Positions 1 through 64,000 of a DNA stretch of 64,000 bases are shown in pieces. The DNA lies in the NCBI GenBank assembly GCA_022340485.1, contig JAJDNX010000035.1:5985-69984 (forward strand), given 5' to 3'. Each line of letters starts with the position of its first letter. Position 1 is the first letter of the stretch. The notes under the pieces were generated by a model that saw nothing but the letters and a program-made list of their open reading frames with translations, was not told where the DNA came from and made no database searches. The position numbers were made by a program, and so were the translations under genes. Source of the stretch: Gammaproteobacteria bacterium. GTDB lineage: Bacteria; Pseudomonadota; Gammaproteobacteria; UBA9214.

Positions 1-140
1 CAGGCGTCTCGCTCACGTGCCTTGAAGTCTTGCTTTTCGGTGATGTTCATCATTGTGCGGCCTCGCCGGGGTGTGAGTGTGTAGTTGGCTGCTGCAGACG
101 GTGCCTGTGCGTCAGTATAGTAAAAATGGTGGAGGTGGAT

Positions 141-953
141 TTATTTCTGGCACTTTGGACAATAAAAGCTCGATCGCTGTCCCTGGCGTATCTCCCTGAT
201 GGGGGCGCAGCAGCTGCTACAGGGGTTGCCTGCCTTGCCATAGACGTTCAAATGCTGGCTGAAATAACCGGGCTTGCCCTCGCCGTTGACAAAATCCCGC
301 AGCGTAGTGCCACCCTGGTCAATGGCGTGTTGGAGTACCTCTTTGATCACTTCAGCCAGCAAGCGGTATTTGTCCCTGCTCACCTTACCGGCGGCACGTC
401 CCGGGTGGATACCGGCCATATACAGGGCCTCGCTGGCGTAGATATTGCCGATACCCGCGACAACGTGGCTGTTCATCAGGAATTGCTTGATGGCAACCTT
501 GCGGTTGCGTGATTGCTGGTACAGGTAGTCGCCGTTGAATGCCTGGCTGAGTGGTTCACAGCCGAGCGGGCTGAGGAGACGGTGTTGCATGGCCGGTCTG
601 CGAGTCCAGTGCAGGCTGCCGAAGCGTCGCGGGTCGGTCAAGCGCAGTGCGGAACCAGCGAAGATGATGTCGACATGATCATGCTTTCGGGGTGGCTCGG
701 TCGCCGCGATGATTCTCAGGCTGCCGGACATGCCGAGATGCAGGATTGCAGTGCCGGCATCGGTATTCAGTAGCAGGTACTTGGCGCGACGGCTGACGCT
801 GTGGATGATTTGTCCAGTCAGTTCTTTTTCCAGTCGCCTGGATACCGGCCAGCGCAGGTTCGGGTTGCGCACGATGACACGGTTAACGCGCTGCCCGGTT
901 ATGTGTGGGGCAATACCGCGGCAGGTGGTTTCAACTTCCGGGAGTTCAGGCAT
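141..953 (-). CDS. mutM: formamidopyrimidine-DNA glycosylase (Fpg/MutM)
   Basis: Internal Met gives the canonical N-terminus MPELPEVET (catalytic Pro2/Glu3). H2TH region and C-terminal zinc finger CPKCQK are present. About 270 aa, matching Fpg length. The tool ORF 141..1289 is an upstream in-frame extension. Confidence 0.9.
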   Translation of the reverse strand: MPELPEVETTCRGIAPHITGQRVNRVIVRNPNLRWPVSRRLEKELTGQIIHSVSRRAKYLLLNTDAGTAILHLGMSGSLRIIAATEPPRKHDHVDIIFAGSALRLTDPRRFGSLHWTRRPAMQHRLLSPLGCEPLSQAFNGDYLYQQSRNRKVAIKQFLMNSHVVAGIGNIYASEALYMAGIHPGRAAGKVSRDKYRLLAEVIKEVLQHAIDQGGTTLRDFVNGEGKPGYFSQHLNVYGKAGNPCSSCCAPIREIRQGQRSSFYCPKCQK

Positions 954-981
954 GGTGTCGCTGGGTACCAGTCCCTGGTAC

Positions 982-1902
982 TCAGGGAGAGGTGCCGGGA
1001 AGGGGGGCTTGCTGCGTTGCCGTTCCCTGCTTGCGGGAGTCAGGGTCAATGCCTGTCTCAGGTGTCTGCAGCTGCAACATGGTCTTCCCCAGGTTGCCGG
1101 GAAAATGATACTGGATACCCCAGTCGGGTCTGGCAAGAACCAGTTCAGGTTCCTCTTGAAGAAGGTACAGGGTAACCGGTTCGCTGCTATCAGCCGGTAC
1201 CAGGGTGATGGACTTGCTTGATGCCTTGCCGTCATAACGACGGATATAGGTTGCATTCGCAGCCTGCCAGCGTGCAACCAGCGCCTCAATGGCGGCGGCG
1301 TTTTCGGCAGACACCGGCGGCGATGCCTGCCACTGCCCGTCGTTGTCGAGTGCCAGGTTCAGGCCGGGTAATGCAACCCCTGTCAACACGGCATGCTCTG
1401 GCAGCAGTCTGCGCTCGACGAAGTTGCTCCAGTCTGCATTCAGCAGGTGCTGGTATTTGTCGGTGACCAGGTAGACGCTGTCGTCAAGCCGGAGGTAGCG
1501 TTTGTGTTGCAGCGGTTCCGTATAGCCGAGGTAGAAAACCGTGTCATTGAGCAGCAGGGTTGCCTGTGGTGGATCCAGTCCGGCAGCGGCGAGGTCCAGG
1601 GCGCTGTCCGGATAGCTGCGGTCTGGCCGGGTATCCAGAATGCCGAGCAGTGCGCGCAACTGAAACTCGCTGGCAGGCAAGTTGTGTTCGCCTGTCAGCT
1701 GCCAGCCACGGGCGGTTTTTACAAAGCCCAGTGGTGTGCGTTCTTTTCGGGTCACCCGGATACTGTGTATGCTGTCTGTGGACAGCGTGGTAAGGGGTGG
1801 CGCTAGCGGCTCCTGTTCGAGTCCTGGCTGGTAAAAAATCACCAGCACCAGTACTACCGCGACACACAGCAGGATGAGGTTGAGCAGGGTTCTGGTACCC
1901 AT
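982..1902 (-). CDS. DUF4340-like periplasmic/membrane-anchored protein, fourth gene of the ABC-2/GldG module
   Basis: N-terminal hydrophobic anchor (LLNLILLCVAVVLVLVIF). Sits immediately downstream of the GldG-like gene with a 4-nt gap. Family assignment is from memory of a typical operon partner. Confidence 0.55.
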   Translation of the reverse strand: MGTRTLLNLILLCVAVVLVLVIFYQPGLEQEPLAPPLTTLSTDSIHSIRVTRKERTPLGFVKTARGWQLTGEHNLPASEFQLRALLGILDTRPDRSYPDSALDLAAAGLDPPQATLLLNDTVFYLGYTEPLQHKRYLRLDDSVYLVTDKYQHLLNADWSNFVERRLLPEHAVLTGVALPGLNLALDNDGQWQASPPVSAENAAAIEALVARWQAANATYIRRYDGKASSKSITLVPADSSEPVTLYLLQEEPELVLARPDWGIQYHFPGNLGKTMLQLQTPETGIDPDSRKQGTATQQAPLPGTSP

Positions 1903-1905
1903 GGT

Positions 1906-3276
1906 TCAGCGTCGCCGGCGTCGTAGCCAGATGAGAATCCCCGACAGTAACAGTAACAGCGGCATTCCGATGAGGAAGCCGATGGCAATGACTCCCTGGG
2001 CGACCTTGCCAAGTATCAGGGTGGTGTCGGGCGCAGACTTGACGTGGATCTCGATGGTGGCATCGTCGTGACTCAGCCAGCGTACAATGTTGAGTCCCAG
2101 TTCGAGATTGCCGGGATTGCCGAGATAGGTGTTGGACAGAAAGTCACCATCACCGATCACGACAACCCTTTGTTCCGGGATTTTTGTGTCATCCTTATGC
2201 GTTTCATCGGCAACGGTGCGTGTCAGCACAACGCCGATATCGAGTGGTCCGGCGCGTTCGTCCTGGTCGCTGTCAAAGCGAATTTCGCCCTTGATTTCAC
2301 CGGTCTCTGTCCAGGCGTGCTCCAGTGTGGTGAGCAGCGGCACGACCTTCCAGGCAGCACTGTCGCTGGTTTCCAGTGCCGCGGCCTCCGGGAAAACCGT
2401 GACTGTGGTCATCATGCTGGTGATGTCATGACGCGGGTAACCGGTGATCACAACAAATGTCGGGTTCTCGATGCCAAACATCTGGGTGGTGGCATCGACG
2501 ACCGTCCCCGGCAGCAAATGTACGCCGAGTTGTTCGGCCAGTGGTTCCAGTCCCACTGGTGAATCCGGTTCGGCCAGCCATAACAGGTTGCCACCTTTTT
2601 CAATATAGGACTGCAGCTTGTCCATCTCGCCTGGCAGCATGGCGCTGGTCGGGCTGGCCAGTACCAGCAGGCTGGTATTGGACGGGATCTCTGTTTCTAC
2701 CAGGCTGATGGCCTCTACATTCAGGCCCTTGCGTTCAAGTTCCTGGCTGAATGTGCCCAGACCATGATTGGTCTCGCCGCTGGAGCGGCGTTCACCATGG
2801 CCGGTGAGGAATACTATCCAGCGCTGTTCCTGTCGTGTGAGCCGCAGCAGCGCATTGGTAAGCTGCTGTTCGCTGAGGGTCTGGATCTTTTCGCTACGCT
2901 CCTGGTAGCGAATGACAATCTCGCCACCACTGGCGATACCCAGTTCACGGATTCGTTCCGGTGCCAGGTCCGGGTTGATGAACTCCAGGGTAATATCCTC
3001 CTTGAAGCGCTGGTAAGTACCCACCAGGTCCCTGATCTGGTTGCGCGTGATTTCATCCTCGCGCACAAAGGCGGTGATCCGGACCGGTTCGTGCATCGTA
3101 TCCAGCAGTCTGCGGCTGCCATCGGAGATCGTATTGCGCGCCCCGCGGGTCCAGTCTGCCTGGTAGACATATTGCGTGCTGAGCCATGCCAGCATGCCGA
3201 TGACTGCGATGAACAATACGGTAAAGATCAGGCTTTGCAGGCGCAGCAGCAGACGCGAACGGCGGGTAACTTTCAT
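1906..3276 (-). CDS. ABC-type transport auxiliary component, GldG-like
   Basis: 456 aa with N-terminal TM and C-terminal TM (LILGKVAQGVIAIGFLIGMPLLLLL) followed by RRRRR. Positioned after the ABC-2 permease, as in GldG/COG3225 operons. Confidence 0.7.
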   Translation of the reverse strand: MKVTRRSRLLLRLQSLIFTVLFIAVIGMLAWLSTQYVYQADWTRGARNTISDGSRRLLDTMHEPVRITAFVREDEITRNQIRDLVGTYQRFKEDITLEFINPDLAPERIRELGIASGGEIVIRYQERSEKIQTLSEQQLTNALLRLTRQEQRWIVFLTGHGERRSSGETNHGLGTFSQELERKGLNVEAISLVETEIPSNTSLLVLASPTSAMLPGEMDKLQSYIEKGGNLLWLAEPDSPVGLEPLAEQLGVHLLPGTVVDATTQMFGIENPTFVVITGYPRHDITSMMTTVTVFPEAAALETSDSAAWKVVPLLTTLEHAWTETGEIKGEIRFDSDQDERAGPLDIGVVLTRTVADETHKDDTKIPEQRVVVIGDGDFLSNTYLGNPGNLELGLNIVRWLSHDDATIEIHVKSAPDTTLILGKVAQGVIAIGFLIGMPLLLLLSGILIWLRRRRR

Positions 3277-3282
3277 GGTGCC

Positions 3283-4035
3283 TCAGGGTTGCAGTCGAGT
3301 AGCATCCAGGCGACGGATGCTGAAACCAATAAACAGCACAATAACCAGCAGGTAATAGACGACATCTACACTGTTAAACAGTCCTTTTAGCAGCGGCTCG
3401 TAGTGGCGCAGCATCGACAGGTAGGCAAGTAAACCGCTGTCTTCCATCTGGTTGTTGCCGGCCCAGTCAATAATCCACAACAGCAGTAACAGACCAAAGG
3501 TCGTCACGGCCGCAACCGTTGGTTGCTCGGTTAATGATGACATGTACACACCGATGGCCGCGAAGGCAGCGGTGACCAGCATCAGACCAAGCATGCCGGC
3601 GGCCACTTTGCCGAGGTCCAGCTCGGTACCGGCTAGCAGTGACAGTGGCATCAATGACAGCAGTCCCAGCAGTATCAGGAAGAAGGAAACGACACCGAGG
3701 TATTTGCCCACCACAATTTCTGTCATTGATACCGGTGCTGAAAACAGCAGGCTGATGGTGCGGTTGCGGCGTTCCTCGCTGAGGACGCGCATGGTGACCA
3801 GTGGCGTGATCAATAGCAGTACGACCGCGGCATCCGCAAACAGCGGCGCCACCACGATGTCCGCCACACCCGGTGCGCCATTCAGGGCGGCCAGCCGCGG
3901 TTGCAGGCCTACATAGGCCTCAAGCTGCGAGAGGAACAGGTAGGCGAGAATAAACAGCGTCACCGCGAGGATGCTCCAGGCCAGTGGCGACAGGAATAAA
4001 CTGCGCAATTCACGTGCCGCAATGGTTGCGATCAT
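3283..4035 (-). CDS. ABC-2 family transporter permease
   Basis: 250 aa, about 6 predicted TM helices. Translationally coupled to the upstream ATPase (stop/start overlap at 4035). Confidence 0.8.
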   Translation of the reverse strand: MIATIAARELRSLFLSPLAWSILAVTLFILAYLFLSQLEAYVGLQPRLAALNGAPGVADIVVAPLFADAAVVLLLITPLVTMRVLSEERRNRTISLLFSAPVSMTEIVVGKYLGVVSFFLILLGLLSLMPLSLLAGTELDLGKVAAGMLGLMLVTAAFAAIGVYMSSLTEQPTVAAVTTFGLLLLLWIIDWAGNNQMEDSGLLAYLSMLRHYEPLLKGLFNSVDVVYYLLVIVLFIGFSIRRLDATRLQP

Positions 4036-4982
4036 CAGGCGGCATCCTCGTTGACAGGCGTTTCACTGCAGGTGAGTTCTATGAAGATCTGTTCAAGGGT
4101 ACGCCGCTCGGGAGCCAGTTCATGCAGACCCCAGTGCTGGCCAACCGACTGTTCAACCAGTACAGCGGCGGGGTCGGTGTCGCTGTAGTGAATACGTACC
4201 CGCCCATCTGCCAGTTGTTCAGCACTGTCAACGCCCGTTAGCTGCAGCAAGCTGCTGAGTTCCGGTGGGTTCTGGAAGGCTGCAAGCAGTGAGGTTGGGT
4301 TCATGCGTTGTTCCATACCGCTGGTGGAATCCGTATACACCAGCTTGCCATGATGAATGATTTGTACGCGATTACAGGTGGCCTGTACTTCCGGCAGGAT
4401 GTGGGTCGACAGGATGATGCCGTGATCCGTGCCGAGTTCAGTGATCAGCGTGCGTATCTCGCGGATCTGGATCGGGTCGAGGCCGACCGTCGGTTCGTCG
4501 AGAATGACCACTGCCGGGTTATGAATGATCGCCTGTGCAATACCGACACGTTGCTGATAACCCTTGGACAGGTTGCCAATCAGGCGCCGTCCCACGTCAC
4601 CGAGCCCGCAGCGGTCTTTCGCGATCCCCACAGCAGCGCCAAGCTTGCCGCGCGGGATGCGGTTCAAACGGGCGCAATAATACAGGTATTCATCCACCGT
4701 CAGCTCCCGGTATACCGGCGGTTGCTCGGGTAGATATCCGATCTCCTGCTTGGCATGCTTTGGTTGGTCAAGCAGGTCAATACCCGCGATGCAGATCTGG
4801 CCGGCATTGGGTGCAAGGTTCCCGGTAATCATCTGCATGGTGCTGGACTTGCCGGCACCGTTGGGTCCCAGAAATCCCAGTACCTCTCCCTTGGCCAGGT
4901 CAAAACTGACATCATTGACGGCACAGGTGAGGCTGTAATAACGCGTCAGGTGTTCAACATGAACCAGGGATCTGTTTGACAT
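4035..4982 (-). CDS. ABC transporter ATP-binding protein
   Basis: Walker A GPNGAGKSS, ABC signature LSKGYQQRV and Walker B ILDEPTVGLD. Start set at MSNRSLVHVEHLTRYY (ATG) rather than the upstream TTG of the tool ORF. Confidence 0.9.
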   Translation of the reverse strand: MSNRSLVHVEHLTRYYSLTCAVNDVSFDLAKGEVLGFLGPNGAGKSSTMQMITGNLAPNAGQICIAGIDLLDQPKHAKQEIGYLPEQPPVYRELTVDEYLYYCARLNRIPRGKLGAAVGIAKDRCGLGDVGRRLIGNLSKGYQQRVGIAQAIIHNPAVVILDEPTVGLDPIQIREIRTLITELGTDHGIILSTHILPEVQATCNRVQIIHHGKLVYTDSTSGMEQRMNPTSLLAAFQNPPELSSLLQLTGVDSAEQLADGRVRIHYSDTDPAAVLVEQSVGQHWGLHELAPERRTLEQIFIELTCSETPVNEDAA

Positions 4983-5062
4983 GGTGGGTATTATTGCGTT
5001 TGTATCAGTGATTACAAGCCGGCAGGGTGAGTGCATGGTACGGCTGCATGCAGGACTTAACA

Positions 5063-7051
5063 ATGGCTACTTGTGACAGCGCACAACCGCGGGTGTGGCT
5101 TGGTGTAGACACCGGCGGGACGTTTACCGACTTCGTGTTATTCGACGGGGAGTCCTTGCGTGTCCACAAGGTACTGTCGACACCATCCGCCCCGGAGCAG
5201 GCCATCTTGCAGGGTATCCGGGAAATGGGTGTGTCAACGGCAGGTTTGCAGGTGGTGCATGGGTCAACCGTGGCAACCAATGCCATACTGGAACGCAAGG
5301 GTATGCGTACCCTGTATGTCACCAACCGTGGCCTCGGAGATGTATTGAGTATCGGCCGGCAGGCGCGGCGCGAACTCTATAACCTGCAGCCGCAACCCCA
5401 GCTACCCCCGGTACCCCGGGAATACTGTGTGGAGGTGAATGCGCGCATCGGTGCCGATGGTCGGCGCGTCAGTCGCTTGACAGAAGATGACCGGGAGCGG
5501 CTGCTTGAGGCGATTCGGGCGCTTGAACCCGAAGCCGTGGCCATCAACCTGCTGTTCTCGTTCATTGATGACAGCGATGAGCGTGCCATAGAACGGTGGT
5601 TGCCCGAAGCACTGTTTGTATCGCGTTCTTCACAGGTATTACCGGAATACAAGGAATATGAGCGAGGTATCGCCACCTGGCTGAATGCCTACATCGGCCC
5701 ACTGGTGGCTGGCTACCTGGAGCGCCTGAATCGCGCACTGGCGCCGGCGCCGGTCACGGTCATGCAGAGTTCGGGCGGTACCGTAAGTGCTGCAAGGGCC
5801 GGTGAGAAGGCCGTGCACCTGCTGCTGTCGGGACCGGCAGGTGGCTTGATGGGCGCACGCTTTATCGGCCAGCAGACACAGCAATCACAGTTTCTAACCT
5901 TCGACATGGGCGGCACCTCGACGGATGTTGCCCTGATCGACGGTGACATCGCATTGACCTCGGAAGGTCGTATCGGCCCCTGGCCAGTGGCCGTACCCAT
6001 GGTGGATATGCATACCATCGGTGCGGGTGGAGGCTCGATTGCCAGCATTGACAACGGTGGATTGCTGCAGGTTGGTCCTGAATCTGCAGGTGCCATGCCG
6101 GGTCCCGCCTGCTATGGCCTGGGAGGCGAGTTACCGACAGTGACTGATGCCAACCTGGTGCTGGGACGACTGCAACCGCAGGGGTTTCTGGGTGGTCGCA
6201 TGTCCCTGGATATCGAGGCAGCAACGACGGCGGTAATGAGTCTTGCCGGGAAACTGCAGCTTGGTCTCGAGGAAACGGCACATGGTATTGTCACGCTCGC
6301 CAATGAACACATGGCTCAGGCGCTGCGTGTCATTTCAGTGCAGCGGGGTATCGATCCGCGTCCCTACATGCTGGTGTCGTTTGGCGGTGCCGGTGGTTTG
6401 CACGTATGCGCCCTTGCCGATGCGCTGGGTATGCGTCGAGCCCTGGTTCCGGTTCATGCCGGTGTGCTGTCTGCGCTGGGTATGCTGGCAGCACCACGCG
6501 CCCGGCAAGTATCTCGAACCTTGAACGGTCCTCTGGCGGATTTTTCCGAGGAGGTGTTGATGCAGAAATTACAGGCCCTGGCTGCAGACGGTGCCCGGGA
6601 ACTGGTCGCCGAGGGGCTAGCCGCGAGCGAGATTCAAACAGCCTTCAGCCTGGACCTGCGCTACCAGGGTCAGTCCTATACGCTGAACCTGCCCTGGCAG
6701 GGGGTGGCCGCAATGACGTCCGCCTTCCATGCAGCACATGAACAGCGTTACGGGCATCGTCTTGCCACAGGCGTCGAACTGGTTACCCTGCGTTGCGGCC
6801 TGCAAGCCAGTCCGCCAAGAATGCACTTGCCGATGCTTGCGGACACTGTCTCGGGTGCGCGCGAAGCAACTTTTGGCAGGCTGGCCGGTTACTCTGATCC
6901 CGTACCGGTTTGGTCGCGCAGTCGCTTATGTGGCGGACAAACATTCGCGGGCCCGGCACTGGTGACGGAAACCGTGGCAACGACCTGGCTGCCAGCCGGA
7001 TGGTGTTGTCGCGTGGATGTACAGGGGAACCTGTTACTTGAGCGGAGCTAG
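5063..7051 (+). CDS. hydantoinase/oxoprolinase family protein (HyuA-like, N-methylhydantoinase A type)
   Basis: N-terminal GVDTGGTFTDFVLFDG motif and a second ATPase-fold region (FDMGGTSTDVALIDGD). About 660 aa. No HyuB partner in the window. Start chosen at MATCDS. Confidence 0.8.
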   Translation: MATCDSAQPRVWLGVDTGGTFTDFVLFDGESLRVHKVLSTPSAPEQAILQGIREMGVSTAGLQVVHGSTVATNAILERKGMRTLYVTNRGLGDVLSIGRQARRELYNLQPQPQLPPVPREYCVEVNARIGADGRRVSRLTEDDRERLLEAIRALEPEAVAINLLFSFIDDSDERAIERWLPEALFVSRSSQVLPEYKEYERGIATWLNAYIGPLVAGYLERLNRALAPAPVTVMQSSGGTVSAARAGEKAVHLLLSGPAGGLMGARFIGQQTQQSQFLTFDMGGTSTDVALIDGDIALTSEGRIGPWPVAVPMVDMHTIGAGGGSIASIDNGGLLQVGPESAGAMPGPACYGLGGELPTVTDANLVLGRLQPQGFLGGRMSLDIEAATTAVMSLAGKLQLGLEETAHGIVTLANEHMAQALRVISVQRGIDPRPYMLVSFGGAGGLHVCALADALGMRRALVPVHAGVLSALGMLAAPRARQVSRTLNGPLADFSEEVLMQKLQALAADGARELVAEGLAASEIQTAFSLDLRYQGQSYTLNLPWQGVAAMTSAFHAAHEQRYGHRLATGVELVTLRCGLQASPPRMHLPMLADTVSGAREATFGRLAGYSDPVPVWSRSRLCGGQTFAGPALVTETVATTWLPAGWCCRVDVQGNLLLERS

Positions 7052-7154
7052 CTTGATCCGCACTTGTGATCTGCTGCGGTACTTGCAGAGAATGGTACCG
7101 GACAGCATTTGCGCCGAGATGGCGCAACGAGGCAGGTGGCCTTTCTGCCGCCAA

Positions 7155-7185
7155 TAAAAAACCCGGCATAGCCGGGTTTCTGTAA
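7155..7185. terminator. bidirectional rho-independent terminator
   Basis: aaaaaaCCCGGCataGCCGGGtttct: GC stem flanked by an A-run on + and a T-run on the - strand. Lies between the convergent hyuA-like and rpmG genes. Confidence 0.7.
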
Positions 7186-7203
7186 TCAGGTGCCGGTGGT
7201 GGC

Positions 7204-7359
7204 CTACTTGATTTTTGCTTCCTTGTAGGGCACGTGCTTGCGTACGACCGGGTCGAACTTCTTGATTTCCATCTTTTCCGGCATGTTGCGCTTGTTTTTG
7301 GTAGTGGTGTAGTAGTGTCCTGTACCGGCAGTGGAAACGAGTTTGATTTTGTCACGCAT
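7204..7359 (-). CDS. rpmG: 50S ribosomal protein L33
   Basis: Minus-strand translation [51 protein letters not shown]. It is below the ORF-track size cutoff. Immediately downstream of rpmB. Confidence 0.9.
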
Positions 7360-7370
7360 GATGTGAGCTC

Positions 7371-7607
7371 CTAGACCTTTTCGCCGCGCGCGCGCAGGTC
7401 GGTAAGTACCGTATCAATGCCCAGCTTGTCGATAATGCGCATTCCCTTGGAGGAGACGCGCAGTTTCACAAACCGCTTTTCACTGGAAACCCAGAACCGG
7501 TGTTCGTGCAGGTTCGGCAGGAAACGGCGACGGGTTTTGTTATTGGCGTGGGACACGTTGTTGCCGCATTGCGGACGTTTACCCGTGACCTGACAGACTC
7601 TGGACAT
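7371..7607 (-). CDS. rpmB: 50S ribosomal protein L28
   Basis: [17 protein letters not shown]...[13 protein letters not shown]...LRARGEKV. Start taken at MSRV (78 aa). Confidence 0.92.
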
Positions 7608-7768
7608 TGCTCTAAACCTCGTAAAAAAGCCCGCCAACGGCGGGAAGGGCCGACTTTATACCAGAAACTACCGTGAGTGACAAGCTGGCCGGGTACCCGG
7701 TGTTGTCGCAAGCGCTATTAGAATCAATGGCATATAGAATGACCTCGTGGCACTTGTCCTCTGCAGCG

Positions 7769-8446
7769 TCAAATCAGTCCCCGTTCGGCAAAAGACACAC
7801 CACAGCCGTCACCCACGACGACATGGTCAAGAACCCTGATATCGACCAGGCTCAGCGACTCCACCAGCCGGCGCGTCAGCTGCACATCGGCGCGGCTAGG
7901 CTCGGCGATTCCGGAGGGGTGATTGTGGGCAAGGATAATGGCGGCTGCATTGTGATGCAGGGCACGCCGCACGACTTCCCGGGGATGGACACTGGCACCG
8001 TCAATGGTGCCGCGGAACAGTTCCTCAAAGTCGATCAAGCGGTGGCGGTTATCCAGGAACAGGCAGGCGAATACTTCGTAGGGTAGGTGGCGCAACCGGC
8101 TGGAAAGGAATTGGCGGGTAGCCTCCGGGTTTTCCAGTGTGCCTCCACGGTACAGTTGTTCCTGCAGATGGCGGCGCGCGATTTCCAGTACCGCCTGCAG
8201 CTGTGCGAATTTGGCATCTCCGAGGCCATGATGGCTGCAAAAGCGTTGCCTGTCTGCCTCCAGCAACGGCCGCAGGCCGCCAAAATCTGTCAGTAAGTCA
8301 CGGGCGAGGTCAACGGCGGTTTTACCCGTTACACCGGTGCGCAGCAAGATCGCCAGCAGCTCGGCATCCGACAATGCCGAGGGACCACGCTGGAGCAGCT
8401 TTTCTCGTGGCCGCTCGCTGCGTGGCCAGTGACAAATACGGTGCAT
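7769..8446 (-). CDS. radC: RadC-family JAB-domain protein (UPF0758)
   Basis: [14 protein letters not shown] helix-hairpin-helix region plus JAB motif HNHPSG. Start at MHRICHW gives about 225 aa. Conserved rpmB-rpmG neighbour, divergent from coaBC. Confidence 0.88.
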
Positions 8447-8603
8447 GGTCTTTGTATGCCATGGAGAGCACCGGCCAGCTATCGGAAGAATACACTGCAG
8501 CCTGTAGGCAGGGATAGACTGCCACGAAGCAAACCGGCATGCGGGGGACTGCGGCGATGGCAGCATCCCATCCGCAAACAATCATCTGCTACACTCCCGC
8601 TTC

Positions 8604-9863
8604 ATGAACAAGCTATCCGGAAAACACGTCCTGCTGGGCGTGACAGGCGGTATTGCCGCTTACAAGAGCGCCGAGCTGGTGCGGCAACTGCGAAGACAGG
8701 GGGCGGAGGTGCGCGTTGTCATGACCGCGGCGGCCACGGAGTTTGTAACACCGCTTACCTTCCAGGCACTGTCCGGACATCCGGTTCATACCCAGTTGCT
8801 GGATACCGGGGCAGAGGCGGCTATGGGGCATATCGAACTGGCACGCTGGGCAGATGTACTGCTGATCGCCCCTGCAACCGCTGATTTTATGGCCCGTCTG
8901 GTTGCAGGGCGTGCCAATGACCTGCTGACGGCGGTGTCTCTGGCCTGTGATGCGACACTTGCAATTGCACCGGCCATGAATCGTGTCATGTGGGACAAGC
9001 AGGCTACGCGGGAAAATATGATGGCCCTGAAACAGCGGGGCGTGCAGGTACTGGGCCCGGCTGAGGGATTGCAGGCCTGTGGCGACAGCGGTCCCGGCAG
9101 AATGCTGGAGCCCGTTGAACTGCTGGCCGCGCTGTCCGCGTTGCTGGATACCGGCACCCTTGCCGGACGGCGGGTACTGGTGACCGCCGGCCCAACCCGG
9201 GAGGCCATAGACCCGGTCCGCTATATCAGTAATCGCAGTTCCGGCCGAATGGGCTATGCGGTGGCTGCCGCGGCAGTCGAGGCGGGAGCAGACGTCCTGC
9301 TGATCAGCGGCCCGGTGAGTCTGGAGACACCTCCAAGGGCGCGGCGTATCGATGTAGAGAGTGCCGCTGAAATGCACGCTGCCGTCATGAGCGAAATTGC
9401 GTTGACCGATATCTTTATCAGTGTTGCTGCCGTGGCTGATTACCGACCGGCGTCGGTTGCATCACAGAAGCTCAAGAAAACCGCGGCAACCTTATCCCTG
9501 GAACTGAAACGTAATCCGGACATCCTCGCGGAGGTGGCGGCATTGACCGATGCGCCGTTTACCGTGGGATTTGCCGCAGAAACGCAAGCCATGGAAAGCA
9601 ATGCCCGGGACAAGTTGCGGGCAAAAAATATCGACATGATCGCCGCCAATGTGGTTGGGCAGCAGCTGGGTTTTGACTGTGAAGACAATGCACTGCGGGT
9701 GATATGGGGGCAGGGTGAACAGCAGTTGCCACTGGCTGGCAAGGGGAAACTGGCCCGGCAGCTGGTTGCCATCATAGCCGAGCGCTTTGCACTTACCATT
9801 CGCGGGGAAACACAAAACCCGCAGGGAAAGGTGTTCAATATTCATGCAAAAGATTCAGCTTAA
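8604..9863 (+). CDS. coaBC: bifunctional phosphopantothenoylcysteine decarboxylase/phosphopantothenate-cysteine ligase
   Basis: N-terminal flavoprotein domain ([15 protein letters not shown]) plus C-terminal CoaB domain. 419 aa. 3' end overlaps dut by about 20 nt. Confidence 0.92.
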
Positions 9864-10299
9864 GATTCTTGATCAGCGCCTTGGCAGTGAATTTCCCCTG
9901 CCTCACTATGCCACGGAGGGTTCAGCCGGCATGGATATGCGTGCCTGTCTGGATGCTCCATTGCAGCTGGCACCCGGTGAGACCCAACTGATCCCGACCG
10001 GGCTAGCGATTCATGTCGAGGATGCCAGCCTTGCGGCCGTGCTGTTGCCGCGTTCTGGGCTGGGCCACAAGCATGGCATCGTACTCGGGAATCTGGTGGG
10101 ACTGATCGATTCCGACTATCAGGGGCAGGTGTTCGTTTCCTGCTGGAATCGGGGTTCAGAAACCTTCACTATCGAACCGGGCGAGCGCATCGCGCAGATG
10201 GTGATCGTGCCAGTAGTGCGTGCTGACTTTGAAATTGTTGAAGATTTTGTAACCAGTGAACGGGGTGCGGGTGGCTTCGGGCATTCGGGACGTCATTAG
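9844..10299 (+). CDS. dut: dUTP diphosphatase
   Basis: [14 protein letters not shown]... with motifs GSAGMDLRA-like and RSGLGHKHG. 151 aa. Confidence 0.92.
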
Positions 10300-10395
10300 G
10301 GTCAACAACGCGATGTACCATGCCGATCGCATTGGCAAGTGCCAAACTTGTAATTATTACACTAAAAACATGGGTCTAGGGTTTATTTAACAACC

Positions 10396-14026
<3,631 letters not shown>

Positions 14027-15052
14027 CTAGTTGCTGGCGGTTAGCTGGCGGTAGCGCAGGATATCTTCCATGTACTGTTGCTCGATGCTGGTCTTTTCCT
14101 GCCGCTTGAGTGCAAGCAATTCCTCGTTTTGCGCGATACTTTCCTGAACATTCTTCATCTGGCCGAGTAATACCTCGGGGCGCTTCTGGTCGCGGCTCTC
14201 ATATTCAACGGCCTGGTCTGAGAGATCTGCGAGATGATCCTGCAAGGATTGTATTCGTTCACTGGTGAGGGTTATCAGTTCATTAATTGTGGCAAGCTTC
14301 TGGTCGCGCGCCAGTACGATGTCCTCTTCCCCTTTATAGCTCGTTAGCAGCGCGCGGTCATGAGGGGTCAGATCAACATTCAGTTTGTTCTTGGTCTCTT
14401 TGCGATTCGCAATCCGTTGTGCAGGAGTTTCGCGATCTTCCTTATCGGCAGTCAGTTCGATAAATCGACTGATATCGTCAGCAAATTGATTGCCTATTTC
14501 TTCCAGTTCCTGCTCTTTCTCCTGAATAAAACCCTCGTTCCTGGTGATCTGTGAACGCAGGTTGTTGATTTGGGTTTCCACTGTGTGTGGCAGCGGTTTG
14601 CCACTGCGTTCATAGCTTGCAGCCTCCTCGGTCAGGCTGTGCAGGCGCTGTTTCATGGACTCGATGCGGCTGTTGGTCAGTTGTAGCAGTGCTTCAATGG
14701 AAGCAACCCTGCCATCTCTTGCAAGCAGCATATCCTGTTCACTTGTATACGTGGCAAGCAGGCTGCGGTCGTGAATCGCGCGTTTCTCATCAAGTGCCTT
14801 TTGTCTGGCCTCCCGTTCAGCTGCCTCCTGTGCTGCCACCTTTTCATCCGGGGTCATGGCCGCTTCGTAGATCTTGACCGTACGACCCTGTTCGTTGATT
14901 TCCTTGCGCTCCTTATTGGCATACTCGGGCGGCACACGGTTGCCATAGTGAACCTGGCCCTCGCTGTCTACCCACTTGAACACGCGTTCAGCAACTGCAG
15001 TGGTCGTCATCAGCAGTGCCAAGAGCAAAATAAAATAGCGAAAATTCTTCAT
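14027..15052 (-). CDS. secreted DUF4124-domain protein with internally duplicated coiled-coil region
   Basis: Signal peptide (MKNFRYFILLLALLMTTTAVA). DUF4124-like VFKWVDSEGQVHYGNRVP. Two ~110-aa repeats (SLLATYTSEQDMLLARD... / ALLTSYKGEEDIVLARD...) rich in E/Q/R/L heptads. Confidence 0.7.
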   Translation of the reverse strand: MKNFRYFILLLALLMTTTAVAERVFKWVDSEGQVHYGNRVPPEYANKERKEINEQGRTVKIYEAAMTPDEKVAAQEAAEREARQKALDEKRAIHDRSLLATYTSEQDMLLARDGRVASIEALLQLTNSRIESMKQRLHSLTEEAASYERSGKPLPHTVETQINNLRSQITRNEGFIQEKEQELEEIGNQFADDISRFIELTADKEDRETPAQRIANRKETKNKLNVDLTPHDRALLTSYKGEEDIVLARDQKLATINELITLTSERIQSLQDHLADLSDQAVEYESRDQKRPEVLLGQMKNVQESIAQNEELLALKRQEKTSIEQQYMEDILRYRQLTASN

Positions 15053-15137
15053 GTGTAGCGGCTATCCCGTTGCCATACCTGTATTCTATCTAGCCAACTT
15101 CGCAAACATATCTTTCTGCGCAAATGCAGGAGTAGCG

Positions 15138-15893
15138 GTGAACACTCTGGATCAACTTACCCTGTTTGTCGTGTCCCTGGTGGCCAACCTGTTTTCAGCC
15201 TTTTCAGGTGGTGGTGCCGGGCTGATACAGCTGCCGGTACTGATTTTCATGGGACTGCCATTTGCAATTGCACTGGCGACTCACAAGGTTGCCAGTGTCG
15301 CTCTGGGTATCGGCGCGACCGTGAGGCACTTGAGGGAGCAACCGCTGGAGGGTCGCCTGACCCTGTATATCCTTGTGTTTGGTTTGCCCGGTGTCATTAC
15401 CGGTGCAAATATCATTCTTGATGTCCCGGAGCAATCTGCCAGGGTTGCATTGGGTATCCTGACCGCCGGACTGGGGGTTTACTCATGGCTGAATCCCGAT
15501 CTGGGACAGCAGTTGCAAGCAGTACATCGGGACCGGCATGGCCATATCATTGGCGGCATAGTGCTGTTTGTAATCGGGGCTCTGAATGGTTCACTGACAT
15601 CCGGTACCGGCTTATTCGTGACAATGTGGCTGGTCCGCTGGTTTGGGCTGGATTACCGACGTGCAATTGCCTACACGCTGATCCTGGTGGGGGTGTTCTG
15701 GAATGCGACCGGTGCCGTGACACTCGGGCTGCTTGCCGATATCCGCTGGTCGTGGCTCCCGGCGCTGCTGCTCGGGTCATTGGTAGGTGGCTATCTCGGT
15801 GCACATCTGGCCATCAAGTCCGGTAATCGCTGGATCAAGCGTGTTTTTGAGATAGTGACCCTGCTGGTGGGAGCCAAGTTGATAGTTGGCTGA
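15138..15893 (+). CDS. sulfite exporter TauE/SafE (TSUP) family membrane protein
   Basis: Multi-TM with internal duplication typical of TSUP/DUF81. GTG start at VNTLDQ preceded by gcaggag RBS. The tool ORF starts earlier at 15051. Confidence 0.75.
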   Translation: MNTLDQLTLFVVSLVANLFSAFSGGGAGLIQLPVLIFMGLPFAIALATHKVASVALGIGATVRHLREQPLEGRLTLYILVFGLPGVITGANIILDVPEQSARVALGILTAGLGVYSWLNPDLGQQLQAVHRDRHGHIIGGIVLFVIGALNGSLTSGTGLFVTMWLVRWFGLDYRRAIAYTLILVGVFWNATGAVTLGLLADIRWSWLPALLLGSLVGGYLGAHLAIKSGNRWIKRVFEIVTLLVGAKLIVG

Positions 15894-15944
15894 GCAGGTT
15901 TCCATACCCCATCTGTGAAAAGGGACTGTATTAGAGAGCCGCTT

Positions 15945-16586
15945 CTATATCCCGTACTGTTCGCGATAGGCTTCAATCTTGTTTACAGCTTCATTGTATT
16001 CCGGCTTGGAATGTAAATATTCCAGCAAATTGGTCAGCGTCACAATGCTAGTCACAGTAATACCGAGGGATTCCTCGACCTCCTGTATCGCAGAGCGCCG
16101 GTCACGACCGCGCTCCTGCCGGTCAAGTGCAATGACCACGCCGGCAAGTATGGCGCCGGCGTCCTGAATGATATCAACCGATTCACGTATTGCCGTGCCG
16201 GCAGTAATGACATCATCGATAATCAGTATTTTTCCTGACAAGCCGGCGCCGACCAGATTACCGCCTTCGCCGTGATCTTTGGCTTCCTTGCGATTAAAAC
16301 ACCAGGGTACGTTGTGTTGATGATGGTCAGCCAGGGCAATACTGGTCGCTGTCGCCAGCGGGATACCCTTATAGGCAGGTCCAAACAGGACATCAAAATC
16401 CAGGTGGCTGTCAGTTATAGCCCGTGCGTAACAGCGGCCAAGTCGTGCCAGTTGTTCACCGGTATTGAACAGGCCGGCGTTGAAGAAGTAGGGACTGGTT
16501 CTGCCCGATTTCAGCGTGAAGTCGCCAAATCGTAGTACGCCGGCACTGATCGCAAAGTCGATAAAGTCATGCTGGTAGTCTTTCAT
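15945..16586 (-). CDS. pyrE: orotate phosphoribosyltransferase
   Basis: [13 protein letters not shown]...[17 protein letters not shown] and PRPP motif [12 protein letters not shown]. 213 aa. Confidence 0.93.
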
Positions 16587-16655
16587 GGGCAGTTACTGGT
16601 CGTTATTGCAGGTCGGGATCGCTATCATACACGCCGGATCCTGTTGGTGAGAACC

Positions 16656-17429
16656 ATGCGAATTATTACCATCAATGTGAACGGCATACGCTCGGCCGCC
16701 CAAAAAGGCTTTTTTCAGTGGATGACCAGGCAGCAAGCAGATGTGGTCTGTATCCAGGAAACCAGGGCACAGTTGCATCAGCTGCAAGACAAGGTGTTTT
16801 TTCCACGCGGCTGGCATGTGAGTTTCCACGATGCTGAAAAAAAGGGCTATAGCGGTGTGGCTATATACAGCAGACGCAAGCCCGACAAGCTTATCTCGGG
16901 CCTGGGCTGGGCGGATATGGATGCCGAAGGACGATACATTGAGGCACGCTACGGCGCCTTGAGTATCATATCTGTCTATCTGCCATCGGGTTCTTCCAGT
17001 GAGGATCGACAGGCCATCAAGTTCAGTTTCCTGGAGCGTTTTATGCCTTATTTGCGTGGACTCAGGCTAAAACGTCGTGAATATATTCTCTGTGGCGACT
17101 GGAATATTGCCCACAAGGAAATCGATTTGAAGAACTGGCGTGGCAATAAAAAGAACTCCGGTTTTTTGCCTGAGGAACGTGCGTGGATGGATCAGCTATT
17201 TGGACCGGCGGGCTATGTAGATGCATTTCGTGTGGTGAATCAGGATCCTGATCAATATACCTGGTGGTCAAACCGTGGTCAGGCCTGGGCCAAGAATGTC
17301 GGTTGGCGCATTGACTACCAGATTACAACCCCGGGTATTGCAGAGACAGTCCAGGGGGCACGAATCTACAAGGAGAAACGCTTTTCCGATCATGCGCCCT
17401 TGATTATGGATTATGACTACGATCTGTAG
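16656..17429 (+). CDS. xth: exodeoxyribonuclease III (Xth/ExoA family AP endonuclease)
   Basis: MRIITINVNGIRS, CIQETRA, CGDWNIAHKEIDLKNW and SDHAPL motifs. Catalytic Asp/Asn/His retained, unlike the Crc paralogue that occupies this position next to pyrE in Pseudomonas. Confidence 0.88.
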   Translation: MRIITINVNGIRSAAQKGFFQWMTRQQADVVCIQETRAQLHQLQDKVFFPRGWHVSFHDAEKKGYSGVAIYSRRKPDKLISGLGWADMDAEGRYIEARYGALSIISVYLPSGSSSEDRQAIKFSFLERFMPYLRGLRLKRREYILCGDWNIAHKEIDLKNWRGNKKNSGFLPEERAWMDQLFGPAGYVDAFRVVNQDPDQYTWWSNRGQAWAKNVGWRIDYQITTPGIAETVQGARIYKEKRFSDHAPLIMDYDYDL

Positions 17430-17837
17430 TCTGTAGTATGAAAAGACTGACTGGTTGTCAATTACCGGCTAGTCAGGGTACTGATGTGGCAGTCCCGAGA
17501 ACATCAGGAGTCGTTCCTCAAAGCTGGTGTTGCAGAGCCTTCGATCACTCATCCTGCGTCGATTGGTAATAACGATATGACCGCTGGAATCCCGGAGTGG
17601 AAATTCGGTATCCGGCCCCCAACGGCGCTGACCTCTTGAACGTTTTTCTTTGGTTGCATTCCTCATATTTATACATCATAGACTATGCGGGTTTAATGGC
17701 AAAGATAAACACCATGAACTGTAGTGGAATGTGTCTGCCCTGATGCCGTGGAGGTGTTTGATTGTCTTTACTCCTCATGCTGCTGCTGAGAGGGGCTGTA
17801 CTGACACAAGCCGGCTGGGATTGTGACATCTAGCGTG

Positions 17838-19334
17838 TCAGTGTGGCTCCCATACCTGATGTTGTTCTGTATACAACATCATTTTCTTCACCCATGGCAA
17901 TAATAAAAAGGCCGGAAAGGCGAGAAAGAAGGTCAGCATGAAATAATCAGCATAACCCAGAGCCTCGGCACCGTAGCCGCCCGCCCAGCCGGAGAGGGAA
18001 CGACTCAGGGCGAACACGGACGATAGTAGCGCATATTCCGTTGCCGAATGATGCTTGTTGACAATGGCCATCAGGAACGCAAGAAAGGCCGCTGTACCGA
18101 GTCCTCCGCAAAATGATTCAAGGGCACTGGCAGAATACATCATGGCCTGGTAATTAATGGCTATAGGTGTGCCGGATTCTGCTGCAGGAATAGCCGCTGC
18201 TACCCAGGCATATCCGAGATTCGAGACGGCCTGCAGTAGGCCAAGTATCCACAGCCCTTTGAATATCCCCATGCGATCAGTAAACCAGCCGCCGGCAATA
18301 CCGCCTGCAATCGAAAGTGCCAGTCCGATGTTCACCGATACCAGGCCGATCTGGGTAGCGCTGAAGCCGCTGTCTACCCAGAAGGGCTTGATCATAAAGC
18401 CCATGGCGGTGTCGCCAAGTTTGAAAATCAGGATGAACAGGATGGTTGGTAAAATGTAGGGACGCTGCAACATGGCCAGCAGTGTGCCGAACATGGGGCC
18501 TTCGGTAACCGGTGTGTACCTTTCCGGGGTGCGGCCTTTCGCGAGAAGCCTGTTATAGATGTTGCTGAACAGGATCAACAAGGCCGCCGCCAGTAGCGCA
18601 TACCACCAGAAAGATTCGATACTTGCCGACCATTTCGTGGCCCGATTGACGAGCCACAAAGCTCCCAGCAAGAATCCGACGACGACCGAGAATGCAGCCG
18701 GGTGGGTGAGCAAGGTCTTGAATTCGTGTACCAGTGACACACTCCCGGCGGGGTTGATGTTTCGCTCCCGGGGTGCGTTAAGGCATGCAAACCCGACAAC
18801 TGCCAGGATAATCGCACCGGCGGTATAGGTACCCGTCCAGCCCAGATAATCGGTCAGGATCAGAATAAAACCGGAGGCCAGCATACCCACACGATAGAAG
18901 GCAATACGCATACCGTTGGCCACTCCCAGCTCACGTTTGCTGAGCATCTCGATGGTGAATCCATCGATGGCAATGTCATTGGTCGCTGATAATAGTGTGA
19001 ATACACCGATGGCGATCCAGACCCAATTACCAAACTCGGCATGGATGGCGAACAGCAGCATGATTCCACCCATCAACAGATCGACGGCAAACATCCAGCG
19101 CCGGTGATGCCGGAAATGGTCGATAGCAGGGGCCCAGAGGAACTTGAGTGTCCAGGACAGACCCAACAGGCTCAGAAAGCCGATTTCACTAAGGTCTACA
19201 CCTTCCTGGCGAAAGTGCACGGGAAAGACGTCGTAGAACACGCCGAGGGGGAAACCCTCGGCGAAATAGAGGATGCCAATCCAGAACAGCTTCGAGCGGA
19301 GTAGTGCCGATGGTGTTTCTGTACTTGCGTGCAA
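17838..19334 (-). CDS. ampG: MFS transporter, AmpG/muropeptide permease-like (PAT family)
   Basis: 498 aa, 12+ TM. N-terminal FAEGFPLGVF...LKFLWAPAIDHF resembles the AmpG signature (FKFLWSP). Confidence 0.7.
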   Translation of the reverse strand: MHASTETPSALLRSKLFWIGILYFAEGFPLGVFYDVFPVHFRQEGVDLSEIGFLSLLGLSWTLKFLWAPAIDHFRHHRRWMFAVDLLMGGIMLLFAIHAEFGNWVWIAIGVFTLLSATNDIAIDGFTIEMLSKRELGVANGMRIAFYRVGMLASGFILILTDYLGWTGTYTAGAIILAVVGFACLNAPRERNINPAGSVSLVHEFKTLLTHPAAFSVVVGFLLGALWLVNRATKWSASIESFWWYALLAAALLILFSNIYNRLLAKGRTPERYTPVTEGPMFGTLLAMLQRPYILPTILFILIFKLGDTAMGFMIKPFWVDSGFSATQIGLVSVNIGLALSIAGGIAGGWFTDRMGIFKGLWILGLLQAVSNLGYAWVAAAIPAAESGTPIAINYQAMMYSASALESFCGGLGTAAFLAFLMAIVNKHHSATEYALLSSVFALSRSLSGWAGGYGAEALGYADYFMLTFFLAFPAFLLLPWVKKMMLYTEQHQVWEPH

Positions 19335-19442
19335 GTTATTCTTTCATGTGGGCAACAGTCGCCTTGGTTTTGCAGGTGAATGAACGATATCTGCTATCAA
19401 ACCGGGAGATCGCTGGCTTGGACGCGGACCGGTTATGGGTAT

Positions 19443-19892
19443 TTATTGTGTATAGAAGTCCTGACTGAAACGGACCTCAACAGTTTCCTGTGACCCCTCA
19501 GGACGAGCCTGGATATTGAAATTTAATGTTTCCTCGTTGGCGACACCAAACTCGCCTATATAGTAGATTGCATTACCCTCGCGTATTTCACGCATACTGA
19601 TCGCACGACCCTGACCGGCCAGATTGAGGGCATTTACTTCAATGTGGGCATGTACGGGCTGTCCGGGGCTGCTGAGCACTTTCTTCAGGACGGTGATATT
19701 AATCATGCCGCGGTTTTGACTGCGTGTAATACGGTATTTGCGTGCGACCTCAGGCGGCACCATGTCGGTAGCCATGGCGTTGTAGTGAATTACGTATTCA
19801 CCGAAGTCCTTGGAATTTTCGGCAATTGCTGAGATTGGAAGCAGCAGTACCAGGCCGAATAACCATGACGCTACTTGTTTCACTGGATGCAT
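19443..19892 (-). CDS. periplasmic DUF4426-like protein
   Basis: Signal peptide MHPVKQVASWLFGLVLLLPISAIA; 149 aa. Adjacent to yggT as in Pseudomonas. Confidence 0.55.
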   Translation of the reverse strand: MHPVKQVASWLFGLVLLLPISAIAENSKDFGEYVIHYNAMATDMVPPEVARKYRITRSQNRGMINITVLKKVLSSPGQPVHAHIEVNALNLAGQGRAISMREIREGNAIYYIGEFGVANEETLNFNIQARPEGSQETVEVRFSQDFYTQ

Positions 19893-20015
19893 ATTGTTCC
19901 CTCCATATAACTGTTGTCTTTAGATGAATGTGGCAAATTTTCTCTGTTTGCCGGGTTTAACCCAAGATGAGACAAGCTCCCCTGCCAGTTTGTGCAATAT
20001 CTCAGGGTGTGCACA

Positions 20016-20570
20016 TTAACCCAGCAGTGGCAGGATCAGCATTCTTACTACCTGCAAGCCGATTATCGCAACCAGTGGCGATAGATCAATACCGGAGATC
20101 GGCGGCACCAGGCGTTGAATCGGGCGCATGATCGGGCTGGTTATGCTGTAGAGCATTGCCGTTACGGGGTTATAGCTACCCGGATTGATCCAGCTGAGAA
20201 TGACCTGGATGATGATGGAGAACATGAATATGTTGATTAGCAGCAGCAGGAGTTCAGCAACGGCTGTTACCAGCAGGGCAACAACAGAGATACTGATACC
20301 GCGTAACATGAAAACAATGCTGAGTGATATCATTTGCAGCAGCAACATTAACAGTAGGGCCGAGGTGTCAAATTTGCCGAGACTGGGGATCACCTTGCGC
20401 ATTGGCACTAGCAGGGGGTTGGTAATACGTACCAGGAACTGGCTTACCGGGTTGTAGAAATCGGCACGTACTGCACCCAGTAGGAAGCGCAGCATGACGG
20501 CGAGTATGTAGAGACTGAAGAGAGTGCTTACCAGAAATTCCAGTGGATTCGCCAAATAGCCGGCGTTCAT
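20016..20570 (-). CDS. yggT: YggT family membrane protein
   Basis: 184 aa, duplicated YGGT repeats, immediately downstream of proC (4-nt overlap). Confidence 0.8.
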   Translation of the reverse strand: MNAGYLANPLEFLVSTLFSLYILAVMLRFLLGAVRADFYNPVSQFLVRITNPLLVPMRKVIPSLGKFDTSALLLMLLLQMISLSIVFMLRGISISVVALLVTAVAELLLLLINIFMFSIIIQVILSWINPGSYNPVTAMLYSITSPIMRPIQRLVPPISGIDLSPLVAIIGLQVVRMLILPLLG

Positions 20571-21397
20571 TGATTGTCCCCAAATTCTTTTGCCAGTTCG
20601 CGAGAACGTTCTGCAGCGGTATGCACTGCCTTGCTGACAAGTTCACCAAAGCCGCCTTCTAGCAAAATCTTGATGGCGCGTTCCGTAGTGCCACCGGGTG
20701 AGGTGACTCGTTGTCGCAGCATCGTAGCGTCTTCCTCGCTCTCCAGTGCCATCTTTGCGGCACCAAAGGCAGTCTGGAGTGCCAAAAGGTATGCGGTTTC
20801 CCTGCAAAGACCCAGCTCCAGTCCGGCGGCCTGTAATGCCTCTATAAACAGGAATATATAGGCAGGACCACTCCCTGAAAGTGCCGTTACTGCATCCATC
20901 ATGGCTTCGTCATCCACCCAGATAACGATACCCACCGCGCGCAGTATGGATTCTGCAACACTACGTTGGTCATCTTTCACATAGGGGTTTGCGTACATCC
21001 CTGTAGCGCCGCTCTGCACCATGGCCGGGGTGTTGGGCATACTGCGCACGATGGCTGTTTCTTCCCCCAGCCACTGGCGCAGTGTGGGTTCAGTAATGCC
21101 CGCAGCGATCGAGATCACCAGAGGTTGTTGCTTTGAGATGCTGGCAGCAAGCGATTGCACGGCGTCTTTCATAACCTGTGGTTTCACTGCCAGTACAACC
21201 ACATCGGCACCTTCCACGGCGCGATTGTTGTCTGTTGTCGTTGTGACCGGAAATCGTTGTGAAAGTCTTTCCAGTTGCCGTGCGTCCGTATCGGAAACGC
21301 GGATACTGGCAGGATTCCAGCCGTCAGCGATCAGGCCGCCAATCAGGCTGCCTGCCATGTTGCCTCCACCAATAAAACTCAGGGTCGTATTGTTCAT
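20567..21397 (-). CDS. proC: pyrroline-5-carboxylate reductase
   Basis: NAD(P)-binding SFIGGGNMAGSLIGGL and C-terminal P5CR signature SPGGTTERAI. Confidence 0.93.
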   Translation of the reverse strand: MNNTTLSFIGGGNMAGSLIGGLIADGWNPASIRVSDTDARQLERLSQRFPVTTTTDNNRAVEGADVVVLAVKPQVMKDAVQSLAASISKQQPLVISIAAGITEPTLRQWLGEETAIVRSMPNTPAMVQSGATGMYANPYVKDDQRSVAESILRAVGIVIWVDDEAMMDAVTALSGSGPAYIFLFIEALQAAGLELGLCRETAYLLALQTAFGAAKMALESEEDATMLRQRVTSPGGTTERAIKILLEGGFGELVSKAVHTAAERSRELAKEFGDNQ

Positions 21398-21723
21398 GCA
21401 ATGGACGATACAGGATGAAACCGGCGCTCGACAAGCGCTCCCGGAATGAAAGCCGGCGACTGTTTTGCGACACCGGAATCATACCTTCACTGCTCCCGTC
21501 AGGATAGTTTCTGTTGCTGAATAATGACGGGTTACTGGGCCATTATGAGGCATACTTCCTGCCTGAATGACTCATCGGCTAATGCTGACCTCTTTTGCGG
21601 TTAAGGCAGCTGCCTCCTTGTGGTTTGTGAGGATAGACAAGTTGTCGATATAGAACGTATTTTCAAGTATCCGGTGTCCTTGTCGATATCAGGGTGACGT
21701 GAAATTTATGCATGGGAGTTGGC

Positions 21724-22761
21724 ATGGATATAGCTGAGTTACTGACCTTTAGTGTTAAAAACGGCGCATCAGATTTACACCTGTCTGCCGGGCTGCCGCC
21801 GATGATTCGGGTAGACGGTGATATGCGCAAGGTCAATGTTCCCGCTCTGGATCATAAAACGGTCCATGGGCTTGTCTACGACATCATGAACGACAAGCAA
21901 CGCAAGGACTATGAAGAGTTCCTGGAAACAGACTTTTCATTTGAAATCCCTGAGCTTGCACGTTTCCGTGTCAATGCGTTTAACCAAAATCGCGGTGCTG
22001 GTGCAGTTTTTCGTACCATTCCTTCTGAAATTCTGACTCTTGAGGACCTGGGGACGCCTGGAATTTTCAAGGAAATTGCCGATACACCCCGTGGTCTGGT
22101 GCTGGTGACCGGCCCCACAGGTTCCGGTAAGTCCACCACGCTGGCGGCAATGATTGACTATATAAACAGCATGTCTTATGCCCATATCCTGACGATTGAA
22201 GATCCGATCGAGTTTGTGCATCAGAGCAAAAAGTGTCTGCTTAACCAGCGGGAGGTTCATCGGGATACCCTTGGCTTCAATGAAGCCCTGCGTTCAGCAT
22301 TGCGTGAGGATCCGGATATCATCCTGGTGGGTGAGATGCGAGACCTTGAAACGATCCGCCTGGCTTTGACGGCCGCCGAGACAGGGCATCTCGTATTTGG
22401 CACCCTGCACACAACCTCGGCAGCGAAAACCATAGACCGTGTCATCGATGTATTCCCGGCGGCAGAGAAAACCATGGTGCGATCCATGCTTTCGGAGTCG
22501 CTGCGTGCCGTAATCGCCCAGACCCTGATGAAGAAAGTCGGGGGTGGCCGTATTGCAGCCTGGGAAATCATGATCGGCACGCCGGCAATTCGCAATCTCA
22601 TACGTGAGGACAAGGTGGCGCAAATGTATTCCGCGATCCAGACAGGCAGTGCAGCCGGTATGACTACGCTGGATCAATATCTGCAGGATCTTTTGTCCAA
22701 GGGGCTTATCACAAAGCAGGATGCACGTGCTAAGGCTGTCATCAAGGAAACCTTCCGCTAA
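21724..22761 (+). CDS. pilT: type IV pilus retraction ATPase PilT
   Basis: MDIAELLTFSV..., Walker A GPTGSGKST, AIRNLIRE motif. 345 aa. Confidence 0.93.
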   Translation: MDIAELLTFSVKNGASDLHLSAGLPPMIRVDGDMRKVNVPALDHKTVHGLVYDIMNDKQRKDYEEFLETDFSFEIPELARFRVNAFNQNRGAGAVFRTIPSEILTLEDLGTPGIFKEIADTPRGLVLVTGPTGSGKSTTLAAMIDYINSMSYAHILTIEDPIEFVHQSKKCLLNQREVHRDTLGFNEALRSALREDPDIILVGEMRDLETIRLALTAAETGHLVFGTLHTTSAAKTIDRVIDVFPAAEKTMVRSMLSESLRAVIAQTLMKKVGGGRIAAWEIMIGTPAIRNLIREDKVAQMYSAIQTGSAAGMTTLDQYLQDLLSKGLITKQDARAKAVIKETFR

Positions 22762-22782
22762 TCATTTGTTGGGAGAAAGGCT

Positions 22783-23901
22783 ATGGATTTATCAACACTG
22801 CTGAAACTGATGGGTGAAAAAGGTGCCTCCGATCTTTTTTTAACGGCTGGTGTTCCTCCCACCATGAAAGTGAATGGCAAGACGGTGGCTGTCTCGAAAG
22901 AGGCCCTCTCTCCCGAGGACGCCATGGACATCGTCACCAGCATGATGACACCGGCACAGCGTGACGAGTTCGAGGCAACGCATGAATGCAACTTTGCGGT
23001 TAGCGAGGAAGGCGTAGGCCGTTTTCGCGCCAGCGCATTTATACAGCGAGGCCAGGCTGGTGCAGTATTGCGTCGCATTGAAACCTATATACCGACCATG
23101 GAAGAACTGAACTTGCCGCCAATCCTGAAGAATCTGGCAATGACGAAGCGCGGCCTGATTATCTTCATTGGTGCAACCGGTACCGGTAAATCAACGTCGC
23201 TGGCGGCCATGCTCGGCTATCGTAACAAGAATGGCACCGGCCATATTATTACAATCGAGGATCCAATTGAGTATGTACATGATCACGATGGCTGCATCGT
23301 GACACAGCGTGAAGTGGGTATCGACACGGAATCCTATGAGACGGCACTGAAGAACACACTGCGCCAGGCGCCGGATGTGATCCTGATTGGTGAGATTCGT
23401 GACCGTGAGACCATGAATCATGCCATTGCCTTCGCAGAAACCGGTCACTTGTGCCTGGCAACACTGCACGCCAATAATGCCAATCAGGCGATGGACCGCA
23501 TCATTAACTTTTTCCCCGAGGACCGCCGGCCACAGCTGTTTATGGATTTGTCCATGAATCTGAAGGCCTTCCTTGCCCAGCAATTGATACCCCGGGCAGA
23601 CGGTAACGGACGGCGGGTGTGCGTTGAGATCCTGTTGGGTACTCCGCTTGTACAGGATGTGGTTCGCAAGGGTGAAGTACACAAGCTGAAAGAACTGATG
23701 AAGCAGTCTTCACAGCAAGGCATGATTACATTCGACCAGGCCCTGTTTGAATTGTACAAGGCCGGCGAGATCAGCTATGACGATGCCTTGCACTATGCTG
23801 ATTCTGCCAACGAAGTGCGTTTGATGGTCAAGCTGGACAAGGGTGACGTCAAGCAATACGCTGCTGCCATGGATGACATCTTCCTGGTGGAAGAGGATTA
23901 G
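22783..23901 (+). CDS. pilU: type IV pilus ATPase PilU (PilT paralogue)
   Basis: 372 aa, Walker A GATGTGKST, directly downstream of pilT. Confidence 0.9.
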   Translation: MDLSTLLKLMGEKGASDLFLTAGVPPTMKVNGKTVAVSKEALSPEDAMDIVTSMMTPAQRDEFEATHECNFAVSEEGVGRFRASAFIQRGQAGAVLRRIETYIPTMEELNLPPILKNLAMTKRGLIIFIGATGTGKSTSLAAMLGYRNKNGTGHIITIEDPIEYVHDHDGCIVTQREVGIDTESYETALKNTLRQAPDVILIGEIRDRETMNHAIAFAETGHLCLATLHANNANQAMDRIINFFPEDRRPQLFMDLSMNLKAFLAQQLIPRADGNGRRVCVEILLGTPLVQDVVRKGEVHKLKELMKQSSQQGMITFDQALFELYKAGEISYDDALHYADSANEVRLMVKLDKGDVKQYAAAMDDIFLVEED

Positions 23902-23908
23902 TACTTGG

Positions 23909-24796
23909 TCAACTCCAGTTGACGGTCTGTGCGTCGAATACCGGACCGTCAACACAGACACGTTTCATTGCGGGCCCGGTGGGTGTGCTAATTTCCACGG
24001 TACAGCCCGCACACCCGCCCACGCCACAAGCCATGAACTCCTCCAGAGATACCTGGCAGGGTAGGTCGTAGTCGTGAGCTAGCGCCGTGACTGCTGCCAG
24101 CATCGGATGCGGCCCACAGGCAAACACACTGACTTCAGCTCGTTGTGATTCAAATAGTGCATCCAGCCAGTGCCTTGCAAGATCTGTAATATAACCATGA
24201 TGACAGCCAGGGTATCCCTGCAGGCTTGTCAGGCGGCTGGGGATGCTCCAGTCTTCGAGCAGCGGCATGGAGGCAATGACTCCATTCGGCATGCCGGGTA
24301 ATAGAAAATTCGACGGCCTTGCTGTAAACGGAAAGGGCACCTCTGAACCCATAAATACAACGGGTTGCCAGTGCTTGTCCGTTCGCAAGCTGTCGGCAAG
24401 AAAGATCATGGGTGGAATGCCCACACCCCCACCAAGTAACAGCGTGCGTGGCCGCGCCTTTTCTAGCGTAAACGGTCTGCCTATCGGTCCCAGCACGCTG
24501 AGGGACTCGCCGGGTGAACGCCGACTCAAGGCGTGCGTGCCAATGCCAACCGTCTTGTAGAGAAATTCCACCCAGCCTGCCTCGACATCAGTACGCATGA
24601 TGGACAATGGCCGGCGCAGGGGTAGGGCAGGATCGCACTGTAGGTGCGCAAAACTGCCAGGCAAGGCGCAAGTGGCGCATTTCGGTGCATGCAGTCTCAG
24701 TACATACTGGTCGCCGGGAAAACTGTCGTGACGCAGGATCTTCGCGTTTTCGAGAAATATCGTGTCGCGATGTGTGTGTGGCCTTGGGTCGGACAT
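23909..24796 (-). CDS. PyrK-like FAD/NAD(P)-binding oxidoreductase with C-terminal [2Fe-2S] motif
   Basis: RPLSI FAD-binding motif, GGGVGIPP NAD-binding motif, C-terminal CGVGGCAGC...VCVDGP cysteine cluster. 2-nt gap to pyrC' start. Confidence 0.75.
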   Translation of the reverse strand: MSDPRPHTHRDTIFLENAKILRHDSFPGDQYVLRLHAPKCATCALPGSFAHLQCDPALPLRRPLSIMRTDVEAGWVEFLYKTVGIGTHALSRRSPGESLSVLGPIGRPFTLEKARPRTLLLGGGVGIPPMIFLADSLRTDKHWQPVVFMGSEVPFPFTARPSNFLLPGMPNGVIASMPLLEDWSIPSRLTSLQGYPGCHHGYITDLARHWLDALFESQRAEVSVFACGPHPMLAAVTALAHDYDLPCQVSLEEFMACGVGGCAGCTVEISTPTGPAMKRVCVDGPVFDAQTVNWS

Positions 24797-24798
24797 AA

Positions 24799-26097
24799 TC
24801 AGTTCAGAGTGTATACAAGTTTTCCTGACAGCAGTGTGTGTGTAACCCGCCCTTTCATTTCCCAGCCCATAAACGGTGTATTCAGACCATGGCTCCGCAT
24901 TGTGCGGTTATCAAGCTGCCAGATGGCTAAGGGATCAAAGATACAGATGTCTGCCTCTGCATCGATCGACAGTGTGCCGTAGGGCAATCCAAGTATCTTC
25001 GCCGGCCCTGCAGTCAAGAGATAGATGAGATCGATGAGTTCCAGGGAATGCTCATCAACCAGCCGCAGACTTAGAGGCAGCAGTGTGTCTAGTCCCGAAA
25101 TGCCCGGTTCGGTGGCGGGAAACGGACCCAGTTTCGCATTGGGTTCGTGTGGCTGATGGTCTGAACAGATGGCTGATGCTATGCCCTGTTGCAAGGCCTC
25201 CCGTAACTGCTGCCGGTCTTCGACTGTGCGCAACGGGGGAATTAGATGGCAGAGGCTGTCAAAACCACTGATATCTACTTCAGAGAGATATAGATAAGGG
25301 ATGGCAACGTCTGCTGTTACCGGGATCCCGTCATATTGCGCGCGTGCGATCATTCTTGCGGCGCGACCGGTTGTCAGTCTGCAGAAATGTGCGCGTACGC
25401 CGGTTTGTTCGATCAATGCCAGGTCACGCGCGACGGCAGCGGTTTCTGCGGCTTCAGGTATACCGGGCAGGCCAAGACGAGTTGCAACCCTGCCCTCATG
25501 TACGCACCCTCCGTTTGCCAGCCAGTGATCATTGGGATACAGGAATACGGTAAGGTCAAAGGTGGCGGCATACTCCATTGCGCGTCGCAGTATCAACGGG
25601 TTGAGCAGCGGCTTCAGGGCATTGCTGACACCAACACAGCCGGCCTTGCGCAGTGCAGCCATTTCACTCAATTGCTCCCCGAGAAGGGACTGGGTGAGGG
25701 CACCCAGTGTAACTACCCGGGTATTTCCGGCAGCTTCAGCACGCAGTCGGATGAACTCGGTAACAGCTGGTGTGTCGATAACAGGATGAGTATCCGGCGG
25801 GCAACAAAGTGTAGTTATGCCTGCACTGGCAGCGGCGAGTGTTTCTGTAGCAATTGTGGCCTTCTGTTCCTGGCCCGGTTCTCTGAGACGGGCACTGACG
25901 TCTACCAACCCCGGACAGACGATGCGATGGTGGGCATCAATTTCCATATCAGCCTGAAAGTCTTGCGGCGCCTTGTCTAAGGCGATTACTTTGCCGTCTG
26001 CAATATAAACGTTCTGGACCCTGTCAACTTTGTTGGCCGGGTCAATTACCCGGCCTCCGCTGATCTGAATCCTTTGCGCTTTGTCATGTGCGTACAT
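24799..26097 (-). CDS. pyrC': dihydroorotase-like, probably non-catalytic PyrC'
   Basis: Amidohydrolase fold (PGLVDVSARLREPG), but the metal-binding HxH is replaced by S-A-R (DVSARL versus DVHVHL). Located directly downstream of pyrB as in Pseudomonas. Start taken at MYAHDK. Confidence 0.8.
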   Translation of the reverse strand: MYAHDKAQRIQISGGRVIDPANKVDRVQNVYIADGKVIALDKAPQDFQADMEIDAHHRIVCPGLVDVSARLREPGQEQKATIATETLAAASAGITTLCCPPDTHPVIDTPAVTEFIRLRAEAAGNTRVVTLGALTQSLLGEQLSEMAALRKAGCVGVSNALKPLLNPLILRRAMEYAATFDLTVFLYPNDHWLANGGCVHEGRVATRLGLPGIPEAAETAAVARDLALIEQTGVRAHFCRLTTGRAARMIARAQYDGIPVTADVAIPYLYLSEVDISGFDSLCHLIPPLRTVEDRQQLREALQQGIASAICSDHQPHEPNAKLGPFPATEPGISGLDTLLPLSLRLVDEHSLELIDLIYLLTAGPAKILGLPYGTLSIDAEADICIFDPLAIWQLDNRTMRSHGLNTPFMGWEMKGRVTHTLLSGKLVYTLN

Positions 26098-26101
26098 AAG
26101 G

Positions 26102-27076
26102 CTAGCCTGGGGTGACTTCTTTACGTGCCATGGCCATCGACATGACTGCCATCCGCACTGCAATGCCGTGAGTAACCTGTTCAAGGATTACGGAGCGCGG
26201 ACCGTCGGCTACCTCGGAGTCCATTTCAACTCCACGGTTAATGGGCCCTGGATGCATTACAGTGACGTCCGGACTGGCATGGCCGAGCTTTTTTTCTGTT
26301 AGTCCGAATAGCTCGAAATACTCGTGCTCGCTGGGTAGAAAAGCACCTTGCATGCGTTCCCTCTGCAATCGCAGCATGATAATAACGTCCACGTCCTTTA
26401 TGCCGGCCTGAAGGTTATGGTAAACCTGAGCGCCCAGTGATTTGGCGTCTGCAGGAAGCAGTGTTTTCGGTGCGACAATCCGGACTTCACCGGTGTTAAG
26501 AGTGTTCAGTGCATGAATCTGGGAACGTGCCACACGCGAGTGCAGGATATCACCTACAATCGCAACACGCAGTGAACCAAAGTCCGCTCCCTTAACGCGA
26601 CGTATGGTAAACATATCGAGCATTGCCTGTGTCGGGTGCGAATGCCAGCCATCACCGGCATTGATGACACTGGTATGCGCTGCTGCATTGGCTGCAATGA
26701 AGTGAGCAGCGCCGCTGTCAGCATGCCGAACAATAAACATGTCAACGTGCATGGCTTCAAGGTTGCGCAGTGTGTCAAGCAGGGTTTCACCCTTAACGGT
26801 ACTGGACTGTGTGATGTTAATATTCAGGACGTCGGCTGACAGTCGCTTCGCCGCCAGTTCAAATGTGGTGCGGGTACGTGTGCTGGCCTCAAAGAAGAGA
26901 TTAACGATGGTTTTACCACGCAACAGCGGCACTTTTTTAACAGTTTGTTCTGTTACGCCGGCAAAGGATTCTGCCGTATCGAGTATCTCGGTGAGTAAGT
27001 GGTGATTCAGCCCGTCTATCGACAGAAAATGACGCAATCGCCCGTTTTTGTCTAGTTGCAGGGTGTTACCGCTCAT
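26102..27076 (-). CDS. pyrB: aspartate carbamoyltransferase catalytic subunit
   Basis: STRTR and HPTQ motifs. 324 aa. Confidence 0.93.
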
Positions 27077-27579
27077 GCTGTTCTTTTGATTTCCAGTGTC
27101 AATGGGTCCGGGCCCGATAGCTTTATGTGTTCGCCGGGCCTTAACTCCACGTGACGGCCAACAATATTTGCCTGTATGGGTAATTCACGCCCGCTGCGTT
27201 CAATCAGTGTCACTAGCATGATGGACGCAGGGCGACCGTAGTCGAATAATTCGTTCAGAGCAGCACGGATGGTACGACCGGTATGGAGTACGTCATCGAC
27301 GAGGATGATGTGGCGGTTATCAATGCTGCAGGGCAGCTGCGAGGGACGTACAACAGGATTCATCCCGATGCGAGTGAAGTCGTCCCGGTAAAAGGAGATA
27401 TCCAGGCTGCCAAGAGGTTCCTTAATATTCAAAAGCTGGTGTAGTTGTTCGGCAACCCACACACCACCAGTATGGATGCCAACCATGGCGGGGTTGCTTT
27501 TCCCGGTACGTGCAATCTCTTCAGATAGTTGCTCTGCCATGTCAGCTATGATGCCTGAAATGTTCCCGAATTCATTCAT
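27073..27579 (-). CDS. pyrR: bifunctional pyrimidine operon regulator/uracil phosphoribosyltransferase
   Basis: 168 aa, PRTase motif [12 protein letters not shown]. Confidence 0.9.
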
Positions 27580-27582
27580 ATG

Positions 27583-27975
27583 TTATGTTCCCAGCCAGTC
27601 CTGCAGGATAACCATAGCAGCGATTGCGTCAGCTCCCTGCTTGCTGGCAGATTGCTCCAGATGCTGTTTCGCAGCGTGTGTGCTGAGTCTTTCGTCCATG
27701 GTGTATACCGGGAGCCTGTAACGCCCATGCAATTGTTGCGTAAATTTTCGTGCAGCCTTGCTTATGTCCGAATCACTGCCATCGTCGTGCAGAGGCAGAC
27801 CAACGACCAGTGCATCGGGTTTCCAGTGCTTGATTAACTCGGATATCCTGTCCCAGTCAGGTTTTCCATGGCGGGACTTGATTGTACACAGGGCCGTTGC
27901 GGTTCGGGTAATACTTTGTCCTATGGCGATCCCGATGCGCTGTGTGCCAAAATCGAAGCCCAGCAAGGTTTGCAA
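27583..27975 (-). CDS. ruvX: Holliday junction resolvase-like YqgF/RuvX
   Basis: LGFDFGTQRIGIAIG N-terminus. 130 aa. Confidence 0.88.
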   Translation of the reverse strand: MQTLLGFDFGTQRIGIAIGQSITRTATALCTIKSRHGKPDWDRISELIKHWKPDALVVGLPLHDDGSDSDISKAARKFTQQLHGRYRLPVYTMDERLSTHAAKQHLEQSASKQGADAIAAMVILQDWLGT

Positions 27976-28025
27976 GCCTAGTTGCCCTGCCTCGCTATGA
28001 GGTATGGATTGCAGTTGTCATTCAT

Positions 28026-28589
28026 TCATGCATGTCCGATATCGCTGGATAACAGATTCAGATCGACACCGATCGATGCGGCCGCTGCCGTCCAGCGATT
28101 CTCACTTGGGGTATCGAATAAAATATTTGAGCTTGCAGGGCCACTTAACCATGTGTTGGCAGCGAGTTCCTGCTCCAGTTGGCCTGCTCCCCAGCCGGCA
28201 TAGCCCAGGGTGATGATCGCCTTTTCCGGGCCCTCACCGGCAGCCATTGCCTGGAGTATGTCGCGCGAAGAGGTGATTCCAATCTTGTCGGTAACCTTGA
28301 GTGTCGCTTCCCAGTTTCCGGAGGGTTGGTGCAATACAAAGCCCCGGTCACTCTGCACGGGCCCGCCCATGTAAACAGGCAGTGACGATATCGCATCACT
28401 GCTGGGTACAATATCCATATGCTTTAATATCTCAGCCAGGTGCATATTCAGCGGACGATTGATAACAATCCCCAGCGCGCCGTTCTCGTCATGTTCGCAG
28501 ATGTAGGTTGTAGTATGGTGAAAATTAGGGTCGTCAAGTGCCGGCATGGCGATGAGAAAATGATTACTTAGAGAGTGTGCAATGCTCAT
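28026..28589 (-). CDS. yqgE: UPF0301 protein YqgE/AlgH
   Basis: LSNHFLIAMPALDDPNFHHTTTYICEHDENGALGIVINRP. Start at MSIAHS. Confidence 0.85.
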   Translation of the reverse strand: MSIAHSLSNHFLIAMPALDDPNFHHTTTYICEHDENGALGIVINRPLNMHLAEILKHMDIVPSSDAISSLPVYMGGPVQSDRGFVLHQPSGNWEATLKVTDKIGITSSRDILQAMAAGEGPEKAIITLGYAGWGAGQLEQELAANTWLSGPASSNILFDTPSENRWTAAAASIGVDLNLLSSDIGHA

Positions 28590-28643
28590 GACTACAGTAT
28601 CAGCCAGACGGCCGGTAACCTTCAAGTCCTTCCGTGGATATGG

Positions 28644-29501
28644 CTAGTGGCTCTTCAACTGGTTGGCCGTGGAGAATTCCCAGGTTCTTGTAATGTGTAG
28701 GATATCAGCGTCTTTCATGATTTCAGAAGGAAACGGAGCGAAGGGGGCAGCCAGATTGACAATACGAACCGCTGCCTCATCAATCACCGTGTGTCCGGAG
28801 GGGCGCAAGATGTTGATGTTGCGTACAGTTCCATCGGCGTTCATGGTGACATCCATGATCAGTTTGCCTGACAGACCTTCCCGGCGCGCATCGTCCGGGT
28901 AATTCAGGTTGCCAACGCGCTCAACCTTTTTAACCCATTCATTCATGTAGTTGGCGTATTTGAATTCCTGAGTGCGTGCCGAGACATAGATGTGGCGAGG
29001 GCGCTGAGCATAGGCCTGCATGGATTCATTCAGTTGCTCATTCAGGTTGACCATTTCCTTGCTGCGTTCAATCAGGTCGATGGCTGTAATATCCGGTTTC
29101 TTGGTATCAGGATTTACCTTCTCCTCCTGGTGATGTTTTATCTCAGCTGCGTCCGTAGTAATAACTTGTGCAGGTGTAGGTGTCGCCTGTTGTGGTTTGA
29201 CGGCGGGCGCCTGTTCAGGGATTGCCTGTGTCGGCCTGACTTTTTCACTGGTATTTCCGCCTCCCTCCTGGCTCGATTGTGCCAGGTAGTCCGCCTCATC
29301 CGGTGCTGGCGTGCGACGATTGGACACAGTGATATCCAGTGTCGGCAGGATATTTTCAGGTGCCGGATCATCATGCAAACCAAAGGTTATGCCCAGGATA
29401 ATCATCGCATGAAATACGACAGCAAAAAACAGTGTCAAGGCCATGCGATCAATTGCCGTGACGGGAGACTTGTCGAGTATCGGTGTGTCTAGATTTTGCA
29501 T
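28644..29501 (-). CDS. tonB: TonB family protein (TonB3-like position next to yqgE)
   Basis: N-terminal TM, Pro/Ala/Gln-rich spacer, C-terminal TonB domain (GLSGKLIMDVTMNADGTVRNINILRPSGHTVIDEAA). Confidence 0.8.
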   Translation of the reverse strand: MQNLDTPILDKSPVTAIDRMALTLFFAVVFHAMIILGITFGLHDDPAPENILPTLDITVSNRRTPAPDEADYLAQSSQEGGGNTSEKVRPTQAIPEQAPAVKPQQATPTPAQVITTDAAEIKHHQEEKVNPDTKKPDITAIDLIERSKEMVNLNEQLNESMQAYAQRPRHIYVSARTQEFKYANYMNEWVKKVERVGNLNYPDDARREGLSGKLIMDVTMNADGTVRNINILRPSGHTVIDEAAVRIVNLAAPFAPFPSEIMKDADILHITRTWEFSTANQLKSH

Positions 29502-30010
29502 GGAGTGTTTTCACTGCACATTGTGCGTGCAATTATACCGCTGATAATTCCAAACAATAGTGCAGCTGTTAACAGGACAGGAAACAAGTGCCAGATAGCT
29601 GCATTTGGGATAAATATCAGCCATGCCAGCAAAAATTGCCCTGTCATGTGGGCAAGGGCGGCCAGCACACTGTAGCCAATTGCACCAAATCCCTCTCCCG
29701 GGAGTCGGCGGGCAAACCATAGTATTAGTACACTACATGCAGCTCCAGCCATGCTGAGGATAAAAGCTGGTGACAGAAAGGTCCCCAGTAGAAGGCTGCC
29801 GCAGATAACACGAAGCAGGCTCACCCAGGCTGCTGAGCGCCAGCCGAATTGCATTAGCACGGCAATGGTAATGACATTCGCGAGCCCCGGCTTTAGTCCT
29901 GGCAGGGGAGTGGGGATTGCACTCTCCAGTATATGTATGCTTATTGCCAGGGCAGTGAGCCCGGCAATTTGATGATCCTCGCGTGTCGTCTGTATTTGCA
30001 TTGAAACCAT
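29489..30010 (-). CDS. Gx-transporter family membrane protein (PF07456-like; EetB-like)
   Basis: About 170 aa, 5 TM. N-terminal ILESAIPTPLPGLKPGLANVITI plus SMAGAACS and AALAHMTGQ motifs, which I recognise as Gx family. 13-nt overlap with the tonB start. Confidence 0.6.
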   Translation of the reverse strand: MVSMQIQTTREDHQIAGLTALAISIHILESAIPTPLPGLKPGLANVITIAVLMQFGWRSAAWVSLLRVICGSLLLGTFLSPAFILSMAGAACSVLILWFARRLPGEGFGAIGYSVLAALAHMTGQFLLAWLIFIPNAAIWHLFPVLLTAALLFGIISGIIARTMCSENTPCKI

Positions 30011-30042
30011 GGCTTGCTTCGCATTCAACGCTATTCTAACTG

Positions 30043-30462
30043 TTACCAGCAATTGTTCCGCAGATACCTTGCATGCTCCTTGAAGGCGTCACGTCCCCTG
30101 GAAGCCTTGAGCAACACCCTGTTGTTGGCACAAGCGGCACGTCTCGCTGCTCTTTGACGATCTCTCTGCATTCTTGAGGTCTGTGCACGGCGCTGCTGTT
30201 GTCTCTGTCGGTGTTCAATTTCCGTGATCCGGTCTCGTTCACCCGGACGCAATCCACCCTCTCTTTGCACCCGTTTTGGTTCCTGTTTCAGGGTGATTGA
30301 TCTGATAGTAACGGTGTCGGGTGGCTTGTCACCATAGTGTATCTGACCCTGCTTGTCAGTCCATTGATAGGCGGTTTCAGTCGCGTTGGCCATGGCTGTC
30401 AGAATCAGGTTCAGGAGAGACAACATGGCCAGGATCTGCTTCGAAGGAGTCTTCTTTTTCAT
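30043..30462 (-). CDS. secreted DUF4124-domain protein with Arg/Gln-rich C-terminus
   Basis: Signal peptide. AYQWTDKQGQIHYGDKPP (DUF4124). Paralogue of the N-terminal domain of 14027..15052. Confidence 0.65.
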   Translation of the reverse strand: MKKKTPSKQILAMLSLLNLILTAMANATETAYQWTDKQGQIHYGDKPPDTVTIRSITLKQEPKRVQREGGLRPGERDRITEIEHRQRQQQRRAQTSRMQRDRQRAARRAACANNRVLLKASRGRDAFKEHARYLRNNCW

Positions 30463-30733
30463 TGTAATTTAACAAAATATTTCTTCACTACTCTGAATGG
30501 AGTGTTAAACAGTCGCTCTACAAGCTACTCATATTGTGGTCCTCGGACTAGGGGTTAGGTCGCATCTGGCGATAGGAATGATCCGGATCAGGCAGCTAAA
30601 GTGAATGGGAGTAACGCCGATGATTTTTTCCAAGCATCAAAAAAATCAGGGTGTTAACAAGGAAACAATAAAGGGCATATGCCCGGGATAACCAGCAGGA
30701 TGAATGAACCGATTGAGACCAGGTAAGTAAAGT

Positions 30734-31135
30734 ATGGTTCAGGCTACACTGCGTTTCGGCCGCATTGGTCGTTTTTTGACTGCGCTGGTGATCTGGTTCC
30801 ATCCAGTTGCTACAGTGCAGGCAGAGGATGATTATCTCAGTATCTTGGAGGCAGAGGCCGCGGACACTGCTGTGGAGACTGATTTTGTCTCGTCGCCAGT
30901 CGGTGGAAATCAAGTTAACAACAGGTTCATGGGCACCACGGCAGACAAGGTTATTGTGCCGGGGTTGAGCTTCGAAGATTTTGAAACTGAACTGAGCACC
31001 CGTTACTCCGGCAGTCATTCCCTGTATGTGAAGCTATCCGAGAAAAAACGTAGGGAGGTCTTCGCCCATTATCAGAGTGATAACCGAATTTCATCCGTAC
31101 GCGAAGAGATAGTGCGGCTCCTGTCATCGGGTTAA
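30734..31135 (+). CDS. small secreted protein of unknown function
   Basis: 133 aa with signal peptide ending VATVQA, acidic. Upstream of the rhodanese gene with a 35-nt gap. The overlapping minus-strand ORF 30596..31018 was rejected. Confidence 0.5.
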   Translation: MVQATLRFGRIGRFLTALVIWFHPVATVQAEDDYLSILEAEAADTAVETDFVSSPVGGNQVNNRFMGTTADKVIVPGLSFEDFETELSTRYSGSHSLYVKLSEKKRREVFAHYQSDNRISSVREEIVRLLSSG

Positions 31136-31170
31136 TTACCGTAAGTCGAAATTGTAAAAGGAATATCTTT

Positions 31171-31926
31171 ATGAAACAGCCTTTAGTTAAATTATTCAAG
31201 GTCATAGCGCTAGTAACCGCTGGATTTCTTGTCAATTCAAATGCCACAGCCATTAATGTCAAACTAACCGATTACCTCGCATATATCGATGTAGACCATG
31301 GTGGTGAACAGGTCCGGGTACAGCGAATCCAGGATGTGGAACACAAACTGGATGACGGCTTTGCGAAAACATCTCGCAAATGTCCACCCTTCTGCATCCA
31401 GCCAATGAAGGTGGCTCCAGGTGTGACTACCATCGGTGAAGCTGAAATTTTCCGCTTCATGGACCGCGAACTTGCTTCTGGAACTGGATTGATTATAGAT
31501 GCACGAACTTCGTCCTGGTATCAGAAAGGGACGATTCCGGGCTCAATCAATATCCCATTTACAAATTTCACTGCGAGTGAAGAGGCACCTGAAACCATCA
31601 AGGCGCTGGAGACAACTGGTGCCGTGCGACGCGGTGAAACCAGCTGGCTAATACGAAGTTTCGAGAAGCTGATGGCCAAATTTGGATTGTTTGGTGCGGA
31701 CAAGAAAACCGATAAATGGGATTTCTCAAATGCTAAAAAACTGGTGCTATGGTGTAACGGTCCCTGGTGTGGACAGTCTCCTCGTGCAATCAAGGGGTTG
31801 CTCGAACACGGTTATCCTGCTGAAAAAATTGCCTATTACCGTGGTGGTATGCAGATGTGGAAAGTGCTCGGCCTGACCGTGGTAATCCCCGAAAATACAG
31901 AAGCTGTTGTGATGAAGTCGCGATGA
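31171..31926 (+). CDS. periplasmic rhodanese-domain sulfurtransferase-like protein
   Basis: Signal peptide. Rhodanese hallmarks GTIPGSINIP and active-site loop WCNGPWCGQSPR. Additional N-terminal ~100-aa domain with CPPFC. Confidence 0.7.
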   Translation: MKQPLVKLFKVIALVTAGFLVNSNATAINVKLTDYLAYIDVDHGGEQVRVQRIQDVEHKLDDGFAKTSRKCPPFCIQPMKVAPGVTTIGEAEIFRFMDRELASGTGLIIDARTSSWYQKGTIPGSINIPFTNFTASEEAPETIKALETTGAVRRGETSWLIRSFEKLMAKFGLFGADKKTDKWDFSNAKKLVLWCNGPWCGQSPRAIKGLLEHGYPAEKIAYYRGGMQMWKVLGLTVVIPENTEAVVMKSR

Positions 31927-32013
31927 AATGGATTGCGGGTTTTGTCCTGTAAGTGGCGGTTTTGGAACCCATTTACACAAGGCTAGTACAAATCATATAT
32001 GGGACCTACAACG

Positions 32014-32373
32014 TTAAAAATTTATTGCATCATAATGCCGGTGTTGGGCGGAGAGACTCAGACTAATACGGTTAGGCAAGCAAGCACTGAACTCGCCTGT
32101 GCTTGATAGCCAGCCACTATGTACGCAGACCTGTGATTTACACGGGGAACTGAAAAATCGCGCACGACCATCCCTGATTTCGATAACGCTCTCGCCGAGT
32201 GGACCCGCTACATGCAACATACGGTCAGGATGTAGTGTCGCGGTAAACGGATTGTGATTACCACTATGAACAACAATGAAGTCCGCTGGCTCACTAACAG
32301 ACCAGAGGTGTACATACAGAAAGGGCAGGGTACATACGATCACCAGTATCAGTATGCGGTCGGCGCGGGTCAT
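32014..32373 (-). CDS. small membrane-anchored NusG-II-like (DUF1312/EetA-like) protein
   Basis: 119 aa, N-terminal TM. C-terminal PCKSQVCVHSGW...ACLPNRISLSL matches my recollection of the stand-alone NusG_II family motifs (CPxKxC ... CLPN). 4-nt overlap with apbE. Confidence 0.55.
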   Translation of the reverse strand: MTRADRILILVIVCTLPFLYVHLWSVSEPADFIVVHSGNHNPFTATLHPDRMLHVAGPLGESVIEIRDGRARFFSSPCKSQVCVHSGWLSSTGEFSACLPNRISLSLSAQHRHYDAINF

Positions 32374-33419
32374 TGTAGTGGTGCACTCAGGATTATATTT
32401 GCCTGCATTCCAGATTCAAAATGTATGCGTGATCGCATTGCCGGATTCATGTGAATGTTTCCATGGGTGTCTATTAGCATGACATACTGTATGCCCATAT
32501 TCTGTGCCGTCGATAGCCAACCATCCGGACCGGCAACAAATAATGCGGTGGCTGCTGCATCTGCTGTGGCCGCATCGCTGTGAATTACGGTAACTGAAGC
32601 GGTATTATTTGCCGGATAGCCAGTGCGGGGGTCAATAATATGGTGATAGCGTTTACCATCTACCTCGAAAAAGCGTTCATAGTCTCCGGACGTGAAGACG
32701 CTGGCATCACCTGAGATTTCTAGGCTGGCAAGTATGCCGGATTGCCGTGGGTCTCGAATACCGATTCGCCAAGGTCGTTCACCATGCTGGCCAATAGCGC
32801 GCAAGTCACCACCGGCATTGATGATGGCATTATGGATGCCCGACTCGCGCAAACGCTCAATGGCACGGTCGATTGCATAGCCCTTGGCAAAGCCGCCCAA
32901 GTCGTAGGAGACAGACGGGTTTTGGTTGGAAATGATGTTGTCGTTGATGGTTACATCCTCGACGGTGGGGTGAAGATCAACCAGTTCTTTGATAGCCACA
33001 CTGTCGGGTAACATACCAACCGGTAGGGCGTTGTCGTGAAAGCCCCATAGCTCGACGAGGTTTCCGATGACCGGGTTGAACAAACCTGAGCTCAACCGGG
33101 ACAGCCGGTTGGCTTCCTTGAGTAACTGCAGCAGGGATGGTGTGATCGTGGTTGCTTCGAGATTTGCCAGATGGTTGTTAAGAGATACCAGTGGACCAGG
33201 TTGCCAGGCATGCCAGCGGACATGCATGTCCATAAAATCTGCTTCAATTTTCCTGCATATTGATTCGGCAAGCTGCTGTTCCACGCCGTATAGGCTGACG
33301 TCAATGAGTGTACCAAACGAAAAAAACTGGTCGTGAAAGACCCGGTCCTTATTCTGGTCGCAAGCGCTGATTGAGAGCGATAGCAGTAGACAGGCCACTC
33401 GAATGCACTGTTTTTTCAT
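32370..33419 (-). CDS. apbE: FAD:protein FMN transferase ApbE (lipoprotein)
   Basis: Lipobox LSISAC. ApbE-family length and composition. 4-nt overlap with upstream gshB. Confidence 0.8.
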   Translation of the reverse strand: MKKQCIRVACLLLSLSISACDQNKDRVFHDQFFSFGTLIDVSLYGVEQQLAESICRKIEADFMDMHVRWHAWQPGPLVSLNNHLANLEATTITPSLLQLLKEANRLSRLSSGLFNPVIGNLVELWGFHDNALPVGMLPDSVAIKELVDLHPTVEDVTINDNIISNQNPSVSYDLGGFAKGYAIDRAIERLRESGIHNAIINAGGDLRAIGQHGERPWRIGIRDPRQSGILASLEISGDASVFTSGDYERFFEVDGKRYHHIIDPRTGYPANNTASVTVIHSDAATADAAATALFVAGPDGWLSTAQNMGIQYVMLIDTHGNIHMNPAMRSRIHFESGMQANIILSAPLQ

Positions 33420-34366
33420 TTTTCCAGACGATTAGCAATACTATCAAGTAATTGTCCGGCAATGTCTGCGTTATAGATCGAATCGAGTTCGCGTATGCAG
33501 GTTGGGCTGGTGACATTGATTTCTGTCAAATAATCACCAATGACATCCAGGCCGACAAATAGTAGTCCCTGCTCACGTAAGAATGGGCCTACCTGCTCGC
33601 ATATCCAGTAGTCTCGCTCGCTAAGATCCACACCCACACCTGTGCCTCCGGCAGCCAAATTGGCGCGTGTTTCACCGCTTGCCGGTATCCGTGCCAATGC
33701 ATGTGGAAATGGTTCTCCGTCAACCATGAGGATGCGCTTGTCTCCAGCCGATATTTCCGGGATATAGCGTTGCGCCATGGTGCTTTTCGTGCCGTTATTG
33801 GTGATCGTCTCAAGAATGACATTCAGGTTTGGATCATTTTTCCGGAGACGAAACACCGAGGCGCCACCCATGCCATCAAGTGGCTTGAGGATAATGTCAT
33901 CATGCTCATGAAGAAATTCCTTTAAACGAGTCATATCACGACTTACTCGTGTAGGCGGACCACATTGTGAAAACCATGCCGTGTAAAGTTTTTCACTGGC
34001 ATTCCGAATGGCAGCAGGGCTGTTAACTACAAGTACACCGTATGCCTCGGCTCGCTGCAGCATGAAAGTCGTATAGATGAATTCCATGTTCACGGGAGGG
34101 TCCTTGCGCATCAGGATGACATCGAGCTTGTCAAGAGGGGCTGTGAATTTGTCCGACAGGGTATACCAGCTATTTTCATCATCCCTGACATCAAGATATG
34201 TCATTAACGCATGGCAGCGATCACCTTCCAGAAACAGGTCATGCTGTTCCATATAGTGCAATTCCCATCCACGCTTCTGGGCTGCCAGCAACATTGCTAG
34301 TGAACTGTCCTTGTGGACTTTAATAGACCCGATGGGATCCATGACGATGCCTAGTTTTATGCTCAT
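33416..34366 (-). CDS. gshB: glutathione synthetase
   Basis: MSIKLGIVMDPI...ILKPLDGMGG...TEINVTSPTC, near-colinear with E. coli GshB. Confidence 0.93.
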   Translation of the reverse strand: MSIKLGIVMDPIGSIKVHKDSSLAMLLAAQKRGWELHYMEQHDLFLEGDRCHALMTYLDVRDDENSWYTLSDKFTAPLDKLDVILMRKDPPVNMEFIYTTFMLQRAEAYGVLVVNSPAAIRNASEKLYTAWFSQCGPPTRVSRDMTRLKEFLHEHDDIILKPLDGMGGASVFRLRKNDPNLNVILETITNNGTKSTMAQRYIPEISAGDKRILMVDGEPFPHALARIPASGETRANLAAGGTGVGVDLSERDYWICEQVGPFLREQGLLFVGLDVIGDYLTEINVTSPTCIRELDSIYNADIAGQLLDSIANRLEK

Positions 34367-34581
34367 AAAGTACCTGTTTTGAAAGTCATGTAATGCCAGT
34401 TATCTGTATGACAGTACAAGATAAAGTTTGCAACTCGGTTGACGATAAATCGGTGTAGCAGACAGCGTGTACTAGAGTAGTTCTTTTGCCGGTGCACGGA
34501 TAGTGATCAGCGATTCCGGATAGAGCATCCGGTGTGGGTTCAAGGATAAAATGCATATAAATCAAATGCAAAGAGGTCGTC

Positions 34582-35037
34582 ATGCAGAGTACGGTCCCGA
34601 CAGGTGAGGTGAAAGAATCCGTTAGTGAAGGTGATGCTGAGTTTACGGATGGAATCGCTGGGAAAAGTTTCAAGGTGATGGTGATTGATGACAGTAAAAC
34701 GATTCGCCGGACCGCAGAGACGCTTTTGAAAAAAGAAGGTTTTCAGGTGATTACTGCTACAGACGGTTTTGAGGCGCTGAGCATGATTGCCGATCATCAA
34801 CCAAATCTTATCTTGCTGGATATCATGATGCCACGGCTGGATGGTTACCAGACGTGTGCGTTGATCAAGCATCATCGTGTTTTCCGGCACACACCAGTCA
34901 TTATGCTCTCAAGCAAGGATGGCCTGTTTGATCGAGCAAGGGGACGGGTGGTTGGATCGGATGACTACATCACCAAGCCATTTACCCGTGAAGAGTTATT
35001 GACTGTAATCGAGCAGTACAAGGATAACTCTGACTAG
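34582..35037 (+). CDS. pilG: CheY-like response regulator PilG
   Basis: VMVIDDSKTIRRTAETLLKKEG...DIMMPRLDGY, with ~30-aa N-terminal extension. Confidence 0.88.
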   Translation: MQSTVPTGEVKESVSEGDAEFTDGIAGKSFKVMVIDDSKTIRRTAETLLKKEGFQVITATDGFEALSMIADHQPNLILLDIMMPRLDGYQTCALIKHHRVFRHTPVIMLSSKDGLFDRARGRVVGSDDYITKPFTREELLTVIEQYKDNSD

Positions 35038-35075
35038 TTATAGCAATTCAGTTTTACTGGATACGAGGCTCTACG

Positions 35076-35441
35076 ATGACACAGATAATGATTGTTGATG
35101 ATTCTCCTACAGATATGCACCTGTTGAAAAAGATTCTTGAAAAGAACGGGTTCAGCACCCTGACCGTTTCAGATGCAGGTGAGGGTATACAGGTAGCAAA
35201 GCGTGAAAGGCCAGACCTGATACTTATGGATGTTGTAATGCCAGGATTGAATGGGTTTCAGGCAACCCGTGAACTGTCCTCGGATCCGGAAACGTCAGCT
35301 ATTCCGGTCATCATTGTGACCCGGAAGGACCAGCAGGTGGACCGTGTGTGGGGCATGCGCCAGGGAGCTCGTGACTATATTACCAAACCGGTGAAGGAAG
35401 GCACATTACTGAATATTATAGAAGAGGCGCTGACTGCGTAA
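35076..35441 (+). CDS. pilH: CheY-like response regulator PilH
   Basis: IMIVDDSPTD...DVVMPGLNGF...ITKP. 121 aa. Confidence 0.88.
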   Translation: MTQIMIVDDSPTDMHLLKKILEKNGFSTLTVSDAGEGIQVAKRERPDLILMDVVMPGLNGFQATRELSSDPETSAIPVIIVTRKDQQVDRVWGMRQGARDYITKPVKEGTLLNIIEEALTA

Positions 35442-35445
35442 CGCA

Positions 35446-35991
35446 ATGACTGTGCACAAACATGTAAATCCGGTTGCAATTCTAAAGGAGATAGAGGAGT
35501 ACTGTCGTGGTTGTGAAGTTGGCCTGCCGCGCAATTCAGAGGAGTATAACGAGTGGTCGGGGATTGCATTCAGGCTAGGACACAATAAGTTGATAGCACC
35601 ACTGGATGATGTCGTAGAGATACTAGATTACCCGCAACTTTCAGTGGTTCCTCTCACCCAGCCATGGGTGCGAGGCATAGCAAATGTACGCGGAAATTTG
35701 TTACCAGTGATCGATCTGAATGGCTTCCTTGGTAAGGAATCGCCTCGAATGACTCAAAAGACCAGGATTTTGGTAATCAATTTTAATGATATGTACTCCG
35801 GGCTTGTCGTAGATGAGGTTCTTGGCCTTAAGCATTTTCTCGAAATTGAGCTTACAGAGGAAGTCGGAAGTGTCGATGATGAATTACTTCCATACATGAG
35901 AAATGGATTTCGAAGAGGCGACAAGGTCTGGGGGGTGTTCAGTTTGCTTTCGCTGTTTGAGTCGCCACTGTTTCTAAAGGTGGCTGTCTAG
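35446..35991 (+). CDS. pilI: CheW-like coupling protein PilI
   Basis: CheW domain (VRGIANVRGNLLPVIDL). Confidence 0.85.
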   Translation: MTVHKHVNPVAILKEIEEYCRGCEVGLPRNSEEYNEWSGIAFRLGHNKLIAPLDDVVEILDYPQLSVVPLTQPWVRGIANVRGNLLPVIDLNGFLGKESPRMTQKTRILVINFNDMYSGLVVDEVLGLKHFLEIELTEEVGSVDDELLPYMRNGFRRGDKVWGVFSLLSLFESPLFLKVAV

Positions 35992-36063
35992 CATCACTTA
36001 ATGCAGGGCAGCATCAATATTTGAATTAATTCTAGTGTGTACTAATGGGTCAGGAGATAGGCC

Positions 36064-38076
36064 ATGAAAACGATGTTTGATGTGGAGAGGCTGGGTGCTA
36101 GTAATAAGATGAAGGTTCTTGCCTTCCTCATGCTTTGCGCGATCTGGGCCATGGTATGGACATTTGTAAAAGTTGGGCATGAGGTTGAGACAGACCAGTT
36201 AAGGCTCGCTGATGCTGGAGAGCAGCTGGTATTGTCACAGCGTATTGCAAAGTATGCATTATCCGCCTCTACAGGAGAGGCGGATGCATTTGTCCGATTA
36301 GAAGCATCGAAAAATAAATTCTCTGCAATACTGGATTCGCAGATGGCAGCTTATGGTGATGTCGCTGGTGAGAAGGAAACACCAGAAAGTCTGGCCCTTG
36401 TTAATCTGGATAATCACTGGCGTGGATTCCGTAATAATATCGATGAGGTTCTTGAAGGCCAGTTCCTTATTATGGCAATGACAGAAGCGACAAGTCTTAT
36501 GAATGAGGTCATGCCTCAGTTGATGGAGCATACCAGCGGAATTGTCGATGAACTGATGAAAAACGGTGCAAGCGCAGCAGAGGTACGTCTAGCCACAGAG
36601 CAGGCGGTACTTGGGCAGCGCATTGTAAATAGTCTTAACGCTGTAATGACAGGCAAGGTAACAGAATCAGCAGCCGTTGCATTTGCCGAGGATACCCGTG
36701 AGTTTGGTCGGGTGCTGGACGGGTTTATGCGAGGTACCGGCGGGATACAGCGATTGAAAGGTGATGCATTACAGTCCAGGATTCAGAAAATAGCGCTGCT
36801 CTTCAGCCGTGTCAGCGACAATGTTGGTTCGATAGTAGAAAATGCAGAAGAAATAGTCGGAATTCAGACGGCAGCAGCTGAAATTACTGCACAGAGTGAG
36901 TCATTGTTTGAGGCAGTAGAGGGTCTCAAGTCTGCGCTGCTCGCAGCACCTGCCGGGCGTATTGTCTCTACCGAGCTTGCTTATTTTCTCGGAGCAGTCG
37001 CACTTCTTATGCTCTTTTTAATGGCCTATGAAACGCTGGTAAGCCAGCGTCGTCGCAGCAGACTGATTGAGGAAGAGAATAGTCGTAACCAGGAGGCAAT
37101 TATGCGGCTTCTGGACGAAATCGGTGATCTTGCTGCTGGTGATCTGACGGTAAAAACAACGGTTAGTGAGGATTTTACCGGTGCGATTGCTGATTCTATA
37201 AATGTGACAGTTGAATCATTACGTGCTCTGGTAAAAACAATTAATGACACGTCTACACAGCTTTCCTCATCGGTACATGAAACTGAGCAAATAGCCAGTC
37301 AGTTGTCAGAGGCAAGCAAACGTCAGTCTCAGGATATATCAATCGCAGGAACTTCGATAACAGAAATGTCCGTTTCTATGGATGATGTCTCCAATGAGGC
37401 AAGTGAGTCTTCCAAGGTTGCAATGCGTTCTGTGGAGATAGCAAAGAAAGGTGGAGAAGCAGTAAAACGAACCATGGACGGCATGGATAACATCCGTGAG
37501 CATATTCAGGAGACATCAAAGCGTATAAAGCGTTTGGGTGAAAGTTCACAGGAGATAGGTGACATCGTTGAACTGATTAACGACATTGCCGAGCAAACCA
37601 ATATTCTTGCCCTGAATGCATCAATTCAGGCAGCTATGGCGGGCGAAGCCGGTAGGGGGTTCGCTGTTGTTGCTGATGAGGTCCAACGACTTGCCGAGCG
37701 TTCTGCAAATGCTACCAAGCAGATAGAAGCGCTGGTAAAGACCATCCAGGCAGATACTCACGAGGCTGTGATATCGATGGAGAAGAGTACTGCTGGTGTG
37801 GTTAATGGCGCGCAAATCGCGGAGGATGCGGGTAGTGCATTAGAAGAGATTGAGTCAGTGTCAGACCAGCTTGCAGGTCTGATTCAGAATATTTCCAGTT
37901 CTGCACGTCAGCAAGCCAACGTTGCAACCCAGCTAGCTGCCAGTATGAATAGTATTCAGGAAATGACTACGCAGGCAAGTGCTGGTACGGAACAAACTGC
38001 GCGTTCGATAGGGAATCTTTCTCGACTCGCGCATGATCTGGACGTATCGGTCACTGGCTTCAAGTTGCCACAGTGA
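36064..38076 (+). CDS. pilJ: methyl-accepting chemotaxis protein PilJ
   Basis: 670 aa: N-terminal TM, periplasmic domain, second TM, HAMP, MCP signalling domain (NILALNASIQAAMAGEAGRGFAVVADEVQRLAERS). Confidence 0.9.
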   Translation: MKTMFDVERLGASNKMKVLAFLMLCAIWAMVWTFVKVGHEVETDQLRLADAGEQLVLSQRIAKYALSASTGEADAFVRLEASKNKFSAILDSQMAAYGDVAGEKETPESLALVNLDNHWRGFRNNIDEVLEGQFLIMAMTEATSLMNEVMPQLMEHTSGIVDELMKNGASAAEVRLATEQAVLGQRIVNSLNAVMTGKVTESAAVAFAEDTREFGRVLDGFMRGTGGIQRLKGDALQSRIQKIALLFSRVSDNVGSIVENAEEIVGIQTAAAEITAQSESLFEAVEGLKSALLAAPAGRIVSTELAYFLGAVALLMLFLMAYETLVSQRRRSRLIEEENSRNQEAIMRLLDEIGDLAAGDLTVKTTVSEDFTGAIADSINVTVESLRALVKTINDTSTQLSSSVHETEQIASQLSEASKRQSQDISIAGTSITEMSVSMDDVSNEASESSKVAMRSVEIAKKGGEAVKRTMDGMDNIREHIQETSKRIKRLGESSQEIGDIVELINDIAEQTNILALNASIQAAMAGEAGRGFAVVADEVQRLAERSANATKQIEALVKTIQADTHEAVISMEKSTAGVVNGAQIAEDAGSALEEIESVSDQLAGLIQNISSSARQQANVATQLAASMNSIQEMTTQASAGTEQTARSIGNLSRLAHDLDVSVTGFKLPQ

Positions 38077-38188
38077 TTGTCAACTAAGTTGCTTATCATT
38101 TGATAAATTCAGGTAAGGCATGGCAGATGCACTAAAAACACTCTGCGCCATATGCTGTCAGACTGGTTAGCCTGCAAGGAACGTTATT

Positions 38189-41100
38189 ATGCATGAAGCT
38201 ATAAATTACAACGCGCTCAGCTGGATTCGCCAGGAACTTGGGGAAACCATTAAACAAGCGCGCTTGCTGCTGGAAGAGTATGCTGCAGACCCGACCAACG
38301 AGGCGCCATTGCATCATTGTGTTAAACAATTGCATGAGGCACTTGGTCCTCTGAAAATGGTGGATATCAGGGGGGCTGTACTGCTAGTCACAGAAATGGA
38401 GGAGGTTGTGGCAGACCTGCAGCAGGGAATCCTTGTGCAAGCAGATTCTGCAATGGAACAGTTGATGCAGGCATTTCTGGTGTTGCCAGATTATCTGTCG
38501 AGTATCCAGCCAGCTGGACGGGAAAATCCGGATATTCTACTGCATTTGATTAATGATCTTCGTGCAACCCGCGGTGCACAACTACTGCAGCAAAAGGACA
38601 TTTTTTCACCGAATCTATCAGTGCGGGTTCCAATTTCAGTTTTTGATGTTCGCGCAGAGCCCGCCATTCAGGATGTGTCATCCATGGCGCGTGCTGCGCG
38701 CGTTCGCTTTCAGAGTGGATTACTGGAATGGTACAGAGATGCAGATGGTAATGCTGGCTTGCAAATCCTGATAGATGTGCTTGAACATTTGCAACACTGT
38801 GCAGCCAGTGAGCCGGCGGCACGCATCTGGTGGGTGGGGGCCGGTGTGGCAGAGGCGCTCCGTGACGGGATGTTGGAAACTACCCCTGAAACGAAACAAC
38901 TGTTTGGTCAGCTTGATCGTCAGATCAAGCGTTTGTTGGATGCAGGGGAAGCAGTGTTTGACGATGTTCTGTCAGATGACCTTATGAAAAGCCTGTTATT
39001 CAGAATAGCACAGGCAACATCGGTTTCAGACAGGATCAGATTAATCAGGGAAACATACGAAATCAAGCAGCTCGCAGCAATCAGTGGTGCGACTGAATCA
39101 GCAAGTGATGGACTGGTTTCGTGCAATGAGGAACTGATGGGGACAGTTGCCGTTACCGTTTGCAGCGACATCAATCGTATCAAGGAGAATCTGGAAGACT
39201 ATAAAAAACATAATGATGATGCACAATGTTATATACCAATAGCAGATGAAATGCATGCATTGTCAAATACGCTTGGCATGATTCAGAGGGGAGTGCATGC
39301 TGAGGCAGTTGCTGAAAGGGAACGGGAACTCCGCGAGGCGATACACTGTAATACTACGCCTGAGGAATCCTGGTTCGTGCTGGTTGCGAATACGCTGGTA
39401 TCCGTTGAGGATGCACTTGATGATTTTGCTGCAGAAAATCCGGAAGGCAGTATATTAATTCAGGGGTTCAGCGCAGTTATGCAGGAAGTACTTTCCTGCA
39501 TAGTTACGGCGAAGGATGCTATTAGTGACTTCATGAAGTCGTCTGACAACGTCGAGCATTTATCTGCTGTTCCTGAGCTACTCAATCAGGTCTGCGGTAG
39601 TTTGAGATTAACAGGGCTGGACAGGGCGGCTGCTGCAGCCGATCAGGTCAGACTTTTCATACTGCAAGAGCTGATAGAAAGGCAGCAAACACCTTTTGAA
39701 GACCAGCTCGATTATCTGGCAGATGCAATCTGCAGTATCGAGTTTTATGTAGAGGAAGCGGCTGTGAATCACAAGTATGCTGGTGCTGCGCTGGATGTGG
39801 CAGAAAAAAGCCTGGCGAAACTTGGATATACATGCGCAATAGTAGATGAGCTTTGCTGTTCCTCGGGTGCAAGTGATATAGCCGAGCAATCGGTACCGGT
39901 GCTGGTTGCCGGAGAAAATGCAGAAGGTGATTCAGAAACGGAGACAATTGATTGTGGTCAACAAGATGCTGATGTTGATGATGTGTTAGAGATTGCAGGT
40001 TTGCAGACTATTGCGCCTGATGTCGATGAGGAAATCCTTGAAATCTTCATAGAAGAAGCAGACGAGGAATTGCAGAAACTAACTGCGCTAATTCCAGTGT
40101 GGACTGCAACAGGTGATGAGAAAGAATATCTAGTCGATATACGACGCTCCTTTCATACATTGAAGGGCAGTGGCCGTATGGTTGGTGCCCTGGCGGTTGG
40201 GGAATTCGCTTGGGCTATTGAGAATCTGGTCAACAAGGTGCTTGATGACACACTGGAACCGCATGATGCCATCAAATCGGTGCTGTACGATTCTGTGTCT
40301 GGCCTTGAACAGTTGCTTAGGCAGGTTAAAGATGGCGTGATTAGGCATGAAGTGGATGTTAACGATATTGCCAGACGTGCGCTACACTATAGTGACCCCT
40401 GTGTAACCACTACTGGATGGGCTTCTGCAGAGGTGGATGAGGATGTTGTAGCTCCTGCCACAGAAGAGCAGCAGACAGAACACATATCCAGAGCCGATAA
40501 TGAGGCTGTAGAAATATCACAGAGTAATCCGCAGCCATCTGTGGAGTTTCCCGTGCTGTCAAGTGAGGCAGATTCAGAAATCGTAGAGATATTTCTGGAG
40601 GAGGCCGCAGATGAAATCACCAACCTTGCTACGGCAATTCCTGCCTGGCTGGATCAGGCCGTTGTTAACGACGTGCTCGCCGATATACGTCGGAGCTTCC
40701 ACACGCTCAAGGGTAGTGGCCGAATGGCTGGTGCAATGTTGATTGGCGAATTTTCATGGTGCTTGGAGAATTTGTTAAACAAAGTAATGGATGAGACTGT
40801 ATCGGTAACTGAACCGCTGCGCACATTTCTGGCAAAAGTTCCTGGTGCCTTGTCGCAACTGCTTGTCCAGGTACGGGGTGATGGTGATCCGGTCATAGAT
40901 ATTGCATACATGATGCAGGAAGCAGCTGCATTGTCGCGTGGTGAGGCTTTTGATACAGAACTGTTGGATGAGATTACCGATAGCACAGATGCTGATGAAG
41001 TGCTGGCCGAAGTAGTTGTGGAGCAGTATGCGGAAGACATCCCTGTGGACAATGTGGAAGATGAGGCGTCGCTGCTGGAAATATTTAGCGCAGAGTGTAG

Positions 41101-44100
41101 GGTGCATTTACAGGCCATAGAGGAGTTTACTGAAGAAAACGATGGGTCGTGCGTAGTCAGTGACTCTCTGTATCGAGCTTTGCATACCTTATCAGGCATA
41201 TCGGAGTCAGCTGAAATAGTTTCAATCCGTGATCTGGCTGGTCATTTGAACGACTATTTTTCCGAGTACTACCATACACAGCATCTTGTTAATAAGAATG
41301 CAGTTGATGTGTTGCGCGCATGTACCTCTGAGCTTGCTGCTGCAGCACAGCAATTGCCGGATCTCGTGTTTGACGAGGAAAATCGCAAGGTATTGCATGA
41401 TCAGATAGCTGCACTCCCCCGTGCAGGCGAACAGACCGGTGAACAGGATGTTGTCTCAAGCATTCCAGGACCTGTCGAGTCCGAATTGAATGTTTCTGCG
41501 GTAGATCATGTTGAGGCAGTTGACACAGTCATAGCAGCTGAGCCTGAACCATTTTCGGATATGGATCCGGAACTTTATGAAATATTCGTTGAAGAAGCCT
41601 CGGAGATCATAGATAGCAGTGAGGTGACACTGCGTGCATGGTCAGAGGAGCCACAAAACAATGAATATATGACTGAATTCCAGCGTCAGTTACATACCCT
41701 AAAGGGTAGTGCGCGTATGGTTGATATTCAGGCAATCGGTGATTTGAGTCATGTGCTTGAATCATTGATTACACGCATAGCAGACGGGTTGATTGCAACG
41801 TCTGATGAACTATTCGCACTCATGCAGGAATCACAAGACCACCTATCAGAGATGCTGGAGCAGGTCAAGGTACGGCAAATGCCGGCAGGCGCAACTCAAC
41901 TGCAGACCCGTCTGGATGCGCTCTGGGAAACCGGGACGGTAACCGTTTCACAGGACGACGGTGAAACAGCAGCCGTGGTGGGTCATGAGACAGCTTCTGA
42001 GAATGATCATCTGAGTGGAACCCTGCCATTAGATGGGGATGTCCAGCTAGTAGAGGTAGTCCAGGCAATAGAGGCAGTTCAGGCAGAAGAGACAGTCCAG
42101 GCAACAGAGGCAGTTCAGGCAGAAGAGACAGTCCAGGCAACAGAGGCAGTCCAGGCAGAAGAGACAGTTCAGGAAGAGGAGTCAGTTCCGGTAGAAGCAC
42201 CTTTGCAAGACGAGGATGTTGCGTTGATGCCAACCATGGATGGAGCCGATGCATCAGGCTGTGACACTCAATCAGTTCATGAACTGAATGCTGAGATTGA
42301 GTTGTCGGTGCCTAAACATCTTTCCCTTCCGCAAAAGAAAGAACAACAACAGGTGCGAGTCCATGGTGAACAGGTCAGGGTGCAGTCTACCTTGCTTGAT
42401 GACATGGTGAACTACGCAGGAGAAATCAATATTTACCGTTCACGTATGGAACAGCAAGTGAGCGACTATCGTTACAATCTCGCTGAGCTGGATCAGACAA
42501 TTACTCGTTTGCGTGACCAGTTGCGCCAGCTGGAGATGGAGACAGAAGCGCAGATACTTTATCGCTATGAACAGGAGGTGGATGCGAGCAACCAGGAATT
42601 CGATCCGCTTGAAATGGACCGTTACTCGAACCTGCAACAAGCATCCCGCTCACTGATAGAAAGCATTAGTGATTTACGCAGTCTCCAGGATCTTATGGAG
42701 AATACTACCCGTGAATCAGAGACACTGTTGTTACAGCAATCACGAGTCAGTACTGATCTTCAGGAAGGTCTGATGCGTTCCCGGATGATACCTTTTTCTG
42801 GTCTTGCTTCGCGATTGAGGAGAATTGTGAGGCAGTCGGCACGGCAGTTGGAGAAAAAGGTGGATCTTGAACTGTTTGGTGCTGATGGTGAAATGGACCG
42901 TACTGTGATCGACCGGGTCATTGCACCACTTGAACATATGCTGCGCAACGCGGTTGCCCATGGTATCGAGCTGCCGGAACAGCGAAAAGCGGTGGGTAAG
43001 AAGGTCGAAGGATTGATCACGATAAGCTTCGATCGAGAAGGGCCAGAAATTGTACTGCATATCGAAGATGATGGTGCTGGTCTAAATACCGAAGCGATTC
43101 GTGCACGTGCCCTGGAACAAGGTCTGATCGCGGAAGGCACGGAATTGTCGGATGATGATGTCATGCAGTTTATTTTGCAGACCGGATTTAGTACTGCAAC
43201 AGAGGTGACACAGATATCCGGTCGTGGTGTAGGAATGGATGTTGTTAATAGTGAGGTAAAGCAGTTGGGAGGGTCTCTGCACATAGAGTCAAAGGCAGGC
43301 CAAGGCACCATATTTACGGTACGTCTTCCCTATACGCTGGCAATAAATCAGGCATTGCTGGTCATGGCTGGCAATGAAACTTTCTGTGTGCCACTGGCCA
43401 GCATTGAGGGTGTCGTGCGTGCTAATTGTGAAGAACTACGTGCCTGTTACCGCGCTGATGACTGTCTTTATTATTATGCTGGGAATGAATACCAGCTCAA
43501 GCACCTTGGATCACTGCTGAATACTACCACTCCTGCTTGCGTAATCCAGAAACAGGTGCCGGTGTTACTGGTGCGAATTGGTGAAAAGCGAATTGCCATA
43601 CAGGTTGAGGCCCTGATGGGAAGTCGCGAGATTGTCATTAAGCCTGTAGGTGCACAGCTCAGTACAGTGGATTGCATCTCGGGTGCGACGATTCTCGGTG
43701 ATGGTCGTGTCGTGATGATTCTTGATATGGCGGCAGTGGCGCGAATGAATGTGCGTGCTCGCTTGCCGGAAGTACAGGTTGAAACAGATCAAGAGTCTCG
43801 GCTTGTAATAATGGTTGTGGATGATTCGATCACTGTTCGAAAGGTTACCTCACGCCTGCTTGAGCGCAACGGCTTCAGGATTCTGACTGCAAAGGATGGT
43901 GTCGATGCCATGGGGCAGCTACAGGATGTGGTGCCGGATATGATGTTGCTGGATATTGAAATGCCCAGAATGGATGGTTTCGAACTGGCTACACATATGC
44001 GTAACGATACACGTCTGAAGCATGTACCGATCATAATGATTACATCACGTACAGGCGACAAGCACAGGGAGCGTGCACAGCAAATTGGTGTGAATGATTA

Positions 44101-44185
44101 TCTTGGCAAACCCTATCAGGAAGGTGATTTGCTGAATTCCATTCATCACATAATTGGAGTGCCTGCAGCAGGAGAAGTTGCATGA
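38189..44185 (+). CDS. chpA: multi-Hpt hybrid histidine kinase ChpA (CheA-like)
   Basis: 1998 aa. At least three canonical Hpt motifs (HTLKGSGRM x2, HTLKGSARM) plus degenerate Hpt-like units. CheA dimerisation/ATPase region (GRGVGMDVV), CheW domain and C-terminal receiver domain (VVDDSITVRK...DIEMPRMDGF). Confidence 0.9.
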   Translation: MHEAINYNALSWIRQELGETIKQARLLLEEYAADPTNEAPLHHCVKQLHEALGPLKMVDIRGAVLLVTEMEEVVADLQQGILVQADSAMEQLMQAFLVLPDYLSSIQPAGRENPDILLHLINDLRATRGAQLLQQKDIFSPNLSVRVPISVFDVRAEPAIQDVSSMARAARVRFQSGLLEWYRDADGNAGLQILIDVLEHLQHCAASEPAARIWWVGAGVAEALRDGMLETTPETKQLFGQLDRQIKRLLDAGEAVFDDVLSDDLMKSLLFRIAQATSVSDRIRLIRETYEIKQLAAISGATESASDGLVSCNEELMGTVAVTVCSDINRIKENLEDYKKHNDDAQCYIPIADEMHALSNTLGMIQRGVHAEAVAERERELREAIHCNTTPEESWFVLVANTLVSVEDALDDFAAENPEGSILIQGFSAVMQEVLSCIVTAKDAISDFMKSSDNVEHLSAVPELLNQVCGSLRLTGLDRAAAAADQVRLFILQELIERQQTPFEDQLDYLADAICSIEFYVEEAAVNHKYAGAALDVAEKSLAKLGYTCAIVDELCCSSGASDIAEQSVPVLVAGENAEGDSETETIDCGQQDADVDDVLEIAGLQTIAPDVDEEILEIFIEEADEELQKLTALIPVWTATGDEKEYLVDIRRSFHTLKGSGRMVGALAVGEFAWAIENLVNKVLDDTLEPHDAIKSVLYDSVSGLEQLLRQVKDGVIRHEVDVNDIARRALHYSDPCVTTTGWASAEVDEDVVAPATEEQQTEHISRADNEAVEISQSNPQPSVEFPVLSSEADSEIVEIFLEEAADEITNLATAIPAWLDQAVVNDVLADIRRSFHTLKGSGRMAGAMLIGEFSWCLENLLNKVMDETVSVTEPLRTFLAKVPGALSQLLVQVRGDGDPVIDIAYMMQEAAALSRGEAFDTELLDEITDSTDADEVLAEVVVEQYAEDIPVDNVEDEASLLEIFSAECRVHLQAIEEFTEENDGSCVVSDSLYRALHTLSGISESAEIVSIRDLAGHLNDYFSEYYHTQHLVNKNAVDVLRACTSELAAAAQQLPDLVFDEENRKVLHDQIAALPRAGEQTGEQDVVSSIPGPVESELNVSAVDHVEAVDTVIAAEPEPFSDMDPELYEIFVEEASEIIDSSEVTLRAWSEEPQNNEYMTEFQRQLHTLKGSARMVDIQAIGDLSHVLESLITRIADGLIATSDELFALMQESQDHLSEMLEQVKVRQMPAGATQLQTRLDALWETGTVTVSQDDGETAAVVGHETASENDHLSGTLPLDGDVQLVEVVQAIEAVQAEETVQATEAVQAEETVQATEAVQAEETVQEEESVPVEAPLQDEDVALMPTMDGADASGCDTQSVHELNAEIELSVPKHLSLPQKKEQQQVRVHGEQVRVQSTLLDDMVNYAGEINIYRSRMEQQVSDYRYNLAELDQTITRLRDQLRQLEMETEAQILYRYEQEVDASNQEFDPLEMDRYSNLQQASRSLIESISDLRSLQDLMENTTRESETLLLQQSRVSTDLQEGLMRSRMIPFSGLASRLRRIVRQSARQLEKKVDLELFGADGEMDRTVIDRVIAPLEHMLRNAVAHGIELPEQRKAVGKKVEGLITISFDREGPEIVLHIEDDGAGLNTEAIRARALEQGLIAEGTELSDDDVMQFILQTGFSTATEVTQISGRGVGMDVVNSEVKQLGGSLHIESKAGQGTIFTVRLPYTLAINQALLVMAGNETFCVPLASIEGVVRANCEELRACYRADDCLYYYAGNEYQLKHLGSLLNTTTPACVIQKQVPVLLVRIGEKRIAIQVEALMGSREIVIKPVGAQLSTVDCISGATILGDGRVVMILDMAAVARMNVRARLPEVQVETDQESRLVIMVVDDSITVRKVTSRLLERNGFRILTAKDGVDAMGQLQDVVPDMMLLDIEMPRMDGFELATHMRNDTRLKHVPIIMITSRTGDKHRERAQQIGVNDYLGKPYQEGDLLNSIHHIIGVPAAGEVA
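42050..42182 (+). repeat. in-frame tandem 36-bp repeats (about 3.5 copies) inside chpA encoding EAVQAEETVQAT units
   Basis: gaggcagttcaggcagaagagacagtccaggcaaca occurs as two perfect adjacent copies (42071..42106 and 42107..42142), followed by a degenerate third copy and preceded by a partial copy. Confidence 0.85.
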
Positions 44186-44703
44186 ACAATATAGACATGT
44201 GTGAGTTAGGCAATGCGGATGTTTTGCAGGACAAGGTGCGTAGTTTGTGGGTGCCTCTGAGGCAGATGAATCTTTTGTTGCCTAATGCAGTTGTTGCAGA
44301 AATATGCAGTTACCGTGCGCCTCGTACTTGCGAGGGTATGCCTGAATGGTACCTTGGGATGGTGCAATGGCGCGCACAGGAAGTACCTGTGATCTCGCTG
44401 GAATCGCTGTGCGGTCTAACGGTGCCTTCAAACCCGGTCTTTTCTCGGCTGATGATTGTGAATTCAGTAAGGCCGGACAGCCCTTTGAAACACTTTGCAA
44501 TCGTTACTGCTGGGCTTCCAGGACTGATTCAGTTTGGAAATGATATGGCTGACGAGGCTGTTGACTATGCATATGACGGACTGAGATGCATCGTCCGTAT
44601 AGGCAGTGAAGAAGCTGTCATCCCCGATTTGCCATACTTGCAGAATATGCTGGAAAACCACCTCGCTGAAGCAGTCCCGGTGAGACAATTACCGGTTAAC
44701 TAA
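44182..44703 (+). CDS. chpC: CheW-like protein ChpC
   Basis: 173 aa CheW-like domain. Start overlaps the chpA stop (ATGA). Confidence 0.75.
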   Translation: MNNIDMCELGNADVLQDKVRSLWVPLRQMNLLLPNAVVAEICSYRAPRTCEGMPEWYLGMVQWRAQEVPVISLESLCGLTVPSNPVFSRLMIVNSVRPDSPLKHFAIVTAGLPGLIQFGNDMADEAVDYAYDGLRCIVRIGSEEAVIPDLPYLQNMLENHLAEAVPVRQLPVN

Positions 44704-45430
44704 AATCACCCCATAGCGCTTGCATGCCTGCCAATGCTGCAAGCGCAGCAGTTTCAGTGCGCAGGATACGCTGACCCAGATGAATTCCTGTGAATCCGGC
44801 TGACTTGGCCAACGACTGTTCATCTGTATTTAAGCCACCCTCCGGTCCTACCAGCAAGTGTATTTTTTTGTCTGACACGGTTACTGCACCAAGACCCGTA
44901 GTACTACCCGGCTGTAGCAGGAAACGCAGGCAGCTGGTGTCCTGTGCAAGCATGCAGTCTGTAAAGTTCATGGGTTCAGAGAGGTGTGGAACAGTGGCTC
45001 GACCACATTGCTCACATGCACCGATGATTACACCTAGCCAGTGGTTTACGCGTTTTTCGAGCCGGGTTCCTTTCATGTGTGCCTGACTGCGTTGCATCCA
45101 GATTGGCTGAATGGTCTTGACACCCAATTCAACCGCCTTTTGCAGGATCAGGTCCATGCGGTCATTGCGTGTAATACCCTGTAACAGCGTGATGTCCAGT
45201 GAGGATTCTTGCTGTGCCGCGACGGGCTCTGCAATCTCCAGCATAATTCCCGTGCGCTTGATCGTTGTAACACAGGCACGATGTTCGCAACCCTTGCCAT
45301 CAAACACCTGAACGCTTGCACCACTGCGCACCCTTAGTACATGTGCGAGATGGTGTGCCGTCTGACCAGTGATCACCAGCTCCTCTCCCTGTATGAGCGC
45401 TTGTGGTGTATACAGACGGGATATGCGCAT
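44696..45430 (-). CDS. rsmE: 16S rRNA (uracil1498-N3)-methyltransferase
   Basis: MRISRLYTP...GPEGGLNTDE...ILRTETAALAAL. Confidence 0.88.
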   Translation of the reverse strand: MRISRLYTPQALIQGEELVITGQTAHHLAHVLRVRSGASVQVFDGKGCEHRACVTTIKRTGIMLEIAEPVAAQQESSLDITLLQGITRNDRMDLILQKAVELGVKTIQPIWMQRSQAHMKGTRLEKRVNHWLGVIIGACEQCGRATVPHLSEPMNFTDCMLAQDTSCLRFLLQPGSTTGLGAVTVSDKKIHLLVGPEGGLNTDEQSLAKSAGFTGIHLGQRILRTETAALAALAGMQALWGDFS

Positions 45431-45503
45431 TGATGGGTTGTCAGGGGATTTTTGTCAAGACGCGTACTTGCTGGTGATGGGTTGGAAGAGGTACTAAAGA
45501 TAG

Positions 45504-46361
45504 TCAGCTGTCTTGCGATGTGCCAAGTCCCAGATTAGCCCAGATAGCCAGTGCTGGTGCGGCACGATTGAGTGTGTAGAAATGCAGTCCAGGAGCTCCG
45601 TTTTCTAGCAAGTTTGCACACAGGCTGGTGACAACCTCTTCGCCAAATGCTCGTATGGATTTCAGATCATCGCCGTAGGCTTGAAGGCGCTTGCGTATCC
45701 AGCGAGGAATTTCAGCACCGCAGGCATCAGAGAATCGCGCCAGTTGATGAAAGTTGGTGATCGGCATGATGCCGGGTACGATGTCAATGTTGATGTTGAT
45801 ACGGTTGCAGCGTTCGATAAAGTGAAAGTAGGAGTCCGGATTGTAAAAATACTGGGTTATGGCACTGCTGGCACCTGCATCCACCTTGCGCTTGAAATTC
45901 TCAAGATCCCTGTCAGGGCTGCTAGCCTGCGGGTGATATTCCGGGTAGGCTGCTACCTCGATATGAAAGTGCTGGCCGGTCTCCTGGCGAATAAATGTGA
46001 CCAGCTCATTGGCATAGCGAAACTCTCCGGCCTCTCCCATGCCTGACGGCATGTCTCCGCGTAATGCCACGATATGGTTGATGCCAATAGCCCGGTAGTT
46101 GTTCAGCATCTCGCGGATGTTTTCGCGGGTGGAGCAGATGCATGATAGGTGCGGTGCAGTATCGATTCCGGAATTTTTCTGTAGCTCGACAACGGTAGTG
46201 AAAGTACGATCGAGTGATGAGCCCCCGGCACCAAAGGTAACGGAAAAGAAGCTTGGATTTAGAGCAGCCAGTGCCTTGGTGGTTTCTGCCAGCTTGTTGA
46301 TGCCATCCTCTGTCTTTGGTGGGAAAAACTCGAAACTGTAGGTCCGGTCTTGTTGTGTCAT
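45504..46361 (-). CDS. metF: 5,10-methylenetetrahydrofolate reductase
   Basis: SFEFFPPKT and FAD-binding region. Start ambiguous (46361 or 46370). Confidence 0.9.
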   Translation of the reverse strand: MTQQDRTYSFEFFPPKTEDGINKLAETTKALAALNPSFFSVTFGAGGSSLDRTFTTVVELQKNSGIDTAPHLSCICSTRENIREMLNNYRAIGINHIVALRGDMPSGMGEAGEFRYANELVTFIRQETGQHFHIEVAAYPEYHPQASSPDRDLENFKRKVDAGASSAITQYFYNPDSYFHFIERCNRININIDIVPGIMPITNFHQLARFSDACGAEIPRWIRKRLQAYGDDLKSIRAFGEEVVTSLCANLLENGAPGLHFYTLNRAAPALAIWANLGLGTSQDS

Positions 46362-46398
46362 ATGATGCATTGACCCTGTGTGAGCGCACTCTGGCCGT

Positions 46399-47817
46399 TC
46401 AATAGCGATACTGTTCCGGCTTGTAGGGCCCCTCTACCGGCACACCAATATAGTCAGCCTGTTGTTGAGAGAGAGTAGTAAGTTTCGCGCCAATCTTTCC
46501 CAGATGCAGTCTGGCAACTTCTTCATCAAGTTTCTTGGGCAGGGTATAGACACGGTTTTCATACTGGTCGCCGCGGTTCCATAACTCCATCTGTGCCAGT
46601 GTCTGGTTGGTGAAGCTGTTGGACATCACAAAGCTGGGATGGCCGGTAGCACAACCAAGATTTACCAGGCGGCCTTCCGCCAGCAGGATGATGCGGTTCC
46701 CGCTTGGGAGGATGATATGATCAACCTGGGGTTTGATGTTTTCCCAAGGGTATTTCTTCATACTGGCAACATCAATTTCATTGTCAAAGTGCCCAATGTT
46801 GCAGACAATGGCCTGGTCCTTCATTACCAGCATATGGTCATGGTTGATGACATGATAGTTGCCGGTTGCTGTGACAAAGATGTTGGCTTCGGCGGCAGCG
46901 TCATCCATCGTGACGACGCGATAACCTTCCATGGCGGCCTGAAGTGCGCAGATGGGATCTATTTCAGTAACCCACACCGTGCAGCCCAGGCCTTTCAATG
47001 ACTGGGCGCAGCCTTTGCCAACATCACCGTAACCGATAACCACGGCAATTTTTCCGGCTATCATCACATCGGTGGCGCGTTTGATACCATCGACCAGTGA
47101 CTCACGACATCCGTAAAGATTATCGAACTTGCTCTTCGTGACTGAGTCATTGACATTAATGGCCGGGAAGGGCAGGTCTCCGCGTTCCTGCATCTGGTAC
47201 AGGCGGTGTACACCGGTGGTCGTTTCCTCGGTCACGCCGTGGATGTTTTCCAGGATGTTGGCATACCAGCCTGGCTGCGTATCGAGATGCTTCCGGATGC
47301 TGTTATACAGGGCAATCTCTTCCTCGCTGCCCGGGTTGTCGAGTACCGACGGATCCTGTTCGGCACGGGTGCCAAGCATGACCAGCATGGTGGCATCACC
47401 GCCATCATCAAGAATCATGTTTGGCGTTCCACCATCATGCCATTCCATGATCTGGTGCGTGTACTGCCAGTATTCGTCCAGTGACTCACCTTTCCATGCA
47501 TACACAGGTATACCGCGTGCGGCAATTGCTGCTGCAGCATGGTCCTGGGTTGAGAAGATGTTGCAGGATGCCCAGCGGACCTCGGCACCCAATTCCACCA
47601 GTGTTTCGATCAGCACGGCCGTCTGGATGGTCATATGCAGGCTTCCAGCGATACGTGCACCCTTAAGCGGCTTTTCTGCAGCGTATTGTTTGCGTAATGC
47701 CATCAAGCCCGGCATTTCAGTCTCAGCAATGGCAATTTCCTTGCGTCCCCAGTCCGCCAGTCCAATGTCAGCTACCTTGTAGTCGGGTGAGATGTTTTCA
47801 GCGGTTTGTGTTGTCAT
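46399..47817 (-). CDS. ahcY: adenosylhomocysteinase
   Basis: [26 protein letters not shown] and NAD-binding [10 protein letters not shown]. Start at [10 protein letters not shown] (472 aa), only ~19 nt downstream of the metK stop. Confidence 0.92.
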
Positions 47818-47836
47818 TCTAGGTCTCGTGGTTGTT

Positions 47837-49024
47837 TTAAACGGTTCTTTCAATCGTGTGCAGCCCGGCAGCCTCTCGCAGGATATCGGCCTTATCGGTT
47901 TTTTCCCAGCTGAAGTCACAATCCTCGCGACCGAAGTGACCATAGGCGGCGGTAGGTCTGTAACCCGGTTTTAACAGATTCAGCATCGCGACCATGCCGC
48001 GTGGGCGCAGATCAAAATGTTCACGTATCAGTTCCACGAGACGATCTTCCTGAAGCAATCCTGTGCCAAAAGTTTCCACACTGATGGAAGTTGGTTCTGC
48101 CACGCCGATGGCATAGGAAACCTGGATTTCACAGCGTTTCGAGAGCCCCGCCGCGACGATATTTTTTGCCACGTAGCGAGCGGCGTAGGCGGCAGATCGG
48201 TCAACCTTGCTCGGGTCCTTGCCGGAGAAGGCTCCTCCCCCGTGACGTGCCATACCGCCATAGGAATCCACAATGATCTTGCGGCCGGTAAGACCGCAAT
48301 CTCCGACCGGGCCACCAATCACAAAGCGACCGGTCGGGTTGATATGGATATGTTCATGGCGACACTGGTCCAGCCACTTGGCTGGCAGTACTGGCTTGAT
48401 GATCTCGTCCATGACTGCTTCACGCAAGGCAGCCAGTGAAATCTCCGGATGGTGCTGGGTAGAGAGCACCACCGCATCTATACCTACTGGCTGGCTGTCC
48501 TCGTAACGAAAGGTAACCTGGCTTTTTGCGTCAGGGCGCAGCCACGGCAGTGTGCCATTTTTGCGCACTTCTGACTGGCGCTTCACCAAGCGATGGGCGT
48601 AGGTAATGGGTGCAGGCATTAAAACATCGGTTTCACTGGACGCATAGCCAAACATCAGGCCCTGGTCTCCTGCACCCTGTTCATGGGCATCGGTTTCATC
48701 GACGCCCATTGCAATGTCCGGCGATTGCTTGCCGATGGCATTCAATACAGCACACGATGCCCAGTCAAAACCAATCTCGGAACTGTTGTAGCCGATATCG
48801 CGCACAGTCTGCCGAACGATCTCCTCCAGATCCACCCAGGCAGTGGTAGTGACCTCGCCGGCAATCATGACCATGCCGGTTTTGACCAGTGTTTCAACCG
48901 CGACGCGCGCACGCTGGTCCTGTTCCAGTATGGCGTCAAGTACCGCATCCGATATCTGGTCGGCAACCTTGTCGGGATGTCCCTCGGACACGGATTCAGA
49001 TGTAAATGTATGATTAGTGGACAT
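47837..49024 (-). CDS. metK: S-adenosylmethionine synthetase
   Basis: [24 protein letters not shown] and [19 protein letters not shown]. Confidence 0.93.
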
Positions 49025-49146
49025 AAATAGTGGCTTTGGCGACAATGAAACGCTAAAGTCTACCTCAGGGGAGTGATGTTTTCATCCGTTATCTATTAGC
49101 CCTGCTAAAATCACCAGTCCACTCTGTTTATCAAAAAGGATTAATT

Positions 49147-49701
49147 ATGGTCAGTCTGGAGACACCAATCTGCGAGTTCGGGAAAAAGGCCATCGACTTC
49201 ACGTTGCCCGGGGTCGACAATCGGGAATGGACGCTTGAGGATTGCCGTGGTGCAAACGGTTTGCTTGTGATGTTCATCTGTAACCATTGCCCGTATGTCA
49301 AGGCGATTCTCCAGCGCTTGGTGCGGGATACTGCAGAATTGCGAGAGTTCGGCGTCAACAGCGTTGCGATCATGTCCAATGATCCAGCCCAGTTTGAAGA
49401 AGACCGTTTTGAACACATGCAGGCTTTGGCGCGGCAATATAATTTTCCTTTTCCCTACCTGATGGATTACTCACAGTCCATCGCAAAGGCTTACGGGGCA
49501 GTCTGTACGCCTGATTTTTTTGGTTATAACAGTGACTTGCAGTTGCAGTACCGGGGGCGACTGGATGCCAGCAACAAATCGACTGCACCCCCAGATGCGC
49601 CGAGGGAGCTTTTCAATGCCATGCGCGAAGTGGCGGCTACGGGTCATGGTCCGGTGCATCAGGTGCCCAGTATCGGCTGCTCGATCAAGTGGCGGGAGTA
49701 G
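49147..49701 (+). CDS. thioredoxin-fold thiol-disulfide oxidoreductase-like protein (CNHCPY motif)
   Basis: 184 aa with Cxx[C] redox motif FICNHCPYVK in a thioredoxin-like context. Divergent from metK. Confidence 0.6.
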   Translation: MVSLETPICEFGKKAIDFTLPGVDNREWTLEDCRGANGLLVMFICNHCPYVKAILQRLVRDTAELREFGVNSVAIMSNDPAQFEEDRFEHMQALARQYNFPFPYLMDYSQSIAKAYGAVCTPDFFGYNSDLQLQYRGRLDASNKSTAPPDAPRELFNAMREVAATGHGPVHQVPSIGCSIKWRE

Positions 49702-50077
49702 CAGGAGCAAGATACCCGCATCACCGATAAGTTATTGTTATAGAGCAATAAAGCATGACGTGGTCAACGCATGCCCACTCCCATCCGTGCTATTGCCGTA
49801 TGAGGCAAACTAGTGGAAAATAGCGCGCCTTGCTACCGGGGACGAAGGCCTGATAGGCAACCGCAGATAAATTGCCCGGCCTGGACGACTCTATTGATTG
49901 TGAATGATGTGGATGCCTCAGTGCTAATAAACCGGCGCTGCAGGCTTTTTTTGTCGCCGTAACATCAGTTGTTATTTGTGGCAACGCATCATGCAGGTTC
50001 AAGCGGAACCCCCCGGTACGGCCACAGTGTGGCGATTTAAATATTTACAGAATTCAAAATCAGAACAGGAGAACAAC

Positions 50078-52066
50078 ATGGCTCAGCGGAAAGAACTCGC
50101 CAATGCCATCCGTGCGCTCAGCATGGATGCCGTGCAGAAGGCAAATTCCGGCCACCCCGGCGCACCAATGGGAATGGCGGATATAGCCGAGGTCTTGTGG
50201 AACGATCACCTGAAACACAATCCGAGTAACCCGAAATGGTCAGACCGCGACCGTTTTATTCTTTCCAATGGTCACGGTTCGATGCTCATTTACTCACTGC
50301 TGCATCTTACCGGCTATGATATGAGTATTGATGATCTTAAGAATTTTCGTCAGCTGCATTCAAAAACACCAGGCCACCCTGAGTATGGATATGCGCCAGG
50401 GGTAGAGACTACGACCGGTCCGCTGGGTCAAGGTGTTACCAATGCCGTTGGTATGGCTATAGCCGAGCGTTCACTGGCCGCTGAATTCAATCGTGCTGGC
50501 CACGACATCGTAAATCACTACACCTATGTGTTCCTCGGTGACGGTTGCCTCATGGAAGGTATCTCGCACGAGGCCTGTTCGCTGGCAGGCACATTGGGTC
50601 TGGGCAAACTGATTGCCTTCTGGGATGACAACGGCATCTCTATCGACGGCCATGTTGACGGCTGGTTCACGGATGACACTCCCGCACGCTTTGCGGCCTA
50701 TGGTTGGCATGTCATTGCCGCTGTCGACGGACATAATCCTGCAGCGATAGAGAGAGCGATTGTTGAAGCAAAGGAAGTCACCGATAAGCCCAGCATGATT
50801 TGTTGCAAGACCACCATTGGCTACGGCTCGCCCAACAAGGCTGGCACTCATAACTGTCACGGTGCCCCGCTGGGTGAAGACGAGGTCGCACTGACGCGCA
50901 AGGAACTGGGATGGAATTACGAGCCCTTTGTCATTCCGGAGGATGTCTACAACGGCTGGGATGCAAGAAACAAAGGCTTGCGCGCAGAAGCGGAGTGGAA
51001 TGATAAATTCGACAGTTACAAGGCGGATTATCCGGATTTGGCCGCTGAATACGAACGTCGCATGGCTGGTGAGCTGCCATCCGACTGGGCAGACAAGGCT
51101 GCTGCATTCGTCAAGTCTGTGGATGATAAAGGTGAGTCACTGGCAACACGTCAGGCCTCGCTGAAATCCATAGAAGGGTATGCACCCTTGTTGCCGGAGC
51201 TCTTTGGAGGTTCGGCGGATCTGGGTTGCTCCAACCTGACTGAATGGTCCGGGTACAAGCCGATGCGCGCCGATACCCCTGACAGCAACTACGTAAACTA
51301 CGGGGTGCGTGAGTTTGGCATGTCGGCCATCATGAACGGTATTGCATTACATGGTGGTTTGATACCCTTCGGGGGTACCTTTTTGATGTTCTCCGAGTAT
51401 GCGCGCAACGCACTGCGCATGGCCGCGTTGATGAAGGTGCAGAGTATCTTTGTCTACACCCATGATTCTATTGGCCTGGGTGAAGACGGTCCAACTCACC
51501 AGGCCATTGAGCAGATTCCAACTCTGCGGATGATCCCAGGAATGAGCGTGTGGCGGCCATGTGACACCGTCGAGAGTGCCGTTGCCTGGCAGGCAGCCAT
51601 CGAACAGCGCAACGGGCCTAGCTGCCTGATCTTTTCCCGCCAGGGCCTGCCGTACCAGAAACGTACAGCAGAGCAGATCGCCAATATTCGCAAGGGCGGC
51701 TACATCCTTAAGGATTGCGATGGCACGCCTGATGTCATCATCATTGCAACCGGATCCGAAGTGGCACTCGCCATGGGTGCGGCAGAGCAGCTTGCTGACA
51801 GAAAGATTCGCGTTGTGTCCATGCCATCAACCACCCTGTTCGACGCCCAGGACGCCGCATACCGGGAAGCCGTGCTGCCGGATAGCGTAACTGCGCGTGT
51901 GGCGGTGGAAGCAGCGGTTACAGGAGGCTGGTACAAATATGTCGGACGCAAGGGCGCTGTGGTAGGCATCGACCGCTTCGGTGAATCTGCGCCGGCCGGA
52001 CAGCTGTTCGAATACTTTGGCTTCACGGTTGATAATGTTGTCAAGGCAGTGAACAGCGTAGCCTGA
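50078..52066 (+). CDS. tkt: transketolase
   Basis: [34 protein letters not shown]. 662 aa from this start. Confidence 0.93.
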
Positions 52067-52147
52067 GATCTGCTCATCTGAAAATTCATGCTTGCCGCAT
52101 TACGTTGCGGGTTGGTTGATTTTTTATACAAACTGTCAAGGAGATAA

Positions 52148-53149
<1,002 letters not shown>

Positions 53150-53171
53150 GCGGGACTCAAGTCCGGCGACA

Positions 53172-53202
53172 GCATCTGTACTGCTGTCGCCGGGATACAG
53201 TT
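53172..53202 (+). other. perfect 12-bp-stem hairpin in the gap-pgk intercistronic region
   Basis: CCGGCGACAGCAtctgtacTGCTGTCGCCGG. No downstream T-run. Confidence 0.6.
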
Positions 53203-53250
53203 TGATCTACCCGATTGTTAAATTGATTAAATGAAATTTTGGAGTCGTCA

Positions 53251-54429
53251 ATGTCCGTGCTCAAGATGACCGATCTCGACCTTTCCGGTAAACGCACCCT
53301 GATACGTCAGGATCTGAATGTTCCCATCAAGGATGGCAAGGTTGCCAGTGACAAGCGCATCCGCGCGAGTTTGCCTACCATCGAATTTGCAATAAAGGCC
53401 GGAGCACGGGTCATGCTGATGTCCCACCTCGGGCGTCCCACCGAAGGGGAGTATGCCGATGAATTTTCCCTGCGCCCCGTTGCTGAACATTTATCTGGCT
53501 TGCTGGGCAAAGAGGTAAAGCTGGTCGCTGATTATCTTGAGCAGGCGCCGGAGCTGCATGACGGTGATGTCGTTCTGCTGGAGAATGTCCGATTCAACAA
53601 GGGTGAAAAGGCAAACGACGAGAGTCTTTCCAGAAAATATGCAGGCTTGTGCGATATTTATGTAATGGACGCATTCGGCACCGCTCATCGTGCGCAGGCC
53701 TCGACTCACGGTGCCGGCCAGTATGCACCTGTAGCATGCGCCGGGCCCTTGCTGGCCGGGGAACTGGAGGCACTTGGCAAGGCGCTGGACAATCCTGCCC
53801 GACCGATGGCAGCCATTGTGGGTGGCTCCAAGGTTTCCACAAAGTTAACAGTACTCGAATCATTGTCTGGTGTTGTTGATCAGCTGATCCCGGGTGGCGG
53901 TATTGCCAATACCTTCATAGCAGCCAGTGGCTACAATGTTGGCAAGTCGCTCGTTGAAGAAGACCTGATTCCCGAGGCAAAACGCCTGATGGAGGCGGCT
54001 CGTGCAAAGGGCGGTGACATTCCGGTACCAACGGATGTAGTTGTTGGCAAGGAATTTTCAGAGTCTGCCGAGGCAGTTGTGAAAAAGGTCGAGGATGTTG
54101 CGGATGATGACATGATCTTCGATATCGGACCCGAAACGGCCGCCAAATTTGCCCAGATGATGAAGAGTGCAGGGACCATTGTCTGGAATGGCCCGGTGGG
54201 TGTTTTCGAGTTTGACCAGTTCGGTGAAGGAACCAGGACCCTGGGCATGGCGATTGCTGAATCCGATGCCTTCTCGATTGCCGGCGGCGGTGACACGCTG
54301 GCTGCCGTCGATAAATATGGCATTGCGGACAAGGTGTCCTATATTTCAACAGGTGGTGGTGCTTTTCTCGAATTTCTGGAAGGCAAGAAACTTCCTGCTG
54401 TGGCCATGCTGGAAGAGCGGGCAAAATAG
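53251..54429 (+). CDS. pgk: phosphoglycerate kinase
   Basis: [25 protein letters not shown]. ggag RBS 7 nt upstream. Confidence 0.92.
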
Positions 54430-54476
54430 CATGCCGGCCCAGGCGGTGCGTTCGAAAATAATATCAAGCTGACTTT

Positions 54477-55922
54477 ATGCCAAGACGAACAAAAATTGTC
54501 GCCACACTGGGTCCAGCCACGGATGCCAAGCATGTGCTGGATGAAATGATCCAGGCAGGGATGGATGTTGTCAGGGTGAATTTTTCGCATGGCACCCATG
54601 AAGACCACATCAAACGTGCTGAAAATGTCCGTAACCGTGCGCGTGCGCACGGGCACCAGGTCGGTGTATTGGCTGATCTGCAGGGCCCGAAGATCCGCAT
54701 CGAGTGTTTCAAGGAGGACATGATCCACCTTGAGAAGGATGACACCTTCATCTTTGATACGGCACTGGATGCGAATGCCGGTACCCGCGAAAGGGTTGGC
54801 GTCACTTATAAGGACCTGCACCAGGACGTTTCCCGCGGCGATACCTTGCTCCTTGATGATGGCTTGCTGGTGCTCTGGGTTGAGGAGGTTCAGGGCACCG
54901 AGGTTCGTTGCAAGGTCGTTGTCGGTGGACGACTGACCAATCACAAGGGAATCAATCGCCTCGGTGGCGGACTGTCTCCTGCTTCGCTTACAGAAAAGGA
55001 CCGCAGGGATATCCTGGTTGCTGCAGCGATGAAAGCAGATTACGTGGCCATTTCTTTTCCGCGCTGTGCGGATGATATACACGAGGCACGTGAACTGCTG
55101 CGCTCGGCAGGCGGGCATGGTTGTATTGTTGCCAAGATCGAACGCGCAGAGGCTCTTGACGCGCTTGAAGAGATTATAGAGGCTTCAGATGCCCTGATGA
55201 TTGCGCGTGGTGATCTGGGGGTTGAGATCGGTGATGCTGAATTGCCGGCCGTGCAAAAGAAAATCATCAAGGTGGCTCGCTCACATGACCGGGTTGTGAT
55301 AACCGCCACCCAGATGATGCAGTCCATGATTGAAAACCCGATTCCAACACGTGCTGAAGTGTTTGATGTGGCGAATGCTGTTATTGATGGCACCGATGCG
55401 GTGATGTTGTCAGCAGAAACCGCGGCGGGCCGTTATCCGGCCAAGGTAATTGAGGCGATGGACCGTATTTGTGCCGGCGCAGAACGGCAACGAATCAACT
55501 CGGCTACAGAACGACGCATCAACATACGTTTCAAGCGGACGGATGAGGCCATCGCTAAGGCAGCAATCTATACTGCCAATAGTCTCGGTGTGAAGGCTAT
55601 TGCTGCCTTGACCGAGTCAGGTGCAACCGCCTTGTGGATGTCACGGATCAGTTCCGGTATCCCCATATTCGCCATGACCCGTCATGTCGAGACGCGCAGA
55701 AAGGTGACCCTGTATCGTGGCGTTTATCCGGTAAGTTTTGATGTAACAACGCCGGATCATGCAACCGTCAATAAGGAAGCTATTGATGAACTGATGCGAC
55801 GCGGTGCGGTACGAGATGGTGACCTGGTGATTATCACCAAGGGTGATCTGATGGGGGTACATGGCGGTACCAACGCCATGAAGATTATACGTGTCGGTGA
55901 ACACGAAATCATGGAGCAATAG
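54477..55922 (+). CDS. pyk: pyruvate kinase
   Basis: RRTKIVATLGPATD...VRVNFSHG...MIARGDLGVEI. 481 aa. Confidence 0.92.
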   Translation: MPRRTKIVATLGPATDAKHVLDEMIQAGMDVVRVNFSHGTHEDHIKRAENVRNRARAHGHQVGVLADLQGPKIRIECFKEDMIHLEKDDTFIFDTALDANAGTRERVGVTYKDLHQDVSRGDTLLLDDGLLVLWVEEVQGTEVRCKVVVGGRLTNHKGINRLGGGLSPASLTEKDRRDILVAAAMKADYVAISFPRCADDIHEARELLRSAGGHGCIVAKIERAEALDALEEIIEASDALMIARGDLGVEIGDAELPAVQKKIIKVARSHDRVVITATQMMQSMIENPIPTRAEVFDVANAVIDGTDAVMLSAETAAGRYPAKVIEAMDRICAGAERQRINSATERRINIRFKRTDEAIAKAAIYTANSLGVKAIAALTESGATALWMSRISSGIPIFAMTRHVETRRKVTLYRGVYPVSFDVTTPDHATVNKEAIDELMRRGAVRDGDLVIITKGDLMGVHGGTNAMKIIRVGEHEIMEQ

Positions 55923-55977
55923 TGTCTGGCGGGTGGATGTCACATGTGGACAAACCCGAAGTAGCTCTCGGAGCTTG

Positions 55978-56014
55978 AATACCTGTAACCTGTAGTGAAC
56001 AACTAACCTGTAGA
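55978..56014 (+). promoter_or_regulatory. direct repeats ACCTGTA(G) x3 upstream of fba
   Basis: acctgta acctgtag tgaacaacta acctgtag located 17-50 nt upstream of the fba start. Candidate operator or promoter element. Confidence 0.35.
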
Positions 56015-56030
56015 ATTTTAGGAGAAGACA

Positions 56031-57095
56031 ATGGCCATTATATCCTTACGCCAACTGCTGGATCACGCTGCCGAACACGGCTACGGTGTGCCAGCCTACA
56101 ACGTGAACAATATGGAACAGATGCATGCCATAATGGAAGCAGCCGATGAAACAGACAGCCCGGTTATCTGCCAGGCATCGGCCGGTGCTCGTTCCTATGC
56201 CGGGGCTCCGTTCCTGCGCCACCTGATTCAGGCAGCAGTTGAACAGTGGCCGCATATTCCCGTCTGTGTGCATCAGGATCACGGTGCATCCCCGTCAGTC
56301 TGCCAGCGCTCCATACAACTGGGCTTCAGTTCGGTCATGATGGACGGATCGCTTGGTCCCGACATGAAGACGCCGATGAGCTATGAGTACAATGTTGATG
56401 TGACCAGCAAGACGGTTGCCATGGCACATGCCTGTGGTGTTTCCGTTGAAGGTGAGCTGGGTTGCCTGGGATCGCTTGAGACAGGTATGGCCGGTGAAGA
56501 GGACGGCTCCGGTGCCGAGGGTAAGCTGTCTCATGACCAGCTGCTTACAGACCCGGAAGAGGCTGCGCGGTTTGTTGAAGATACCAAGTGCGATGCCCTG
56601 GCAATTGCCATCGGTACCAGTCACGGCGCTTACAAGTTTACCCGCCCACCGACAGGTGAAATCCTTGCAATAGATCGTATCAAGGAAATTCATGCCCGCA
56701 TTCCCGATACACATCTTGTCATGCACGGTTCATCTTCTGTACCACAGGATTGGCTGGCAATCATCAACCAATATGGTGGTGATATGGGCGAGACCTATGG
56801 AGTTCCGGTCGAGGAAATCCAGGAAGGTATCAAGTATGGCGTACGCAAGGTCAATATCGACACCGACTTGCGTATGGCTTCCACCGGTGCCATTCGCAAG
56901 CACATGCATGATCATCCTTCAAACTTTGATCCACGCAAGTACCTGAGAGCCGCCACTGATGGTATGCGTGGCATCTGCAAGGCTCGTTATGAGGCATTTG
57001 GTACTGCCGGCAATGCTTCGAAGATCAAGGTGATCAGTCTGGAAGAGATGTACAAGCGCTATGAAAGTGGTGAGCTTGATCCCACAGTTAACTAG
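56031..57095 (+). CDS. fba: class II fructose-bisphosphate aldolase (Fda/CbbA type, 354 aa)
   Basis: [27 protein letters not shown]...HQDHGAS. Confidence 0.92.
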
Positions 57096-57111
57096 CCGCT
57101 ACCGGCATACT

Positions 57112-57145
57112 GTGAAAAGGCGGCTACGGCCGCCTTTTTTGTTGG
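57112..57145 (+). terminator. rho-independent terminator after fba
   Basis: aaaaGGCGGCtacgGCCGCCttttttgtt. Confidence 0.8.
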
Positions 57146-57225
57146 AATTATCCTCCCCTAAGTGATAAATGTATTCCCCCGGCAGTTGTAACAGTGCCGG
57201 GGTGTTTCTTTCGCAAGAGGTTGGC

Positions 57226-57741
57226 ATGTCCAAGGTCTACCCGTTTTCAGCCTATGACAAATATATGAGTCTGAAACTGGACTCAACCCTGTGGCTGGTC
57301 ATCGTGTATTTCCTGCGCCCCTTGATACTGGAAATATCTACCATCCAGATGGGAAGGGGGGGCAAATCCCAAAGTGTCAGTGGCTTAAAAGACCTGGTCT
57401 ATCCGGATGACTTTGGGCTATTTCTCGCATTCTTCGCGACCATCCCCGTTCTGCTGCTGATGTTTGCCTATGCCAAAAGGAAGCCTGGTGCATCTGCATT
57501 TGTACGGACACTGTGGCGCAACGGCAGGAGCTTGTTGGCTGCAGCAGCAGTAATGAACATCGTGGTTATCTTTATCCCTTTTATCGCCAGCATCACGCAT
57601 TCGATAAACACCTTCGGCTGGGTACAACTCGCTGTGGCAGTCGCAATTATTGTCTATCTGTATTCTTCAAGACGTGTTAGCGATACGTTTGCAGATTTTC
57701 CCGAAGAGTCCGGTGTGGGCCACAGAAAAAACTGTAACTAA
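57226..57741 (+). CDS. small inner-membrane protein of unknown function (possibly DUF2919-like)
   Basis: 171 aa from MSKVYPF. About 4 predicted TM helices. Confidence 0.5.
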   Translation: MSKVYPFSAYDKYMSLKLDSTLWLVIVYFLRPLILEISTIQMGRGGKSQSVSGLKDLVYPDDFGLFLAFFATIPVLLLMFAYAKRKPGASAFVRTLWRNGRSLLAAAAVMNIVVIFIPFIASITHSINTFGWVQLAVAVAIIVYLYSSRRVSDTFADFPEESGVGHRKNCN

Positions 57742-57912
57742 GCGGTTTGGTAAGATTCCATACAGACAGTTTCTCGTGCGTGAGCATCAAGCCGATTAAA
57801 TCCATCTAATACATAGAGTTATGGTTTGCTGTAGTAGATGCTGGTGGCTGTACGGGTGCCTGCCAGATGTGTACACGGTCTAAATTAAGCCCGATCCTGT
57901 CCGATATCTTTC

Positions 57913-60813
57913 TTGCAGTTGTTTGTCTTTTTTCAAGTTCTCCGGGCAGTTAGGCAGTGCAACAACGGTGAGCACAGAGTATCCAGTATGAGTAGCAGAG
58001 AGCATAGTAAGGGTAATCGCGATAGCGAGTGCGCAGATTTCGATGCGGCTTTTGTTCATGGAGTAAGTGTTTCCGAACCGAGATTCGAGCATGAACAGAT
58101 AGAGCTTGTATACACACAGGCAACGGTTGCCATGCTAACTGGCTGGATCCTGTCTGTGTTTATAGCACTGGGCCTCTGGAATGTTGTTGACCATAAACAA
58201 ATGCTGTTTTGGATGGAGGCGCAGTCCCTTCTGACGGCAGCAAGATTAATGCTTGTATACAGATACAAGCACGCACAGAAAGCACAGCAGGCATCTGCCC
58301 TATGGGCAATATTGTTTTTTGCCGGGGCGATGCTCTCGGGCGTTGTCTGGGGTTGCCTGGGCTTGATGCTTAGCTTTTCATGGCCGGTTGAATATCAGAC
58401 ACTCACCCTCATGAGCCTGGCAGGTGTACTGGCTGGCGCAATCTCGTCCTATGCAGCGAAGCTGTCTTTCTATATTGCCTTCATGGTGCCGGCAATTCTT
58501 ATTCCTGCACAGTCCATGCTGATGCATAACAGCAGCATCAGTCACAAGATGGGATTGTTATTGATGCTATTTTCCGGATTGCTGCTGGTGATCGCAAGAA
58601 ACTATAACAAGAACGTGCTTCAATCGCTGCAGCTCCGCAAGGAGAACACTGTGTTGTTGCGTGAGACCGCAGATATTAATGTCGCGCTACAAGCAGAAGT
58701 GGATAACCGGCTCAAGTTGCAGGAGCAGCTGTTGCGGGAGAGGAAGTTATTTACAAAAGGATCAGTAACCGTATTCCGCTGTAGAGCGGAGCGCGGCTGG
58801 CCCATCGAGTACATATCCGAAACGATTTCCCACTATGGATATGACAGCAAGCAACTGGTTGAGGATAGGACCAGGTATGCAGATATCGTGCATGCAAATG
58901 ATGTCCATAGAATAGTCGATTCTGAGCTGCAATCTGAGGGCGATGGTACACAGTTTATAGGGATCGATTATCGCATTGTGTGCAGAAATGGTGATGTCCG
59001 CTGGGTCTATAGCTACAGCATCCCTGTAATGAATGAGACGGGTGATCTGACACATTATGCTGGTTATATTCTCGATATAACCAGCCGCAAACAGACAGAG
59101 TTTGATCTGGAGCAGGCAAGGGAACGTGCGCAGGTGACATTGCACTCGATTGCAGACGCTGTAATCACAACCGATGTCAACGGCCAGGTCGAATATCTCA
59201 ATCCAAGAGCCGAAGAACTTACGGGCTGGGAGAGCCGGATTGCCCAGGGTTTGCCGCTGTCCAGGATATTTTGCCTGTTTGAGGAGGAAAGCAGGACGTT
59301 ACTTGAAGGCCCGGTCAAACAGTGTTTGCGTCATGGCGAAATAATAAAATCGGGAAGTGATACAAGCCTGACACGCCATGATGGTGAGCATCTTTCTGTC
59401 CAATATTCAGCTTCGCCAATTCTGTTTGAGACTGGTTCTGCACTGGGTGTGATACTGGTCATACATGATGTGACTGAGGCCCGGATAATGGAACAGAAGA
59501 TCTCGTTCCAGGCAACCCATGACGCGCTCACGGGATTGATTAATCGCACAGAGTTTGAAAAACGGCTCAACTACGCAATCGAATCTGCCCTGTATGCGAA
59601 TGAAAACCACGTGCTCTGCTATATCGATCTTGATCAGCTGAAAATCATTAATGACACCTGCTCACACGAGTCTGGCGATGCACTGATCAGTGAAATCACC
59701 GGTCTTATACATGGCTGCCTGCGTGAGTCGGATGTACTTGCACGGCTGGGTGGTGATGAATTCGGCGTGTTGCTGAAGAACTGTTCTCTGCTTAGTGCTG
59801 TTGATCTGGTTGAGTCGATACTCTCTGCTATACGTGACTTGCACTTCTCAAGTTGTGGCCGTGTTTTTGATGTCACGGCGAGTATTGGAATGGCAGCGAT
59901 TGATACCGACACCGGCAGTGCGCCCGGAGTAATGATCGAAGCAGACCTGGCCTGTCATGCGGCAAAAGATGCCGGCGGGGATCGTCTTCATATTTACCAT
60001 CCGGAAGACCAGGGTCTTGCGCGCAGGCACAGTGAAATGCAGTGGGTCTGTGAACTTACAGAGGCTATCAAGTCAGACAGACTGGTGCTCTATTGCCAGG
60101 ATATCGTGCCAATAATCCAGGATAGTAATGCCGGCCAACACATTGAAGTGCTGGTGCGGATGCTTGATGACAGTGGCGCGGTGATATCCCCTGACAGGTT
60201 TCTGCCTGCTGCCGAGCGTTATAACCTGATTACCAGTCTTGATCGCTGGGTGGTTAGCCACGCTTTTGCCTGGTATTCCAGGTACCTCAGGAGTGCAGAC
60301 GTTAGTGGGCTGGATACATTGGCTATTAATCTTTCGGGGGCATCCGTCACGGATGGCGGCTTCCTCAAGTTTATAAAGAACGAGATGATCATGCATGAAG
60401 TGCCAGCTGGCGTTATCTGCTTTGAGATCACCGAAACAGCGGCTATTGCAAATATTGAAGCGGCAACCCAATTCATGCATGAATTGAAATACCTGGGTTG
60501 TCGATTTGCACTGGATGACTTTGGCAGCGGCTTGAGCTCATTCGCCTATCTGAAAAACCTGCCGGTTGACTACTTGAAAATCGATGGAAGTTTTGTGAGG
60601 AATATTGATACGGATGCGATTGACAGCGCGATGGTTCGTTCCATTCAGCAGCTGGCAAATGTAATCGGTATAAAGACCATCGCGGAATTTGTAGAAAACG
60701 GTAGGATACTGGGGGAACTTGCTGATATTGGTATTGATTATGCCCAGGGGTATGGCATATCGAGACCATTACCGCTGCAAGATAAGGACCTTGCCAGAGC
60801 ACGGTCAGCCTGA
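57913..60813 (+). CDS. membrane-anchored PAS-PAS-GGDEF-EAL cyclic-di-GMP signalling protein
   Basis: About 6 N-terminal TM helices, two PAS-like segments, GGDEF (RLGGDEFGVLL) and EAL domain (EITET... DDFGSGLSS). True start uncertain (possibly MSSREH at ~57988). Confidence 0.85.
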   Translation: MQLFVFFQVLRAVRQCNNGEHRVSSMSSREHSKGNRDSECADFDAAFVHGVSVSEPRFEHEQIELVYTQATVAMLTGWILSVFIALGLWNVVDHKQMLFWMEAQSLLTAARLMLVYRYKHAQKAQQASALWAILFFAGAMLSGVVWGCLGLMLSFSWPVEYQTLTLMSLAGVLAGAISSYAAKLSFYIAFMVPAILIPAQSMLMHNSSISHKMGLLLMLFSGLLLVIARNYNKNVLQSLQLRKENTVLLRETADINVALQAEVDNRLKLQEQLLRERKLFTKGSVTVFRCRAERGWPIEYISETISHYGYDSKQLVEDRTRYADIVHANDVHRIVDSELQSEGDGTQFIGIDYRIVCRNGDVRWVYSYSIPVMNETGDLTHYAGYILDITSRKQTEFDLEQARERAQVTLHSIADAVITTDVNGQVEYLNPRAEELTGWESRIAQGLPLSRIFCLFEEESRTLLEGPVKQCLRHGEIIKSGSDTSLTRHDGEHLSVQYSASPILFETGSALGVILVIHDVTEARIMEQKISFQATHDALTGLINRTEFEKRLNYAIESALYANENHVLCYIDLDQLKIINDTCSHESGDALISEITGLIHGCLRESDVLARLGGDEFGVLLKNCSLLSAVDLVESILSAIRDLHFSSCGRVFDVTASIGMAAIDTDTGSAPGVMIEADLACHAAKDAGGDRLHIYHPEDQGLARRHSEMQWVCELTEAIKSDRLVLYCQDIVPIIQDSNAGQHIEVLVRMLDDSGAVISPDRFLPAAERYNLITSLDRWVVSHAFAWYSRYLRSADVSGLDTLAINLSGASVTDGGFLKFIKNEMIMHEVPAGVICFEITETAAIANIEAATQFMHELKYLGCRFALDDFGSGLSSFAYLKNLPVDYLKIDGSFVRNIDTDAIDSAMVRSIQQLANVIGIKTIAEFVENGRILGELADIGIDYAQGYGISRPLPLQDKDLARARSA

Positions 60814-61158
60814 TACCAGCACAAGTAACAGCGCGATAGCGGCAGGTAGAGCCTGCACAAAAAATATCACGGGCTTTACCGTCAGCGCACCATAAACACC
60901 TGCAATGATAATGCAGACAAGAAAAAACACATTTGTGTCGATGGTTTGCGGCTGGCAAGTAAGTCCCCACAGAAGACCGGCCGCAAGGAAGCCGTTGTAA
61001 AGTCCCTGGTTTGCCGCCAGTACTTTGGTCTGCTCCGCGAATTCACGCGTTATCCCGAAGATTCTGCGCCCCGATGGTTTTGTCCAGAGAAACATTTCCA
61101 GTATCAGGAATACAATATGCAGTACGGCGACGCAGGCACTAGCAATACTGGCAGCCAT
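60805..61158 (-). CDS. small membrane protein, DUF1304-like
   Basis: 117 aa, 4 TM, LAANQGLYNGFLAAGL motif. Confidence 0.5.
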   Translation of the reverse strand: MAASIASACVAVLHIVFLILEMFLWTKPSGRRIFGITREFAEQTKVLAANQGLYNGFLAAGLLWGLTCQPQTIDTNVFFLVCIIIAGVYGALTVKPVIFFVQALPAAIALLLVLVSG

Positions 61159-61177
61159 AAAAGACTCCTTTGGGTGT

Positions 61178-62164
61178 TTAGATGATGATGGCTGGTTCGT
61201 CCAGCAGGCTCGACTGTTCCCTTAGCGAAAGCACATGCTCTTCCCAGTAACGCGGGGTATTGAACCACGGAAATGCTCGCGGGAAGGCCGGATCATTCCA
61301 GCGTCTCGCCAGCCAGGCCGCATAGTGCATGATGCGCAGGGTACGTAGCGGTTCAATTAACTGCAGTTCCCGGTGATCGAACTCACGAAATTGTAGATAA
61401 CCCTCAATGATGTCCGCCAGTTGCGATTGCATCGCGTGTCTGTCACCGGAGATCAGCATCCATATATCCTGAACAGCCGGACCGGTCCTGCAATCATCCA
61501 GGTCAACGAAATGCGGTCCCTGTTCTGTCCATAAGATATTCCCCGGGTGACAATCACCATGCAGCCGCAGGGTCCTGATGCTGCCGGCACGGCTGTACAT
61601 TCCTTCTATCTGCTGCAGCAGATCTTCCGCCAGGGTGCGGTAGGCGATTTCTATATGGGCGGGGATAAAACCCTCTGCAAGCAGAAACCGGTATGACTGG
61701 TACCCAAAGCTTTCGATGTCCAGTGTTGGTCTGTGTGCGAACTTCTTCGCGGCGCCAACGCCGTGAATGCGAGCAATAAAACGGCCCATCCATTCGCGAT
61801 GTTCTCGTGTGCTCAACTCGGGCCAGTGACCGCCCTGGCGGGGATAGATGGCAAAATGATAGCCTTGGTAACTGTGCAGAGTGGTTTCGTTGAGGATCCT
61901 TGGTGCGATTACCGGAATTTCCTCTGCTGCCAAGGCCAGTGAAAATTCGTGTTCTTCCCTAATGGCGGCAGTGGACCAGCGCCCGGGGCGGTAGAATTTC
62001 GCAATGACCGGCATGCTGTTTTCTATGCCAACCTGGTAGACACGGTTCTCATAACTGTTGAGTGCAAGAAAGCGGCCATCGGTGAGGTATCCGCAACTGT
62101 CTACCGCGTCCAGCAGGGCATCCGGTGTCAGGCCGGAGTAATCAACAGGTTCAGGGGGGGGCAT
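61178..62164 (-). CDS. srkA: stress-response Ser/Thr protein kinase SrkA/YihE (RdoA family)
   Basis: Kinase-like fold: LHGDCHPGNILW (catalytic loop) and DLDDC. About 328 aa from MPPPEP. Confidence 0.8.
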   Translation of the reverse strand: MPPPEPVDYSGLTPDALLDAVDSCGYLTDGRFLALNSYENRVYQVGIENSMPVIAKFYRPGRWSTAAIREEHEFSLALAAEEIPVIAPRILNETTLHSYQGYHFAIYPRQGGHWPELSTREHREWMGRFIARIHGVGAAKKFAHRPTLDIESFGYQSYRFLLAEGFIPAHIEIAYRTLAEDLLQQIEGMYSRAGSIRTLRLHGDCHPGNILWTEQGPHFVDLDDCRTGPAVQDIWMLISGDRHAMQSQLADIIEGYLQFREFDHRELQLIEPLRTLRIMHYAAWLARRWNDPAFPRAFPWFNTPRYWEEHVLSLREQSSLLDEPAIII

Positions 62165-62333
62165 GTCGGGAGACTCGATAACGGATGCTCTGGCAATGTT
62201 AGCGTGCATTTGTATATGGCACCGCATGTCTGGTCAGGTTTTCTGCCCAGCACCGGACGGTGAGGATAGTGTAACCGACTAGCTGTGGATTACTGTCAAG
62301 GTGGCAGTTTTGCTCAGTGACTAAATTAGAGAA

Positions 62334-62486
62334 TCAGAACTCGGTGGCTTCAATTTCCATACAGGCCTGCGTGCCCTGCGGGCCAAGTTCCTCTTCATAG
62401 CCGGACCAATCCTGGTATTCTGCTGTCGCCGGAACGGAAATTGCCTTGACATTGCTGCTGTCCAGACCCTCATCGAAGGCCTTCAT
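62334..62486 (-). CDS. possible 50-aa acidic small protein
   Basis: ATG..TGA ORF MKAFDEGLDSSNVKAISVPATAEYQDWSGYEEELGPQGTQACMEIEATEF in the yihE-djlA spacer. Below the ORF-track size cutoff. No homology recognised. Confidence 0.25.
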   Translation of the reverse strand: MKAFDEGLDSSNVKAISVPATAEYQDWSGYEEELGPQGTQACMEIEATEF

Positions 62487-62528
62487 TGCCGTAGGCCTGC
62501 AACTAAAGGACCCGTTTATATCGCGGTG

Positions 62529-63308
62529 TTATGCTGATTTCCTGCTTTCCATGATTTGCTCGTAGGCCGCCTTGATTTCCTGTGTCTTCTCGGTAGCAAA
62601 CTTAATCATTTCTTCCGGCAGCCCCTTGGCAATGAGTTTGTCAGGATGATGCTGGCTCATCAAGCGCCGATAGGCCTTTTTTACTTCTGTATCGCTGGCT
62701 GACTTGCTGACATCGAGGATTTCATAGGCTTTCGAGAGCGATCGCCTTGGTTTTCCATGAGTGGCCCCGGCAGCGGACATGCTGAACAGGTGTTCGATAT
62801 CACCGCGCCTGAATCCCAGTTGTTCCCCGATGGCGAACAGAATTCTTTTTTCGCTGGCATGAATGTGGCCATCTGCCATGGCCGTGGCAATCTGTATCTC
62901 GAGAAACATCTGCAGAAGATTGCGCCGCCGCACGCATTCACGGTGGAATTGCATGATAACGTCATGCAGTGGAAAGCCGTCTTTTTTTCCTTCATTGAAT
63001 AACTTGATTGCTGCCTTTCGCTGCAATGCATCGAGTTGCATGCGACTCATGATGGCCTTGGCAGCACTGATCTCATCCGGGGTGACCCTGCCATCCGCCT
63101 TTGCAATATGGCCCATCACGGAGAATGTTGTGGTAAAGAATGCTGCCTGTATGCGCTCCTGCTGGTCAGTGTTGAAAGCCCCGTGCTGGTCCGTGATTTT
63201 AATACCACGATCAAAGTTGCGCCCCAGTGCGGCACCCAGCAGTGCGCCCAGAGGACCACCAAACATGAATCCCAGTGTGCCGCCGAGCAGGGTACCCCAC
63301 CAGGACAT
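62529..63308 (-). CDS. djlA: co-chaperone DjlA
   Basis: N-terminal Gly-rich TM (MSWWGTLLGGTLGFMFGGPLGALLGAALG), central TerB-like region, C-terminal J-domain (YRRLMSQHHPDK). Confidence 0.88.
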   Translation of the reverse strand: MSWWGTLLGGTLGFMFGGPLGALLGAALGRNFDRGIKITDQHGAFNTDQQERIQAAFFTTTFSVMGHIAKADGRVTPDEISAAKAIMSRMQLDALQRKAAIKLFNEGKKDGFPLHDVIMQFHRECVRRRNLLQMFLEIQIATAMADGHIHASEKRILFAIGEQLGFRRGDIEHLFSMSAAGATHGKPRRSLSKAYEILDVSKSASDTEVKKAYRRLMSQHHPDKLIAKGLPEEMIKFATEKTQEIKAAYEQIMESRKSA

Positions 63309-63393
63309 CAGTAAGGTACCCTGTGACCGGAAGGTTTCGCCACGGTTAGCGGGCGACTATCCCGGGTTGCTAATACAGATGTGGGCAACATGG

Positions 63394-63795
63394 TCATTTG
63401 AAGGCTGGCAGGGGCGTGGTGATATACCAGGCCTTGATTGCAGGATCATATTTCCATGTCTGCTTGTCGGTGAGCGTCGTCAGTGTCATGCGTTCGTCAT
63501 GGTAGTAGATGATCTCAACCGTGAGATTAACTTCTGCATGGTCCTCCGAGGTCGTGCTGTTGAGGACGTTGTATGAGGTTACCTTGATGTGCTTCAGTAC
63601 CTCCGGATCTGGCGCAAGCTGCGCATCACCTTCAGGACGCCGCAGGCTGTTGGCGGAACTGAAGTCCACCCAGCGTATGGCGGTTTCATATTGCCAGAGC
63701 GCCTTGTCCAGGGTGATGGATTTCTTGCTGTCGTCCACTGCCGCACAGGATGTCAACAGCAGGCTGGATAGCAAAAACGGGATGAATGCGCGCAT
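63394..63795 (-). CDS. lipoprotein of unknown function
   Basis: MRAFIPFLLSSLLLTSC lipobox. 133 aa. The tool ORF extends further upstream in frame. Confidence 0.55.
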   Translation of the reverse strand: MRAFIPFLLSSLLLTSCAAVDDSKKSITLDKALWQYETAIRWVDFSSANSLRRPEGDAQLAPDPEVLKHIKVTSYNVLNSTTSEDHAEVNLTVEIIYYHDERMTLTTLTDKQTWKYDPAIKAWYITTPLPAFK

Positions 63796-64000
63796 CAAAT
63801 GTTCCGGGTAGGTAATGGTTGTGGACAGTCCCGGCATTATACCCGAGCGTAGCTGCGAATTTGATTTTCTCCCCGGAAATGTCCTTACGCCCACAACCTT
63901 TTGTTCGCCACACCGACTCAGGTTGGGTTGGTCGGTTACCGCCGTGCTGGTCCGCTGGTAACGACGGAAAGCCGCCATGCTGATCACCGAAAGCCCCGAG

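Follow-up and report, generated by a model that had tools for sequence, protein, structure and literature searches.

The window (the whole stretch of DNA analysed here, 64,000 nucleotides long) carries, on its reverse strand, genes of the apbE, eetA and eetB types between gshB and tonB. The gshB gene (33416..34366, -; glutathione synthetase, Pfam GSH-S_N and GSH-S_ATP, NCBIfam PRK05246 at 446 bits) opens a conserved gshB-apbE-eetA unit. The apbE gene (32370..33419, -) encodes a lipoprotein predicted to be a periplasmic FAD:protein FMN transferase, which scores 267 bits against PF02424 (cutoff 25.6) and bears the lipobox LSISAC at residues 15-20. Its top PDB relatives are TM1553 (1.8e-46) and Vibrio cholerae ApbE 6nxi (3e-40). 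Aligned to solved structures, it retains the TSGDY, DLGGFAKGYA and TADA motifs, and it keeps the histidine that distinguishes 6nxi from 6nxj.

The eetA-like gene (32014..32373, -) encodes a 119-aa protein matching PF07009, NusG_II, at 69.5 bits (cutoff 29.6), with PDB relatives 4esn (2.4e-6), 4obi and 3ld7. An N-terminal membrane anchor precedes the NusG_II domain, which holds three invariant cysteines: across 21 homologues there is no variation at C78, C83, C98 or P100 and almost none at N101. The initial annotation gave this motif as CPxKxC; it actually reads C-x4-C...CLPN (PCKSQVC). The eetB-like gene (29489..30001, -) specifies an ECF-S-like membrane protein, a putative FAD carrier, that scores 142 bits against PF07456 (cutoff 30) and covers 146 of the 147 profile positions. 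Its open reading frame spans 29489-30052 at its fullest, with a likely start at 30001 that yields 170 residues; gene callers give 170-173 aa on identical contigs. It is the best-conserved gene of the locus, at 85-92% identity within the window's clade, which argues that it is still under selection although the trio is split there.

Four further genes complete the locus. A secreted 139-aa DUF4124 protein (30043..30462, -; PF13511) is encoded 41 nucleotides upstream of eetB, a spacing of 41-44 nucleotides in every clade member, and its gene opens a DUF4124-eetB-tonB unit in this clade. We judged the tonB gene (28644..29501, -; TonB_C, 56 bits) to be TonB3-like from its position adjoining pilGHIJ-chpA. 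On the opposite strand lie genes for a secreted 133-aa protein (30734..31135, +), which has a signal-peptide-like N-terminus and belongs to no known family, and for a secreted rhodanese of 251 aa (31171..31926, +; PF00581, 44 bits, residues 101-231). The initial annotation had placed these open reading frames correctly, and its assignments to ApbE, NusG_II, PF07456, DUF4124, rhodanese, TonB and GshB all hold in Pfam.

The gshB/apbE and apbE/eetA junctions are 4-nucleotide overlaps, as first described, and eetA and eetB are separated by 2.0 kb, close to the original estimate of about 2 kb. The overlap between eetB and tonB is 13 nucleotides, and tonB is translationally coupled to eetB. These arrangements recur in related loci: the apbE/eetA pair overlaps in 65 of 78 loci and the eetB/tonB pair in 42 of 61, and the gap from gshB to apbE is at most 50 nucleotides in 59 of 70. 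Judging from spacing, the trio of the window is presumably divided between two separate transcription units, gshB-apbE-eetA and DUF4124-eetB-tonB. Promoter and terminator scans of the locus did no better than on shuffled sequence.

Rivera-Lugo et al. (2023; PMC9973259) described PF07456 as EetB, an ECF-S-like FAD exporter, and PF07009 as EetA, and equated ApbE/PF07009/PF07456 with FmnB/EetA/EetB, in agreement with the resemblance proposed at the outset. EetB binds FAD, and flavinylation without exogenous FAD requires it; eetB colocalises with eetA in 3,328 of 4,214 genomes and with apbE in 2,169 (PMC9973259). Export of FAD by EetB was shown only in Listeria, where ECF-T (FmnA) and EcfA/A' are needed and where deletion of eetA gave no phenotype (PMC9973259). 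Data Set S1 of that study lists gshB-apbE-eetA-eetB-tonB-DUF179 of Alkalilimnicola ehrlichii (NC_008340.1, 391740-396152), together with the same clusters in Thioalkalivibrio and Nevskiaceae, tabulated there but not discussed. The gene set and its contiguous arrangement are thus already published, and in this respect our finding is largely ordinary.

Is the dispersed layout of the window typical? In a sample of 80 species-level gammaproteobacterial genomes, collected with EetA as the only seed, the apbE-eetA-eetB trio is contiguous in 54 (apbE upstream of eetA, eetB at most 600 nucleotides downstream), where it is embedded in gshB...tonB-yqgE-ruvX-pyrR-pyrB. The co-conservation of the three genes, left for verification by the initial annotation, is therefore strong and lies far beyond chance. 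In nine more genomes the rhodanese gene adjoins or follows eetA, with eetB beyond it in eight; the ninth (L016) ends at a contig end. Other DNA splits the trio in two further genomes. Only in the window's clade do rhodanese, 133-aa and DUF4124 genes all lie between eetA and eetB. This junction is variable: one genome (L018) holds an unrelated 8.1-kb insert there, and it is a breakpoint in three others (L037, L052, L062). In every split trio, eetB is found with tonB and eetA with apbE. Joint loss of eetA and eetB with retention of apbE is seen in L132, L141 and L145, and the short contigs L134 and L143 agree with it over the part that they cover. The order eetB-tonB-yqgE-ruvX-pyrR-pyrB is conserved in the surveyed loci; gshB, yqgE and yqgF adjoin in Escherichia coli. 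The DUF4124 gene remains upstream of tonB in genomes lacking eetB, and in L015 it is found without the rhodanese pair. The locus is thus a composite, an old and widely conserved operon segment carrying a younger nested insertion, and not the single inserted block first envisaged. Its dispersed layout, which had been read as a feature of the module, arose secondarily, by the splitting of a trio that is normally contiguous.

We consider it probable that the locus represents a gammaproteobacterial ApbE/EetA/EetB flavin-trafficking set, housed in the core-genome operon gshB-apbE-eetA-eetB-tonB-yqgE-ruvX and here split by an independent cassette. By homology to Listeria, a likeness at the Pfam level, EetB would bind cytoplasmic FAD and deliver it across the inner membrane. 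EetA, predicted to be a single-pass membrane protein with an outward-facing, cysteine-rich domain, would be its conserved partner. The lipoprotein ApbE may then draw on this FAD to transfer FMN onto threonine or serine residues of periplasmic or membrane redox proteins. In the window's clade, the cassette and the DUF4124 gene divide the trio at the eetA|eetB junction.

The frequent overlap of the eetB stop with the tonB start and the constant association of eetB with tonB in split trios could instead mean that EetB is tied to TonB, in place of or besides ApbE. EetA/EetB could then, for example, be energised or regulated through a TonB3/PocAB-type proton-motive system, or could help a TonB-dependent pathway to import or salvage flavins or some other cofactor. 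Consistent with this, ECF-S proteins are normally importers, and no ECF-T (FmnA) or EcfA/A' gene was seen in the scanned open reading frames of the window or recorded in neighbourhoods with precomputed Pfam annotation. However, Nevskiales loci keep the trio with no tonB there, tonB is retained in loci without eetB, and translational coupling is common among unrelated neighbours of core operons, as at gshB/apbE here. The linkage may also be purely syntenic, considering the adjoining pilGHIJ-chpA genes and the role of Pseudomonas aeruginosa TonB3/PocAB in pilus and flagellum placement (PMC5285504). We therefore regard a functional link to TonB as unlikely.

No secreted open reading frame of at least 80 aa in the window matches the flavinylation motif [DS]xx[ST]GA[TS], as the initial annotation had observed; the sole match is the cytoplasmic protein ChpA. 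Pfam scans of about 28 open reading frames detected no FMN_bind, Nqr/Rnf, DUF2271 or DUF3570 domain, the remaining frames, mostly recognisable housekeeping and pilus genes, being scanned for the motif only. The lack of a client gene by motif and Pfam scans in 64 kb would be accounted for if this ApbE homologue served chiefly periplasmic flavin homeostasis, as an FAD pyrophosphatase of the Ftp type that produces FMN, instead of flavinylating a client. Its score against the NCBIfam E. coli ApbE equivalog is low (131 bits, cutoff 498). Against this activity, the protein conserves the catalytic histidine of transferases as well as their metal and FAD motifs. The aromatic Trp72 aligns with the switch position, presumably position 55 of the Treponema pallidum protein, a weak argument that hinges on which variant 4xdt is. 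Moreover, many bacteria encode some ApbE clients away from apbE. Some ApbE/Ftp proteins do hydrolyse FAD (PMC12052999), but Meheust et al. (PMC8238504) found no known substrate in only 4% of apbE genomes, and we consider the pyrophosphatase role very unlikely.

The rhodanese has the CPPFC (N-terminal region) and CNGPWCGQSPR (loop) motifs originally reported; all 20 homologues share C71, C75, C195 and C200, and mean column identity is 78%. The 133-aa protein has no match in Pfam or NCBIfam searches. Its DDYLSILEAEA motif and C-terminal 60 residues are conserved, and its AF2 model displays a four-helix C-terminal domain at pLDDT >90 with no fold match in the PDB. Its gene always lies directly upstream of the rhodanese gene. 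The pair occurs elsewhere, between pgeF and clpB or beside a GGDEF regulator, with 51-58% identity in unrelated contexts; the 133-aa homologues that accompany a rhodanese in other contexts show 25-35% identity. Where the trio has been lost, the pair persists between gshB and tonB beside relics: eetB residues 1-29 and 125-170 only in L122, and an apbE fragment (E 5e-5) in L088.

The initial annotation's proposal that one or both of these proteins are part of the flavin module, for instance as ApbE clients of a non-canonical kind, in a six-gene block inserted together between tonB and gshB, draws on the nesting of their genes at the eetA|eetB junction, both in the window and in eight or nine related species genomes, on the four invariant cysteines of the very strongly conserved rhodanese and on the adjacency of apbE and rhodanese after eetA/eetB loss (L132, L141, L143, L145), but it is most improbable and largely refuted by the distribution, as most trio genomes lack the pair (54 of the 80 have the trio alone), the pair survives deletion of the trio and occurs at unrelated sites, unrelated inserts use the same junction, and neither protein has an [ST]GA[ST] motif. 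The two genes form an autonomous cassette nested within the operon and work independently of the flavin genes. We conclude that the trio probably supplies flavin and attaches it to client proteins encoded outside the window; the rhodanese is not among these clients but is a passenger. The likeliest clients are the usual ones of ApbE, for instance Rnf or Nqr subunits, encoded elsewhere.

The cassette rhodanese may be compared with E. coli PspE, a periplasmic single-domain rhodanese. Both types are secreted and have a rhodanese domain, but the cassette protein adds an N-terminal region of about 100 aa with CPPFC, an insert of about 50 aa in the rhodanese domain, a second cysteine in the active-site loop (CNGPWC) and an obligate upstream partner gene whose product has a fold without PDB match. 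In Shewanella, the MATE-family exporter Bfe has the same proposed job as EetB, since it brings FAD into a Gram-negative periplasm, but the two proteins are of unrelated families and the bfe gene is not known to be linked to apbE. We take it to be the Gram-negative flavin exporter mentioned in PMC9973259. The window's tonB resembles P. aeruginosa TonB3 (PocAB-TonB3; PMC5285504) in position, with no adjacent exbBD and with pilGHIJ-chpA and pyr/ruvX/yqgE adjoining, but differs in its translational coupling to eetB.

The EET locus of Listeria monocytogenes (FmnB, EetA, EetB, FmnA; Light 2018; PMC9973259) shares PF02424, PF07009 and PF07456 with the window, as well as tight linkage of apbE to eetA/eetB and an extracytoplasmic lipoprotein ApbE. 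In contrast, the window lacks FmnA (ECF-T), Ndh2, PplA and DMK genes and a client in the cluster; its host envelope is Gram-negative, its flavin genes belong to a housekeeping operon that also contains gshB and tonB, and 2 kb of unrelated genes interrupt its trio. Clostridial Rnf-associated apbE/eetA/eetB clusters (572 genomes; PMC9973259) likewise group flavin supply and transferase genes, but they include the client Rnf, whereas the window has no client within 64 kb. The clusters of A. ehrlichii, Thioalkalivibrio and Nevskiaceae match the window in gene order, orientation and flanking genes (pilG; DUF179/yqgE), and theirs is the common state in our survey of 80 genomes. They are contiguous, whereas the window has the 133-aa/rhodanese cassette and the DUF4124 gene between eetA and eetB.

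What looked in the initial annotation like a six-gene 'flavin plus sulfur' module resolves into two unrelated units, of which the flavin unit has already been catalogued; our result is a correction in this sense. On the reverse strand of the window, gshB (33416-34366), apbE (32370-33419) and eetA (32014-32373), which encodes a 119-aa PF07009/NusG_II protein, are chained by two 4-nt overlaps. Two kilobases away on the same strand lies eetB (29489-30001, in an ORF open to 30052), which encodes a 170-aa PF07456 protein and overlaps tonB (28644-29501, reverse) by 13 nt. A gene for a DUF4124 protein (30043-30462, reverse), an ORF of 133 aa that we call p133 (30734-31135, forward) and a rhodanese gene of 251 aa (31171-31926, forward) occupy the space between eetB and eetA. 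Further out, pyrC' (24799-26184, reverse) is followed by pyrB, pyrR, ruvX and yqgE on the same strand, and pilG-pilH-pilI-pilJ-chpA lie beyond gshB on the forward strand. Every Pfam match reported at the locus clearly exceeds its curated cutoff, and the approximately 28 window ORFs submitted to a Pfam scan yielded only housekeeping genes. An Rfam scan of the window found no RNA family, hence no FMN riboswitch, and promoter and terminator scans performed no better than on shuffled sequence.

Elsewhere in the window, a second DUF4124 protein (341 aa, 14027-15052, reverse) abuts a gene of the TauE/SafE sulfite-exporter family (15051-15893, forward), and a contiguous tkt-gap-pgk-pyk-fba cluster (49976-57095, forward) is predicted from the ORF translations. 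An 878-aa ORF (10396-13032, forward) has phosphoglucomutase/phosphomannomutase domains only at residues 428-864, with no Pfam match in its first 425 residues or so, and represents either a fusion or an over-called start.

A genome scan with an EetA alignment, taking one genome per GTDB species, returned 80 loci, which were classed by tblastn with the window proteins. The alignment was a closer subset of the EetA homologues, a first, broader one being too divergent. All 80 loci are gammaproteobacterial and include Ectothiorhodospiraceae, Chromatiales, Thiohalobacter, Thiohalophilus, Sulfuriflexus, Solimonas/Sinimarinibacterium, a lucinid symbiont, Marithrix and Thiomargarita. Co-conservation, the point on which the initial annotation had laid itself open to refutation, is borne out: in 54 of these 80 related genomes the apbE-eetA-eetB trio is contiguous, with apbE upstream of eetA and eetB less than 600 nt downstream. 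In nine loci the rhodanese gene directly follows eetA, eetB being found beyond it in eight (the ninth, L016, stops at a contig edge). Two loci have the trio interrupted by other DNA, five carry apbE-eetA with eetB absent for at least 3 kb, and ten are cut by contig ends, have eetA without apbE or, in one case (L067), eetB without detectable apbE. Two loci from Candidatus Marithrix (L064 and L081) show a lone eetA between an aminotransferase gene and ubiD; neither apbE nor eetB occurs in the flanks examined (up to about 10 kb).

The flanks of the trio are constant, with gshB upstream and tonB-yqgE-ruvX-pyrR-pyrB downstream, and the genes of the locus show operon-like coupling: gshB and apbE are at most 50 nt apart in 59 of 70 loci, apbE overlaps eetA in 65 of 78 and eetB overlaps tonB in 42 of 61. 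By comparison with E. coli K-12, where rsmE-gshB-yqgE-yqgF are adjacent, apbE-eetA-eetB-tonB are extra. Among the clusters tabulated by Rivera-Lugo et al. (2023, PMC9973259) in Data Set S1 are pilG / gshB-apbE-eetA-eetB-tonB-DUF179 of Alkalilimnicola ehrlichii, eetA-eetB-tonB of Thioalkalivibrio and an eetB-centred cluster of a Nevskiaceae genome, which the text of that paper leaves without discussion. Complete genomes in which the operon occurs include A. ehrlichii (NC_008340), Thiohalobacter thiocyanaticus (NZ_QZMU01000001), CP070821 and OY820613. The dispersed layout of the window, initially taken as its unusual feature, is a secondary split of this normally contiguous, already catalogued operon.

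Where does the operon split? The spacer between eetA and eetB is the variable junction, measuring at most 150 nt in 48 of 67 loci and otherwise up to 8.1 kb. The 8.1-kb insert of one related locus (L018, 10360-18460) holds genes for an M48 peptidase lipoprotein, a frameshifted pyruvate:ferredoxin oxidoreductase, a GltD-like oxidoreductase and a phosphoglucomutase, and in two others (L052 and L062) the operon is broken at this very junction and continues into tig-clpP-clpX. The eetA|eetB junction is therefore a recurrent site of insertion and rearrangement; eetA travels with apbE, and eetB with tonB. EetB conservation continues after the split: in the clade formed by the window and those relatives that have rhodanese, p133 and DUF4124 genes at the junction, identity is 85-92% for EetB and 61-78% for EetA. 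The coupling of eetB to tonB, with which it always remains, suggests a rival, less probable reading in which EetB is functionally linked to TonB. This reading is weakened by the Nevskiales loci, which possess the trio and lack tonB, and by other loci that have kept tonB and lost eetB. TonB3 of Pseudomonas has a role in the placement of pilus and flagellum (PMC5285504), and the pilG cluster adjoins our locus.

The assignment of the three proteins to an ApbE/EetA/EetB module holds, all three Pfam families scoring above cutoff. ApbE matches PF02424 with 267 bits (cutoff 25.6) over profile positions 1-265 of 266 and finds PDB relatives at 1e-30 to 1e-46. The catalytic His (H257 in Vibrio cholerae) is present within GKRYHHIIDP, where it aligns with the position at which V. 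cholerae ApbE 6nxi and its mutant 6nxj differ, and the FAD/Mg motifs TSGDY, DLGGFAKGYA and TADA are kept. An Ftp-like pyrophosphatase role is a less probable alternative for the window protein, whose transferase motifs are intact. A lipobox, LSISAC, read from the sequence, predicts an extracytoplasmic lipoprotein; most ApbE orthologues have one, and a transmembrane anchor replaces it in the Nevskiales. The Asp at position +2 of the lipobox was considered as an inner-membrane retention signal and dropped because this residue is not conserved among the orthologues, which mostly have Ser. Five Nevskiales/Salinisphaerales loci (L048, L059, L060, L072 and L084) encode an ApbE with an N-terminal hydrophobic anchor and no lipobox; they have no tonB, and yqgE immediately adjoins eetB.

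EetA matches PF07009 with 69.5 bits (cutoff 29.6) and has a hydrophobic N-terminal anchor at residues 7-24, after MTRADR. One PDB relative is 4esn (2.4e-6), and its three invariant cysteines (C-x4-C...CLPN) are common to the solved Firmicute relatives. EetB matches PF07456 with 142 bits (cutoff 30) over profile positions 1-146 of 147, and a PDB sequence search with it gave no match. Rivera-Lugo et al. define EetB as PF07456, give PF07009 as EetA in Data Set S1, show Listeria EetB to be ECF-S-like and FAD-binding, and report colocalisation of eetB with eetA in 3,328 of 4,214 genomes and with apbE in 2,169 of 4,214 (PMC9973259).

The rhodanese and p133 have a history of their own. A metagenome scan with a rhodanese alignment, followed by contig look-ups, revealed the pair in four situations. 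The first is the window arrangement, including contigs 100% identical to the window; the rhodanese has 100% matches on contigs Ga0316585_10027915 and Ga0316578_10094956, and p133 is 100% identical to the MAG protein LJE75_03395 (NCBI, unclassified Gammaproteobacteria bacterium). In the second, the order is gshB-(other gene)-rhodanese/p133-DUF4124-tonB, without apbE, eetA or eetB. Here L122 retains an eetB relic (6712-6900, residues 1-29 and 125-170) ahead of tonB, and L088 an apbE fragment (9983-10111, residues 178-221, E 5e-5) adjoining gshB; these loci therefore once had flavin genes, which were later deleted. In the third, apbE is retained beside the cassette and both eetA and eetB are gone (L132, L141 and L145). 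Two short contigs, L134 and L143, on which apbE adjoins the rhodanese gene with no eetA, fit this situation within their reach, L143 stopping short of the position where eetB could be judged. In the fourth, a p133-like gene and a rhodanese gene, at 51-58% identity, occupy unrelated sites (L160, L163, L166, L168 and L169), after pgeF/yfiH, beside a REC-REC-GGDEF regulator or ahead of clpB; L166 has a second rhodanese in tandem, with CEDALC instead of CNGPWC.

Together p133 and the rhodanese thus form an autonomous two-gene periplasmic cassette, whose position inside the flavin operon is incidental and peculiar to one clade. This distribution contradicts a rhodanese that is an integrated member or client of the flavin module: the supposed periplasmic partner belongs to an unrelated cassette, kept without flavin genes and found at unrelated sites, and the block once seen as a single insertion between tonB and gshB reflects two events of different age. 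The DUF4124 gene lies 41-44 nt upstream of eetB in the clade of the window, stays upstream of tonB after eetB loss, and is found without the rhodanese pair in L015.

The rhodanese matches PF00581 with 44 bits (cutoff 22.2), and its mean column identity is 78%. Invariant cysteines are C71 and C75 (CPPFC), and C195 and C200 (CNGPWC); C195 comes right after LVLW and C200 is the second invariant Cys of the loop. Rhodanese activity is predicted from this domain, whose central strand ends at a putative active-site Cys. A PDB sequence search retrieved generic rhodanese stretches only, and the AF2 model (mean pLDDT 63, below 50 in the N-terminal CPPFC region) was excluded from the fold search and from any reading of Cys-pair distances. 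In p133, a signal-peptide-like N-terminus and a conserved DDYLSILEAEA motif precede a variable linker and 60 conserved C-terminal residues, which are confidently modelled by AF2 as four helices; the modelled fold has no match among PDB structures. The [ST]GA[ST] motif is absent from both proteins. Highly conserved, uncharacterised and mobile between genomic sites, this periplasmic pair of a helical 133-aa protein and a four-cysteine rhodanese merits separate study.

Which proteins would the flavin unit serve? No secreted ORF of the window carries the [ST]GA[ST] flavinylation motif. The sole D-x-x-S-G-A-T match, at residue 1828 of a ChpA-like histidine kinase (1998 aa, 38189-44185, forward), was rejected as a chance match because ChpA is cytoplasmic. 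FMN_bind, Nqr/Rnf (including NqrB/RnfD), DUF2271 and DUF3570 domains were all absent from the roughly 28 Pfam-scanned ORFs. ORF layout, Pfam matches and motif scan therefore confirm the module as first observed, including its lack of a flavinylation motif among the window proteins. Usual ApbE clients are Rnf/Nqr-type subunits and NosR-like proteins; judging from ApbE in general, the clients here would be of these kinds and encoded elsewhere. By homology to the Listeria proteins, EetB would carry FAD outward, ApbE would use the exported FAD to flavinylate redox proteins outside the cytoplasm with FMN, and EetA would assist. The joint loss of eetA and eetB from loci that keep apbE suggests that EetA and EetB act as a pair, and supports an accessory role for them in flavin supply.

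A 2025 review (PMC12052999) still described as obscure the way in which FAD gets to ApbE. We regard as rather improbable a self-sufficient hand-over of FAD by EetA/EetB to periplasmic ApbE that dispenses with ECF-T and its ATPase and is perhaps driven or gated by a TonB-type use of the proton-motive force; if true, this solitary route would answer the question, raised in that review, of how FAD reaches ApbE in Gram-negative bacteria.

Two known systems can be compared with this supply unit. The flavinylation-associated cluster of Meheust et al. (2021), in paraphrase, combines apbE with a substrate and an electron-transfer component; in contrast to that cluster, no substrate gene was found among the scanned window ORFs. 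In Listeria, flavinylation of PplA without supplied FAD needs EetB, and FmnA (ECF-T) and EcfA/A' as well (PMC9973259). CbiQ/ECF-T is absent from the approximately 28 window ORFs scanned, where the sole ABC ATPase is part of an ABC-2 system, and the Pfam annotation of the 10-kb flanks in three related loci (L001, L003 and L005) shows no ECF-T or EcfA gene. The gammaproteobacterial operon offers a testable system for the supply of FAD to periplasmic ApbE without ECF energising genes nearby.
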